The translations under genes were made by a program, and so were the position numbers. Shown here one piece after another: positions 1 through 64,000 of a stretch of 64,000 nt of DNA (position 1 is the first letter of the stretch; each line of letters begins with the position of its first letter). Origin of the DNA: Lophium mytilinum (lineage: Eukaryota); assembly GCA_010093605.1 (NCBI GenBank), contig MU004181.1, positions 620,001 through 684,000 of the forward strand. Reading direction: 5' to 3'. Under the pieces are notes generated by a model that did not search any database, had not been told where the DNA came from, and worked only from the letters and a program-made list of their open reading frames with translations.

Positions 1-639
1 CTGAAGATCCACGCGGACCCATACATGCTGTACCACGATTACAATTACGACTTCAACCTCCCCGAGCTTCTCATGGCCTCAGCCCCAGCGCTCGAGAGAC
101 TCGATGTCAACGGGGGCTGCCTCGTGTACGAACACGAGACAGCCATTGTCCCGTTCTGGACAGTGGCTAAGATGATGGACTTGGGCCCTCAGTGCATGAG
201 GTCGGTGACGCTCCGCAATGTGCGTATCAGCAACTTATGCCCGCCGTTCGGTACCTGGCTTGGTGGTACGATGCGTCAGCTCACCCTTGAGGGTGTCGCG
301 ATAGAGAGGGGCGCGAGGATCGCTTTAGAAATGTTAGCGACGTATCCGAGTCTGACGTCTATTTCTGTGCGCGCAATCTTCGATGTCGATCAGCGTAGCG
401 GAACGTGGCCGTGGGTGTTTGGGACGATAGATGAAGAGATGCTGTTGCGGGATTTCTTCTTCTTGGGGGCGCGGACTATGGAAGAGGGGCGCGAGATGTG
501 GCGGAAGAGAGAGATAAAGGTGGATGATGTTCCTGGCTCTGAGTACAATCGCGACTTGGTCGGATGGAAGTTCGAGGGGGAGGGTGTAGCGGCAGGGGTG
601 AAGTTCTTAGCAGAGAACGGTCGGAGACTGCAGAGGTAG
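1..639 (+). CDS. Hypothetical protein, 3' part (frame is open from base 1, so probably 5'-truncated by the window)
   Basis: 204-aa ORF with globular-like composition and LxxLxL-like segments; no family recognised. Confidence 0.55.
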   Translation: MKIHADPYMLYHDYNYDFNLPELLMASAPALERLDVNGGCLVYEHETAIVPFWTVAKMMDLGPQCMRSVTLRNVRISNLCPPFGTWLGGTMRQLTLEGVAIERGARIALEMLATYPSLTSISVRAIFDVDQRSGTWPWVFGTIDEEMLLRDFFFLGARTMEEGREMWRKREIKVDDVPGSEYNRDLVGWKFEGEGVAAGVKFLAENGRRLQR

Positions 640-3026
640 GTGCCTGCAGGGTGGCAGAATCGGCGAGGGTAAATGGTGTTTCTTCCATTTACACTTCGAA
701 GTGAGCGTTCCCACCCAGTCCCATCAGTCGGCCTCTCGAAATTTTTTATGATTCTTGAATGAGTAGCTAATAAGCCTAGACTCGGTCAGATATCCTCCTA
801 GCTTCCGAATTCTAAGCAGCGTTACTTGTTAGTTCTTTTTGGCCATCAACGAAGTATCGAGGTACAATACGTGAATTCCAAACGAGCCAATGTCATACCT
901 AAGTGCGTCAAAATTATAGGCTTTTTGCGAGTCCCTACGTCTAGGCGTACGCATACATCACCACTTGAATACTACTCTCAAGCTGTATAACTTTCTCAAC
1001 AGTAGCCCCTCAGTCAGGGGACGAGCCAGTGAAAAGGCGATTCAGTTTCGGATGCTAGAAAGTTGACATCGTACCGCACTCTTGAGTCCTATAGTAGTCG
1101 CGAATCAGTGCAGCAGATACTAAGGCTCTACTCTGTCAATTTTCAGGAGGTAGTGAAGCTTATTGTAAAAGGATAGATTGTAAGGACGGCGTGTGGCTCG
1201 AAAATCAACATACTCCATTCCCGTTACTTATGAATCAGTTTGCAAACTAGACTCCACTTTCAGGCATACATAGCCTAGCCGCTAAGAAGGCAGCCTATCA
1301 TAGATAAATCAAGGTCCGCATTTCAGAAGCAGACATAATGACTGGATGCTAAGATATCGCAGAGTGGCCAATAATCCGTCCGGACGACGGGTTTTGTTTG
1401 TGACATTTACATCTCCAGTTACTTCAGATCCAGTTACTTCAGACTCACCTTCAGGGAGGGCTTAGGAGCGATATCAACGTACCACCTGACTTCTTCGTTG
1501 ACCTCTCCTTTTCCTCTATACCCTCATCACCTCTCCCGAATTCAACAGGTACAGAGCTACTTTATCGCTTGCTACGAGACTTAACCCCAATCCCACTCCG
1601 AATCCTCCAATAAGCCCATTGAATCAACCCGTATACCCCCGCCGACCTGGCCCCCGAAATTAACTTACGCCTCCTACTACTATCTCTCTTTACACAGTAT
1701 TCAAACACAAGCTCCACACGCTCTCGGTCTGTTAGCTTCTACTTATAGCTATCAAAAGCACTATCCTATGACTATATACCATTCCCAAACTTCATTCTCC
1801 TCTTTTACTTTACCCCCTAACAAACTCCAACCTTTCCCCTTCTCACAACCCACTCTACGCGAGCTCCTAACCCCAATCTCATCCCTAGTCCCAGAACCAG
1901 CCCCCTCACCATCCTCCACGTCTCCACCGCCCCTCCCCCCTGCTCTCTCTCCACAATATACCCACATTTTAACCGCTCAACGCCCTCCAAGTAACCCACC
2001 CGCACCCCTCCTCTCTTCTCGCCGCTTCGACGCACCTCTCACACCCCCCTTACCCTGACCCCATAGCCTTCCAAGCCTAACCCGCTTATTCTCCACCCTC
2101 CACCCTCGCATCTCCTAACCCGCGCCCCTCAATCGCCAGCAGCCGTTAACCACCCCCAGCCCCTCCACCGTAGCCCCGTTCAACCCTCATAACCACATCA
2201 CAAACACATCTACCTCCCACCTTCCCACCATCTCACCACCCTCCAGCCTAACAAGAACTATAACCACGCACCAACTCCCCTCCCACACGTCCAGATCCCG
2301 CGTCGAAGCCAGCAAGACCGCATCTCGTACCGTTCAACGCAGAGGAAAGTCTTTTCTGACGTTCGAGGAGAGGAGTGAGGGAAACGGCTAAAGTTGAGCG
2401 CGAGTTGGGCGGCTGTGTGAGATTTGCGTATTAGATGGATGCTGTGACGGCAAAGGCTATAGTCTGGTGCGCTTGCGTGAAGGAGGCGGGGAAGGGGAAG
2501 GGGAGTGGATAGAGGAGTCGTGGGAGATGGTAGGCGGGAGAAAAGGGGGGGGAGCTGATGCTAAACAATGCCCAGGGTCCAAAAGGGTGAAGCAATAGAT
2601 GGTGTGATGGGTGAGGAGAGTGGGATGGGGGAGATAATGACCTTTTTCTGGTGAAGTCTTGGGAAGCCTGGATATCGCGACGATACCACCCCGATTCTGC
2701 CATAGGTGTGGCGGGGTTGAGGTACCCCCTTACATATCACGGGGCCGCCAAAGAACAAACACACGTAGGTAGATTGTGAAGTGTATCATTTCTTTTCTAT
2801 TTTTCATTTCTTGTTCTTTTCTTCCTTCTTGTTCGTACCAATCCTTCGATGATCGTAATATACACCCCCTTTCCTAAGCTGCCCAGAGGGTCTTATGCGC
2901 AGTTGCCTACTCGTATCAAAACACCCTACATGCAATGCAATGGTATCACCCATCCCCAATTGAAAACGCCTTGAACGAATGCGAGAATGGAGAATAAAGC
3001 CCCGGAGGTCAGGTCCCGGAGGAGGG

Positions 3027-3794
3027 TCACCGCACCATAACCAGCATACCCACGACTCCAATGAATAGAGCTAATATCCCCCTCGGTGCTTGCCGTGGCG
3101 AGTCCCCAGTAGCTTGCACATCAAACGGACTCCCACCACCAGACGACGAATTACTCAACTGCGACTTCCCCGACTTCTTAGGCGCTTCGGCGGTAGACGT
3201 GGATGTCGAACTCGATAAGCCGAAACTGGCTGTCGAGCTCGCCGTCGCAGCCGGCGCCGACGTCACCACCGCCGCCGACGACGACGCCGCAGCCTCCGAA
3301 CTCACAGCGCTGCTAACCGCCGTCGAAAGCGTGCTCGACGGCTTCGCAGGCGTCGCCGACGGATCCACGATGATCCCCGCACTCGAGCTCTCCGCTTTAC
3401 TGCTACTCCTACTACTACTACTCGAGCTAGTCTGCACCGCGGATGTGCTCTGCGCCGGCGCGTCACTCGACCCCACCGTCGTAACCACCGTATTACTACA
3501 CAACGCGGGAATGCCCTGGCCAAGTAAGAACACGCCGATGATGCTCGTCTCGGCGACGTCGACGTGGGCGCAGCTCGCAGCGACGGCTTTGGAGATGGCG
3601 ACGAGGCCGGCGATGCAGGCGGGGCTGCAGGTGGATTGGAAGTCGGTGGAGGCGCAGTTGGCGATGGGGGCGTTGTAGACTTTGTCGCAGGCGGGCGGGA
3701 GGGAGGAGATGCGCGGGGTGAAGCTGGAGAGGGCGATGGAGTCGGCGGAGGCGAGGGCGAGGAAGGTGGTGGGGAGGAGGTGGGGGAGGCGCAT
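3027..3794 (-). CDS. Secreted Cys-rich/Ser-Thr-rich, probably GPI-anchored cell-surface protein
   Basis: Signal peptide MRLPHLLPTTFLALASA, six-Cys N-terminal domain, Ser/Thr/Ala-rich stalk, GGGSPFD motif and hydrophobic C-terminus. Confidence 0.85.
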   Translation of the reverse strand: MRLPHLLPTTFLALASADSIALSSFTPRISSLPPACDKVYNAPIANCASTDFQSTCSPACIAGLVAISKAVAASCAHVDVAETSIIGVFLLGQGIPALCSNTVVTTVGSSDAPAQSTSAVQTSSSSSSRSSSKAESSSAGIIVDPSATPAKPSSTLSTAVSSAVSSEAAASSSAAVVTSAPAATASSTASFGLSSSTSTSTAEAPKKSGKSQLSNSSSGGGSPFDVQATGDSPRQAPRGILALFIGVVGMLVMVR

Positions 3795-5642
3795 TGTGGT
3801 TTTGTGGGGTGTTTATGTTGGTTGTAGAGGTGGTGTTGGTGGGTGGTTGAGGCCGCGCTGCGGTGGTGATGCGATGCGTGGTATGCAGCAATTGTATCGA
3901 AGTCGAGATGTAAAGAAAGCGTGAGCGAAAGTAGAGTGGTCCTCGTGTTGTCGTACAGGTCCCGGTCGGCGTGGTGGTGAGACGGGGCGTGTCTGAAGTG
4001 TGATGGGTTTGCGTCAGGTGGCGGGCACGCGCAGCTGGAACGGAGGGGATAGCGAGGTTGGAGAATGCAGTGCAATGCCAGTGCCGCAAGGAATCAATCA
4101 ATGACGCAAGAGTGGAAGAGACAGAAACACGAGACTGGCGCAGCGGTGGAGTACTGCAGCTCAAACACAACTGTCGAGGACGAAGGATGGAGATGCGCGA
4201 CGGCGGCAAAGGAAGGTGAAAAGAGAGAGTTCGAGGTCAAGCACCAGGCCTGCAAGGGATTACTCGAGGTTTAAAGAGGCGGTACAAGAAAGAGAGGGAG
4301 GAGAAGAGAAGAAGGGGCGGTGTCGGTCAAGCACAGGAGATCACGGCCATCGTCATGGTACAAAGTCAGTTCGGGCCTCTGCGGGGGGTTGATGGACGAC
4401 GCGGTCGGGGCTATCACGACCTTATGGGGGCGGATCGACTCTAGCCGGCTGCGTTTGGCGCCGTCAGGGTCAGCGCCCAGGCCAAAGCTGGCGTCTCAGT
4501 GCTGTTTTGGGGCTGGCCAGTCAATATTATTGCGGTTAAGAGCCGGCGATGAAACACGGGGTCAGGGCGCGTTGATGTCATGATAGGCCCGGGGCGCTGG
4601 CTGAGGCCCCTGGGGCGTTTGCCGTGACAGGAGGCGCATCCACCCACCGACGGTACCTTACATTCAACAGGAAGACAGTAATTCAGCTGGCCCTCGTGAG
4701 GGCTGAAAGCAATATAGGCGTAAGCGTTTGTGTTTCTCACAATTCGCATCGCGAAAGTAATCCATGAATTCATGAATCCCGAGCCGCAGCCTCGTGTTCG
4801 CGCACGCTAGTCGCCTCGGCCCGGGCAGCGGCCAGGCCTTATTTTTGGCGCTGCAGCTTGCACAGTCAGCATCAGCAGTGTCCAAATATATCACGAGCCC
4901 GATCAACTCGGATGACTGACGACTTCTCTATCTACATCTGCTCCATCGTCGCGGCGGCCAGCCGGGCCTGTTTCTCTTCGATTGATTCTGTGGGGTCGCT
5001 TCATGCACCGGATCCTGCGCGTGCCCTCCGAGCCAGATGAGAGCAGAATGGGGAGACGGGCATGGATGGGTGTTTGTAATGATACGAGGAGGATTGGAGG
5101 GGACGTTGGGTGGCTTGTTTGGGTGAGATGTGGCATCAGACGTTTACCCGTTTTCTCTCGCCATAATATAACCGTGAGTCCGGGTGCGCAACGAAACGCT
5201 GACGATATTGACTCAGGTTAAGCTTCTGAGTTAGGGAAAAAATTAAGAGCTCCGCCGCAAACTAAGGTTCTTGTTAAAGCCTAATGGTGTCTCTCCTGTC
5301 CCTGCATGAGGCACAGGTAAAGTATATTCTAACTCCATTTCGTCGGATTCAACCGGAAGGATTCCATTTCACAGAATTCGTCGCCGCATCCATCCATCGA
5401 TTTCATGTAGTTTCACCCGAGTCAATATCTCATTAATCAAAAGCAGCTTGAAGAGAAACGACTCCACCATCGCATCGGTAACCTCATCTGGCCCCATGTG
5501 TATTCATCATCGCGTCATCAAAGATGGCTTATCCGATGACAGATGAGACATACCCATACATCACTCCATACCTCATCTCCTCCCAAAGTCTATCTCACTT
5601 CTCTATCCAGCTGTCTCAATCACCCTTTACCCCTATTCCACC

Positions 5643-6937
5643 CTACTCCTCCATGACAAGCACACTCCTAAACCTAACCTTCCCACTCGTAACCCTCTCC
5701 ACCGCCTCCTCCACCTTCTCAAACGGAAACTTCTCCACCATACACTCGACCCCCTGGTTCTCCGCAAACGCAATCGCCTCCTCCGAATCCAACGCATGCC
5801 CCGACGGCCACCCATGCACCGAAATCCCCTTCATAATCATCGTCACCGTATTCACCGGCACCTCGCCAACAGCTGCCACATATTAGCACAACCCCTCATT
5901 CAATAATGTAGGGCGAGAATCGCAGCGTAAGGGTTGGAGAATACTCACGCGTCAAAACCACAACCTTGCCCCCCGCCGCACACCCCCCCACCAACCCCGT
6001 AATCACCTTCGGATTCGGCGCCGTCACCACCACACACGCCGCGCCGCCCAGGTTCTGCAGCGCCTCGGCCGCATCCTCCTTGCTCGTATCGATGTACTCG
6101 TTCGCGCCTAGTTTGAGCGCGAAATCCCGCTTCGCGTCCGACGACGAGAGCGCCACGGTGCGGTAGCCCATCTTTCGACTATATTGGAGAGCTAGATGCC
6201 CGAGGCCCCCGAGCCCCTGGATCGCCACGATATCGCCGGCTGCGACGTTCATGCGCCGGATCGAGTTGAAGACGGTGATGCCGGCGCAGAGGAGGGGCGC
6301 GTAGGCGGCGGGGTCGGCGGAGGCGGGGATGCGCACGACGGCTTCGGTGCGGAGGGTGCAGTATTCGGCGTCTGAAGGTACATTGCGTTAGTTTCATAAA
6401 GGTACAAGTACCAGCCAATTGCTCTCGCTAACTCAGGGCATGGGACTCTGCGTCCACCCCCGGGTCTACGTTAAATAGAAAAGGGAACTCACATCCCCCA
6501 TTCCGCGTAACCCCATTCACAGCCTCATTATCGCACATCTGGAACAACCCCCGGTTACACGCCTTACACGTCCCATCGTGTCCGCCGTGCCATGGCCCGC
6601 CGACTTTGTCGCCGATCTGAAATTTCGTGACGCCCGCGCCGAGGGAGACGACTTTGCCGATGACTTCGTGGCCGGGGGTTATGGGGAAGCTGGCCCTGCA
6701 AGAACGTTAGGGAACTGCTTCTGGGAAGAGAGAAAGTAGGATGGGTAGAGGGGCCTACATTTCCCCAAAATGCCCCTGCTGCAGTGAGATGTCGGACTGA
6801 CAAACTCCACACGCGAGGACTTTAATCAGCACCTCACCCTCTTTTGGGGTTGGGGTGTCGACGTCTTTGATTGTCCAGGGCGCGTTTGGGCCCTCTATAA
6901 CGACGGCGCGGGAGGTTTTGGGGATAGAAGGAGCCAT
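5643..6937 (-). CDS. Zinc-dependent alcohol dehydrogenase (MDR/GroES-like)
   Basis: Exons 6937-6759, 6695-6493, 6371-5949 and 5872-5643 join in frame with GT-AG introns. Motifs GVCQSD, PGHE, APLLCAGIT, GLGGLG. Confidence 0.93.
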
Positions 6938-7134
6938 GTCTTTCAATTAAAGCTTGAGTAAGTAAGTAAGATAGGGTCAATTAATGTGGTAAAGCTGTAG
7001 ACAAGAGAGATTGAGTTATGGCGGGGTAGCTATTTTATCTATTATATTTCCTTTCCTCGGAGCCTTTATCTCCTACATACGTCAACGATTCATGATGATT
7101 TCAAAGAATTGGGTACCTGGGCCCCACTTTAAAA

Positions 7135-7185
7135 CTCCTAGACTCCTGGGCGCAAGACTCCTAGACTCCGAGGCTCCTAGACTCC
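7135..7185 (+). repeat. Three copies of CTCCTAGACTCC in the divergent ADH/hydrolase intergenic region
   Basis: Copies at 7135, 7158 and 7174. Confidence 0.7.
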
Positions 7186-7773
7186 GGGGGCCGAGGCTTG
7201 GGTCGGCTGGGAAGCTTCATGGGGAATGTAGATTCGGAAATTTGCTTTTTGTGGCAAGATGGTTGATGATTAGGGCAGACGGGGCGTTTGTGGCGTGTGA
7301 TGATGTATGACGTCGCTGGGATTGGGAGAAGGTTGCAGCTTGAGATGGGGGGTTTGCTGCGGAGGTTATAGCTTTTGGAGGTTCGATAGAATAGATAGTT
7401 ATTTGGGTGATAGGAAGATAGAGAAGTACCCTTGCGGGTTGATTTTGAGTATGCTGTCGTCGTAAATATAGCTCTCTCCATAGCTCTTTACATAAACGCA
7501 TTGCACCCACAAAGGAGTGCATGCACCTAAAAATTTCACAATCCTAATTTCAGACCCTTCCATATCCATTTCTCCCAATCTAACCCCGTCTCATCCCATG
7601 AACCCTAATATTTTGATTCCATCCAATCCTAAAGCTGCACCACTCACCCCCGCGGCGAGCCCCGCCAATCTCACGCCAAGCCCCACCCCAGCAAGCGCGC
7701 CCGATCTCACCACGTCGACCCGCCCGACCGCGTCTTCCATCTCCGCAATGCAGGAACACAGTCGAGGCCCGCC

Positions 7774-9337
7774 ATGAAGAAGACGCTACTGCTATGCTTC
7801 ATCCACGGATTCAAGGTGCGCAAATCTCTCTAGCCTATCTTCTCGGTACTGGCTGCGCTCCCCACCCTGCTGCCAGCTGAGCGCGGAGGTCTCGAGGTCC
7901 ACTCCCGAAGAACTCACTTCGCTATTCTACTCACAAGCTTGCGATCTTCGCTGATGTGGGATATAGGGCGGCGACGACACCTTCGGAAACTTCCCTTCTC
8001 ACCTCAAAGCGATCCTCCAACATGCGCTCCCCAAGGTTGAGGTGCTGGCGATTACGTATCCGAAGTTTGAGACACGGGGGGATCTAAAGGAGTGTGTGGC
8101 TAGGTTCAAGGAATGGTATGTCAAATACTCTCGATATCTGGAGATGGGAGGCTGTATCGCAATATCAAGTCACGGAGGCTAACAATTTCAAATCTCCAGG
8201 CTCCAAAACAAAGTCATAGACCTCGAAGTCGCCTCCTCAACCCCCTCCCCCACCGTCGACCCCTCCGTGCACACCATCCTCATCGGCCACAGCATGGGCG
8301 GCATCGTCGCCGCCGAAACCCTCCTCTCCATCACGCGCGAACAACCCATCCACTCCCCCTCCGCCTCCATGTCCAACACCACCTCCTCCACAAACCCCTC
8401 CGACTCCACCCATTCCCTCCCCGACGCCTCCACCCTCATGTTCCCCTACATAACCGCCCTCCTCGCCTTCGACACCCCCTACCTCGGCATCTCCCCCGGC
8501 GTCGTCGCCCACGGCGCCGAAGGCCACTGGAACACCGCCAAAACCGCCGCCTCGTGGTACACCTCCCTCAGCTCCGCCTTCACCTCCGCCGCCCCGGAGA
8601 CCTCCGCCGTCGAAGCCTCCAAAATGCTCCCCGCCGCCGCCGCAACCTCAGACGCCACCGTCGACGTCGCCGCCGCGCCCCTCTGGCAACGCTACGGCCG
8701 CGTCGCGCTTTTCGCCGGCGCGGCGGGTGCTGTCGCCGCGGGTGGTGCCGCCGCCTACATGAAGCGCGACGACCTCAGCAGCGGCTGGCAATGGGTCGGC
8801 TCGCACCTTGAATTCGTGGGCGCACTCGCCCGCGGTGCCGAGCTCGAAGCGCGGCTCGCCGCCGTCGTTAAACTCAACGAGTCACAGCGTATCGGCTTCG
8901 CGAATATCTACACCGCGCTCGGCCGCGCGGTCGAAACCTCTGCTGCCTCCAACGCCGGGGGTTACAGCTACGCGAAGCAGATCAGCGGGCCGAGTCGCAC
9001 GTTTTGTAATCTGCCGAAGAAGGATCTGGAGACGGGAAAGTTTTTCGTGAAGTCAGTGAATGATAAGGCGAGGGATGAGGCCGGGGCGCATATGGGCATG
9101 TTTGAGCCGCGGAATAATCCGGGGTATTATGGGATGAGTGAGCGGGCGAAGGAGTTGGTTTGTGGGTGGGTGCTTGGGGGGAGTTGGTATGAGGAGGCGA
9201 CGGGGTGGGGGAGGGGGGTTGCGTTGGAGGAGGAGGGGGTGGTTGTGGATCTGGAGCAGGAGGATGGGGATGAGGGGGTGGGGACGGAGGAGGGTGGGGA
9301 GGGCTTTGTGGATTTGAAGGGGAGTGTGAGGATGTAG
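7774..9337 (+). CDS. Alpha/beta-hydrolase (DUF676/lipase-like serine esterase)
   Basis: Start MKKTLLLCFIHGFK at 7774; two GT-AG introns (~7816-7965, ~8116-8199); nucleophile elbow GHSMGG and AFDTPYLG motif. Confidence 0.88.
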
Positions 9338-10312
9338 AGGGTGTGTATAGGAAACGGCTGATTTCATGAATCTCATATGGGTGGCTGGCGTTTGGCATCA
9401 AGCTGTGGTATACCCGCCTTCATTAGCATAAGAAATGAGTACACAATCTCCACCATCTCTCTCCTTCGTCCTCATATTTTCCCAATTAGCTAAACCGATC
9501 CCGAATACTCCATCCAAAAGGGGAGAAAACGACGTAAACGCCAGAACGCGCGAAACCATCACAGAACCCGAACACCATTACCCAACCCTCCACTCCCTCA
9601 AGGCACCTCGGGCAGTTGCACGATCCAAGAAAAGTCAACGCAATCACTTCCACGCGATTTGAAGGCCCCGGCAAAACAAAAACGCTACCACAGCCGATAT
9701 CCGACCTGGTAAACACCAGCCGAAAAGCACGTCAAAGTCCTCATAGTCGCAAAAAGCGCACAGATCGGTTTAATTCGAAGAGCCGGACTAGACGTACACA
9801 CCCCCGCCCTCGATACCAGGCCTCATATCGAGTGCCAGTGACCGCGTCTTTGCTGGGTTGAGGCAACCCTGACAGCCGCAAGACCTGGCCAAGCTATTAG
9901 CGCTGCCGGGCAATTTGAGGGGTGGAGGAGGGTGGGAGGGTTTTACTCGTGAGATTAGGCCTGATTTCCGACGGCAGTGGCTGGCTGGTTGTTTTGTTGA
10001 GGCACATCCGATAGGCGTGGTATCTAGTGAGGTGGACGGTGGATGCTTGACTGGTCGGGTGCGTGGTTGGGGCATCCGCGAGGGTGGTGAAGGGTGATAG
10101 ATGCAGGAGCAGGGAAGGTTTGGTTTTTATGCAGGATGTAGGATAGTTGCGTCCAGCGGTGTGGTAGGAAAAGGGGATGAGATTGTTTGGACCGAGATGG
10201 AATGAGATGCTGGGAAATAAAATGGGATAAATCTGGTCAAAAGGGGAATGATCGAGTTTTTCGAATACGAAATGGGATGAGAGTAACCGAAACTGGTGGG
10301 AATGGCCAAACG

Positions 10313-13300
10313 CTAGAAGGGATAGAAAGTGTAAAGAATCGTCGTAGATAAGGTAATAGTTATGAAGATGAGCGACAAGATTCGACGCCATTCCGTTAAA
10401 GCGTTCAGAATGTTTCTGATAGTACCTCCAGCGTCCGCAGAAGCGTCTTTTGAAGGAATGCCATCGCCGCTACGGTCAATCTCATCAAATTCATAGTCCC
10501 ACCCTATTTCGAAGTCAGACTTGTCACTTCCTGCGCCGTCCGCTGAGGTGGCGATACGAAAATCATATTCTCTCCAGCCTTTCAGGTTGGTTGGAAACGT
10601 AGCGTTGAGATGATACTTTCTAGATCCTTCTGCGTAGACAGCTTCGCTGAGATCGAGAGGTTCAATCTTCCGAGCCTCAATTTCCCAGCTTTCGGCTTGC
10701 TCGAAGAACGCGATGCACTCTTGGTCGCCAGATTCTTTAACAACATCGAGCGCCGTTTTCTCGTTGTCGTTTTTGCGATGCCTATCAGCCCCATTCTCGA
10801 CTAGAATTCGATAGACATCTTTCATAATATCGAGATTGTGTGGTATTTGCTCTTTCGAGCGAAAGACAGCCGAGATTGCCATGCAATGCAGTAGCGTGTC
10901 TCCTTTCTTGTTGACCACTTCAGCCCGTGCGCCACAGCTGAGCAGGGTTCTGATAACATCAGGCTCGAGTTCGGGGGTGCCAGCCCTGCGATATAGGGCG
11001 CAATAAAGAACGGATCCGCCCTCGCTATCGACTGATTCCACGGATGCAAAGTTCTGCACAAGATAGCGGACGATGTGGTCGTGTCCCCAAACAGCTGCTA
11101 CGCGGAGAGGGTTCATCCACTGGTTCCCCCATTTGTTAACATCCGCACCGTGGTTAATCAATATTTGGACCTTGTCGAATCGGCCTTTCTCACACGCAAG
11201 CATGAGAGGAGTGACTTCCCCACAGGCTAGATTGACGTCGGCGCCATGGTCGAGCAAGGGAATGAGAACGTAGCCGATAGAAAAACGATCATGCCTTCTA
11301 AAGGGAGAAGGGGATATACTGTCGATTCCGTAGTAAAGAGGAGTGAATCCGGCCATGTCTCGTGCGTTGGGATCCGCTCCATGTCGGATTAGTAGTTTCG
11401 TGATCCCGAAATACCTCCAGCCAGCTGCACGGTGGAGGAGCGTATCTTGTGACTCGAACGTCGCAGTAACGAGTTGTTCGCCTTCTCGTGAGCCTTCTAT
11501 CAAGGCTCTCGCTACTTCCACTAGACCGAGACCACATGCCGCGTATAGCATCCTTGCGATACCGGTTTCCGGGACGTTGTCAGGCCAAAAATGCTCCCAT
11601 ACTGACCGCAGCTCGTCGTTCTTCGCCATATTAAAAAAGACCTGGGTTAGCGCCCGACTAGATTCCATGCCAGGATCTCTGACGTGGTTTGGAAAATTCC
11701 CCAAGATGTACCATATCAGTGGGAAAGCTGACTGGATATCAGACGCAACTTTCGGTTCTTCTTGAAGCAGTTCACAAACGTGATAGAGGTACGAGACGCA
11801 AGCCTTATCTACGAACCTTCTTCCATCAATGCCGCGTATTCGAAAACCGCCAGATTCCTGTGATTTAAGGTACTCTTTGACGGAAAAGTGAGCTAGTCGA
11901 ATGGTTGCGTCAGTACTAGGCTCGCTTGTGACGAGGGCGCCCAAAATTTCGCGAATATGTTCTCCGCCTCTGAGCAGTCTATTGTCTACCTCGAACGATA
12001 CGTGCGCACGTGGGTCCACTACGGAAGCTTCGGCGAGCTCATCAGCGGTCAAATCTCGATCCGACGACATAAGCCACATGAGAGCTCGGTAAGCGAAATG
12101 TGTATCTTCTTTCAATATAGCCTGTAAGATTCGAGCATACGTCTCGCGGAGATCCAAAGGAAGGTCGCGCAACGCAGCGTCAATCTGCGGTAGGGTTTTG
12201 CATCTGCGAAGGGTCGTAATCTGACAGTATGCCCACCGGAACCTTCGCTCGCTGTTAACTTTCAAAGCTCGTTGCGGATCATACGTACACTTACATGCCA
12301 TTGGCCTTCTCGGTAAGAGTCCTCTCAACTCTCATTGCTACCTTTGGCGCCAGCTTTCCCAGAGTCTTGTCTTCTCTTATTTGTGTGGACACATAGCACG
12401 AGATGTCGGACTTCATTTGCTCGTTATCGATCGATACTTCTGGGATGGTCAACCACGGCTCCTTCAGAGCCTCCACGATGTCTGTCTCCCTACGACTGGT
12501 GATGAGTGTATGCATCTTAGAGTTCGTCCAACCTGATATAGCCCTGATTGTTTCCAGAACCTTCTGCCGTACGTCTTTCTTCGCCGGTGCCTCGTCAACG
12601 GCATCGATAACGAGGAACACATCTTCCACGTTTTTCATCTCTCGATCTATAATACGATGCAAGCATACAAGTAAGTCTGGCAACGATGGTTCAATCTTTC
12701 CACAGGAATGCTTTTCAAAGAGGTCCGCCAATGCTTCGGGGAAATCGTTGAGTGAATGTACGAGCTGCTGGATCAGGGACGCAACAAAGTTGTCCGCATT
12801 GCGGTCCGATGAGAAATCGAAGTAGAAATGTATGGTAATACTTCGAGTGTTCGTCTTACAATGCTCCAGCAGATGCTCAATCGCAGTAGAGCTGGCGAGC
12901 TCGTTATCGCCTTGTAGAGGATGGCATATCGAACCGAAGGAGGATGGATGTAACAATAGAGAACGAACGAACTCACCTTAGTATAGTCTTACCGCAACCA
13001 ACTGCCTGTAGTTAGTCTAGAGGTCCAGCCATCGAGGGTACGGAGCGGCTACTTACGCATTCCACTGAGCCACATAACAGAGCCTCTCGTCGTTTTCCAT
13101 TTTGAGAACTCTTCCAATTGAAACAGCCAATCTCCTGTTCCGGCTTGATGCTTTCGGCGAGCTTCCTTGTGGTTTACGGAAGTGTCAACAGCAGGGATCC
13201 ATTTGAGCATCTTTTGAAGTAGATTCTCCCGTTCCTTGATCGCAATATCGTCGCGAATCATTGTTGCGACACGATTCGTGTCTAGAGAAACAGTCCTGCC

Positions 13301-13766
13301 AGATGGTAAGCGGTAGGAAAGAGGACAATGAATAGACTTACAAGTTGTCACTCCCCAACGCCATTACGAGGCTCTCCCTATGGCTTCCAATAGTGTTGAT
13401 ACCATTCTCCATATCCTCTTTCTTGAGCGGCCAGTCCAGATTCTTCAACCAAGAATGCTTCTCCTTACGGTCACCTTGTTTAGCGAGCTTTGCGAGAAGG
13501 TCAGTCAACAATTCTGCGCATTCATCCCGTGGACCACCATCTTGCATCCATTCCGCAAGTATTGGCACTTTGCCTGCGTCTGATGAGGTCGCCAATGCGT
13601 TAAGCGCCTTCAAAGCGGTATTGAAAACACCTGCATGGTCCCGAAGGGTTTTGATTTCATTCGAAGCGCCCTTGACTGTCTGGTAGTAGGCGTCGCATGC
13701 CTCGAACAGTCTGAGTGAGAGCTCTGCAACGGCCAAAATCGCACTGCCTGTGCCGAGGACTTCCAT
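10313..13766 (-). CDS. NLR-1: HeLo-like N-terminal domain + NACHT + ankyrin repeats + C-terminal hydrophobic helix
   Basis: Exons 13766-13342, 13295-13057, 13001-12977, 12891-12295, 12242-10313. Motifs GTGDW, P-loop GMLGCGKT, Walker B LVIDAVDE, ITSR, GMFRW, AHFSVKEYL, ankyrin TPL/GADVN repeats. Confidence 0.9.
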
Positions 13767-14457
13767 GATGGTTTGTTCAAGTTCGAAATGGGCGAAAGGT
13801 GGACTTTCTGGTAACGGAACATATTTTTGAGAGCGGCTTCATGGCTACAGGGTGTTTTGAGTAAGGTTACCCCGTCTGAGGGGTATATCTATAATCCCTG
13901 TTCTGGTGTTCTGGTCTCTGTCTCACAGTACGACGCATTGCTCGACACGTAGTCTGGGATATACCGGCTGCGTGTGATTAATGTGTTCCACTGCTGGGAT
14001 TTCATATTGATGGCTCGACGAGTGTGACGCATGCAAATACTGAGGGACTGATTCGGACGCCTGGGGATATCATGGATTCGGTCTAGCTCCATCATGCTGA
14101 AGCATAGCCGCCAGGCCGACGGGCCCGCCGTGAAGTTTGCTATTGACTCATTGATGAGAAAGTCACTTTTGTTCCATTCTTCTCGACTCGCATTTCTTGA
14201 TGACGGCTTGAAGGGGTACGATGCCGATGTTGATTAGCTTCTCAGGCTCTCTCACCACGAGAGATGTAGTCTTGGAGACATCGAGTATAGCATCTACATG
14301 CCGCATTCCAAACGGTCGTGGAGATAAAAGTAGATGCTTGTGAGGTGGATTATCCTGATTATGCTGAAGGGGACGGGAGACGGAGATGGAGTGGACCCCG
14401 TGATGGGGTTATGCTGACAGAGGCTAGCGCCAATTCGGGCCGATCTGACATCTTCGC

Positions 14458-14938
14458 ATTTGTCGAATTCAAAATAGCACAGAACGCTTGGCGGATTTTT
14501 TCAAGCTTCCGCACCACGATATTCTGTGAACTCGCTCCACAGCACATTCTTTGGCGCCGTGTGTAGTACCTGTATATAGTTTATCTAGGTATAAGAAGCC
14601 TTTTATAGAGGTTTCAGCTTATAATATTTAGTATTAGTTATTTTATTTAGGGTACAAGCCTGCAGGAGAGATGTGGATGCACCAGAGTTGCAAAAGCGCT
14701 AGACCGCAGTAGTCTAGCGCATCTTGGCAGTTTCTAGACTGACTTTGCACTTAAATAACTCCTCTCCTTATGTATATTAGAGGCTGGAACTAAAGAACCT
14801 AAATAAGCTATAGAATAAGAGTCTACTATAGACATTTTAAGACTGTAGCTCTTAATGTGTGTTGGGGCTCTTTAAAAATGTGATGCGGAGCTCGAAAATT
14901 TCTGCCAAGCGTTCTGTGCTATTTTGAATTCGACAAAT
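14458..14938. mobile_element. MITE-like non-autonomous TIR element (~480 bp) with TpA-rich interior
   Basis: Perfect 35-bp inverted repeat ATTTGTCGAATTCAAAATAGCACAGAACGCTTGGC (14458-14492 / 14904-14938), extending imperfectly to ~60 bp. No clear TSD. Confidence 0.8.
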
Positions 14939-15400
14939 CATAAAGCGCTCTTTTGGCTCCATCTCTTACTACCAGTCTTAACAATTCGAGAAGTTAAGAC
15001 CTAACTATAATCAATATCTGAATTTCGAATAAGAAGGGACCCTCATATCAGGCCCAAAGTCCATGGCTTTTGACAGCCTCAATAGAAAGTTACAGTACCT
15101 CATACAGTCACGAGATGAGTGTATGCATCGCCATTGAACTCTCCAGTTTCTGCTATTCTGCTCTAAACGCGAAATACCGAACAGACCTGAGCGTTAAGTC
15201 AGAACAGGTATCGTTCACTAAGCATCACTCGTAGGCACCTCCCGTCTCCTTAGTAGCCCGTTAGTTCTTCATACCTGCATTATGTTGGACATTTCCTATG
15301 AGAAGATAATCTAAATAAGTCCAAGAGAAGTCTAACTCGGTTAGGAAAAGCAGAAACGGTCTCATTTTCAACCAACGCCACTTCGAAGATCCGCCAATTT

Positions 15401-18400
15401 TCACCACAGCCACAGGGATGCCGTCGTAAGAACCGAAAGGAACAGAATGAACAAGCTAGTAGAAGTTTGGAGGCGAAAGTCCCGGCCCCTGAGATACGTA
15501 CTCAGTTGCATTTTCCCCGCGATTACAGCTTTGCTTTCTTGGTCGTCGACCGTAGTGGGTAAGCCATCTCGATCCTCTGCGTCCGCGTAGTCGTACTGTC
15601 CTTCCAAATAAGCAAGAACCTTTATGACTGTCTTGTAAAAGTCCGTGTTTCTTGCTTCAATCTCTTCAACTCCCTCTGGTGGTGTATAGGTAGCGTCGTA
15701 TTTGATCACGTCCTCATAGCCATTTTCGATCAACAGTTCGCAGGCCACCCTCACACCGTCGAGGTTTCCGGTATGGAAGGCTAAGTACGCACAAGCTATC
15801 AGTGCATAATAGTCATTCGTCTCCTGGGGAGCGGTTATACCGTATACATCCTTTATGATTGGCTCCGGCTCTATACAGGCCAGCACGAAGGTGGAAAAGT
15901 CAGGCCCACTCGGGGTCGCGCCGTTCTCTAGCAATAGTCGTAGAGTAGAGAGGTTTCCCCATTTTGTGGCAACGTGAAGCGGTGTAACTTGGTTTTTATC
16001 ATAGAAATTGACATTCGCACCATGTTGTATCAGTATCTCTGCGATTGGCACATTTCCCCGCTCGGATGCTTTGTGTAGTGGCGTTTGTCCCTTCTCATCA
16101 CAGGCATCTGGGTTGGCTCCAGCCTCTAGTAATTCACGGGCTATATCAGGTCCGTTGTGGAGAGTATAGACGGTCGTATGAAGAGGGGTGCCTGTCGAGT
16201 AATCCTTTTTCTCGACGTCCGCTCCCATTCTTATCAAGGCCTTCGTAGAGTCGAGACGTCCGACGGTTGCAGCCAGATGCAGCGGTACCCATAGCTTTTG
16301 AGAGCGGCTAGAAATACCGCCGTTTCTATCGAGTCTGTCACCGACTTCACACGCAAGGGGACCTTCAATCAGGTCAACGTAGCCGAACGCTGTTGCGAGA
16401 CCGAGGAGTTGATTTGGGCCCTGAGAATCGCGAATGTACCTCAGGATAGCATTACTTGCGCGTGCTCTTGCACGAAAATTTTCGCCCCATATCCAGGAGT
16501 TGACGGGTCCGCAATGTACCACCAGCCCGGATACGGCCGTTGGTATGAAATGGTACTCACGCATGATATTATGAGACATATCTTTCCAGCGTTGAGATTC
16601 GTCGCAGTGGAGTCTGATCACTTCCCGCAAGTATGTGTGACTTGTATTAGATATGTTGTTCCGGTTGTGAACAAGATCAAGGTTGAAGGTGGTCTGCTGT
16701 TCTGAGAGCAAATACTCTTTGACCGAGAAATGAGCTAGGCGGATAGAAAAATCTTCCACGATCACTAGACTTCCCAAGATGTCGCATATGTTGGTTAGCG
16801 CTTGCCGAAGTCTTTTCTCGAAGCTGAACGCTGGTTTTTCGTGGGTTCCACTACGATCGCATCGGCAAGCGCACGAGCATTCCACGCTGGTTGAAACATG
16901 ATCCACATCAGAGCACGACGTGCGAGTTCGATATGCTTAAGGTCGATATTCTTCAGAATGCGTGAATATGTGGCGCCTAAAGTTTTCGGCAAGTCGACAA
17001 GAGTTGCGTCTAATTCTGACGAGCTTATGCATTTTCGAAGCTCAACCAATTGGCAATGCACCCAGCGAAACCTATTATGTCTTCGTGAGCAACTCCAAAT
17101 CTGTACTCCGATCCGGGATATACTTACATTCCATTAGAGCCTTTCGCCAATGCCGACTTCATTTTTGCCACAGTTTCCTCGGGCCAATCGTAAAGCCGCT
17201 CATCCTTTGTAATTTCAGCGGATATGTAATCTTCGATATCCCCGCTTATGCGCGAAGGTTCTATCGAAACCGAGACCGAGGTAGGTATACTGCTGATGCA
17301 GAATGCTTTTTGTATGTCTGTCTCCGGTCGACTCGTGAAAAGAAAACGTGTTTTGCTCTTTTGCCAATTCGACATCTCTTTAACAACACCGAGAACCTCA
17401 TTTCGGACCTCTCCCTGCGGGCACTCGTCCAGAGAATCAGTGATGACGAAAATATCAGTAGCACCCGCGATCTCAGAAGTAGCGCAATATTTCAACATCT
17501 CGACCACTTGGCGCAAGGAAGGCTTGCTTGTCCCGTGGTTACAATCCTGGTATAATTTCTCCAGTGTCGTCGGGATTGCTCGGGACTGAACGACAAGTTG
17601 TTGGATCAGGGAAGACACATAATTGATCGCGTGTCTCTTTTCCGTATCGGCGAAGTTGAAATAGAAGTAAGCAGTAGCGACTGCTGAGTTCTTGCTATGT
17701 TCTTCCTTGATGCGCTCAATTATGGTAGAGCTGCAGGCATTAGCAACGCGGAGAGCACACCACGCTCCATAAGAAAGCCGTACCTCAACACAGTTTTGCC
17801 GCAACCCGCTAGGCACAGTCAGCAAGAGGGTGTTTGGATCAAGTAGACCGACTCTTACTCTTTCCATTCAACCACAAGACCCTCCCGGGAGCCTTCTTCC
17901 AAGCCAGATATTCACCCAGCTCAAAGAGCCACTCCCCAGTGCCAGCCTGATGTCTGGTCCGGGCAATATTATGATCTGACGACGTATCTACCGAAGGTAA
18001 CCAATTTATGATCTTCTCGAAATAGGCCCGTTCCTTCTCTTGGGTAACTTTCCGATTCGTATCTTCAGACAAAGACCTTTCTCAATATAAGCATATATCC
18101 TATATAAGCCAAATATCTATGAATACTTACGCTTGATCAACATCTAGAGCCCGGTGAAGTATCTTGCTATCCTTCTCGATTCTCCCGATTGCTTTTTCCA
18201 CCTCCTTCTTCTCAATCGGCCACGCCAAATTGCTCAGTACTTTCTTCGTCCCACGGTACTTTGACCGCTGCCTTTCGCATCTCTTTTGCAATGTTTTGCC
18301 GACCTGTTCCAACTCCTCCTTGATTCTCTGCGCAGCGCCGGTTTTCTTCAGAACCTTTCCAATCTCAGGAAGTCGGTCTGAGCCCACGGACTCGGCCAAC

Positions 18401-18570
18401 GAGACGATTTTCTCGATGATGTCGCGGACCAACTCTACCTCCTCGCATAGACGCCTAACATCTTCGTCGGCATTGTTGACGTCGGTGAGATACTCGTGAC
18501 ATTGATTTGTGAGCTTCAGGGCGAGCTCGGCGAGTGCGGCGACGCTGACGATAACGCTTAAGGGATCCAT
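15401..18570 (-). pseudogene. NLR-2: HeLo-like + NACHT + ankyrin + C-terminal hydrophobic helix, with a 1-nt frameshift (pseudogene or sequencing error)
   Basis: Exons 18570-18131, ~18076-17859, 17808-17784, 17730-17128, 17071-15401. MDPLS start, GTGEW, GKTGCGKT, ITDSLDE, GMFRW, AHFSVKEYL. Frame break at the T5 run 16835-16839. Confidence 0.85.
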
Positions 18571-18817
18571 AGATTTGAACTGGTATCAAAGGATACGTAA
18601 GTACTGTCGAAATGATACCGCAGGATGAGCTGTTGCGAGGATAGAGAAAGAGACTGAAGCATGAACGGGCATGTCTTGAAATGAGGGGTAGTCGTGCAAA
18701 GTAATACCACGGCACAACGTTTCACTTCGCCACTCAGGGACAGATTTGCTGCGCTGTTCCTAGGCCCGGGGGTACTCTGTGTCAACAGCCCCTAGAACAG
18801 GCTAGAAAGTGATGCGT

Positions 18818-19054
18818 TTTGACACCCTTGATAATATGCTGAGCCACCTCACCAAGTTGCGACCTAGGGTGGGACATACAAGTTTCCCCCCCTCGTTATC
18901 TGCAACGCAGCAGTACAGTCTTCATTACCTAGTAGAAACAACTTGCAAAACTTGCACCAAGAACATATGGCCTCAATTAGGCTGAATATCTATCGCCTTT
19001 GAAACCCGTGATACCAGGTTGAGCCACCTCAGACGGCTGCTACCCTAGCGCGGG
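18818..19054 (+). repeat. Degenerate ~55-bp direct repeat (two copies, 180 bp apart) in the NLR-2/NLR-3 divergent promoter
   Basis: Core TGAGCCACCTCA at 18840 and 19020, with similar flanks (TTTGAnACCCnTGATA ... GCnAC(C)CTAG). Confidence 0.7.
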
Positions 19055-19401
19055 GGAGAGGGTGGTTAGAAACGTTTTCAGCTCCAATGATGTTTTAAAT
19101 GAATATCAATTTCCTATGTCATCGAAACCGTTCTGTGGCAAAGATTTCCTTCCGTGTGCCAAAGGTAATCTATTCTGATCCCGACTTGCAGCACCTCGTG
19201 ACACTATCACACAGTCAGTCCTATCCTAGTCTCTAACTCTCCGTGTAATGTTACCTGTCGCCAGGTGTAAAGTTGCGGAGTACAGAATTCTTGTGTGGTA
19301 TAACGATGGCACACAGCCCCTCTTTCTAATCATCGTCGATTCATCCCCTCCTACCATCATCCCTAAACGTCCCATGCCAAAAACGAAGTGGCCATACATC
19401 C

Positions 19402-22400
19402 ATGGATCCGGTCAGCGCACTCACCATCGTCGAAACTTCTAGCAAGGTCATTGGACTATGCTACTCCTACTTGAAGGGGGTCAAAGAAGCCGGAGACGAC
19501 ATCCAGCGCCTTCTCGACGAGATACATACGATCCGGGATTGGGGACAGCAAGTAGAGCGTCTACGGCAATCTCAGGACGCGGGCAAATTCACAGCGACGA
19601 TCGGCTTCTTGAAGAGAAACAAGGCAATGGAGGAGTGTAATAAAGAGCTAGCAAACCTGGAGGCGGTTTTGGAGAAGAGTTCGGAGAAGCAAAGGTCTCG
19701 CCGAGGGTTATTGAAACTCATGAAGAATTGGAAATGGCCGTTGGAGAAGAAGGACTTGGAAACAATCGTTGCAAAGATGGAGAAGCATGGGGATATGTTT
19801 GAGCGAGCTTTGAATCTTGATGTGGCGTGAGTACTCAATCTGCAGGCTTCAAGAGTTTCGGGACTGACGTGACGCCAGGACTATTGTTGCAACCACAGCC
19901 GACGGGGTCGATGTATTGCAGAAGAATGAATTGCTCAAGAAGGATGCCAAGATGCTCAAAGAGATTATGGAGTGGTTGCCAGGAATCGATACATCATCCA
20001 ACCACGAAGCGGCCCGGAAGAAACACCAGCCTGGAACGGGTAAATGGTTGATGGAACGCACTGCGCAGTTCTCGGAATGGAAGGGCACTCCTGGCTCGAC
20101 CTTGCTACTCCACGCCATACCTGGTTGCGGGAAAACAGTTCTATGCTCGACCGTCATCGAGCATATGAAGGAGTATTGCGGCTCAGATCCCCAGTCTGCG
20201 GTTATGTACTTCTATTTCGATTTCAACTCGGAGAGAAATGCTTCCAAATATGTTTCTTCGCTTATACAGCAGCTGATAAGGCGCTTCGATTTGAGTTCCG
20301 AATGCCTCAAATCGCTGTTCGAAGCTTGCAGAAAAGATAATTCTCGCCAACCAAAATCTCCAGAGCTTATTAGCATTTTCAAGAAGATAGTTGATATAGA
20401 ACTGTCCTCTGTGGCCAAGATCTTCATCGTTGCTGACGCCTTGGACGAGTGTTCGCCGAAGGACGACACTCGGGAGGAGCTATTAATCGCTATTGAGGAG
20501 CTCGCCAGGTGGCGGCATCACAAGCTAAATTTTCTTTTTACTTGTCGTCTTCTAGAGAGCATAAAGACACATCTCGCCCCGGCGTGCACTTGGGAACCGA
20601 TAGCTATCAAGACATATCAAATCGAGGTCGATATAGAGATATATATAAACACGCAAATAACGGAGGACCCAAAGCTCAATTGGTGGTCAGAGGAGCTCAA
20701 ATCAGAGGTGAAAGCCGCACTATCTCGCAAGTCGGATGGGATGTGAGTTCCCTCAATCATACCACACATATTCTCAATTGATGGTAACAGGTTCCGATGG
20801 GTGTATTGCCAAATCTTCGAACTTCGGAAGTGCCTGAATGAAGAAACTGTACGACATAAGCTATCAGATCTTCCGCAGACCTTGGAAGAGACCTATTCTC
20901 GCATTCTTAGGGGAATCGACAAGGGGTACGAGGAGTACGCTCGAAAAGCTATCATATGGCTGGTGTTCCTTAAAAACACTATGACCGTCGAAGCACTCGC
21001 CGAAGCTGTCGCTGTGGACGTCAAGAACAAGCGACCATTCAATACCAAGCACAGGATTCGCAACCCAGAAAGTAGTATATGCGACATTCTCGGAAGTCTC
21101 GTAATCATAGATCAAGTCGACGATGAGAAAAGAATTCGATTTGCGCACTTTTCCGTCCACGAATATCTCGTCAAAAACAAGGAGAAGTTCGGCGTTATGG
21201 ACGACGACTACCTCACCACAGTTGTGCCGTCCTGTGAGCTTTACCTCTGCGGTATCTTGAAAATGGAACTCCTGAGTAGCCGGCAAGGACAAGCGGTCGA
21301 ACGCTTTTGTCTTCTTCCTCATGTTATGTATCTTCTTTCCTGGCGTGCGACTATGCGCGTGGCTCGATACGCTAAACACAAAGTCTCCAATATAGAGTGG
21401 TTCACCAATCCCTGTCCAGAAAAGGAAGGAGCAAAAGTACCTAAAGACTGGCCGTTATTTCTTGATTCCGCAAACCTCGAAAGAGTCTTCTACATCACAG
21501 CCAGTGTTGGAGATGAGCTGTTTACCAACTTTCTACTAGCCAACGGGGTCAATCTCGTCGATATCCAATACACACGATGGAAAGACGTAGCACCGCTCCT
21601 ACATCACGCATTTCGTTATCCCAATATATTTGAGCCCAGAGTTCCAATGATATTGCTAGACCTGGGAGCCAACGTTGATGTGAGAGATCGCAACTTGCAG
21701 ACCCCTCTCCACACTGCGGCTCAAATGGCATGCCCTGGCATGGTTCGGTTTCTTCTGGAGCATGGGGCTAGTGTAAACGCCACGGATTGCATGCGGAGAA
21801 CAGCACTCCATCTGCTTATTATATTCCGTGAAAACCGCTTCAAAGAAAGGAATATTCCTGTCGAGATAGCAAGGCTGTTACTTGAGCACCATGTCAACGC
21901 GAATAGCAAGGATGTTCGTGGAAATACTCCTTTACTTCTCGCCTGCTACCGTGGCGATCTTGAAATGATTGATGTTTTACTCCAGTATGGCGCGAATGTT
22001 CAATGCCGGACGTGGTTAGATGGATACACCCCGTTGCACTGCGCAGCTTGGTCCGGATGGGATGGAATCGTTCGTGAGTTGCTTCGCGGAGGAGCAATAG
22101 TCGATGCGATGGACTCTTTCGGCAATACTGCTTTGCATGCCGCAGCTGCCAACGGGAACGCGGAGACTGTGGCTATTTTGCTCGAGCACAATGCTGACGT
22201 GCATACTCCCGACGAGTTCGGGATGACTGCTCTTCACTACAGCTGTCTAAAAGCTAAGCCAGACGTCGTCCGCGTTTTACTGCGGGGGCATACCTCAGTC
22301 AACAAGACAGATAGCTATGGACGAACGGCGTTGCACTTGTTGGTCCGGGACATTTCCTTTGACAACATAACCGGCTCCTGGGAAAATCGAGATCATATGG

Positions 22401-22792
22401 GGGAAAGCGAAAAAGACCTTGACAAAGCAAAATTCGTTGAAGCAAGAGGAGACATCATGACCCAAATTCTTACCGAAAAACCGAACGTGGTGGATGCCAA
22501 GGACATTTGCGGAAACACTCCCTCGGACGTTGCCAGAGGCTTGGAAGATTTGGAGTTCTGTTCACTGCTTGAAGAAGCCCACGTCCTGGCTGCGGAAACG
22601 CGAGAAATGCAACGCCTTCGAGACCAGAACATCACAAACCAAATATCAAAAGGTCGAAAGACGACCATAACGGCGTGGATTGCGGAGTTCTATGCCAAAC
22701 CGAGAGCGCCCACTTCGCTCGTCGGGAGCTTCATGGCGATATCTCTGTTATGCGGGCTTGTCGCTGTGATGCTAGGGATGCTTTCTTCGTGA
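19402..22792 (+). CDS. NLR-3: HeLo-like + NACHT + ankyrin repeats + C-terminal hydrophobic helix
   Basis: Exons 19402-19826, 19879-20742, 20791-22792. MDPVS start, GTGKW, AIPGCGKT, VADALDE, GMFRW, AHFSVHEYL, about 8 ankyrin repeats. Confidence 0.92.
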
Positions 22793-22950
22793 TGAGAGAG
22801 GGTTGGGGGACCTCACACGGTCGCTATCCGTGAACAGAAAACATTAATATTGATGATGATATCGTCGTTCGAGACTTCCGAAAACCCACTAATGACTCGC
22901 CCAGCGTCTCGTTCCCTCTCGTCGTCGCACCCATATCGCCAAGCGACGAT

Positions 22951-23929
22951 TTACGTCGATACGCACCCATCGGCACTATCCTCAACGAACAGCCCACCAT
23001 AAATCTGACCCTCGTTCAAGTTACTCTCTTGGTACCCGCTATTGACTACATCGCTTGTCCCAGTTGGCTTCTTCAACATGCCAATCTGAAATTGCCCGTT
23101 TCCAGAGATATCAGCCGAGATCGCGGTTGTCGCAGCAGTGAGAGCGGCTGTGCCGGCGGAGTAGTAGACTTGGATCGTACTAGGACGAGGTTCAGCATAT
23201 CAAGTTCATCGGAATCTTGGGAAACGTTCCTACTTCTTATTGTAATCGAGCGTCACCGCAAAGTTCTGCCATTGAGTGTTGTCGATTGGTGTAGACCACA
23301 AGATCTGATTGCTCCGGTTGAGGATCTTCCAGCTCGCTTTGTCGCTGCCGGAGCTTCCGATGATGGTGCCAGCTTCGAACATAAATTGGTCTGCGGAGTA
23401 GTCGGCTGTTTCGTGCCAGACATTCTTCAACATTGTCAGCATCAGCGCTTTCTTTCGGAAGATAGGTTCATGGAGAGTAATGTACCAAATACTCATGCGT
23501 CAGATTCAGCGGCCTGGTCGCATCCTGCTTGACACTCCAATGCAACGTCTTGACGCCACTAGCGCCTGGTCCCGTAGACGAATCGGACGCGAACTGCAAT
23601 CCCGCTCTCCTAAACCCATTCTGATTGTTGAAGATACTCGCGTCGGACAGAGTGACTTCAATAGCTTCATACCCGCTTCCATCAAAGCGGGAGCTGGAGA
23701 CGTTGGGAAGCTGCAAGATCTGGGACCACTTCAGGTTCGCGCCTTTAACATAGTCGGCATTGAAAAGAGCGTTCGAGGTGTCAAAAAATGTAGCAGCGGT
23801 GCCGACGGGCACACGACCGTCGAAGACGATAGGGCAGTTGATAGCGTTGACAGCACGCTTTGCTGGTGTGGGCGACGCGAAGCCAGCGCTAGCGAAGAGA
23901 GCCGCAGCCAGAAGAGTGAAGGATTGCAT
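22951..23929 (-). CDS. Secreted glycoside hydrolase family 131 (broad-specificity beta-glucanase)
   Basis: Signal peptide; CPIVFDGRVP, YVKG, QNGFRRAGL, LNLTHEY and GQFQIGMLKKPTG motifs; two introns; stop at 22951-22953. Confidence 0.82.
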
Positions 23930-25008
23930 AGTGGATGAAGAAAATGGTTTTTGAAATAGCTCTTCCTAACATTTCGTCGTCTTTAAGGACATACCGGAGC
24001 ACGCAAGGCTTTTCATATTTCCCCATAAGTGAGCTCGTCATCAAGGAATAGCCAGAAAGAATTAGAGCCATTGACTTCCCTCACTCGACAAGTTTTAGGA
24101 TTGATTGCACGCCAAATAGGGTCGAAATAAGGTGGCAAAAGTAATCTGGGTAGAAGGGCTGGCTCTCAGTAAAATTCGTACCTTAGATTATGTTGACGCG
24201 CATCTAATTTATTCCAGGCGGCTTATTTGAGATAAAGGACTGGAATTTGTTTCAAAATGTGGGGATGGAGGCATTGCGGTCCGAATGCCGCGTACCTGGT
24301 TCCAGACACAGTACTGGGTCATATATCTGGGCTCGTGAATATTTCACTGCTTTGGCTCCACTTTTTCTCCACTTTTGCTCAATTGAAACCACTGCGAGGG
24401 GTGCTCTGCCTGCATGCTGAGTTTCAAAGATCTGAAATAGCTCTTGCCAGTCATAGCCTTACCTTTTGTCACGCACGGACGGAACCTTCGGCGTGGTGAG
24501 TCCGTGATGCTTGGCAGCGCTTGGATCACGCCCGGACATCTCGAGCCGCTTTTCTCTTCCTTCCTGGACTCCAAATCCGAGTAACTCACCTCTCCTCAAG
24601 ACGTCCTGCTTCGCGCGCAGATGTCACGGGTTCGAACTGGCAAAGCTCGTCCCTGCTCTCAATGCCAAAGGGTTTCTGTCCTGACGGTTCTCGGTAGTTC
24701 TAAGGTTTCTGGGCGACTGTAGTCACGAGAATGTTGAACAGCGTTGTCTATTTCTCTTGATTCTAAGAGAGAAAGGGCGAAGATCTAGGGCATCAAACCA
24801 AAATCAAGGGTTTTCGCGATGAGTCAACGCAAACCGCCTCTGAACGCCAGTCCGCAAGAGACCCCATATGCTAAACTCCATTCCCATGTGTATCCTCGAC
24901 TTTCCCAAGCGCTCATTTGCAACCGTTTCATACCCAAGCTGGAAGCCCAGCTACCGCGAGGCATAAAGGCTCTCCGTCACGGGATGGTCACCTAGGACTG
25001 CGATTTCC

Positions 25009-26373
25009 TCATCGTTTATCCAGCCCATGCCCAGACGTATCGTACTGCCGATCCATACTCTCCTCCGAGGGCGCGGATCCTCTCTGCACCATAACTATCG
25101 ATGTGACTTTGATCCCGGTGTTCTGGTCAGGCGATCGATCTACCAACTCATCCTCCGACGCATCGTCCCTCCAGAGCTCTTGAAGGTGGGGTACGTACTT
25201 TCTGTCATATGTATCGCCGGTGAGGCCATTAGCAGTGGAATGCCGCTTGCCTTTCATCTTCGGCGTTCTATCGCTGAGCTCGTGTGAGTAAGGATTCGGA
25301 TTCGAGTCAGTCTTTCGCAACAGGCGCTTGCGGAGGTGTTTAGTCCAGATAGGCATGAGGCCCGGGATATTAGCGGCCATGACGCCAATGTATATTTCGA
25401 CCGCAGAGACGATAGTCAACCCTAACATGCTGATGGAGAGGTCAGATTGGGCGGCGAGCCTTTTGGTGACGACGATGCGGAGGAACGATGCCAGGACGGC
25501 CACGCCGCCGAAGCTGACGAGAGCGATCATTTGGATGCGGCGTTTGAGGGTTACGTTGATGTTCCAGAGGGGATAGACAGGGAGGATGAGAATGACTAAG
25601 TCCATGAAAATGGACTGGATCCAACTGTGAGTGCTTGCATAATAATACACCCGAGGCGAAAACTCACAAATGAGCTAGGAAGGTAGAAAAGGATGGTTCT
25701 GGGAATGCACACAGCGTTTGGATGGGCGGCTGGATGGATAACAGCGTCGAGGGGAATGCACGTCACAAAGTATATGACTAATGATATGATGAATAAGACG
25801 GTGTTGACGGCTATGGCCGCCCAGACAAAATGCGTAAATGGGTTGAATGGGATCAGGCGAAGATAGAAGATTAAAAAGGACGTTTTGACGATGAAGTGAA
25901 TGAAGACGTAAAAGGGCTGTTGGACGATGAGAACCTGAGGTATGTCAGCGCCGCAGTTTTGAAGGTGGAGTTTCTGAACTTGCATATTGAAGTTTCAGCA
26001 TGAGGTCTGCATCGCCACCTGTCTGGAGTTTCAGCATGAGGTCTGCATCGCCGCCTGTCAGATGTCTAAATGAAGGTTAGGCGATCTTGATACTGAGGGG
26101 AGGAACATAACATACAGACGGCCGCCATACGCGATGAATAGTGTGAAGATGGCTTGCTGGAACACAATGGAAGCCTGTGATAGCGTCGTCAGGCTACAGA
26201 GCTGCTCGAATGGGTGTAGAGCTTACAGTCACAGCAACCATGAACCAATCATCCCAGCCGAAATCCCGAACGATGAACTTCCGACTGTAGAGGCGCAAGA
26301 CGCACGTAAGAAAAGCCAGTATGCACAAAGCGAAAGAGATTCCATAGGAGGCCGACTGCAGCGACTCGACCAT
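25009..26373 (-). CDS. PTH11-like integral membrane receptor (fungal rhodopsin-like domain, no CFEM)
   Basis: LRLYSR..FGWDDW, KTSFLIFYLRL, CIPL, MDLVILILP and EIYIGVMAANIP motifs; multi-exon, including a GC-AG intron at 25983-25935. Confidence 0.88.
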
Positions 26374-28314
26374 GACCACCAGACAAAGTGTGGTCGTTGC
26401 GACACTGCTCGCATGCAACAGATAAATCGTATTGGCTAATATGAGAATTGAAGAAGTGCACAGGGAAGCCCCGGGGTAAGTACATACATATCCACGGTCA
26501 CATCCTTATCTAGATAGGACTGAAGGACCCATGTGGTTGCGTGGGTCGATCATGATGGCGGCACAGGAACGGGGTGTGTTAGTTGCCGGGGGGAAGTCGG
26601 GATTGGGAGGACGATCGAGACCCGGCTATCTTTTAGCCCGCAAAGCTTGGTGCCAGGGAGGGCTCGAGGCTGTGAGGCGTGGAGCTTGAGGCTCACCAGC
26701 GAATGGGAACGCTACGCGCAGGCCGCTCCCGATGCTGTAACTGACTCCCGCACCATGAAGTGGCGCTGTGCCACAGTGCCACTAATGCGGGGGGTGAACT
26801 GCCGTGACGAAAGCTGAGTGAATGGCTATGGCAGGAATGAGCTGAGGAAGGGCGGCTTGAGAGGGCGCCTGAGCGGACATCAGGGTGAGAGCACGCACGT
26901 AGACAACAGGATACGAATTGCTGCGTCGTATGTATGTACATACTGCATGACTCGCAGCTTTGTTCAACGCCTTCACGCCCTGACAGTGAGGCTTCCTGTT
27001 TCGCCTACAGTGAAATGCAGTGCTGAGGCATAGCCGCGAGTTAGCAACCATATCCTGCATGTCCAAGGGGTCCCATCGCCCAGGCGCCCATCGCCTATCG
27101 CCTAGCGCAGCTCTAGCGTCCGTGGGTGGATGTCCCGGACTCCCGGCCCAGCTGATCTCTGCCGCGGCACATCAGGCGGCCCGTGGAGCGTTCGTGCGTT
27201 GCAAATCGATAGGTGCCCTGTTGGGATGATTGGGGAGACGCATGAGGTTCACTTCTTCGCCTGTCTTCGCTTCCCTACCCCAGATCACCACAACATCTTC
27301 CCGGGGACTTCTCCGAGCCTGAACCAGCCGAGCACAGGCGGCCGAAGTATAATGCGGCATCCGCGTACTCCTGGTACCCTCGTGGGAGTGGGAGGCATTG
27401 CTGATTCGACGTTCACGCTGTTCCAGCAGCGCCATCGCGAGTTATCAGTAGCCCTTGACACACCTCCATCGAAAAGGGCGAGCCAGTCAATTGTATGATG
27501 ACGTTCGAAACATCAGATGAGTACCACATCACTTATTCCCTTCTCCTTGAACCCCTCCCCATGCATCAGCCCATGAACCAAGGCGGCCCCAACTACGCTC
27601 ATGGTCTCGTCTCCCGACTTCCTTCGCAGGCTCATCGGCACTGGCACGCCGACCAAGCGGAATTTGGGTTGGCCGCTTCAGGGGAGTCCGGGGGGAGTGT
27701 GGGGGTTCAGGTGATGGGAGGTGGTATTTCAGGGTTCTGCTTTTGGAGTAGATAGTAGTGGGTAATTTGATGAGCATTTATGGCTGTACAGTTTGAACGC
27801 TCTGAGGTTTGAAGTGAATTCGCGTTTGAGGAGGAGCGAAACACTCAGAAGGCCCGAAGCAGCTTTGCCAACCCCAAGAAATGCCAACACATGCTCGAAA
27901 GTGAGCACTAAATTCGCTCAGTAGTAATTAGTACATGGGTAGTACCTTGATTATGCCGATACCCAACCTATGCCTCCCAACTGCTTGAGCCTGTTAAACA
28001 AACGGTATACCTAACTATTTTCGAAAGCTCGTACGTACGATGGTATTTGACAAGGCATGGTAGATGAAAGCGTAATTTATAGAGATGGAAAAGGGTTCAA
28101 GCGGTTGTTGATGATGGATTGATGGATGGTGTTGAGTGACTTAGTGGCGACTGTTGCCAAGCAGGGCGCAGCATCGCGCCGTTTCGGGGGAGTTGAGATC
28201 TGCCACGACGTCTCCAAAACACCTGGGCGTACATCATGATGGATCTCCCTCCCTGTATCTACTTCCTGCTGACATTGTTCTCCGCAATGCTAGCTGACGA
28301 CTTCGAATTCAAGA

Positions 28315-29812
28315 ATGCCACAGCGGATGGCAGCATTCGAGGCGCTGCGCGGTTCCGGAGACTCACCAGGCCAGTATGAGAAGCCCACGATGGATACGCA
28401 CACAGAATCAACACCGGACTCCACTGTCCATTCAAGACATTCAAGACCTACCCCACGCTGGAAGTTCATCCTCGTAGGAATTTCTCCGACCATCTCCTTT
28501 GCAGGTGTCCTCGCCCTCGCAATCTGCGCCGAAAGTGCATCGCAACTTATTCTCCTCCAACGCGACTGCTATCCCAATGGCATGTGGAGCCATACCCCCG
28601 GAGCCACCTGGAGAATTATGGACTCATCCTACTTCTTCGTGCCCAACCTTGCGTTCGGAGAGTACAGCTTCAACGTCGTCAAGGTCATCGACATCACCTG
28701 GGACGTACTGGTGGGACGAGGTGGTCAACTGCTCCTGGGATATGTCACCTATCGCGTCTTTAACGAGTCCATGGTGTACTGGATGGAGTCTATCCCGGCA
28801 TCATTTAAACTCTTCGCGTCGGTCGCATTCGCACCTACGTCTTTGGGAACTCTCGGCGTGTTGGGTAAAGAGACCTTGGCCCAAACTCTCGCACTGGGTG
28901 CCAGTCCTTGGAAACGGCTCTTCAGGTGGCTCACAATTCTGAGCATGCTACTGGCTTGCCTCTACGTAATGGCTTTCCCGACGCTAATGGGTGCCATGAC
29001 TGGGTATACGCCAACATACGACCCATACATCCAAGACCCCTCAAAGAACCTTATCGAGTATAGCAAATACAACGAAGTGCTGATTGTCGTGAACGATGCG
29101 ACTCGTCTTGGCTATACAAAACCCCTTCTGCTTAGTGAAGATGACGACGATTTGCGCAATGAACTTCTAAACTGTAAGTTAGCAGCAGTCCGCCACGCAA
29201 ACTCAATACTGATTCTTCTGCGTAGATATATACGAAAACAATCTTTATCATGACAGCCCACGAGACATCAAAACAAACATCACGATTGACGGCATAATTG
29301 AATACCTTTCCCCGCCCTCCCTAAATATCACCATGCCCCGATACGAGAACGAGAACGAAAGGCTGTTTAATTACGAAGGCATCCAAGGAAACGCATACAC
29401 CTGGAAATACATGCTTGAGCACGGCTCGTGTCAGCCTGGAACCTCGTACCAGTGGGGCTTCTCCTACATTTTCTTGTTCATGATATCCATCTTCAATTGC
29501 GTCTGGAGCGCCATACTGGCTGGGATGTGGATAGATACCGCTCGGAAAAGCCGCATGTACAAGGCCGGTCACCGGCCAGGGCTGCTTCGCTCCGTCATGG
29601 ATCTCTCGTATGCGATCCGAGAAGAGTTGGGAGCAAAGGCGCAGGACTTCTCAGAGGAAGAGCTCAAGACGCATCTGAGAGAGAGTGATGGGGCTATGGT
29701 AGTACCCAGTCACGAGTTGCGCGTAGCCAGGGACTACACTATTGATTTCAAGACCGAGCAGAACCATAGAAGGCGGGGATGGAGTCGAATTCGTGCCGGG
29801 TCATCCTTCTAG
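28315..29812 (+). CDS. Multi-pass membrane protein of unknown function (start codon uncertain)
   Basis: Two ORFs joined in frame by GT-AG intron ~29174-29225; several TM segments; KVIDITWDVLVGRGGQ and YQWGFS segments. Confidence 0.8.
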
Positions 29813-30165
29813 AATAATCCCATCCCGTCAATATCTTCTCCCTTCCCCTGAGGTCGTACATACTTCGTGCATGGTGGGATCGTTTCCTTTCGCGCAACCC
29901 GTCGAAGGCAAACCTTCGGAGCATCGGAGAAAGTTCCCAATCCTGCCCCTGCTTTCTCTCTGGAAACCGTCCAAATCTACTCGACTACTCCCCTATCCCC
30001 AAATCGGACGTGAGTGCGCTTCATCTTGGCCTAGTCATAACGCTGTCGGGAGGCCCCTCACTATCCAACATGCACGCCAAGCCGCTGGCACAGATCATCT
30101 CATTCAGCTAGGATGGACTCGAACGATTTTCCCAGGCAGATTCAAATAGGTATAGCCACGACTGT

Positions 30166-33100
30166 CACGTGTCGCTTAACCCTTTGGCTTCCGTGTCTTG
30201 GTGGTAGGTATATAATCTCTTCAACGCCGGGCATTCTTTCTCCAGGATACACAGAGACCATGACTGAGTGGACTGCGCAAAATTGCGGGCAGGAGAAGCC
30301 AGTGGTGTTTGCAGCAGTGCAAAAGGTGCACGGTGTGGCGGCGATGGAGTAGCAGCATTTCTCCGCTTTTGAAGCCTATCGTCGTCGTCCCTGAGTGCTC
30401 CTCCTGCTCATAGTTTTATGCTGATCATTCGCATCGTCTTTCAAACAGCATGCTAGACATCGCGTTTGCTAGGATATTTCCTTCATCACCGAGTCAAAAC
30501 ATTGATCATTATCAACTAACGTAATTCCAATCCTTCGACAAAACAACTCCATAGGCTTGAGGAAGTGTAGATTTTGATTACCAAAACTCAAACACCGTTT
30601 GCGGCTTGGCCTTGCAGCAATTTGATCTCCTCCACCGAACTTCATTGGACGTACTCCTCGTTCAGTTCTCAACCCCGCAGCCATTGACTGACTGATGGTC
30701 CATGTTTGCAAAATGAACTCCGTTTGCTCCTACCCCGTCTCCTTGCGAGACCCACGAGGAAAGAGCAGTCTCGGGCGTTCGAACGAAAGATCTGATACCC
30801 TCCTCCGAGAACGTCACGTGAGTGTCGTGACGCAGTACTCTCTTCCGAACGCGGATAGACAGTGCGAGGTCAAGTTAGGCACGTGACAAGGCGAGGTTGG
30901 GCGGAGGGGGGTATAAAATCGACTCCTCGCCGCAAAAGATCTTTCTTTGCATGAGCGGGCAGTTGGGGTGTGCGAGCAACACCACACTGGCATCTACCAT
31001 GGAAATTGTGGGTGCAAAAGGTGAATGAAGAACACACATGTTCTTGGGATCAACAACTTCCTTCCGAACACGCAATGGTGTGTTGTTCGAAAATACAATG
31101 GGTAGGACCAGCATGGAGACCGGGGCCGCTGATCGAACATCATCTCTTCATCGCTGGTGTTGAGGATTAATTATCTGTTGCATGTCTTGAAATTAAAGAT
31201 CCTAGAGGGAGTCTGCGGAGCATTACATAAATTCGCTCGTCAAGATCATCGGTATCGCGAATCAAATGGGATGATCACCAGCCGACGTACGAAACCACCT
31301 GCACGCAAGAACTTCCGCCGCACATCAGCCTCCCATAGGATCTCCACGAGCCATATTTTGATCCGCACCCGCCACCATTGGGTCGCTGCGGATTCCAAGT
31401 TGATTTGGGCTCCACTCCCACCGCAGCATAAGCGTAGATGATGCACGGTTCTATTTCCACCCCCATCTGCTCCATGCCACCAATGGAGAGAACAAACCCA
31501 GCGCTTGGTCGATGGAAATATACTCCCTTTCAGCTCTATGTCACGTGAGACTGGTGACCTAGCACCTCTACACCGCTCTACACCGCATTGCACAAGGTCG
31601 AACGGCAAGAATGCCTCTCACGTGAGGCGGTAATACCCTCACTATAAGATCTCCATGTCATCCCTGGACACTGTCATCTTATCAGCGGAGGCGCTGGGTT
31701 CGCAAAACATTCCGGCTTTGCTCTGTACTATGTTTTGGACTGCTCCGTGGCCTAGGACGGACAATAGACAGGTAGTCAACCATCCGGAGCAACTGGCAAG
31801 GGATATCGTGGCGGGTATGTCACACGTGCAGCTCGTCGCCTGTCTGGTGGGACATACCGTTTCTCATGATTGATGGTGTTGTATACTTCGCCGTTTCATC
31901 CATATTCTGCAGCATCCTATAAGGCTCCTTATCATCACCATCCCATCAACTCGAAGCGGGCCCACCACTCCAGCGAACCCACTCCATGACGTGTCTGTTC
32001 ATTCTCATTTGATCCCCCCACCACCTCCATGGCCGGCCTACGCCGAATGTTTCTGTTTCTTCCTTCCTCCGACCAGCACCAACATGCTAATCTTCTCCGG
32101 AATGGATTTTACTCCCTCCCTCGTCTCCTTGCAAGACCATGAAGAAACGGAAATCCGGAGGCTGAGTTAGAAGTTTTATAGCAGAGAAAGAGGGGATGTC
32201 ACGTGTCCCACGTGGTCATTAGGGTACTCCCATGTCGTCGCATCGGAGCTGCGTGGTAGATGCGTGCTGCGAGAGCGGTGAGGAGGACATGTGAGACGCG
32301 TGACCCCCAAGTCCGAGCTTGGATTTGGGGTATAAGATCTTCTCTCGCTGCTGAGAAAGTTGGCTTTTTCCTTCATGGGTTGAGGAGGGAGTTGGGGTTG
32401 CAAAACCGAAGGACGAAGCAGTGCATGGAGGGTGTGGGTACAAACAGGTGGTAGCAGATTACCATGGCCTGGGGAAAACATAATGGTGCTCTCACCTTTG
32501 ATGGTGTGTCGCTCGGGAAAACTGGAGCAAAAGGTCGCAGCGATGCGGCCAGCATGAGATTTGCAGCGCTCTTATGTGGGTGCAATTTGAAGAGGGGGTA
32601 CCCAATGGCGGCGGGAGATTACTTGGCAGTGATCTTACGGTTGGGTTGATGATGTACGTCTTTGAGTAGAAAGCATGATAGTAAAAGTGACGGAACAGGG
32701 CTGCGCATTGAACATTAAAGGTAGAAATACAGGAGAGTGGCAGGGAAAGGAGATGAAGAGCAGCATCACATCCCAGAGGAACCCCACTCCACCCCCAAAT
32801 CCATATGAGGATCACGACGGTTGTGTTGAACACACTCTCCATCCAGTTCCCTTGAGCTATTGACAGCGAGATCCTCCATGAGGCGGATCATGAGGTGCTT
32901 TTGATCCCTCCCCATCGACGCGTCTTCGATGTCCATTTTGATGGCAATCCCGAGACCTTGCTCCAAATCGAGAAAACCCTCGTTGAAGAAAGGACTTTTA
33001 TACTGAAGATGGAACAGTGGCACGTGATACGCACGTGATAACATCGTGCTTTCAAGAACTTCGCAACATCCTGAGGCGGCTAAGGTTGAATTACACCCTC

Positions 33101-33319
33101 CAAAAGAGAAGCACAAGAATATCCGATTTACAGCGGCCTGTAAAACAAGGAACCGGCAAGTCATTTTCTAGGGCCCAGAGCACAGTGTCAAGAATGTGAC
33201 ATCCTATGATTCAAAAGTTCACAACGTCCTGGGGCGCCTGGAACTGTATCAACGCCTCCAAAACAGTCGTGTGTTATTTCCTAGGGTCTAATTCACGGTG
33301 TTAGGAGCATGAGCACGTG
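30166..33319 (+). repeat. Degenerate ~700-bp periodic array with CACGTG and TATA-like motifs
   Basis: TATA(T/A)(A/G)ATC at 30209, 30912, 31643 and 32331; 11 CACGTG sites; patchy similarity between units. Confidence 0.6.
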
Positions 33320-33690
33320 ACTTGGAGCACAGGAAGAGGTTTCGTCTCGCCTAAACTTTAGGGACTTTTGAGATACTTTAACACTCTTCAAGAGTTCTGT
33401 TGATAGGCGAAGCCCTCCAGAGCTTGACCAGACAAGTTTCGAAAGCTCATAGACGGCCTCTGTGCGAAGCGCTTCAACACATCACCATAAATCCGAAAGA
33501 AATGAGAAAGCCAATTTGCCCAAGAACGCTGTACGATATGAGTTTTGGAGAAGAAGGGAGAGTTGGATCCTGTCTATTCCAGATGAAACGAAGCGACGCA
33601 TTGGCATCAGCCTGGAACTTCGCGAGGGATATATCATGAACCGATATCAACCGATCAGTTTCCATGTCCTCCTATTTGCCCAGCCGCTTT

Positions 33691-34812
33691 TTACTCCTCC
33701 TTGAACTCCTCCACAAGCCGGATACTATCATGATCCAACATCGCCGCCAAATACCTCTCCGTCATCGCATCTACCCTCGCCTTACTCTGCATCATCGGCG
33801 CCGTCATCGCCCAAACGAACCCATGCACATGCTGCTTCTGATAATCAAACCAAACATCCTCCACCGAGAGCTTCGGCCCACCGCTCTTATGCAGCGCATT
33901 CAAGTACCCCTGTACAAGCTCCTTCTCATGCTTACGCCTATCCTCCACCGTCAGCGCACCGCCAATGAAATACGACAAATCATCAATCGCACTCCCAATC
34001 GACGGCGCCTGGAAATCAATCAAACCAGGCTGCCCCTCAGGCGAAATATACGTGTTCCCGAGATGCCCATCACCATGCGTCATGCACCTAAACTTCAGGT
34101 TCTCAGTCCGCCACATCTTGAGAAACGCAGCGTACATGCGCTCGCGATCCAGAATCTCCTCCGGGACCCCGGCCGGGCGGAAGTCGGTGTAGAACTGCGC
34201 CTGCCAGTACTCCGGGCTGAAGAGGCTCTGTGCGACGGTTTTGAGGATGTTGCCGTCGCCGATCCAGGGGTAGTCGGCAACCGTCTTGCCCCACGTCAGC
34301 GCATGCAAGCCCGCGAGCTGTTCGAGGCCGCCTGCGACGAGCTCGGGCGTCCATGGCTCGGTGATCTCGCCGAATTTGTAGTTCGCGGCGTCTAGATCCT
34401 CGAAGATGACGATGCCTTGGCCGTTGACGGTGTCGGTGCTAGCGTGCAGAGCGCGGGGCACGAGGAAGTTGCGGGCGTGCAGTTCGGGGGCGATGTAGGC
34501 GAAGAACTCGGCTTCGCGACGGTAGGCGGAGTCGAGACCTAGTGCGCGCATGTTGGCGTCGAAGCCGCCCTTCACGCAGATGCTGTTTGGGAGCTTTAGT
34601 TTCTCGGCGGCGGCGGGGTCTGCGTACGTCACGTCGAGGAGGTATTTGGTTGCTGTGCCTGCCATCGTTTTCGTGACTTCGGCTTTGGTTATCTCGACGC
34701 CTAGGGCCTCGGAGAGCCATGCTGGGGTGATCTCGGCGACATCTAGGGGTAGAGCCTTGCTAATGTTGAGGGTAATTACTGCCGGGGGGTGGGGAGAGAC
34801 TAATTTGGTCAT
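33691..34812 (-). CDS. Aminoglycoside-phosphotransferase/choline-kinase-like (EcKinase-like) phosphotransferase
   Basis: Intronless 373-aa ORF; VKG lysine, REAEFF, FEDL, Brenner-type HGDGHLGN and DFQ motifs. Confidence 0.88.
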   Translation of the reverse strand: MTKLVSPHPPAVITLNISKALPLDVAEITPAWLSEALGVEITKAEVTKTMAGTATKYLLDVTYADPAAAEKLKLPNSICVKGGFDANMRALGLDSAYRREAEFFAYIAPELHARNFLVPRALHASTDTVNGQGIVIFEDLDAANYKFGEITEPWTPELVAGGLEQLAGLHALTWGKTVADYPWIGDGNILKTVAQSLFSPEYWQAQFYTDFRPAGVPEEILDRERMYAAFLKMWRTENLKFRCMTHGDGHLGNTYISPEGQPGLIDFQAPSIGSAIDDLSYFIGGALTVEDRRKHEKELVQGYLNALHKSGGPKLSVEDVWFDYQKQHVHGFVWAMTAPMMQSKARVDAMTERYLAAMLDHDSIRLVEEFKEE

Positions 34813-35565
34813 CTTCGATGCTTGTGCGTGGTATTGTAGGACGTTAAAAGTGTGGGGATATACTACTTAACGTTAGTTATGCTGCCCACTAGAGGTAAGG
34901 GTTCGGTAGATAGAGCTATGACAGGTCCTAGCTTCATTTTCCGGGGGAGAAGAAAAGTGGTCCGGGGCTGGTACCTAGGTGCAAAAGCGAAGTTGATATA
35001 TGAGAAACGAAAAGAAAGAAACGAAAAGAGTTGCCTGACAGCTTTTAAAAGAAACAGCAGGTCCGAAACGAGGGAGCTGCTTAACCGTTACGAGAACATT
35101 GCGCCGACAGCACAGATAACTTGTCCTCTTGGGGGTGTCCAGCGCTCTGGGCGAGCCAGGTGCAACCTGGACGGTGATCTTTGCGTGCGCGAACTGTTCA
35201 ACGGGGGCGGCTTCGATGCGGGCCGGTCCCGAATCCTGGAGGAGAGGTTAAGTGCGGCGATGGTTCTGGTCCCGGATCCCGGATGAAAATAGAAATGATT
35301 TCCAGATGCATTCAATAAACAAGAAGATGAAATGGAATGAGTACAATGTAGATGGGCGCGAGTCAGATGGAACATAGTGTGAAACTATAGCAGCATGTCC
35401 CTTGTCAGGGGACAACCAACCCAAGGGATTTTCAGCGTCGGTTCGGCGTAGACTGTGGACGTCTGTAGGCCTCCCTGGGACAACATCGTAGCGAGGTGGA
35501 TCGTACGATTGATGAGGCAATTCTAGATGAACCGTCGCAAAGGGTCGGTGGGGGCTCCCCCGTCG

Positions 35566-35892
35566 TTATGTATATGGCCTCATCATAAACATGATTGCGG
35601 CGGTGTATTGAATGCAAAGAAGAGGAGGAGCAGGTGTTTCGTCCGGTGTCGTTGAGGAAAGCTTACAGCATGTGGATGCGTCCCGTGGTCTAGCGTGAAA
35701 ATCAAGCCGCCACGGAGAAGGGAGCCCCGCGGCAATGCTGATGCCCGCACCGCTCATCACAACCCACCGTCTCGACTTTCCAACCAAAGCTGCAATAGTT
35801 TGGTCGTCTTGCCAGTCCTGAACGGGCTAGTTCGCCGGCGGCTCCACTGGGGAAGGAACTAGGGAGGGATCCGGAGGGTAAGTGGTGGCCAT
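35566..35892 (-). pseudogene. Sirtuin (Sir2-family) N-terminal fragment with in-frame stop
   Basis: IAALVGKSRRWVVMSGAGISIAAGLP resembles the sirtuin NAD-binding GAGISxxxG(I/L)P motif. TAG at 35829-35827; downstream sirtuin motifs not found. Confidence 0.5.
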
Positions 35893-35994
35893 GGCGCATA
35901 GTCTGCGGATGGATAACGAAAAAAACACAGTAAACATGGGGAGGAGGACCACGTATAGGACTTGACGACTGCGGAGTTTCAAGAACCCAAGGCC

Positions 35995-36150
35995 TGTGTC
36001 AAATTTCAAGCAGTGCTAATTAGGCTGTCCATTAATTGACTAGATACTACTGAACAGCCGAGCTACCCCTTACAGTGGTGTTGAGTGAGCAGGAACTAAG
36101 CCAAGCAGAAACAAATCCGAGGGCTTAGAGTTATGACAGCGTACTGTATG
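35995..36150 (+). repeat. Dispersed degenerate repeat, copy A (core CCCCTTACAGTGGT)
   Basis: Related copies at ~47440-47580, ~49575-49655, ~49725-49860 and ~62372-62520. Confidence 0.7.
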
Positions 36151-36328
36151 TTTATCAAAATCTAAACGTTAGTACCGTGTTAGTATTTGTGTCACTTCAG
36201 AGTGTTCGAAGGTAGGAATTATTAGAGCACTTTTACTGTAAAAGCGTTACTATGTAGCCCGTGGGGTCAGATGAGGCAGCGCTGAGCTGCTATGAGTACA
36301 GATGTCTCCTATATGACATCGCGGTAAT

Positions 36329-37506
36329 CTAAATCTTTGTTTCTCTCGGCCTGTGTCTCACAGCGCCCCAGTTCGACAGCGTTGCTCCGCCATCAATCTC
36401 GAACACACCGCCAGTCATGTGCGCGCCGCCAGCACTGCTCAAGAAGAGAATCAAACCCGCAAGATCCTCTGGCTTGCCCCATCGGCCGGAAGGTTGACCG
36501 ACGAGCAGGTTTTCGGCGTGGTTTTTGAGTCCAAAATCAGTCATTCGGGACGGGAAAACGCCGCTAGGATTGTCAGCTGCGAGTCTGAACAAAACATCTC
36601 GGAAATACGTACGGGCACACGCAGTTCACGGTAATGTGCTGTGGCATCAATTTTGATGCCGTGACTTTCGACAAATGTATGCATGCCGCCTTTGAAGGAC
36701 CATCTAGTTCACTATGTTAGTAGATTGATCATTGATTTGATCGGATGTATACATACAGCTGTACGTCCCGTTCCCAGGCGCAGCAAGTCCACCATCTGCA
36801 GATGTAACGTCAACGGTAGAGATGCCAGCCATCGATGCGATGTTAATGACACGGGAAGGGTTGTCAGCAGTTGCGCCTTTCAGCAGCAGCGGTTCTAAGC
36901 CGGCGGTTGCTAGAAAGGGTCAGTGAAAATCAGAGCAGTTGAGACGTAAACGCATACTATAGAACATGGCTTTGACGTTCAAAGCGTAGACCTTGTCCCA
37001 GCCACCTTCCGGGAAATCGTGGTATGGGGCTCCCCTACATATCCGATCGGTCAGATCACGTGATCGGAATGACGAAAAGATAATGATTGAAAGATAATGG
37101 TATACCATGAAGCTCCGGAGTTGTTCATAAGAACAGTTATCCGGTCCGTCATCTTCTTCACTTCAGCGACAAGCGCATCGCAGCCGGCTTTGTCTTTGAG
37201 ATCTGCAACGACGATATCACATTTTCCGGGGCCTAGGGCGTTCAACCTGGCGGCAGTCTAGTGTATAGTGAGTAAAGTAGTCGCTCGTAAGAAAATCAAA
37301 GAATAAGATAGGCATGCAGAATAAAAATGATGACCTACCTTCTCAAGTTCCGAGCGCTTCCTACTCGCGATTATTACTCTGGCACCGTTCTGGACAAAAC
37401 CCTGTGCAGCCATCTCACCCAGTCCAGTCGCGCCGCCAGTCACGAGAGCTACATGGTTGCTGAAGTCGAAGAGCTTTGGCACGGAGAGATTGGCTTCGGA
37501 CGTCAT
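36329..37506 (-). CDS. Short-chain dehydrogenase/reductase (RhlG/FabG-like)
   Basis: VALVTGGATGLG, NNSG, LNVKAMFY, GVFPSRMT, GRWGKPED and IDGG motifs spread over several GT-AG-separated exons. Confidence 0.88.
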
Positions 37507-37799
37507 GACGCAGTAGTAGGTGTTAGAGAGCGAGGGACAAGAGAGAGTTCTCAAAATACTGAATATGTGGAATATAAAATCACTGTTCTCTGGGGCATTG
37601 ATGGTTTTGTGCCCATCGACTTGGTCATAGCGACTCGAAGCGGAGAGCGGGGCGTCTAGGGAAAGAGGAGAGATGCCTCGGTGGTGAGAGTAGCTCGGCT
37701 CACAAGAAGGGTGCGTTAATATGGAGACTTGCTAGCCGCATTGGACTAGCCACCTCCGTCACGGTCACGAACGTCGCTCCGAACACGAAGCCTCTATCC

Positions 37800-38820
37800 A
37801 TCGCGTCAATCCAACCCCGTCCTCAGATAACGACTCCGACTTGTTGTTCTCTGACACATATCGGACCCTGACACTGAGGCGGATACAGACATTGAGCCAG
37901 GTACTAGCGAAGATGATGGTCTTGTGTTGGATAAGACTACGAAGCCTGATCTGAACTCTGAAGCTGGAGAGATTATCAAGGACATTGCTCAACTAAGGGC
38001 GGAGGGGCCAGCAAAGCCAAATCATACAAAGTTTACAACGAAACTATAGAAAAGAGAAGGCGATTTTTGGGAGAATTGAGATCTATGCTACTCGCATGCG
38101 CCTTAACGTCGTGAGCTCTTAAATAGTGCACTTTGGGTACTACTTTAAGATCGAACCAAAAACTAAGAGACCTCTAGCGGAACAGCTACGCGCGTGCACA
38201 CTAGGGATATTTGAAGCGTATCTCTGCTGGCGGAAGAAACATTCCCGTATTAAGAAGGAAAGCGCGATGCGAAGCTATTGGAAAAGGCTAAGCATGTACT
38301 ACATAGATCTCACATGCCATGTACGTCCAGGATCTCTACGCCATACTATACACACTCTGGGTGGATGACATCAAACCCCTCCATGGCTTTATCCGAGTTC
38401 AGATATTGCTGCTTCTACAGCCTTTCTTTGCGTCCGGTGACCCAGCGCTAGACTGAGTCGATCCCGGTATAGCTCTTTTCCGGGTTAGTACAGAAGCAAC
38501 TCGAGGACTGGTTGGCTAGAAGGGTGCTATTACCCCCTAAAGGCGCTCGGAGCTGCTCCCTTATAAGGTAAGTTCGTGGCTTGGTATTAGAGAGTAACCA
38601 CCGGACGCAAAGAGAGGCTGTACTCCTCAGCGCCGCCACAGCGACGGGACCTGGAGCCATCGTCGAGAGTACAAGTGCTAAAGGCAGCAATAAGGCACTC
38701 TCATTTAAGAACATCGAACCTCTAAAGGTTCGCAGCGTTAGAGATCCCAGCTAGAGTACCATCGTGGCGAATGTTAACCTCGAGAACATGATAAATAAAA
38801 AGAAAGATGGAAAACCGTAA
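37800..38820 (+). pseudogene. DUF3435-like tyrosine recombinase relic (Starship captain-like), truncated and MITE-interrupted
   Basis: Acidic N-terminus; WRKKHSRIKKESAMRSYWKRLSMYY; DLYAILYTLWVDD..HGFIRVQILLL[MITE]LLSAATATGPGAIVES..KALSFKNIE. In-frame TAG stops. Family recognised from memory of motifs. Confidence 0.65.
38418..38620 (+). mobile_element. Tc1/mariner-type MITE (203 bp), copy 1
   Basis: 22-bp TIR CAGCCT(T/C)TCTTTGCGTCCGGTG with 1 mismatch; TA TSD at 38416-17 and 38621-22. Confidence 0.9.
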
Positions 38821-39458
38821 GTTAACTAGCCGTTAAGTTTGAACTTTGGGAGCGAGCCACCATCGCCGGCCTGCTCTTCAAGCTGATGCTAGACGACACA
38901 ACCCGAGTCAGGTATGTGAAGCCCTTCGCTAGGTCATCCCAAAAACAAGAGACGCAGCAGCCAAAAGCAAGAAAGTGAAAAAGTGAACAATTTGACGCAC
39001 CTAAGCACGGAAAAGTTGTAGAAATTCAGTCGCAGCAGCTGTTCCCAACCGTAGCACCTTACCCGATATATGGAGGTCCGAACAGATGTGAAAGGGCCAG
39101 CCCAGGCCTTTCTGGCTTCATTGCTGTGGAGCCTCATCGGTTCAGGGTCCACAAAGCAGATCCAAATCCAGGGGATTTGCCCTAGAAAGACCGCCGGGGC
39201 CCGAAATAGCACCCTTGTTCGGGCCTAAATTAGGCGAGGGCTGCCGTCTACTGTAGATAGTGTCGGAATTTCCGACACTATCTGCATTATGCTTGGCGGC
39301 TCAGGTGGCTGGCTGGACAAGGCCAGGCTTGGAGATCCAACACCTTCATGTATCGTTGTGACGCACGTGTATCGTTGTGGCGCGAGAGTGGGGCCGGGTT
39401 GGCGGTAGTCTGAACCGAGCTGAGGGTCTCGCTTCAGCTATTCAGTGTGCCAGAAGTA

Positions 39459-39662
39459 CAGCAGTTCACCACGTCCGGTGAACAAGCGCTAAAATCAAGC
39501 CACAATCTTACCCTTTAAGGTAGCTTTTCCGGACGCCTTTAAGGGGAAATAGCAGCCTCCTAGCCAATCACTATTTGAGCCAGATCGATATTAGCCCGGA
39601 AAGGTGCTTTACCGGGGTCGACTCAGCTTCCGCGCTAGGTCACCGGACGTGGTGAACTGCTG
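39459..39662 (-). mobile_element. Tc1/mariner-type MITE (204 bp), copy 2, inverted relative to copy 1
   Basis: Perfect 23-bp TIR CAGCAGTTCACCACGTCCGGTGA; TA TSD at 39457-58 and 39663-64; interior aligns with the reverse complement of copy 1. Confidence 0.9.
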
Positions 39663-40091
39663 TAATAGTCCCCGAATCATGGGTAATCCGTATTGACAGT
39701 TAGCCACGCCCTCGCGCAGCAGCCAATCGCACCACAACGAGTCTTCTTGAGCGCTACACTGGCTTTCTCTATCTTTTTCTAATCAGCCCGCTGAGCAGTC
39801 GTTTGCGCTGCGCACCGCTACGCCCGCGACGACCTGTCGGCTGCAGGCGCCCAGAGGCGTTACGAGGCGCGGCCAGCAGTGCGGCGGCGTCCTCAAGCGC
39901 CTGAACCTCCAGCTGCTCATCAAGCTCCAGGCCATGCAATCCCATACAGCACTGAATCGCGCGTGCCTGGCCAGGGCTGGCCGTCGGCAGGTACATGCAC
40001 ACTTGGCAGATACAAAAAAGAAGAACTCCCCATGTTCGTTTTCTCTTGAGACCATTTCCTTCACTGGTTCGAGAAAGAAATTCCCCCCAAT

Positions 40092-41717
40092 ATGCCTTCA
40101 TCATTACCATCCTCCTCATCTTCCGACAGCCTAGACAGTGGCATCAACGCTGCAAAACTAGAAGCAGCCAACCGCTATGTTCGCTGGAACCTATTATTTC
40201 TCCTAGTAATCTTCATCTTTCTTCTATTTCCAATATGGATGCCTCTTATTCCCTACGTCAACCAAGCAACCAACGTCGTCATCGTAATGATAATCGGTCT
40301 TTTCCAACTCATCTGGCTGGTAACCACCATTTGCGCCATTCGTCGAACACTGGCCATAAACAGCCGAAACAAGCTCAACACCACAAAAGCCCAAGATGTC
40401 GAATCAGCTGGCGCCACGGCCAACGACTACTCAACCATTCGTCACATAGTTGCCATGACCTTGTACAAGGAACCCATGAGCGTGCTGCAAACCACCTTGG
40501 ACTCTCTCGTGCAGCAAAAAGATGCCAAATCCCGCCTCTCCGTCATTATTGGCATGGAATGCCGCACACCTGACAAGGAAGCCGTACGCAAAGAAATCTA
40601 CGCAAATTACGAGAGCGAATTCTTCCGTCTCATCGTCACCTTCCACCCCTCGGGCATTCCTGGCGAAATCAGCGGCAAGTGCTCCAACATGAACTACGCC
40701 TGTCGCCAAGGCCTACAGATTCTCCGTCAAGATGTCGACTACAACTATGAGAAATACGAACACATCTTTACCAACTGCGACTGTGACGCCGTTTTTGATC
40801 CCGAATACATGCTGGAGCTGGAAACCGAGTACTCCAAGCTAGAATTCGCCGACCGCCACTCCTCCATCTGGCAATCTATCATCATCTACAAGCGCGACTC
40901 CATGCCCTTCTTTGTCGACATTACCGGTGTTTTGCGAACCTTTTTCTTCATGGGTGTTTTGATTCCCTGGAACATCAATCCCATGTCTCATTACTCTCTC
41001 AGTGTCAAGTTGTTGGAGGAGGGCGCCTTTACCCACCCGGCCTATCAGATGGAGGATATTATTGCCTTGATTCGCTACACCATCATCACACAAAGAGAAA
41101 TCCGCATCCGGCCTTTGAATCTCATTTCGATCAACGGTCCGACCTCTGGCGCCAACTACGTAGATGAAATCCGTGAGTGGGCCCTTCAGGTTCGCCGATG
41201 GACTATTGGCGCCGGCGAAGTCTTCCACTACTTCATTGTCAAGACCTACCGAATGCCTGGGCTCTATCTGTCCATCAGTTGGGCCACCCGCTTCTTTATT
41301 TACTACGGCCTCGTTCTCTGCGCCAGCGCCATCTTCTCTGTGTTTTGCCCCATCATTGTTCAGCTCATCAACATGGTTGCTGCCAAGCCTGATCGACTCT
41401 TCATTAGCGATTCTCTTTTTTCAACCATCTGTTTCATCTTCTTGGGAACGCAATACGCGTTTTTGCTTATCGTCACCGTCCTCGTTCGTTGGAGCCTACC
41501 TGTGCCCGATGATAGCAATAACAATTATGACAAGGGTCTTCGGGGGATTACAAAAGGCCTGTTGCATTGGATCTTGATGTTGCCGACCATTCTTGCCTAT
41601 AGCTTTGTAGAGTTCTATTCCTTCTTTGAATTGGCGTTTAGAGGAAAAGATGTTTGTAAGCATAATGCTGCTAGCAAGAACAATCTAATCATTGTAAAAG
41701 GTGCCGGGGATTCTTGA
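40092..41717 (+). CDS. Membrane-integral processive glycosyltransferase family 2-like protein
   Basis: Intronless 541 aa; two N-terminal TMs, YKEP, GKCSN, DCD (DxD), MED and QVRRW (QxxRW) motifs, and C-terminal TMs. Confidence 0.85.
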   Translation: MPSSLPSSSSSDSLDSGINAAKLEAANRYVRWNLLFLLVIFIFLLFPIWMPLIPYVNQATNVVIVMIIGLFQLIWLVTTICAIRRTLAINSRNKLNTTKAQDVESAGATANDYSTIRHIVAMTLYKEPMSVLQTTLDSLVQQKDAKSRLSVIIGMECRTPDKEAVRKEIYANYESEFFRLIVTFHPSGIPGEISGKCSNMNYACRQGLQILRQDVDYNYEKYEHIFTNCDCDAVFDPEYMLELETEYSKLEFADRHSSIWQSIIIYKRDSMPFFVDITGVLRTFFFMGVLIPWNINPMSHYSLSVKLLEEGAFTHPAYQMEDIIALIRYTIITQREIRIRPLNLISINGPTSGANYVDEIREWALQVRRWTIGAGEVFHYFIVKTYRMPGLYLSISWATRFFIYYGLVLCASAIFSVFCPIIVQLINMVAAKPDRLFISDSLFSTICFIFLGTQYAFLLIVTVLVRWSLPVPDDSNNNYDKGLRGITKGLLHWILMLPTILAYSFVEFYSFFELAFRGKDVCKHNAASKNNLIIVKGAGDS

Positions 41718-42331
41718 GATCCATATGTCTGCCTGGCCTACCACTTTCGATAGAAGATATCATAGAATGACCAAGATTTGGGATATGCCGGATTTAACTT
41801 TATTTGGTCATGTTAAATTTTTTTTGACTCTTGCAGTGGTCAGGTCCTATGCGTGGTCCTCCTCCCCATGTTAATCACAACGTCGTCCAAACCTGAAGGT
41901 CGTCCCCCCCAACCATCAGAGCCCCCTTTGCTTGCCTGCTTGGTGTGCCGCGTGTGTAGCTATTCTACCTTGTCCTATTCATTTTAGTCGTGATTGACCC
42001 GGTCGTGGATGAGGAAAAAGCTACTTCCACGTACCGAGCTGGGCAAGCTAGATGGGGTTTAGGAAAATCGGAATGGAAAAATGTTGCGTTGCCTGATTGA
42101 CAGATATAACAATGATGTTTAGCCCATCGTTTCTCTACGTTTCGAACCTGTAGCCTAGAAAATAATGAATGTATACAGCTACCTACTTGCGAATGTCAGA
42201 TATGACGTCGCCCAGGCAGCAGTGGCACTATAACCGAAACAGCATAAGATCAGCACTAGCGCCATCATATTTCGCAAACATCCTCCTTTCCTCTCCACCG
42301 CACGCCTCCCACTGTTGTTCTCAACCTCAAA

Positions 42332-43930
42332 ATGACCCCGAAATTCGATCCCTCGAAGGTCCTCTACTCTGACCTTAGGGCAATAGAGTACTTGCTCAAA
42401 GACCTCACTCTAGAGTTCGCGGTGCTCGGATACTTGGACGTGGCACGCCGCTTGGTCTCCCTGCTCCACAGCCACGGCGGGCGAACTTCAGCTGCCGTTT
42501 CCATTGACCTTAAGAGCCTATGGTTCGCGTGGCAAGAAACGGGCGAATGGCCCACGGGCGAGCTCGAAAGGGCCAAGCGAGAGAAGAAAATGGTCCCCAA
42601 ATCCGGAGACGAAGAGCCAGCCCGCAAATCGCAACGCATTGCAGAGAAGCAAGCTGAGGAGAATTACCAAGCCGTAGAAGAAACACTGGTTGATATGGCC
42701 CAAGATTTTCCAAAGTCATGGTTCTTCCCGGATAAGTCAGCACTTGGCGGTCGAGCAAGCGGTGCGGAGGTGCCAGATGGTGAAGAAGCAAGTGCTATTA
42801 CGAAGGTGTTGGAGGCCATTCGAAATATGGACGACTTTGCCGATGCAACCTCTGGGAGTACTGCTATGGATAAATCCTCGGGACTCGTCCGGGCTCTGGA
42901 TTTGAGAATCAAGCTCGCTGACCAGGGTCACGTGGACGAGGACAAAGTACCGTCCGTAGACGAGATTCTGGGCATGATCGCAAGCAGAATGCACTCAAAT
43001 TATCAAATCAACTATCTTATTCAAAGCGCAAGAGCCTGGAAGATACTGAAGGACGGCGCCTTGGCCAAGGCAGTTGGCGTGGATGACGAAAAGGTTCAGT
43101 CCTTGGCAAAAGAGGTCGAAAAGACGTTCAAACTGCGGCTAGAAGGCGGAAAGAAAAGAAGGCCAGAACGGTCCATGTCAGAGCTTCTCAAAGAGCTAGC
43201 CCACAACACTGTCACCAACCCTAGCTCCAGGGAGGTTTTGATGGGAATGAAGGGAGACGAAGGCGAGCCCGATTCTCCTTTCGATGGAAGGAAGCCAGCA
43301 ACTCCAGAAGAGATTACGGAGCTCGAGAAACGGCTAAAGATTACTCTCCCAGATGACTACAAGGAGTTTCTGGGACTGACTAACGGCTTCGGGACAACGT
43401 GGGGTGGAATCCTCCACGACCCACCTTTGCATCCTACTACGGATGTAAACTGGTTTGGAGACGACGAGGATTACTTCTACGATCTTCATCTAGATCTCGT
43501 CGAGTCAGAAATCAACGCCATGGTTCGTGACTATCCCGTCATCGCCGATGCCGCGGACAGCTGGCCGACTGTCGGTATGGCGATTGATATTGGGAACGAA
43601 GACATCGACAGCGTGTGGCTGCTCCCTCCCGCAAATGTAGAGAAGCAAAGGGCTGCCTACCTGGAAATTCTGGACAACGAAATCTACCCAGAGGAACTCA
43701 AACGGAAGGTGCTATCGTCCATTGACGACTTTGCAGGTAGTCTTGAGAACTTCAAGAAGCTAGATTGGTGCACTTTGACTTGGGCATCTGGAGGATCTGC
43801 ACAGATGGAGTCCTTCTCAAGCTTCAAAGATTACATAGCCTCAAAAGTGGTGGATTCGGCGAACGAGTATCATCCTAACGGCGACGACGGAAACTTCGAG
43901 AACAAATGCTTTGCGTATAGCTGCCGATGA
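42332..43930 (+). CDS. SMI1/KNR4 (SUKH) domain protein
   Basis: Intronless 532 aa; PATPEEITELEKRLKITLPDDYKEFLGLTNG is a typical SUKH N-terminal motif; C-terminal SFKDYI. Confidence 0.85.
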   Translation: MTPKFDPSKVLYSDLRAIEYLLKDLTLEFAVLGYLDVARRLVSLLHSHGGRTSAAVSIDLKSLWFAWQETGEWPTGELERAKREKKMVPKSGDEEPARKSQRIAEKQAEENYQAVEETLVDMAQDFPKSWFFPDKSALGGRASGAEVPDGEEASAITKVLEAIRNMDDFADATSGSTAMDKSSGLVRALDLRIKLADQGHVDEDKVPSVDEILGMIASRMHSNYQINYLIQSARAWKILKDGALAKAVGVDDEKVQSLAKEVEKTFKLRLEGGKKRRPERSMSELLKELAHNTVTNPSSREVLMGMKGDEGEPDSPFDGRKPATPEEITELEKRLKITLPDDYKEFLGLTNGFGTTWGGILHDPPLHPTTDVNWFGDDEDYFYDLHLDLVESEINAMVRDYPVIADAADSWPTVGMAIDIGNEDIDSVWLLPPANVEKQRAAYLEILDNEIYPEELKRKVLSSIDDFAGSLENFKKLDWCTLTWASGGSAQMESFSSFKDYIASKVVDSANEYHPNGDDGNFENKCFAYSCR

Positions 43931-44138
43931 ATGCGTCATTCATCCAGCATATGGTCGAATCACTGGATGGGCAAGTTTAACAATTACTTTCATTGCTCTG
44001 TACCGTTCTCGAGAGTGCAGTAATCTGATCACCCTCTCATTTCAACTCAATGACCGCTGAAATCTATTTCTTTGGCCGTCAGTTGATGTTGTTGAATTCG
44101 CTACTTGTTTAACTGCGGAGATCGATCGTCAGGAACAT

Positions 44139-44659
44139 TTTAGCCACAAATGGCTAAATAGAGGCTTGTGTACCTTGTTGGCTTTGCCGGAACTCTGGAA
44201 GGCGGCTGTGTTTACGCAATGCGGAGGTACGCTTACGAAAACAGCTACATCAACCCTTGATCTGCCAAATTAGGGACGTGTATCTACTAGCAGGAATGCA
44301 CATACGACACCTCCGCAGGTGTCAAGATCACTGGGAATTATACTGCCCTTCGCAACGGAGGCTTGTCCGTGGCTGGAGGTTAGCTTCGCTGACTTCAGTC
44401 TTCGAAAGTTCTCGCTCCAAAGAGCTTTGAAGAGAATTTGAGCACTGCCTTGCGGCAATTTCGCTAACACCGATATCCCAGTCATGGCATCGTGGCTGCA
44501 TCGGGAGGTATACAAGGTTCTCCGCGATTTCGCAAAATAATGATTTTCCTCACTCGATATGTTTCTCATTTTTGTCATCGGTCATTTTCCAACGAGTCAA
44601 AGGGCGGCAATCAACCGGCCTGACAGCCCTTGATTCGACCGAAATTGAAACAGGCTAAA
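44139..44659. promoter_or_regulatory. Putative XlnR/Xyr1 binding sites upstream of the xylanase
   Basis: Inverted pair TTTAGCCA-caaa-TGGCTAAA at 44139-44158 and GGCTAAA at 44653-44659. Confidence 0.55.
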
Positions 44660-45044
44660 TGACTTTACCCGCGTTTCACTACAGGGCTGGCCTGGGAAGT
44701 CTCCCGACATGGGTCGCATAACCTTATATCCTTCAGATTAAATTGACACCATCGTTGTTTGGAACATAGATTTTTCTCCAGATGCTTTTCCGGATTCGAA
44801 TATCTCCGCGAATCAGGAGACGCACCCGAGCTCGGTCTCGCCCGATTTGCCACGGATATCAATCTATATCATCTCTGTGGCCGTTATAAACACCTTACTC
44901 CGGCTGACGTCAATTACAATCTGGTCCTGCGATGTCATCTGAAATCAACTTCGAACTCCCGGTCCTCCGGCGTCCGGCGTAAAAAACATAAAAGCATCGC
45001 AGTATCCTTCCAGTAGAAGTCACCCCAGTTTCTACCAACACTAA

Positions 45045-45725
<681 letters not shown>

Positions 45726-46315
45726 ATGGGTATGACTTGATTTGGAATCGCTGCCTGTTTCTTTTTGGGGCCTGCTATGCTGTGCTTGAGCCGGAAAGGG
45801 GGGGCTTGTCGCACCTTGATTATTCAAGGCCTTGCCAACAAGATATTGGGTGAGACATGGCGAGGCAAAGTTATAGCTTTCCAGCCGCCAGCGGGAGTCT
45901 GTTTGTAGTTGGTACAGATTTTGCAAAAGTCACTTGCTTTTCAATGTTCTTCATGTCACAAGGGAAACACGCTCATTTCGCGAAACCGTGCAATCTTGAG
46001 ATGGCTTTTCTTGACACTGTTCGACGTCGAGAACAAGGACGAATCGCAATGCACGCTGAGACTTCACCTCCGTAAGCTCAACCGTATCAGTTCTGCGTTG
46101 AGTATACGGCGGCGTTAGCGAGGTAAGATGACGCTCTTTCAGCGTCATGGCTGACAAACTTCATTGAAGCCAGAAATTCCTATACTTACCTTCGATGGGA
46201 TTTCCTTGCACCACATATAGCAACCATCCTCCAACCGCATTTACCAAACTCTAACCAACACCCCCAGAATCCTCACACATCTAGATACTAATCCTGGAAA
46301 CCTGTAAAAACCACC

Positions 46316-47236
46316 ATGTCCCCTAACCCACCCTCAGCAGTCCACCAACATGTCGCCACCATCCCCGATTCATCCTCCTCCTCAACCGCCATCCGCATAG
46401 GCTACACCGACTGTCCCGCCACCACCACCCCCCAAAAAGGCACCATCCTCCTCATCCACGGCTGGCCCCAGACATCCCACCAATCCTGCCACGTGATCAC
46501 CCCCCTCACCAACGCTGGCTACCGCCTCATCATCCCCGACTACCGCGGCGCAGGTCAATCCTCCAAACCCGCCAGTGGCTACAATAAAGTCACCATGGCG
46601 ACCGACCTGCACACCCTCATCCGCTCGCACCTCTCCATCACCTCGAGAATCCACATCGTAGGCCACGACATCGGCGGCATGATCGCCTACGCCTACGCTA
46701 CTCGCTTCGCGGAGCATGTAGCGAGTGTAGTATGGGGCGAGTGCCCCCTCCCCGGCACTTCCGTCTACGAAGAGGTCAAGCGCACCGACGACGTGTTCCA
46801 CTTCCTCTTCCATCGCGTACCGGACTTGCCGGAGGCGCTGGTGGCTGGCCGTGAGCGGGTGTATTTGAAGCACTTCTTTGACAAGCAGAGCTTTAACACG
46901 GCGTGGATCACGAAGGAGGCGCTGGATGTGTATGCGAGCGCATTTGAGCAGCCGGGGGCGATGAGGGCGGGGTTTGAGATTTATCGGACGTTTGAGCAGG
47001 ATGCGCGGGAGAATCGGGAGTGGTGGAAGAAGGAGGGGAGGTGTGGAGTGCCGGCGTTGGGGTTGTTTGGGGGGGAGTTTTTGTTGCAGGAGCTGGCGGG
47101 GGGGATGATGGGGGAGGGGCATGAGGAGGGGAAGTGGAGTGTGAGGGTGGTGGAGGGGAGTGGGCATTATGTTGCGGAGGAAGCGCCGGAGGGGTTTGTG
47201 AGAGAGGTTTTGGGGTTTGTGGGAGGGATTGAGTAA
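46316..47236 (+). CDS. Alpha/beta-hydrolase, epoxide hydrolase-like
   Basis: HGWP oxyanion motif, PDYRGAGQS, GHDIGG Asp nucleophile, GSGHY..EE.P histidine motif. Confidence 0.9.
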   Translation: MSPNPPSAVHQHVATIPDSSSSSTAIRIGYTDCPATTTPQKGTILLIHGWPQTSHQSCHVITPLTNAGYRLIIPDYRGAGQSSKPASGYNKVTMATDLHTLIRSHLSITSRIHIVGHDIGGMIAYAYATRFAEHVASVVWGECPLPGTSVYEEVKRTDDVFHFLFHRVPDLPEALVAGRERVYLKHFFDKQSFNTAWITKEALDVYASAFEQPGAMRAGFEIYRTFEQDARENREWWKKEGRCGVPALGLFGGEFLLQELAGGMMGEGHEEGKWSVRVVEGSGHYVAEEAPEGFVREVLGFVGGIE

Positions 47237-50200
47237 TTGATTGCATGACTCGAATGAGGATATTAGGCATTAGACGTAAAGGAGAGGAATTCCGCGTGCA
47301 TAAGGGCGGTGATTGAGCTCCTAAGAGCGGACTGTAATGTATAAAGATGTACGTAGACTACAGTGACGGGTTATGAGATTGGACACACTGGTTTGCCAGC
47401 GTTTGGAGTGCCCCGCAGAGTTTCGGCAGCCCAAAACCGGTGTCAATTTCCAGGCAGTGCCAATTAGGCTGTCTCTTGACTAACTAGCTACTAAATAGCC
47501 AAGCGACCCCTTACTATGGTGTTGAGTGGGCAAGATTTCGGTCAAGTAGTATTGGATCCGCGCACCTGGACTCATGAGAAATGTTGGTAGCGTGTGAGGG
47601 CTTGCGCCTTCATAAAAAACGACCGAATGCGAAGACACTTTGACAGCCATCTCCGACTTTTCCTTTTGTCGACATACCTAATCCCTACCCTATATACCCT
47701 TACTCGAACAGAGACGGCGACGCAGGTCAGACCCTTCTCGATGACCATGCTAAGCCCCTACATGTCCCATTTGTGTCAACCAGAGTCCATGCAGCCGGTT
47801 CTGGTAGTAGCCCAAGTGCGTGATGATTCACGCTAGAATGCAGCCATTCAATTCAAGTCCTTTGTCCGAGCACTCCATTAGTCAACCCAGGCACCCCAAT
47901 CAAAGCTTCACCAATACCGTCCATCCAACTCATCGCAGTAAATCATTCCCCCTATTCGTGAAGAACAACGTGGAACACACCAATAGGACAAGACGCTGAG
48001 GTTTGCAAAGTTTGTCAAGCATGCCGACAGGTTAACTGACACTAGTGTTGACATATCAGGAGCATTTCAGCAGGTCAGGGTAGGGGGTGTTGGTTGGTCT
48101 CCAGAGGCAAGCTCTTCGGCCAGGCAAGTGGGCTTTGGGGGACCACTGGCTGTCGACGACGCCGAGTACTGACATGATCCATTCCGGAGCAGACTGTTGT
48201 TGGTATTCCCAGAGCAAACTAGCAGATCTAGGGGTTGCCTTTCTGGATAGCAGGCTCTTTGAAGGCTAGCTATCGACGATGCCGTGAGAGTAAATGGGCA
48301 ACCTCTTCTTGCAAACTGGCTATTCTTGAAGATCTAGGAGCCAAATCCATAGGTGAGAGGTTTGGCTTGTGAGGGTAACAGCTTCGCTGAGACTCTTGGC
48401 TTGCCTAACTCGTTCTGAAAGCCTGGAACGCCAGCAACTGCTCGTCTGTGGGCTCAATTCGCGACGTCTTTTTAAAGTGGGCCGTGGCCTCTTGCATGGC
48501 CAGACTTAGGCGCCTCTTTCCGGAGCTCGGCCTTCAGAAGTGGTAGCGGTTTCACAGTCCTAGAGTACGAAGTCGTAGAGAATCTTCGAACGGAACCAGC
48601 CGGTGGCTCAGAGATGTGTTTCCAGGTTGGCAAGGGTGTCAGGAAAGCGTAGGCTGCGAATTGCTGCAAGCTTCTCCTCAGAGGTTGTGACCCAAAGCTG
48701 TGTTGTCTACTTTCTGCCGCAGCAGCGTGATAGACGGGTAGCTAGGTAAGGTCTTGGACCAAGAGCTGCGTCGGGTGGTTAAGGTATTTGTCAAGACATT
48801 TGCTGAGCACGAATATATCGTCAACGTAGGGCCTCGTGAAGGCGAACTTCTTAATACGTAGGATGCGATGAATGTATTGCTGCACTTAGGGAGGGTTTCT
48901 ACGATAGCCTTGGACGGCGACTTTGACTTGCTCCTGGCCACGGTGAGACACGACTACCAGCTTCTGGTAATCAGAACGCGTCACATTCCACTGGTAAAAA
49001 AAGAATGCGCCGTCCCAGACTGTTATATAGTGGGCGCCAGCGACTGCCGACGTGATGTCCGATTGTAGAGGCATGGGTAGGCGTCGGGGGTGGTAACCTT
49101 GTTCAGGCCTCAAATGTCGACGAGAACCCTGCCCTTCCGAATGGTCGACCCGTCCACGTTCTCGGTCTTCCAAGTCCTTAGGCGAGAGGTTTGGCATGTG
49201 AGGGTAGAAGCTTCGCCGAGGGACCAGGATATGACGACCACGTCGGCACCGTGTTCGTCGATGCTTGGGGGGGGGAGTCAATGAGTCCCAGGGGTTGGTC
49301 TTTGTATTCTGAAGCAAAGTCAGCTCCAGCATCGTGATTAACAGTGGCGGGTGGTGTAACGAAGAGGAAGAGTACGAACCTAACTTTTTTTTTTTTTTGG
49401 GAGAGGTGGTAGGGGAGGCAACGCCATGCGCTTATAGTCAGTACAAAGTCATGCAGGGGATGGAGTTATCGTATGTACAACTACTGTCGTAACCGGGTCG
49501 AACCGTTTGGAACTAAGAGTAAGCCAGCTAGTAACAGAGATCTGGGTCTTACAGGATATTAAAGATCTAAGGCGATGTCGAGTTTCAAGCAGTGTAGATT
49601 AGACTGCCTTTTGACTAAGCATCTGCTTAGCAGCCAGGCTACCCCTTACAGTGGTATTTCTTTAACAAGCCTAAAGCCTTTTTAGTTCAATATGCAGTAT
49701 TAAATGTATTGATTAACACAATAATAATTAGACTACCTCTTCACATGGTAGTTACCGACTAGTGGGGCCGCCCCTTACAGTGGTGTTTAGGTCTTGAGCA
49801 ATGTTGAAGCCAAGCAGTGTCAGATCTATGTGCCCAGACTTATGGCTTGGTATTGTAGCCTACGCTCACAAATAAACACCTTGGCCCGCTGGATTGCGTT
49901 TGATACGTCAACAGCGCTAGTATTTTGTGACCTGTCGGCATCCTCGACAACCTTTCCAAATATCAGCCTCCTGCCATGTCGGGGTAGCATACATTTTTTC
50001 ACGGAGAAGTGATTGTCTTATGGGGGTATTGACTTCGACTAATATTACTGCAACCTAGAAATGCTATCCTAATCCTTCCCCACGTGAACCCATTCCTCAA
50101 ACCTCCTTTCTTCAGCTGAACGAGCGATACAATGCCGCTTTTCGACCAATGTCAAATGTAAAAACAGGAACTGTGGCCACGAACAAACAAAGACACATGC

Positions 50201-51336
50201 TATGCGCCCAAAAGGGATTTCTAGCAACAACAATATGAGCTGCATCATTGAGTAGAACCAGAAGATTCTTTTATATCTGCCCTGCAACATGTGAGCAACG
50301 CACCGCTACTGAGATTGAAACTTAGAGGTTTCATGGATAAACTTACTTCCACTTCATGGTGCGAAAGTGCAATTAGGATTATAGATCCGGTAATGACCTC
50401 GAACATGGTAGCAGCACTTTTAGGCGTACCGAACCAAAACGAACCGAGATCCGTTAGGTTTGCTAGTCTACTCGCGTCGGCATAGGCACTGATGCTCCCA
50501 GACCTGATAAGGAGGAGAATGTAAATTGAGGAGAGACCTCGACGCGTATTCCGATTCTTGACGCGAGGAAGCAGCAAAAGTGGGCATAGACCTAGGAATG
50601 CGAGGCCGAGATGGACCGCGAGGCGCTGCTTTTGGAGGAAGTGGAAAATGCTGATCGGGTCGACGCGGTTGACGAGTTGGCTGTCGATGATTATGAGGCA
50701 GAGTGATACCACAAAGCTGAAAGCGAAACTTTGGGTGAGGTCGAAAAGATGCTCGAGTGCTTCTGCGTCCCGTAGAAGCGGACGGGCAACCATGACGGGC
50801 TGTACGACGATGATAAATGTCTGGGATTGAAATAATGAGGGTTTTCCGTGGCTGTAGCAAGAGGAAAGGTATGCTGGGGATCGAGAAACGGAAAGAGCCT
50901 CTCAATGTCGGCGTGTGGGTGAGACCTGTGGTAGCGAATTCGCGAGCCGTGGGTGGGTCGAGCCGCAGGCCCTCCGATATGAATTGGTTACCTAACGCTG
51001 ATTTCATACCTATTTTTAACGTGTAGAATACTTCAAGTAATGTAAAGAAAGTTTGTGAAAGCTGTGGGATACATACCCTGAGATAGTGTCTTCATATACT
51101 TTCGCACGGATTCACGGGTTACCTCTTGGTATCCAGGCGAGCCTGGAACACGTGCGCCAGGGTGAGTATCTATAATCGGAGATATTGAAACGATCTCTTA
51201 TGGGTAGGTACCGTGGTAATCTCGCCCACAATTTTTGTCCAATCATCTACTTCCCCGTGGTTCTTTGCAGCCTCCCGCTCAGTGCGCCGTCTGATCTGTA
51301 TCGCGTGTTCAATCCCGCCCGACAACTTCTTACCCA

Positions 51337-52694
51337 ATGGCGGATCTTATAGAAGAGTACCGCCAACTCAAGCGGGAGGAAGGCAGGTTGGATCAACAAT
51401 TCCAGCAGATAACGAAACGATTGGAGGAGCAGAGTGAGCAGGTTATAGCGCGGACTGATGTGGTGCAGACGCAAACCAAGAAGCTGGAGTCGCAAAGAGA
51501 AGAGCTGAGGATTCAGACCAGACAGCTACAAAAGCTGGAAGAAGAGGAAGAGCAGACCGAGAGAAAAAAGACGGATGTAAAGGTTAACAGACGGGTACGT
51601 CCCTCGGCCTGGATAGACACAGGAAACGAATTGACCGATCTACTAGAACAACAAGCGGAAACTTGATGCTCTCCAAACGTCAATCGACTCTATCCTTAGC
51701 TCCTTGCAGCAGCCGCGGGAAAAGACGCCTGCTCCCACCATATACGATCTAGAAACGACATCTAGCTCCTCACCTTCTCCAGCCGGACTGGGCGCTACCG
51801 GTCAGCTAGAGGCAGCCGCGTCGACTACACCATCGGCAGAAAATGTTTTAGATCAACTACAGCTTGCATCTCGGGGCAACAAGTCTCCTAGTCCACCACC
51901 GCAGAATCCACAAGATTCGCAGCTCCCACCCTACGTCCGCCTCGCAAATGTAGCCAAAAGTCTTCAAGTTCCATACCAAGCAGAAAAGACCGACTCGTTA
52001 CCCTCCAGAGAGGCATCAAGACCAGACGGGGTACGGAGCATTTCCGTCGAATTTCCGTCGATCAACATGCGTCGGAATGGTAAATACGTGGAACTGAGGT
52101 GCAGGACTGGGAGATGCGACAGCATATGGCCTGGCGTCAATTGCGCCCTGAAAGAGGGAGACTCGAAGGCAGCCGAGTTCAAAGGCATCGACGGGTTCAA
52201 GACGCATATAATAAGCTCACATCGTGTTGCATGGCGGCAGAGTAGCGGATTTCAGACCGATCCTTTGGACCGAGTTCTGTCGTTCTGCCGGCTCAAAGAG
52301 TTGAATGAGGCGGAGGTGGAGGCTATCATAGGGCGGGGAAGGATGGGCTATGAGAGTGAGTGTTCTGGATCCTTGACTGGATATGCATACTAATGGTGAT
52401 ATGTTGCTAGTGCAGCTGCTTCACCTAAACAGTCCTCCTAATAAACCTCCGTTTGAGCTTTCCGCGAAGCGAAAGAGAAGTCAGAGTCCTAGTAAAATAT
52501 CACCAGATCACAGTAGCCAGAACTCTGCCACGCTATCCCCTGATGAGGACGTGGACAAAGGTATAAAAGCTGTCAAATCCAATTCCTTTGCTAGTGAGCA
52601 AAGAAGCGGCGCGGCGAAGAGACGTCACACACGGTTCTTCCGGGTCCCGTCTAAAACACCTTCAATCTTTGATAATTCGGATGACTTGTTCTAG
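51337..52694 (+). CDS. Hypothetical protein: N-terminal coiled coil, low-complexity linker, possible Cys/His Zn-binding module
   Basis: Three co-oriented ORFs that can be joined by plausible GT-AG introns (~51595-51646, ~52356-52410). Confidence 0.6.
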
Positions 52695-54540
52695 TAGAGT
52701 AGTCAGCATGATCAAAAGGACAAATGCGACATCATGGAAGAACGCAATGTCCACAAAACGTGGTGGAAGATCTTGAATACACCATCTCGACATGTCGGAT
52801 CTTGTTCTACCCAGAGCCATCCGAATGCCCACGAGAACCCGGAGACTAAAAAGACAGTATTTGTCCAGCACATCAAGCGAGTTTGCTAAGCACTAAAAGC
52901 ATCAAGGGCGGAGGAGTTCGACAGTGTAACGTAAGACGTGCCCGGATATCAACCTAGTCCGGTACCCGCGGGCGCATTGTCGTAAAGAAGGGTGCGAGTT
53001 TGGTCATGACGATGCAAGGACCAGGGAACGGCTTTGGATTGGTCACAATTGTGCTGAGCATTGAAACGTGGACCAGGGCTCGGAATCAATCAACCAATCG
53101 AACAGTTGATCGAATCAATCGAAGTCTTGGCAACTCGATTGACTTGATTAGCCATCTAGAAAAGGTTTAATTAATTAATATTACAAGGCCTAATTAATTA
53201 AAAATTAGAGTTATTAAACCTTATATATAAGTATAGTAGTGTTAATATTCTTTAAGCTTAGAGGTCTATAATTCTTAGCCTTCTATTAGCTTCCTCTTAA
53301 GCTAACTAACTAGCCTACTTACTATTTTTAGCCTTTCTATTTTATACTTACTATTATCTATATACTTACTATAAACTATATACTTTCTATTTTCTATATA
53401 CTTTCTATTTTATATAGCCTTAATAAATTACTAAAATATAGAGTTTTTATAATAGCGCCTATATAATAGTACTACTACTACTACTATACTACCGCGTTCT
53501 AATTAATAGGCTATTACTTCTTTATTATTAACCTATAGTTATTATTCTTAACATCCGGCTTATTAGTAAACCTATTAACCTGCTATCTAACTCTCTTCTA
53601 CTAATACCTTATCTACCTATAAACGCCGCCCTACTTCTAAATATAACGCCGTAAATATTTCTATACCTTATCTCCCGCAAGTATCTAATGCTAACAAGCT
53701 ATAAGGCGTACGTAATGCGCGTAATTAATAATAATAGAAGGAAGCTATATAGCTAGCGTATAATAACGCCTATAATAGAATTAATTAGAGTTATCTAGAG
53801 GGCTATTATTAATCTATAGAAGGTATATTTAACTACTTTAAAGTAACTTAGTAGCACGGCTATAAGGTTATTTAAGAATTAAATAATATATAGTATTAGC
53901 TATATAAGATCTACTATTAATAAAGAGTATATTTATTCTATATTTATATAGATAATAGAATATTAAATTATACTAAGTACCTAGTAAAAGTATATAGAAT
54001 TTTTCTTAGAAAGTATATAGTACTAGTAGTAAAGCTTTTAATAATAGAATAGCTATAACTATTAGCTAATTATCTAAAAGAATAGTAGATAATTAATACT
54101 ATTATCCGCGGCTTCTAATCTACCCGGTTCTTCTAGCTTCTTCTCTAATAGATAGTGCATATAAAGATACTATTTATAGCTATTAATAGTTCTCTATTTT
54201 ACGCGCTTCTTATATACCTTAATAAGGCTATTAAGGTTAGCTAGTACCTAGTTAGTAATAAGACTATACACGGTATAGTAATATTAGAGTTCTATTACTA
54301 TTAATAAACTATTAAGGCTATACTTACTAAGGCACCTAGTAAGCTATACTTCTTAATAGATATCTAGACTATATATAATAGAAAGTTACTACTTAAAATT
54401 AATACTTACTTTATAGATATTAATAATAAGTACTATTTAATCTTACTAGTATTACTAGAGTTACTTAATATATATAGTGGCACTAAGCTTAAGAAAATAG
54501 TAATAGAAATATTTAAGGTATAATAGTCTATCTAAGTATA

Positions 54541-54760
54541 TATTATATTAGCCTCTCTATTATATATTAGCCTCTCTATTATATATTAGCCTCTCTATTA
54601 TATATTAGCCTCTCTATTATATATTAGCCTTTCTATTATAGATTAGCCTTACTATTATATATTAGCTTTACTATTATATATTAGCCTATATATAGCTATA
54701 CTATTTTACTATATACTCTCTATTTTACTATATACTCTCTATTATACTATATACTCTCTA
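54541..54760 (+). repeat. Minisatellite (~18-bp unit, ATTATATATTAGCCTCTCT-like) inside the hAT
   Basis: Visible tandem iterations. Confidence 0.85.
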
Positions 54761-55387
54761 TTTTATTTTACTACTTAGCTAACTATCTATCTATCTTAGT
54801 TATTTAAAATCCGCCTAGAGCAGGTTAGCTATATTATTACTAATAATGCCCCTAATCTAGATATCCTTTTATAAGAGATAGCTAACTTTAGCATTAATAA
54901 ATATACCTAGTAACTATATTACCTTAGCTATATTATAAACCTAATTATTAGTACTCTCTTTATAGGTAAGTAGAAGGGAGAGTTTATAGAGAATTATAAT
55001 TATAACCTACTAGATAAGAAGATAGTATTAGAGCTATAAATCTAGCGCCGCATTAAACTAATTATAAAGCTGTAATATATTATAATATAGCTATTTAATT
55101 CTAAAAAGTGCATGCAGCGCCTGCTAAAGAGCTAGCTATAGGCTAGTAAGAAGAAGAAGCTTCTACCTATTAAGCTAGTAGTAACTAGATAGAATACCCT
55201 TAAGTTAATAATAGAGCGTATAGTTAAGATCTAGGTATATATTAATATAGTAGTTATAGAAGAGGTTATAGATATATATAGTTATATAGTCTTTATACTA
55301 TTCTTATACTTACTATTCTTATATCTACTATTATTTATATATTTACTATAATCTATATACTTTCTATTTTCTATATACTTTTTATTT

Positions 55388-55520
55388 ATTATTAGCCCTT
55401 CTATTTATTAGCCCTTCTATTTATTAGCCCTTCTATTTATTAGCCCTTCTATTTATTAGCCCTTCTATTTATTAGCCCTTCTATTTATTAGCTCTTCTAT
55501 TTATTAGCCCTTCTATTTAT
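55388..55520 (+). repeat. Minisatellite (16-bp unit TTATTAGCCCTTCTAT) inside the hAT
   Basis: About 8 tandem copies. Confidence 0.9.
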
Positions 55521-57230
55521 ATAGCCTACTAATATCTAATAGTATAGTAATTATATTAGGGCAGGGCTATATAGAATAATATATAAGTACTACCTATATA
55601 AATAAGAAAGAAGCTATAGATTATTAAAAGCTATCTTATAGATCTAGACTAGATTATAATTATTAAATATTTAGAGCTTTTAAAGCTATTTAAGATTACT
55701 ACTAAGCGCCTAGAAGGTTATATTCTAGAGAAAGGGGATAGCTCTCTATAGAAGGTTCTTTCTATATTTAAAAAGCTACTATACTATCTAGAAAGGTATA
55801 AGGTTTAGTATACTAACTATTCTAATAGCTACTTTAAAAGCGGTATTAATCTAGTATAGATAAAGCTAGATAAGTACTATAAGTATACTAATAGCTCGCC
55901 TATATATATTACCGCTATTATTCTTAATCTAATAATAAAATAGTAATAGGCGCATAAGTTCTAGATAAAAGAGTAGATTAAGGTAGTAGAAAAGAAGGTA
56001 AAAGGCCTATAATTAGAATATAAGAATATAGTTATTAAGTACTAAAAGAGGTAATAGCTAGAAGTATCTATATATAATAATAATAACTTCTATAGTAGCG
56101 CCTTTTTAAATAGCTTCTTAATAAGTACTTTATAGTTAGTAACTCCTTTAGATTCTAGTACTCTAATACCTACGCCTGCACTTAATAATAAGTATACTAG
56201 ATAGATTGCCCGTAGATTATATAAGAATAACATCTTAGTAATTAATCTAATAGAGTATTAGATTATAAAGCTTAAAGAACCTTAATTCTCTTAATTAGTA
56301 TATATAGCTCTTAACCTTATATCTTACCCTACTATAAGTACGTTTAATAAGCGAGACTTTAACTAAACCGGCTTACTATAGAACTTAAGGAGGTCTACCT
56401 TATATATAAACGTTATAGGCGCGTACATTGCATTAATATTATGGGATAGAGAGGGCCTTATTAATATAGTAGATGGAGGCCTTATACGGGGGCGGCAGCT
56501 AAAGCGGCAGCGAGAGGAGGAAGATGAGCTAAAGGATGAGCGGGAGGATGAGCGGGAGGATAAGCGGGAGGATAATACTAAGGAGGATGATGACTTATAT
56601 AACTAAATTACTAACCGTGTGCGCCAAGCCTTTAATATATTTAATCTTTCAATTAATTTAATATTAAATCAATTAATTCAATTAATTTGAACCTCTGCTA
56701 ATTAAGCAGTCGATTTGATTGATATTACGAAGCCTGATTGATCGATCGGTTGATTCCGAGCCCTGACGTGGACTGAGCTGGCTTGGAACTTCCATTGTCT
56801 CTCAGGTTGTATCTGCTAGGATTAGTCTTATATTTCGGTTTGGACACTCATTCCTTGCAATGTTATAGATCGCAACGTGTGATTTAACGCTTTCTCTTCT
56901 TAAGCTTGAGTTCGTGCAAATCTCGGGGATGTTGTGAATTAGACAATATTTGTGTGCATTTTGCCTGGCGGGCTACGGCGTCTGAAGTCCTCCATGCTGT
57001 CCAGAAAACTAGCAGCGGTATCCGTTTTTCTTGTGCCTAACCCGCAAATAGCCTTCGGTTATTTCTATTTGAGAAGACGGCCTTGACTTTCGGATCAAAG
57101 CTTTTCGTTGGTAGCATCGCGATCTACTCAACTTCTACAAGGTGATTTCGCGGTTGAGATGGAGTAGCATATGCATCTCTGAAACTTTGTCCTGTTCTTG
57201 ATGCTTGATTTGGTGGTCTGACAACTACTT

Positions 57231-58759
57231 TTAGAGAGTCCGATCGATATCGTACAACACATCTGTCCGTATCACATACTTCGCCGATGGCTTTTCCCCT
57301 TCTCTTACCCCCGTGCCCTCATGTAATAGCGCCCCCTCAACCTCACCATGTGGAAACATCGCGATGCTACCCTGAATCGGCTTAACAGGGTAGGCATTCA
57401 GACTCCCTTCTTTCACACTCGGCAAGAAGAAAGTCGTCTCCCCACCCTCAAACTCGTCGTTCAGATAGATCAGGAACGTAAAGAGTGATGATTGCTTGGC
57501 ACCGGGCGGAGAAGCGTCGTATATGTACTTATTAGCTACGGGATCTTCCGAGGAAGGGGGCCAGGCGCCGTCGATATGAATGCGGTATTCGGCATGCGGG
57601 ACATATCTATAGACTCGGAACCGGCGGTTTAGGCCTCGAACGGCCTTGCCATCGACCGCTGGAGGGATGAAGGGGGCGACGCGGCTCCAGAGGCCGGCGC
57701 AGAATGTATTGTCGGCGAGCCAGTAGACGTTGTGGGCAAGGATACTAGTTTCTTCGCCTTCGGCACGGATGGGAGCATCGGGTGTGAAGCCTATTGTTTC
57801 TGTGGCAGCTATGATTCGAGTGCATTCGTCTGCTGTGAGTGCGTCTTTTAGAACATGAAGATTTGGGACGTTAGGATGCTTGTGATGAGTTGTGTTCGGT
57901 GGCTCGGACGAAAACGGGATGGTCTTGTCGTTGGAGGCATGTACAATCGCTGGGTGATGATTAGGCGGCTTCCGTTCGGGGCCTGGAGTCCTCTCGATGG
58001 TGCGGAAGCAAGATGTAATGTTGAACTGCAGAGCTATAGAGCTCTTGCGAAAAATGCTCCGATCCAGGACACTCGCATATGTATCGGCTCTATTCTTGGT
58101 CCCTCTTAGATTCCACGCTTTCCGGGGAATGATTGGACCGTCTAATGCGGTATCTGGGTCAACTGTACGATCCACCGGCCCGATGACTCGTGCGATTGCG
58201 TCCAAAACTTTGAGCACTTGCTCTTCTTTTGCGCTTCTCTTCGCATCCTTCACGTGAACCTGCTCGGCTAATCCACTAACAACGTCCAAGTCCCGCACCC
58301 ATCGACATAGTGCGCCTAGTTTCGGTACTTGATCTCGAATACGCATTTCTGCGAGCGAGATGCGAGCTTCAACATAGCCCTCGTCAGCCAGAGCACCACT
58401 GATCTTTGCGGTGAGGTTCGAGTCATCTTCATCGGATGGTTAGCATATGCAAGCCATTCGGAAAGTCAAGACTTACCAGCGGAATTGAAACCTATCGTGC
58501 AAGCCTTGCGGAACCCAAAGACAGCGGTCCGCAAGTCTCTGCAAGCTTTTGACTTTAGCACACTTGGATTGGCTGCAAGTGTATTCAAGGTATCGACACT
58601 GATTTCGATATCGTCTTCGGTAAGCATCAGATCATGTAGTGTTTTTGATGAAGCCGGTGCATCTGGTGGTGGCGTGACAATTGCTGAAGTCTTCGTTTTC
58701 TTGCTGCTCTTGCTATTTTGCGGCTCTTGGTTTGGCCTTTTGGCCTTGTTTTTAGCCAT
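57231..58759 (-). CDS. 2OG-Fe(II) oxygenase, prolyl-4-hydroxylase-like
   Basis: Exons 58759-58477 and 58426-57231; HID, IYLNDEFEGGET, LHEG and KYVIRTD motifs. Confidence 0.9.
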
Positions 58760-59477
58760 CTTTGAGATGGAGAGAAAAGCGAGGGTTGACGGTCGAGGAA
58801 GAGCTCTCTCGAATACGGAGTACTCCAAGCACGGTCCCTACGCTCTGGCGAAATGAACTCTATGTCCAATGGTGGCCAACGTACTCGCCCGGAACTTGCA
58901 GTAAGGCAACAAGATTTAAAATAGAGTATGGCTGCAAATGTAGAGAAAATAGATGTCGAAGGGGAGTTGCAAAGTGGTGCTGTGGCAAAACGGACCGGAG
59001 AAAATGCTCCTCCGATGACCACGTGATCTTCCATCCCCAGATCGCGATCCAACGACTTAGAGTCAAGGCAGTTACAACGGTGAGAGAGCTATCTAACGGC
59101 AAGTCTGACTGTTCTGTTGGCCTACATCTCCTTCTTCAACAATATGATCAGGCTCTCGTTGGAGCACGTGACAAACTAGCCTCGAATAGGCCACTGTTTG
59201 AATTTCAATTCTATATATCATCTGAAATCTCGCTAGACTAAGTGCTTATAATGTTCCTTGTCCTACGCATCTGACTTCGCGCCGTCGCGTTGAGCAATCG
59301 GGCGCTTTACAGTCGGCTCTCCCCTGGGATATCTGTGGAAGACTATCCTGAAGCACTATCCAGTGCGGCGAGGGTTGAACCACTGTGCCTCAATGGGCGA
59401 CGTAATGCTTCCTTCAGGTTGAAGAAGGTCTCTCACCTCCTCGATCTTGACGTTGAGTCCAATCCACTGCTTTCCCC

Positions 59478-60408
59478 TCACTTCTCAAGCCTCTCACTAT
59501 TCTCATTCCCATACCCGCCCTTCCCTTCCAAACTCTCATACGTCTTCCCCTGCCCCGCCTTCCCATTCCGCGGCCCCCTCTCATCCAAATCCTCCTGCAA
59601 CCACTTCAACACCAACTCCCCCAACTGACTATTCCCCGTCACCACTCGATCCTTCGTGTCGCTCACCAAATCAAACTCCGTCATGCTGCCCCACTTCTTC
59701 ACCTTACCAAGACTCATGTGCACCAAATGCGTTGGCCACTGCGCCAGATTATCCAGAATATGCGTCGCGTACACAATTGTGCATTTCCGGATCTCTGTCT
59801 CCCGCTTCAGGAACCCAAGGAAGTTACTCCGGCTCAGCAAGTCTAGATCGACGGTGATCTCGTCTAGCAGCAAGACGGTCCACGGCCGCAGCAGGCCCAT
59901 GGCTAATTGAACGCGCCTCCGTTCGCCATCGCTGACGGCGTGCATACGCCACGCGAGGTCGATGTCTAGTATGTGCACCAGCTCGTCGCGGCGGTCCGAG
60001 TAGTAGTCACCGCCAACGGAAGCGAGGAGGGTAGGGACGTCGATGTCGGTGCGCACGATGGGGTTCAGGACCCATTCGAGTCCCAGGTAGGTGACGCCTT
60101 CGAGGCCTTCTTTGAAGGGATCGATTCCGGATATGGAGACGGTATTGGAGGGGGCCATGCGCTTGCCGGAGAGTAGGCGGAGGAGGGTTGTTTTGCCTGC
60201 ACCGTTGGCTGTGATTTATGGTTAGTCATGAAAGGTCATTCTAAACGGGGAAGTTGGGAGGAGCCTGGCGCATACCTCCTATCAGCAGCGTCCGGCTTCC
60301 TGGTGGGAGGTGAAGGAAGACCTCTTGCAGCCCGCTGGAGCCATCAGGAAACTTGTAGCTCAGGTCGTGCACGTCAATTGACGGGGCGACGTCTTGGGCA
60401 GAAGCCAT
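59478..60408 (-). CDS. CAF16: CCR4-NOT-associated soluble ABC ATPase Caf16
   Basis: Exons 60408-60276 and 60208-59478; [29 protein letters not shown] and YATHI motifs. Confidence 0.92.
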
Positions 60409-60662
60409 TATGAGTTCCTCGAGTCCGTTTCCTAAGAAATAACAAACCGAAAAGAAGGTGGTACGACTACATTTTGTATGCTGCGGAAGGTACCTTTGTA
60501 AGACGTTAGTGGTGTCGTCACTAGAATAGGTGGGGCAGAAAGTCTGGAAAAGGAAGGCGGCAGGGAATTTCCCGCTCACCGCTTTCCGGGGTCTTCTAAA
60601 ACCCCGAATTTCCAATGTCATAGGGCGCACTGTTCACCAGGTCATGAAGAAACTGTAGATGG

Positions 60663-62269
60663 ATGTCACGTTTGCTGCAGCAAATATTGCCGAAGTCGTT
60701 GAGGATGTTGCGACCGCCGCAGAAGCCCCTCGTCGCTATTATCGGCGCGACGGGGACGGGAAAGTCTGAGGTGAGTTACGACATTACCACTGCTCTTTTC
60801 TAGAAGTGTACTGATCACATTAGATAGCTAGCAGTCGAAATAGCACGCCGATTCAATGGCGAAATCATTAACGGTGATGCCATGCAGCTCTATCACGGCC
60901 TGCCCGTTATCACCAATAAGATTCCCGAAGTAGAGCAAAAAGGCATACCGCATCATTTGCTAGGATGTATAGGGCTGGAGCAAGAGACATGGACAGTGGG
61001 AAAATTTGTGGACAAGGCGTTGGGCGTGGTATGCAGATTCCATCAAAAGCAATCATACGCCATGCGCGATCATTCAATGCGATTCTGATACGTTACTGCT
61101 CCTAGATTGAAGAAATCCGATCCAGGAACCAACTCCCTGTCCTAGTAGGCGGAACACACTACTACACGCAATCCCTCCTCTTCCACGACATCCTCGCCGA
61201 CGACACGGCCTTGTCTAGCTCGAACAACCAGCACTTCCCTATCCTAGATGAGCCCACAGATGTGATACTTACGAAACTGCAAGAGGTCGACCCGATAATG
61301 GCGGAGCGATGGCACCCAACGGACCGCCAGAAGATTAGACGCTCCCTGGAGCTCTTTCTCAAAACGGGGAAGCCGGCGAGTAAGATATACGAGGAACAGG
61401 CGATAAGACGGCAAGCTGTCGTTGATGCTGATAATCCAGCTGATGATGGTGAGCGCGAAGGAAAAAGTGGCGGACTGACGATGACCATGCGCTTCCCAGC
61501 TCTCATCTTCTGGATCCACGCCTCGCGGGAAGCACTATGTAAACGGCTCGATGGCCGAATCCTGAAAATGTTGGAAAATGGGCTGTTGGAAGAAGTCAGC
61601 ACGTTGTCCATATTTCGCGAGGGACAAGAAGCGAAGGGCTTCGCTGTTGATCAAACGCGAGGTATATGGGTCTCAATTGGGTACAAAGAGTTTCTGGCGT
61701 ATCGTACAGCTCTTGCGAGTGGGGCAGCGGATGCACAAGAGTTGGCAAGGCTGAAAGAAGCGGCAGTCGCTCACACGCAGGCGGCAACACGGCAATACGC
61801 AAACCGACAGGTGAAGTGGATCCGGATCAAGCTGATGAACGCACTTGCTGGGGCAGGCCAAACTACGAATATTTTCCTGCTGGACGGGACTGACCTCGCG
61901 ATCTGGGATGAGCGAGTCATCAGTCCTGCGATGGGGATCACGGAGAAGTTCCTCAACGGCGACTCTCTTCCACCGCCCGTGGACGTTTCGGATATCGCGA
62001 CGGAGCTGCTAAAGCCGAAGAGCGAGGACCTGAGCCAGAGACGGGATCTATGGGGCAAGAAGACATGCGAAGTCTGCGGCATCGTGGGTACCACTGTGAA
62101 CGATTGGGAGCAGCATATCAAGAGTAGGGCCCATCGAAGAGCTGTTGCCATCAAAGAAAAGAAGAAAGTGAAAGAGCAAATGAGGGAGCGAGGGCTGAAA
62201 ATGGACGCCCAAAAAGAGGTGATTGACGTGCTCGAGAACCATCTTGATTTATTTGCGGAGGAGCAATGA
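60663..62269 (+). CDS. MOD5: tRNA dimethylallyltransferase (tRNA-IPT)
   Basis: [45 protein letters not shown] and C-terminal CxxC..HxxxxxH zinc finger; two introns. Confidence 0.95.
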
Positions 62270-62832
62270 ATCTGACGGAGCGATCGTCGAAACGTCCAGG
62301 ATTCAATCGCAAGCCAGAAGTCTGGGCACACTGCTTCTGGGTACCCTCATAAGGTTTCAACCCTCTAGCCGCGATTTCAAGTTCCAGACAGTGCAAATCA
62401 GACTGCTACGCACCTCACCGCCTACTAGATGGCCGGGCTGCTCTCTCGGTGGTGTCAAGGGAGCAAATTGGAGCTGAACGGGATTCAGTCTGTGTGTCCA
62501 GACTTATGGCTTAGTACTGTACCTTCCAGGCCATGCTCTACTCTTGGATATGAGGAAGTGCATCCGGAGATGCTCCAAACTAGGGAGCAAGAGCTTTGTA
62601 GAAAGTCACAGAGCACTTGTCTTCCAGAAAAGTAGTTTTCCAAGATGGTCATCTCCAATTGCTACCTACCTAGCTCCAGTTTGTCAGACCAACTAAGGCT
62701 TGCTACAACGGTGCCAGAACTGTAGGTAAAACGCTTATAAACGCTCATAACCCTTCAAACCCTCATTCCCGCCAAAGACTAGAAGACTGCTACTTGATAC
62801 TCAAACCTCATAGACCGTAGTCACATTTCAAA

Positions 62833-63215
62833 ATGTCAACAAACTCAGCACCCCCGTCAACGCCTACTCAAACCAGCATAATCCAACGCATCTTCTGGCT
62901 CATCTTGATTCAGTGCCATCGTCACTTGGTTCTGCCTCCAGAGCTAACCCCATCGTAGACCTTAAAGGAGCAACCGGAGATCCGAGAATATTGCTCATGT
63001 GCGGCCGTACCGACGCTGATCCGAACAAGCTGGAGTGGAAAGCAGAGGTCGCGGACTACGACCAGCGGTCCGACCAGAACGAGGACTTTAGTTTCAAGGC
63101 AAATGCGAAGTGGTATGGCCCTTGTGGAGGAGGTAGTTCTAAAGAGGCTCTGGAGGGATTGGAGTTGCAGGTGGAATTTGACTGGAAGAAGAAGCAAGCA
63201 GAGGCATCGAGCTAA
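62833..63215 (+). CDS. Small hypothetical protein, apparently frameshifted at a C5 run near 62850
   Basis: ATG 62833 in good context is out of frame with the 62913-63215 ORF; adding one C joins them. Confidence 0.35.
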
Positions 63216-64000
63216 GCTACGAGTACGGAGCCCCGCTTTTTGCTGCCGCAGCGAGTTACGAATATTTCGGTAGGCGGTTTCATGGTGGGAAATGATGCTA
63301 CAGAAGTCGTAAACATGGGATCAGAACTGTGCGACAGGATAATTACAGTGAAGTGCTAGGTGCGGTATCAAGCATCGTTGTCATCGTCCTCACTGTCGAT
63401 ACCTAGGCCCATGAGTTATGCCGGTGCGCAGCTCTCTTCGCCGCACTCTTGGCGATACCGAGTTAACGAGAGCCCGAAGATCGTACGCTAAATAGCCTCA
63501 TACACGCGTGTGCCCTGCTCAGGTGTCTCCAAGCGGCGATGATAAATAAGCGAGCTATCTAGGTATTCCAGTGGGATGTTGCTGTTTCGCCCCCAATACC
63601 AAGATGTTATTTTCTTACACCTGCACGTTCGGAGTCGCAGGATTCCCCTAGGTCTGATTGGGAAAAGACGATTGTCAAAGCGCTATCTTTAGATTTACCC
63701 AGGTAGGTAGGCGAGGCTACTTATCCCGAACTTAGCCACAGCTACCTTAGCACTCCCACCGTGCCACCCTACTCATTTGCGTTTCAGGATAGGCTCTTAG
63801 CTAGTCTCTACCCCACCACACCATCGTATTCCTGGATTAGATCATCCTGTCAGCCTTGCCAGGCTAGCTCGGCTGGCTCGGCTGTAAATGCGGGACGTTG
63901 CGGGCATAAACCTGGCATACGGATGTCGTACTTCCTCCATCCTGCACGGCTGGCTCCCTACATACCTAGTACATCCTGCTGGTCATAGTTGACAGGCACG

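Follow-up and report, generated by a model that had tools for sequence, protein, structure and literature searches.

Gene content and domain organization of the locus

Three paralogous NLR genes, here called A, B and C, are present in the window (the whole stretch of 64,000 nucleotides of Lophium mytilinum contig MU004181.1 that was analysed), with pairwise identities of about 30%. Genes A and B are a tandem pair on the minus strand, and gene C, on the plus strand, is divergent from them, as the sequence-only reading had described, and a profile search agreed with the domain order proposed there, detecting a NACHT domain (NPHP3_N) and ankyrin repeats in all three genes. The NPHP3_N profile (PF24883, cut-off 24.8 bits) scored 67.4 bits in gene A, 74.9 bits in gene B and 121.4 bits in gene C. 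The Walker motifs read from the sequence, GCGKT and D-A/S-[VL]-DE, are those of a fungal NACHT NLR, and the last exons of the three genes gave Ank or Ank_2 matches of 82-211 bits, in keeping with a repeat domain.

Gene A (10313..13766, minus strand) has five exons separated by introns with GT..AG ends (13296-13341, 13002-13056, 12892-12976 and 12243-12294), and its open frame encodes an NLR of 1071 aa that terminates at a TAG stop (10313-10315). Exon 1 (13342..13766) encodes an N-terminal helical bundle of the HeLo-like/PF17111 type, assigned from a Pfam match below the cut-off and an AF2 model. The NACHT region, at approximately 12492..13141, includes a P-loop mini-exon of 25 nt (12977-13001), which is spanned by the Walker A motif LGCGKT, and the Walker B motif reads VIDAVDEA. 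At least five ankyrin repeats, recognized by Ank_2 (93 bits), Ank (82 bits) and five TPLH-type motifs, occupy approximately 10680..11480.

Transcription of gene A is shown by RNA-derived contigs of run X1, in which three out of four introns, those of 46, 55 and 52 nt, are spliced and the 85-nt intron is retained. The run, labelled 'RNA?' by guess, covers gene A and its flank, and since its contigs are spliced, at least part of it is derived from cDNA. Its depth is 0 over 15164-23200, the region of genes B and C, a blank which carries no information on the expression of either gene. A spliced non-coding RNA extends approximately 1 kb past the stop of gene A in the X1 contigs.

Gene C (19402..22792, plus strand) has three exons, with introns at 19827-19878 and 20743-20790, and a full open frame encoding an NLR of 1096 aa that ends in a TGA stop (22790-22792). 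At least five ankyrin repeats, identified by Pfam and by repeat motifs, are present at approximately 21660..22560 (Ank_2, 211 bits), and a GPIID_WHD match of 20.4 bits was also detected. The frames of genes A and C are both intact, with Walker A and Walker B preserved.

Gene B (15401..18570, minus strand), recognized by Pfam matches and homology, has introns at 18077-18130, 17809-17858, 17731-17783 and 17072-17127, a P-loop mini-exon like that of gene A, ankyrin repeats (Ank, 100.5 bits) and a TGA stop at 15401-15403; if read through, it would encode an NLR paralogue of approximately 985 aa. Its spliced coding sequence of 2957 nt is one base under a multiple of three, and together with the switch of frame this places a -1 frameshift in a homopolymer of five A (16835..16839, minus strand). 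As assembled, the frame meets a stop after residue 520, ahead of the ankyrin repeats and the C-terminal tail, and past the homopolymer the homology to genes A and C carries on in the other frame. The tail of gene B is therefore in frame only with read-through. Gene B may be either a recent pseudogene or the product of a homopolymer assembly error. A short intron that would heal the frameshift was considered and rejected, the sole GT..AG pair over the break spanning 24 nt. The view of the locus as three NLR genes thus stands for A and C, which have open frames, but gene B is frameshifted in the assembly. Domain content and motifs support the assignment of A, C and, before or apart from its frameshift, B to the fungal NLRs, composed of a predicted helical bundle, a NACHT NTPase and a putative ankyrin sensor.

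Regarding the N-terminal domain, its description as HeLo-like holds as a similarity of the PF17111/SesA type, but every match falls under the curated Pfam cut-off. Exon 1 of gene A matched PF17111 with an E value of 0.0038 and 17.1 bits and exon 1 of gene B with 26.7 bits (cut-off 27.2), and exon 1 of gene C matched SesA (PF17107) with 17.6 bits (cut-off 26.3). PF17111, which we take to have been named Helo_like_N formerly, is called PigL_N in the Pfam version used. These scores refer to exon-1 translations only, with positions 1-135 of the 209 profile positions matched; the profile extends past exon 1 into exon 2, and the score of the spliced protein might therefore exceed the cut-off. Among 21 full-length relatives, six were above the cut-off for PF17111 and one for SesA. 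The AF2 model of the N-terminal domain of gene A consists of four long helices (mean pLDDT 79.4). Its VIA-align Z scores against MLKL (4btf_A, 9.4, with 100 residues aligned and an rmsd of 2.7), the Rx CC domain (4m70_A, 9.8) and MLA13 (8.2) are tied with those of unrelated bundles, dynactin p150 giving 10.2, and lie under the caution line of approximately 13 for helical proteins. Foldseek gave no match of the N-terminal model to the PDB at E <= 0.001. According to passages of PMC10197012, HeLo-like domains rely on an N-terminal helix with transmembrane (TM) propensity.

The hydrophobic C-termini

All three genes end in an uncharged, hydrophobic stretch that runs up to the stop codon; the C-termini quoted in the sequence-only reading were exact to the letter, as was the basic residue it had placed ahead of each. 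Tail A (10316..10387, minus strand) consists of RR followed by ILSLIFITITLSTTILYTFYPF, with 22 uncharged residues, and was assigned from hydrophobicity scales, the AF2 model and the RNA contig. Hydrophobicity scales likewise identify tail B (15404..15475, minus strand), in which R is followed by LQTSTSLFILFLSVLTTASLWLW (23 uncharged residues), and tail C (22697..22789, plus strand), in which KPR is followed by APTSLVGSFMAISLLCGLVAVMLGMLSS (28 uncharged residues). Charged residues number 0 of 22, 0 of 23 and 0 of 28 in the tails, against 19-20 in the 60 residues preceding each.

The TM-like character proposed for the tails was computed on all three and found again, with scale values in the TM range and low helical moments. 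Over the full length of each spliced protein, no 19-residue window is more hydrophobic than the tail (Kyte-Doolittle, KD19: A 1.94, B 1.72, C 2.44). Next come a helix of the N-terminal bundle (1.53 in A, 1.68 in B) or, at 1.60, the Walker B strand; for comparison, a Fung_rhodopsin-domain ORF of the window has TM helices with values of 1.74-2.17. Only 3, 1 and 5 residues lie beyond the best window in A, B and C, so that, by these scales, a TM-competent segment is located within approximately 30 residues of each C-terminus. Additive Hessa sums were -0.88, -0.06 and -1.55, and Eisenberg <H>21 values were 0.65, 0.60 and 0.74, for tails A, B and C, respectively. The corresponding helical moments of 0.20, 0.13 and 0.06 indicate that the tails are not amphipathic. 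Hydrophobicity is only moderate in tails A and B, which have many Ser and Thr residues.

Chance is an unlikely cause of the tails, because among 892 ORF ends from all six frames of the window only 6 combine a KD19 of at least 1.7 with an uncharged run of at least 22 residues, and three of the six are these NLR tails. An origin as amyloid signalling motifs was ruled out, the tails being plain hydrophobic runs of low beta moment at the wrong end of the NLR; known fungal NLR amyloid motifs, as described in passages of PMC9815663, are at the NLR N-terminus.

Additional 3' exons that would replace the tails had been named as a possible objection. For gene A an X1 contig spans 9945-10359 unspliced, including the stop and the last 14 codons of the tail, and coverage by X1 contigs is lacking over 10360-10431, which includes the first third of the tail. 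No intron with consensus donor, branch and acceptor that could replace the tail was found in the last 600 nt of genes A and C. The objection thus finds no support in these two genes as far as the contig, for gene A, and the intron search reach, but gene B has one candidate donor, a GTACGT located 98 nt before the stop, which pairs only with acceptors 170-352 nt downstream, giving atypically long introns.

That the tails share no sequence, as had been stated, holds at the DNA level, where the three 3' ends, compared in search of a 3' exon or mobile element that they might share, gave nothing beyond chance matches of 9-17 nt, but at the protein level MAFFT aligns a few positions (SL..F....L). 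Ahead of the tail, genes A and B have a common motif, T-x-L-[KR]-G...D-F-R-[IL]-x-T-S; the other frames downstream of the corresponding 'DFRIATS' motif of gene A hold no remnant of a TM segment. The AF2 model of the last 243 aa of gene A, built from a 3-sequence alignment (mean pLDDT 54.8), has ankyrin helices followed by a stretch of pLDDT <50 at residues 121-208, a disordered linker of approximately 88 residues, and then one helix at residues 200-240 with pLDDT 68-81.

Relatives and probable origin of the tails

Approximately 300 relatives were examined; relatives at 25-45% identity have the same NLR architecture. Comparable tails were found in 0 of 100 related proteins in one set and in 2 of 150 in another, both of these being short fragments (237 and 190 aa), and in none of the 53 related metagenome loci (out of 80 fetched) that have a stop inside the locus. 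In these data the trait is thus limited to the present cluster. No orthologue of A, B or C was found among these sequences. The nearest full-length relative, P0101, is annotated as 'partial' and ends inside an ankyrin repeat, and is therefore uninformative on tails. When the C-terminal 203 residues of gene A were compared with 5.8 billion proteins, none of 978 candidates reached E <= 0.001; a metagenome scan with the last exon of gene C alone gave 61 pattern matches and no relative, and a search of the ESM Atlas with residues 500-666 of gene C returned only generic ankyrin clusters, mostly bacterial, which are uninformative.

Regarding the history of the cluster, monophyly of A, B and C was not rejected, the constrained tree being 0.53 lnL better (AU p 0.512). 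Free tree searches did not group the three genes, all of which are on long branches, and FastTree and the IQ-TREE 'quick' tree place them differently; given this disagreement, we propose no order of events. Genes A and B have in common the positions of two introns around the P-loop. The tail probably arose once, in an ancestor of A, B and C, and would then have been kept through approximately 70% sequence divergence.

Proposed membrane anchoring, its alternatives and known systems

Fungal NLRs are usually treated as soluble effector-NOD-repeat proteins and, to our knowledge, almost none of these numerous proteins has a known ligand, location or mechanism. An anchor built into the protein, if real, would say where some of them work and hint at what they may monitor, namely events at organelle surfaces. 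What can be read directly from the three genes is the domain order, a tail at the very end of the protein that is hydrophobic in the TM range, is hardly amphipathic and has no charge inside or after it, and the basic residue before it. On these features, we give about even chances to the reading that the products of A and C, and of B apart from its frameshift, are tail-anchored NLRs, probably located on the endoplasmic reticulum (ER).

In the mechanism that would follow, each protein would be tail-anchored by one transmembrane helix at its C-terminus, joined through a flexible acidic linker, and insertion of the tail after translation would leave the whole receptor on the cytosolic face of the membrane. 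The ER would be the likeliest target, because no charge follows the TM domain (TMD) and the GRAVY of the TMD is approximately 1.7-2.4; passages of PMC5450235 give a GRAVY > 1.75 for yeast ER tail-anchored proteins and state that the ER is favoured when the tail has little or no charge. The tether would restrict the sensor to the membrane surface and concentrate protomers in two dimensions; upon activation the NACHT domains would oligomerise, and the membrane-targeting N-terminal helices may then insert into the same or an apposed membrane, leading to cell death.

A C-terminal hydrophobic helix might also be real without spanning a membrane, packing within the protein or between protomers, or binding a membrane or lipid droplets peripherally; it could, for example, shield the hydrophobic N-terminal HeLo-like helix at rest, or join the oligomer or pore once active. 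The moderate hydrophobicity and Thr/Ser-rich composition of tails A and B, with Hessa sums near 0, would suit such a role, the N-terminal helix, as the second most hydrophobic window of both proteins, is a possible partner, and the long flexible linker would let the tail fold back. Set against this are helical moments that lack the amphipathic face expected of a packing or surface helix, the strong hydrophobicity of tail C, and an AF2 model which gives no confident packing and places the linker under pLDDT 50; moreover, 22-28 uncharged hydrophobic residues exposed at a free C-terminus would normally be captured by the tail-anchor targeting machinery. We regard a helix of this kind as unlikely.

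It is improbable that the tails are absent from the mature proteins, whether through unrecognised 3' splicing or because the genes are decaying and their read-through ends are meaningless. The frameshift and the candidate donor of gene B point in that direction, as do the intron retained in the gene A contig, by which the protein would be cut short at the P-loop, the spliced RNA downstream of gene A and the relatives without tails. The intact frames of A and C, without a consensus 3' intron, and the RNA contig running unspliced through the end of tail A and the stop argue for the opposite, and three accidental tails in three paralogues are very unlikely given how few ORF ends in the window qualify; the tails are also uncharged, against about one third of charged residues in the 60 preceding positions. 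Still another reading, in which the N-terminal helix is a secretion signal and the C-terminal stretch a GPI-attachment signal, so that the proteins would be secreted and GPI-anchored, has a surface likeness in its favour, with a hydrophobic N-terminus in A and B and a hydrophobic C-terminus after small residues. We consider it scarcely credible: the bulk of each protein is made up of a P-loop NACHT NTPase and ankyrin repeats, the N-terminal domain is of the cytosolic HeLo-like/SesA class and its first helix belongs to a predicted four-helix bundle and not to a cleavable signal. NACHT-ankyrin and HeLo-like/SesA proteins act in the cytosol.

In a further reading, which we hold less likely than not, the three genes would define a class of membrane-resident fungal NLRs that stay on the membrane of an organelle at all times, the ER or nuclear envelope being the likeliest, with the ankyrin sensor kept near the surface by the flexible linker, and in which activation would drive the HeLo-like helices into the same membrane and initiate death from the organelle. 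The case consists of one three-gene cluster with one broken member and is offered as a lead rather than as a demonstrated class. If true, the sensor could watch membrane-proximal cues such as ER-remodelling effectors or viral replication complexes, or damage to the organelle.

The domain order of the three genes, including a winged-helix region, and their occurrence as clustered, fast-evolving paralogues are shared with the fungal HeLo-like (HELL, PF17111)/SesA-NACHT-ankyrin NLRs (catalogued in PMC4986451 and PMC9815663). After the last ankyrin repeat, A-C additionally have a linker of approximately 60-130 residues and a hydrophobic C-terminus of 22-28 residues. The suggestion that this architecture is undescribed agrees with word searches of the main texts of the catalogues, which gave no mention of a C-terminal TM segment in fungal NLRs, and no other published description of one was found; the supplementary tables of the catalogues may differ. 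With tail-anchored proteins, a class reviewed in PMC5450235 and PMC5214336, A-C have in common a single hydrophobic segment that ends 0-5 residues from the C-terminus and follows a large, cytosolic-type N-terminal domain; the cytosolic flank carries a basic residue, and the GRAVY of the TMD is within the reported range. They have no homology to any known tail-anchored family, the anchor being predicted here from sequence.

A like logic, in which a C-terminal anchor pre-positions a death or immune protein on an organelle, is found in MAVS and the Bcl-2 family, by analogy only, as these have unrelated domains and no NACHT. Both are animal tail-anchored proteins of innate immunity or cell death, and A-C, if anchored, would be a fungal counterpart of such hubs, with death initiated at an organelle and not at the plasma membrane. 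The HeLo domain of HET-S/HELLP, the MLKL four-helix bundle and plant CC-NLR resistosomes may resemble the bundle predicted here, with its hydrophobic first helix; unlike A-C, if these are anchored, they lack an anchor at the C-terminus and go to the membrane only once activated. Tail anchoring, if true, would be a third NLR route to membranes, beside the lipidation or polybasic patches of NLRs in animals and plants and the insertion that CC, HeLo and MLKL domains undergo upon activation.

Gene models and domain architecture

Investigation of the interval 10313-22792 revealed three genes of one family, all with introns, in a surrounding context of fungal type. Models were drawn from frame maps and junction sequences and then checked by script. 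Gene A (minus strand, ATG 13766, stop 10313-10315) encodes 1071 aa and has introns of 46, 55, 85 and 52 nt, gene B (minus strand, ATG 18570, stop 15401-15403) has introns of 54, 50, 53 and 56 nt, and gene C (plus strand, 19402-22792) encodes 1096 aa and has introns of 52 and 48 nt. A 25-nt mini-exon bearing the P-loop is common to A and B, and neither of the introns flanking it is present in gene C. As assembled, the spliced CDS of gene B (2957 nt) is broken by a -1 frameshift in the A5 run at 16835-16839 (-): the upstream frame closes at residue 520 with '...VVEPTKNQRSASRKDFGKR' and a stop, similarity to A and C resumes in another frame from 'PAFSFEKRL...', and one extra A in the run would restore 'T-K-K-P'. 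Since a 478-codon frame downstream of the frameshift is still open, the break either marks gene B as a very recent pseudogene or is a homopolymer assembly error.

Regarding domain architecture, the NACHT and ankyrin assignment of the sequence-only reading was borne out by Pfam, with NPHP3_N, the NACHT family used for such proteins, scoring 67-121 bits and strong ankyrin matches in all three proteins. For the HeLo-like N-terminus proposed in the same reading, every Pfam match of the exon-1 translations falls below the curated cut-off: A scores 17.1 and B 26.7 bits against the 27.2 needed for PF17111, and C scores 17.6 bits against the 26.3 needed for SesA. PF17111, listed as PigL_N in the Pfam release used here, is presumably the former 'Helo_like_N'. 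Among 21 full-length relatives, 6 were above the cut-off for PF17111, 1 for SesA and 1 for HET, with no N-terminal family at E <= 1e-5 in the other 13. AlphaFold2 (18 rows; mean pLDDT 79.4, pTM 0.74) predicted N-terminal helices at 2-30, 36-59, 79-102 and 116-139. A Foldseek search with this model gave no match at E <= 0.001, and VIA-align against 48,161 chains gave Rx CC (Z 9.8), MLKL (4btf_A, Z 9.4, 100 residues aligned, rmsd 2.7; 6ux8, Z 8.6) and MLA13 (Z 8.2), all below the VIA-align caution line for helical proteins and level with unrelated bundles (dynactin p150, Z 10.2; IncA, Z 9.4). The prediction would suit a member of the HeLo-like/MLKL/CC class without proving that the domain is one.

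Hydrophobic C-terminal tails

The C-termini of A, B and C exactly match those quoted in the sequence-only reading and run uncharged to the stop for 22, 23 and 28 residues, preceded by RR, R and K-P-R, respectively. In all three alike the tail is the top 19-residue hydrophobic window of the whole protein, with Kyte-Doolittle means of 1.94 (A), 1.72 (B) and 2.44 (C), the second-best windows being a helix of the N-terminal bundle (A 1.53, B 1.68) or the Walker B strand (C 1.60); for comparison, the TM helices of a Fung_rhodopsin-domain ORF in the window score 1.74-2.17. Additive Hessa sums are -0.88, -0.06 and -1.55 kcal/mol and Eisenberg <H>21 values 0.65, 0.60 and 0.74 for A, B and C. Helical moments are low (0.20, 0.13 and 0.06), thus the tails are uniformly hydrophobic and not amphipathic. 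Charged residues number 19-20 in the 60 residues preceding each tail and 0 in the tails. AlphaFold2 on the last 243 residues of gene A (3-row alignment, mean pLDDT 54.8) predicted ankyrin helices followed by low confidence over 121-208 (pLDDT below 50) and a single terminal helix at 200-240 (pLDDT 68-81).

As a chance baseline, all ORFs of at least 40 aa in the six frames of the window were scored at their ends (892 in total); a 19-residue Kyte-Doolittle mean of at least 1.7 was found in 20, an uncharged run of at least 22 in 23, and both in only 6. The tails of A, B and C have both properties, so that three accidental tails in three paralogues are very unlikely. The observation of hydrophobic tails is real and non-random. 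Regarding replacement of the tails by splicing, the final 600 nt of the A, B and C coding sequences were scanned for a consensus donor, branch point and YAG acceptor, with no intron candidate in A or C and one in-frame candidate in B, which retains the tail; a GTACGT donor in B, 98 nt before the stop, has acceptors only 170-352 nt away, as against 46-85 nt for the established introns of the three genes.

The sole public run matching this DNA (X1, contigs, type guessed as 'RNA?') agrees with the window at every position compared. In its contigs 13296-13341, 13002-13056 and 12243-12294 are spliced out, each with GT..AG ends in minus-strand orientation, and gene A is therefore transcribed, with three of its four introns confirmed. 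X1 coverage does not extend to the A5 run of gene B. The 85-nt intron (12892-12976), which follows the P-loop mini-exon of gene A, is kept in the only contig covering it, and this form ends directly after the P-loop (GKTILR, then stop), which would give a truncated protein; its retention could mean that splicing at this micro-exon, which gene B also has, is regulated or inefficient. One contig is unbroken over 9945-10359, comprising the last 14 codons of tail A, the stop and 3' flank, and coverage has a gap at 10360-10431.

Past the gene A stop this same minus-strand contig splices out 9885-9946 (62 nt, GT..AG) and continues for about 590 nt beyond this intron, with stops in all frames, thereby spanning about 9296-10359 from inside tail A to about 1 kb past the stop. 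The RNA could belong to gene A as a long 3' UTR containing an intron, in which case it might be an NMD target, or it could be an independent non-coding transcript.

Relatives and proposed membrane anchoring

As proposed, A, B and C belong to one family, and pairwise identity across the last exon is near 30%. By BLAST they resemble each other no more than they resemble their best database matches (28-32% identity). Pre-ankyrin trees were unstable, with all three genes on long branches, and the AU test did not reject an A+B+C clade (constrained tree 0.53 lnL better, p 0.512). The 3' ends show no DNA similarity among them, in keeping, at DNA level, with the earlier statement that the tails share no sequence. 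A single origin is hinted at by the A/B mini-exon and a pre-tail motif ('TNLKGWREYDFRIATS' in A, 'TYLRGRDFRLQTS' in B, 'PTSLVGSF' in C).

The pre-ankyrin region of C, compared with 5.8 billion proteins by word-indexed search, gave 100 matches at 22-55% identity, of which 0 have a 19-residue mean of at least 1.6 in the last 40 residues. Among 1.84 billion representatives, searched exhaustively by profile, 10424 matched at E <= 0.001; of the 150 best, 2 have a tail, both short pieces (237 and 190 aa) ending before room for ankyrin repeats. Some of these database proteins may be truncated. Scanning with the three-gene alignment gave 80 metagenome loci at 24-40% identity, with no tail in the 53 whose in-frame stop falls inside the locus. 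P0101, which carries the name Lophium mytilinum and the label 'partial', is the best of the full-length relatives; it ends within an ankyrin repeat and therefore says nothing on tails. The last 203 residues of gene A had no detectable homologue in the protein search, and no orthologue of A, B or C was found in the databases searched. In the data searched, the tail trait is limited to this cluster.

Full-text literature searches gave no description of C-terminal TM segments in fungal NLRs. Matches to 'C-terminal transmembrane' were animal innate immunity reviews, presumably concerning MAVS. In the word-searched parts of the main texts, 'transmembrane' is absent from PMC9815663, PMC12258605 and PMC4986451, and is used only for HeLo, MLKL and gasdermin in PMC10197012 and PMC12881547; the part of PMC13449251 covered has one 'TMH', among domain abbreviations in a figure legend on N-terminal domains absent from Podospora NLRs. 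As far as these literature searches show, the proposed tail-anchor architecture is new for fungal NLRs.

In the portions covered, a TMD near the C-terminus is the only defining feature of the tail-anchored class (PMC5214336), and yeast ER members have TMD GRAVY > 1.75, with low tail charge or tail removal favouring the ER, positive tails mitochondria and highly positive tails peroxisomes (PMC5450235). A, B and C combine a large cytosolic-type N-terminal part, a charged and probably flexible linker, basic residues before the tail, and one predicted C-terminal helix that is hydrophobic throughout and has no charge after it; this combination would fit the operational definition of a tail-anchored protein. 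Because post-TMD charge is zero and GRAVY is 1.7-2.4, the ER is our best guess for location, with A and B borderline. Gene B is broken as assembled, and none of the relatives searched shares the trait. The tail-anchor reading is plausible; its basis is hydrophobicity as scored by scales, an AF2 model from a shallow alignment and RNA that partly covers gene A. A C-terminal anchor would keep the ankyrin sensor close to the membrane and might promote NACHT oligomerisation in two dimensions, after which the HeLo-like N-terminal helices could insert into the anchoring membrane; HeLo-like N-terminal domains depend on a helix with TM propensity, according to the part of PMC10197012 covered.

Neighbourhood of the cluster

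ORFs in the neighbourhood match GH131, Fung_rhodopsin, SMI1_KNR4 and IPP transferase. A 556-aa ORF at 42260-43927 (+) has a C-terminal SMI1_KNR4 (SUKH-1) domain (E 7.9e-11), its first ~340 residues having no family match. Between A and B lies an element of about 480 bp (14458-14938), apparently a multi-copy MITE-like transposon. Its two ends, 14458-14517 and 14880-14938, are inverted copies of each other, about 60 bp long and 90% identical; X1 summed depth is 79.6 in the bin 14717-15163 versus 5-9 in the flanks, and at 14456/14457 and 14939/14941 X1 contigs diverge into unlike sequence. The block 52001-56000 is strongly AT-rich (GC 0.396 at 52-54 kb and 0.256 at 54-56 kb, versus ~0.5 elsewhere) and may be a RIP-degraded repeat.
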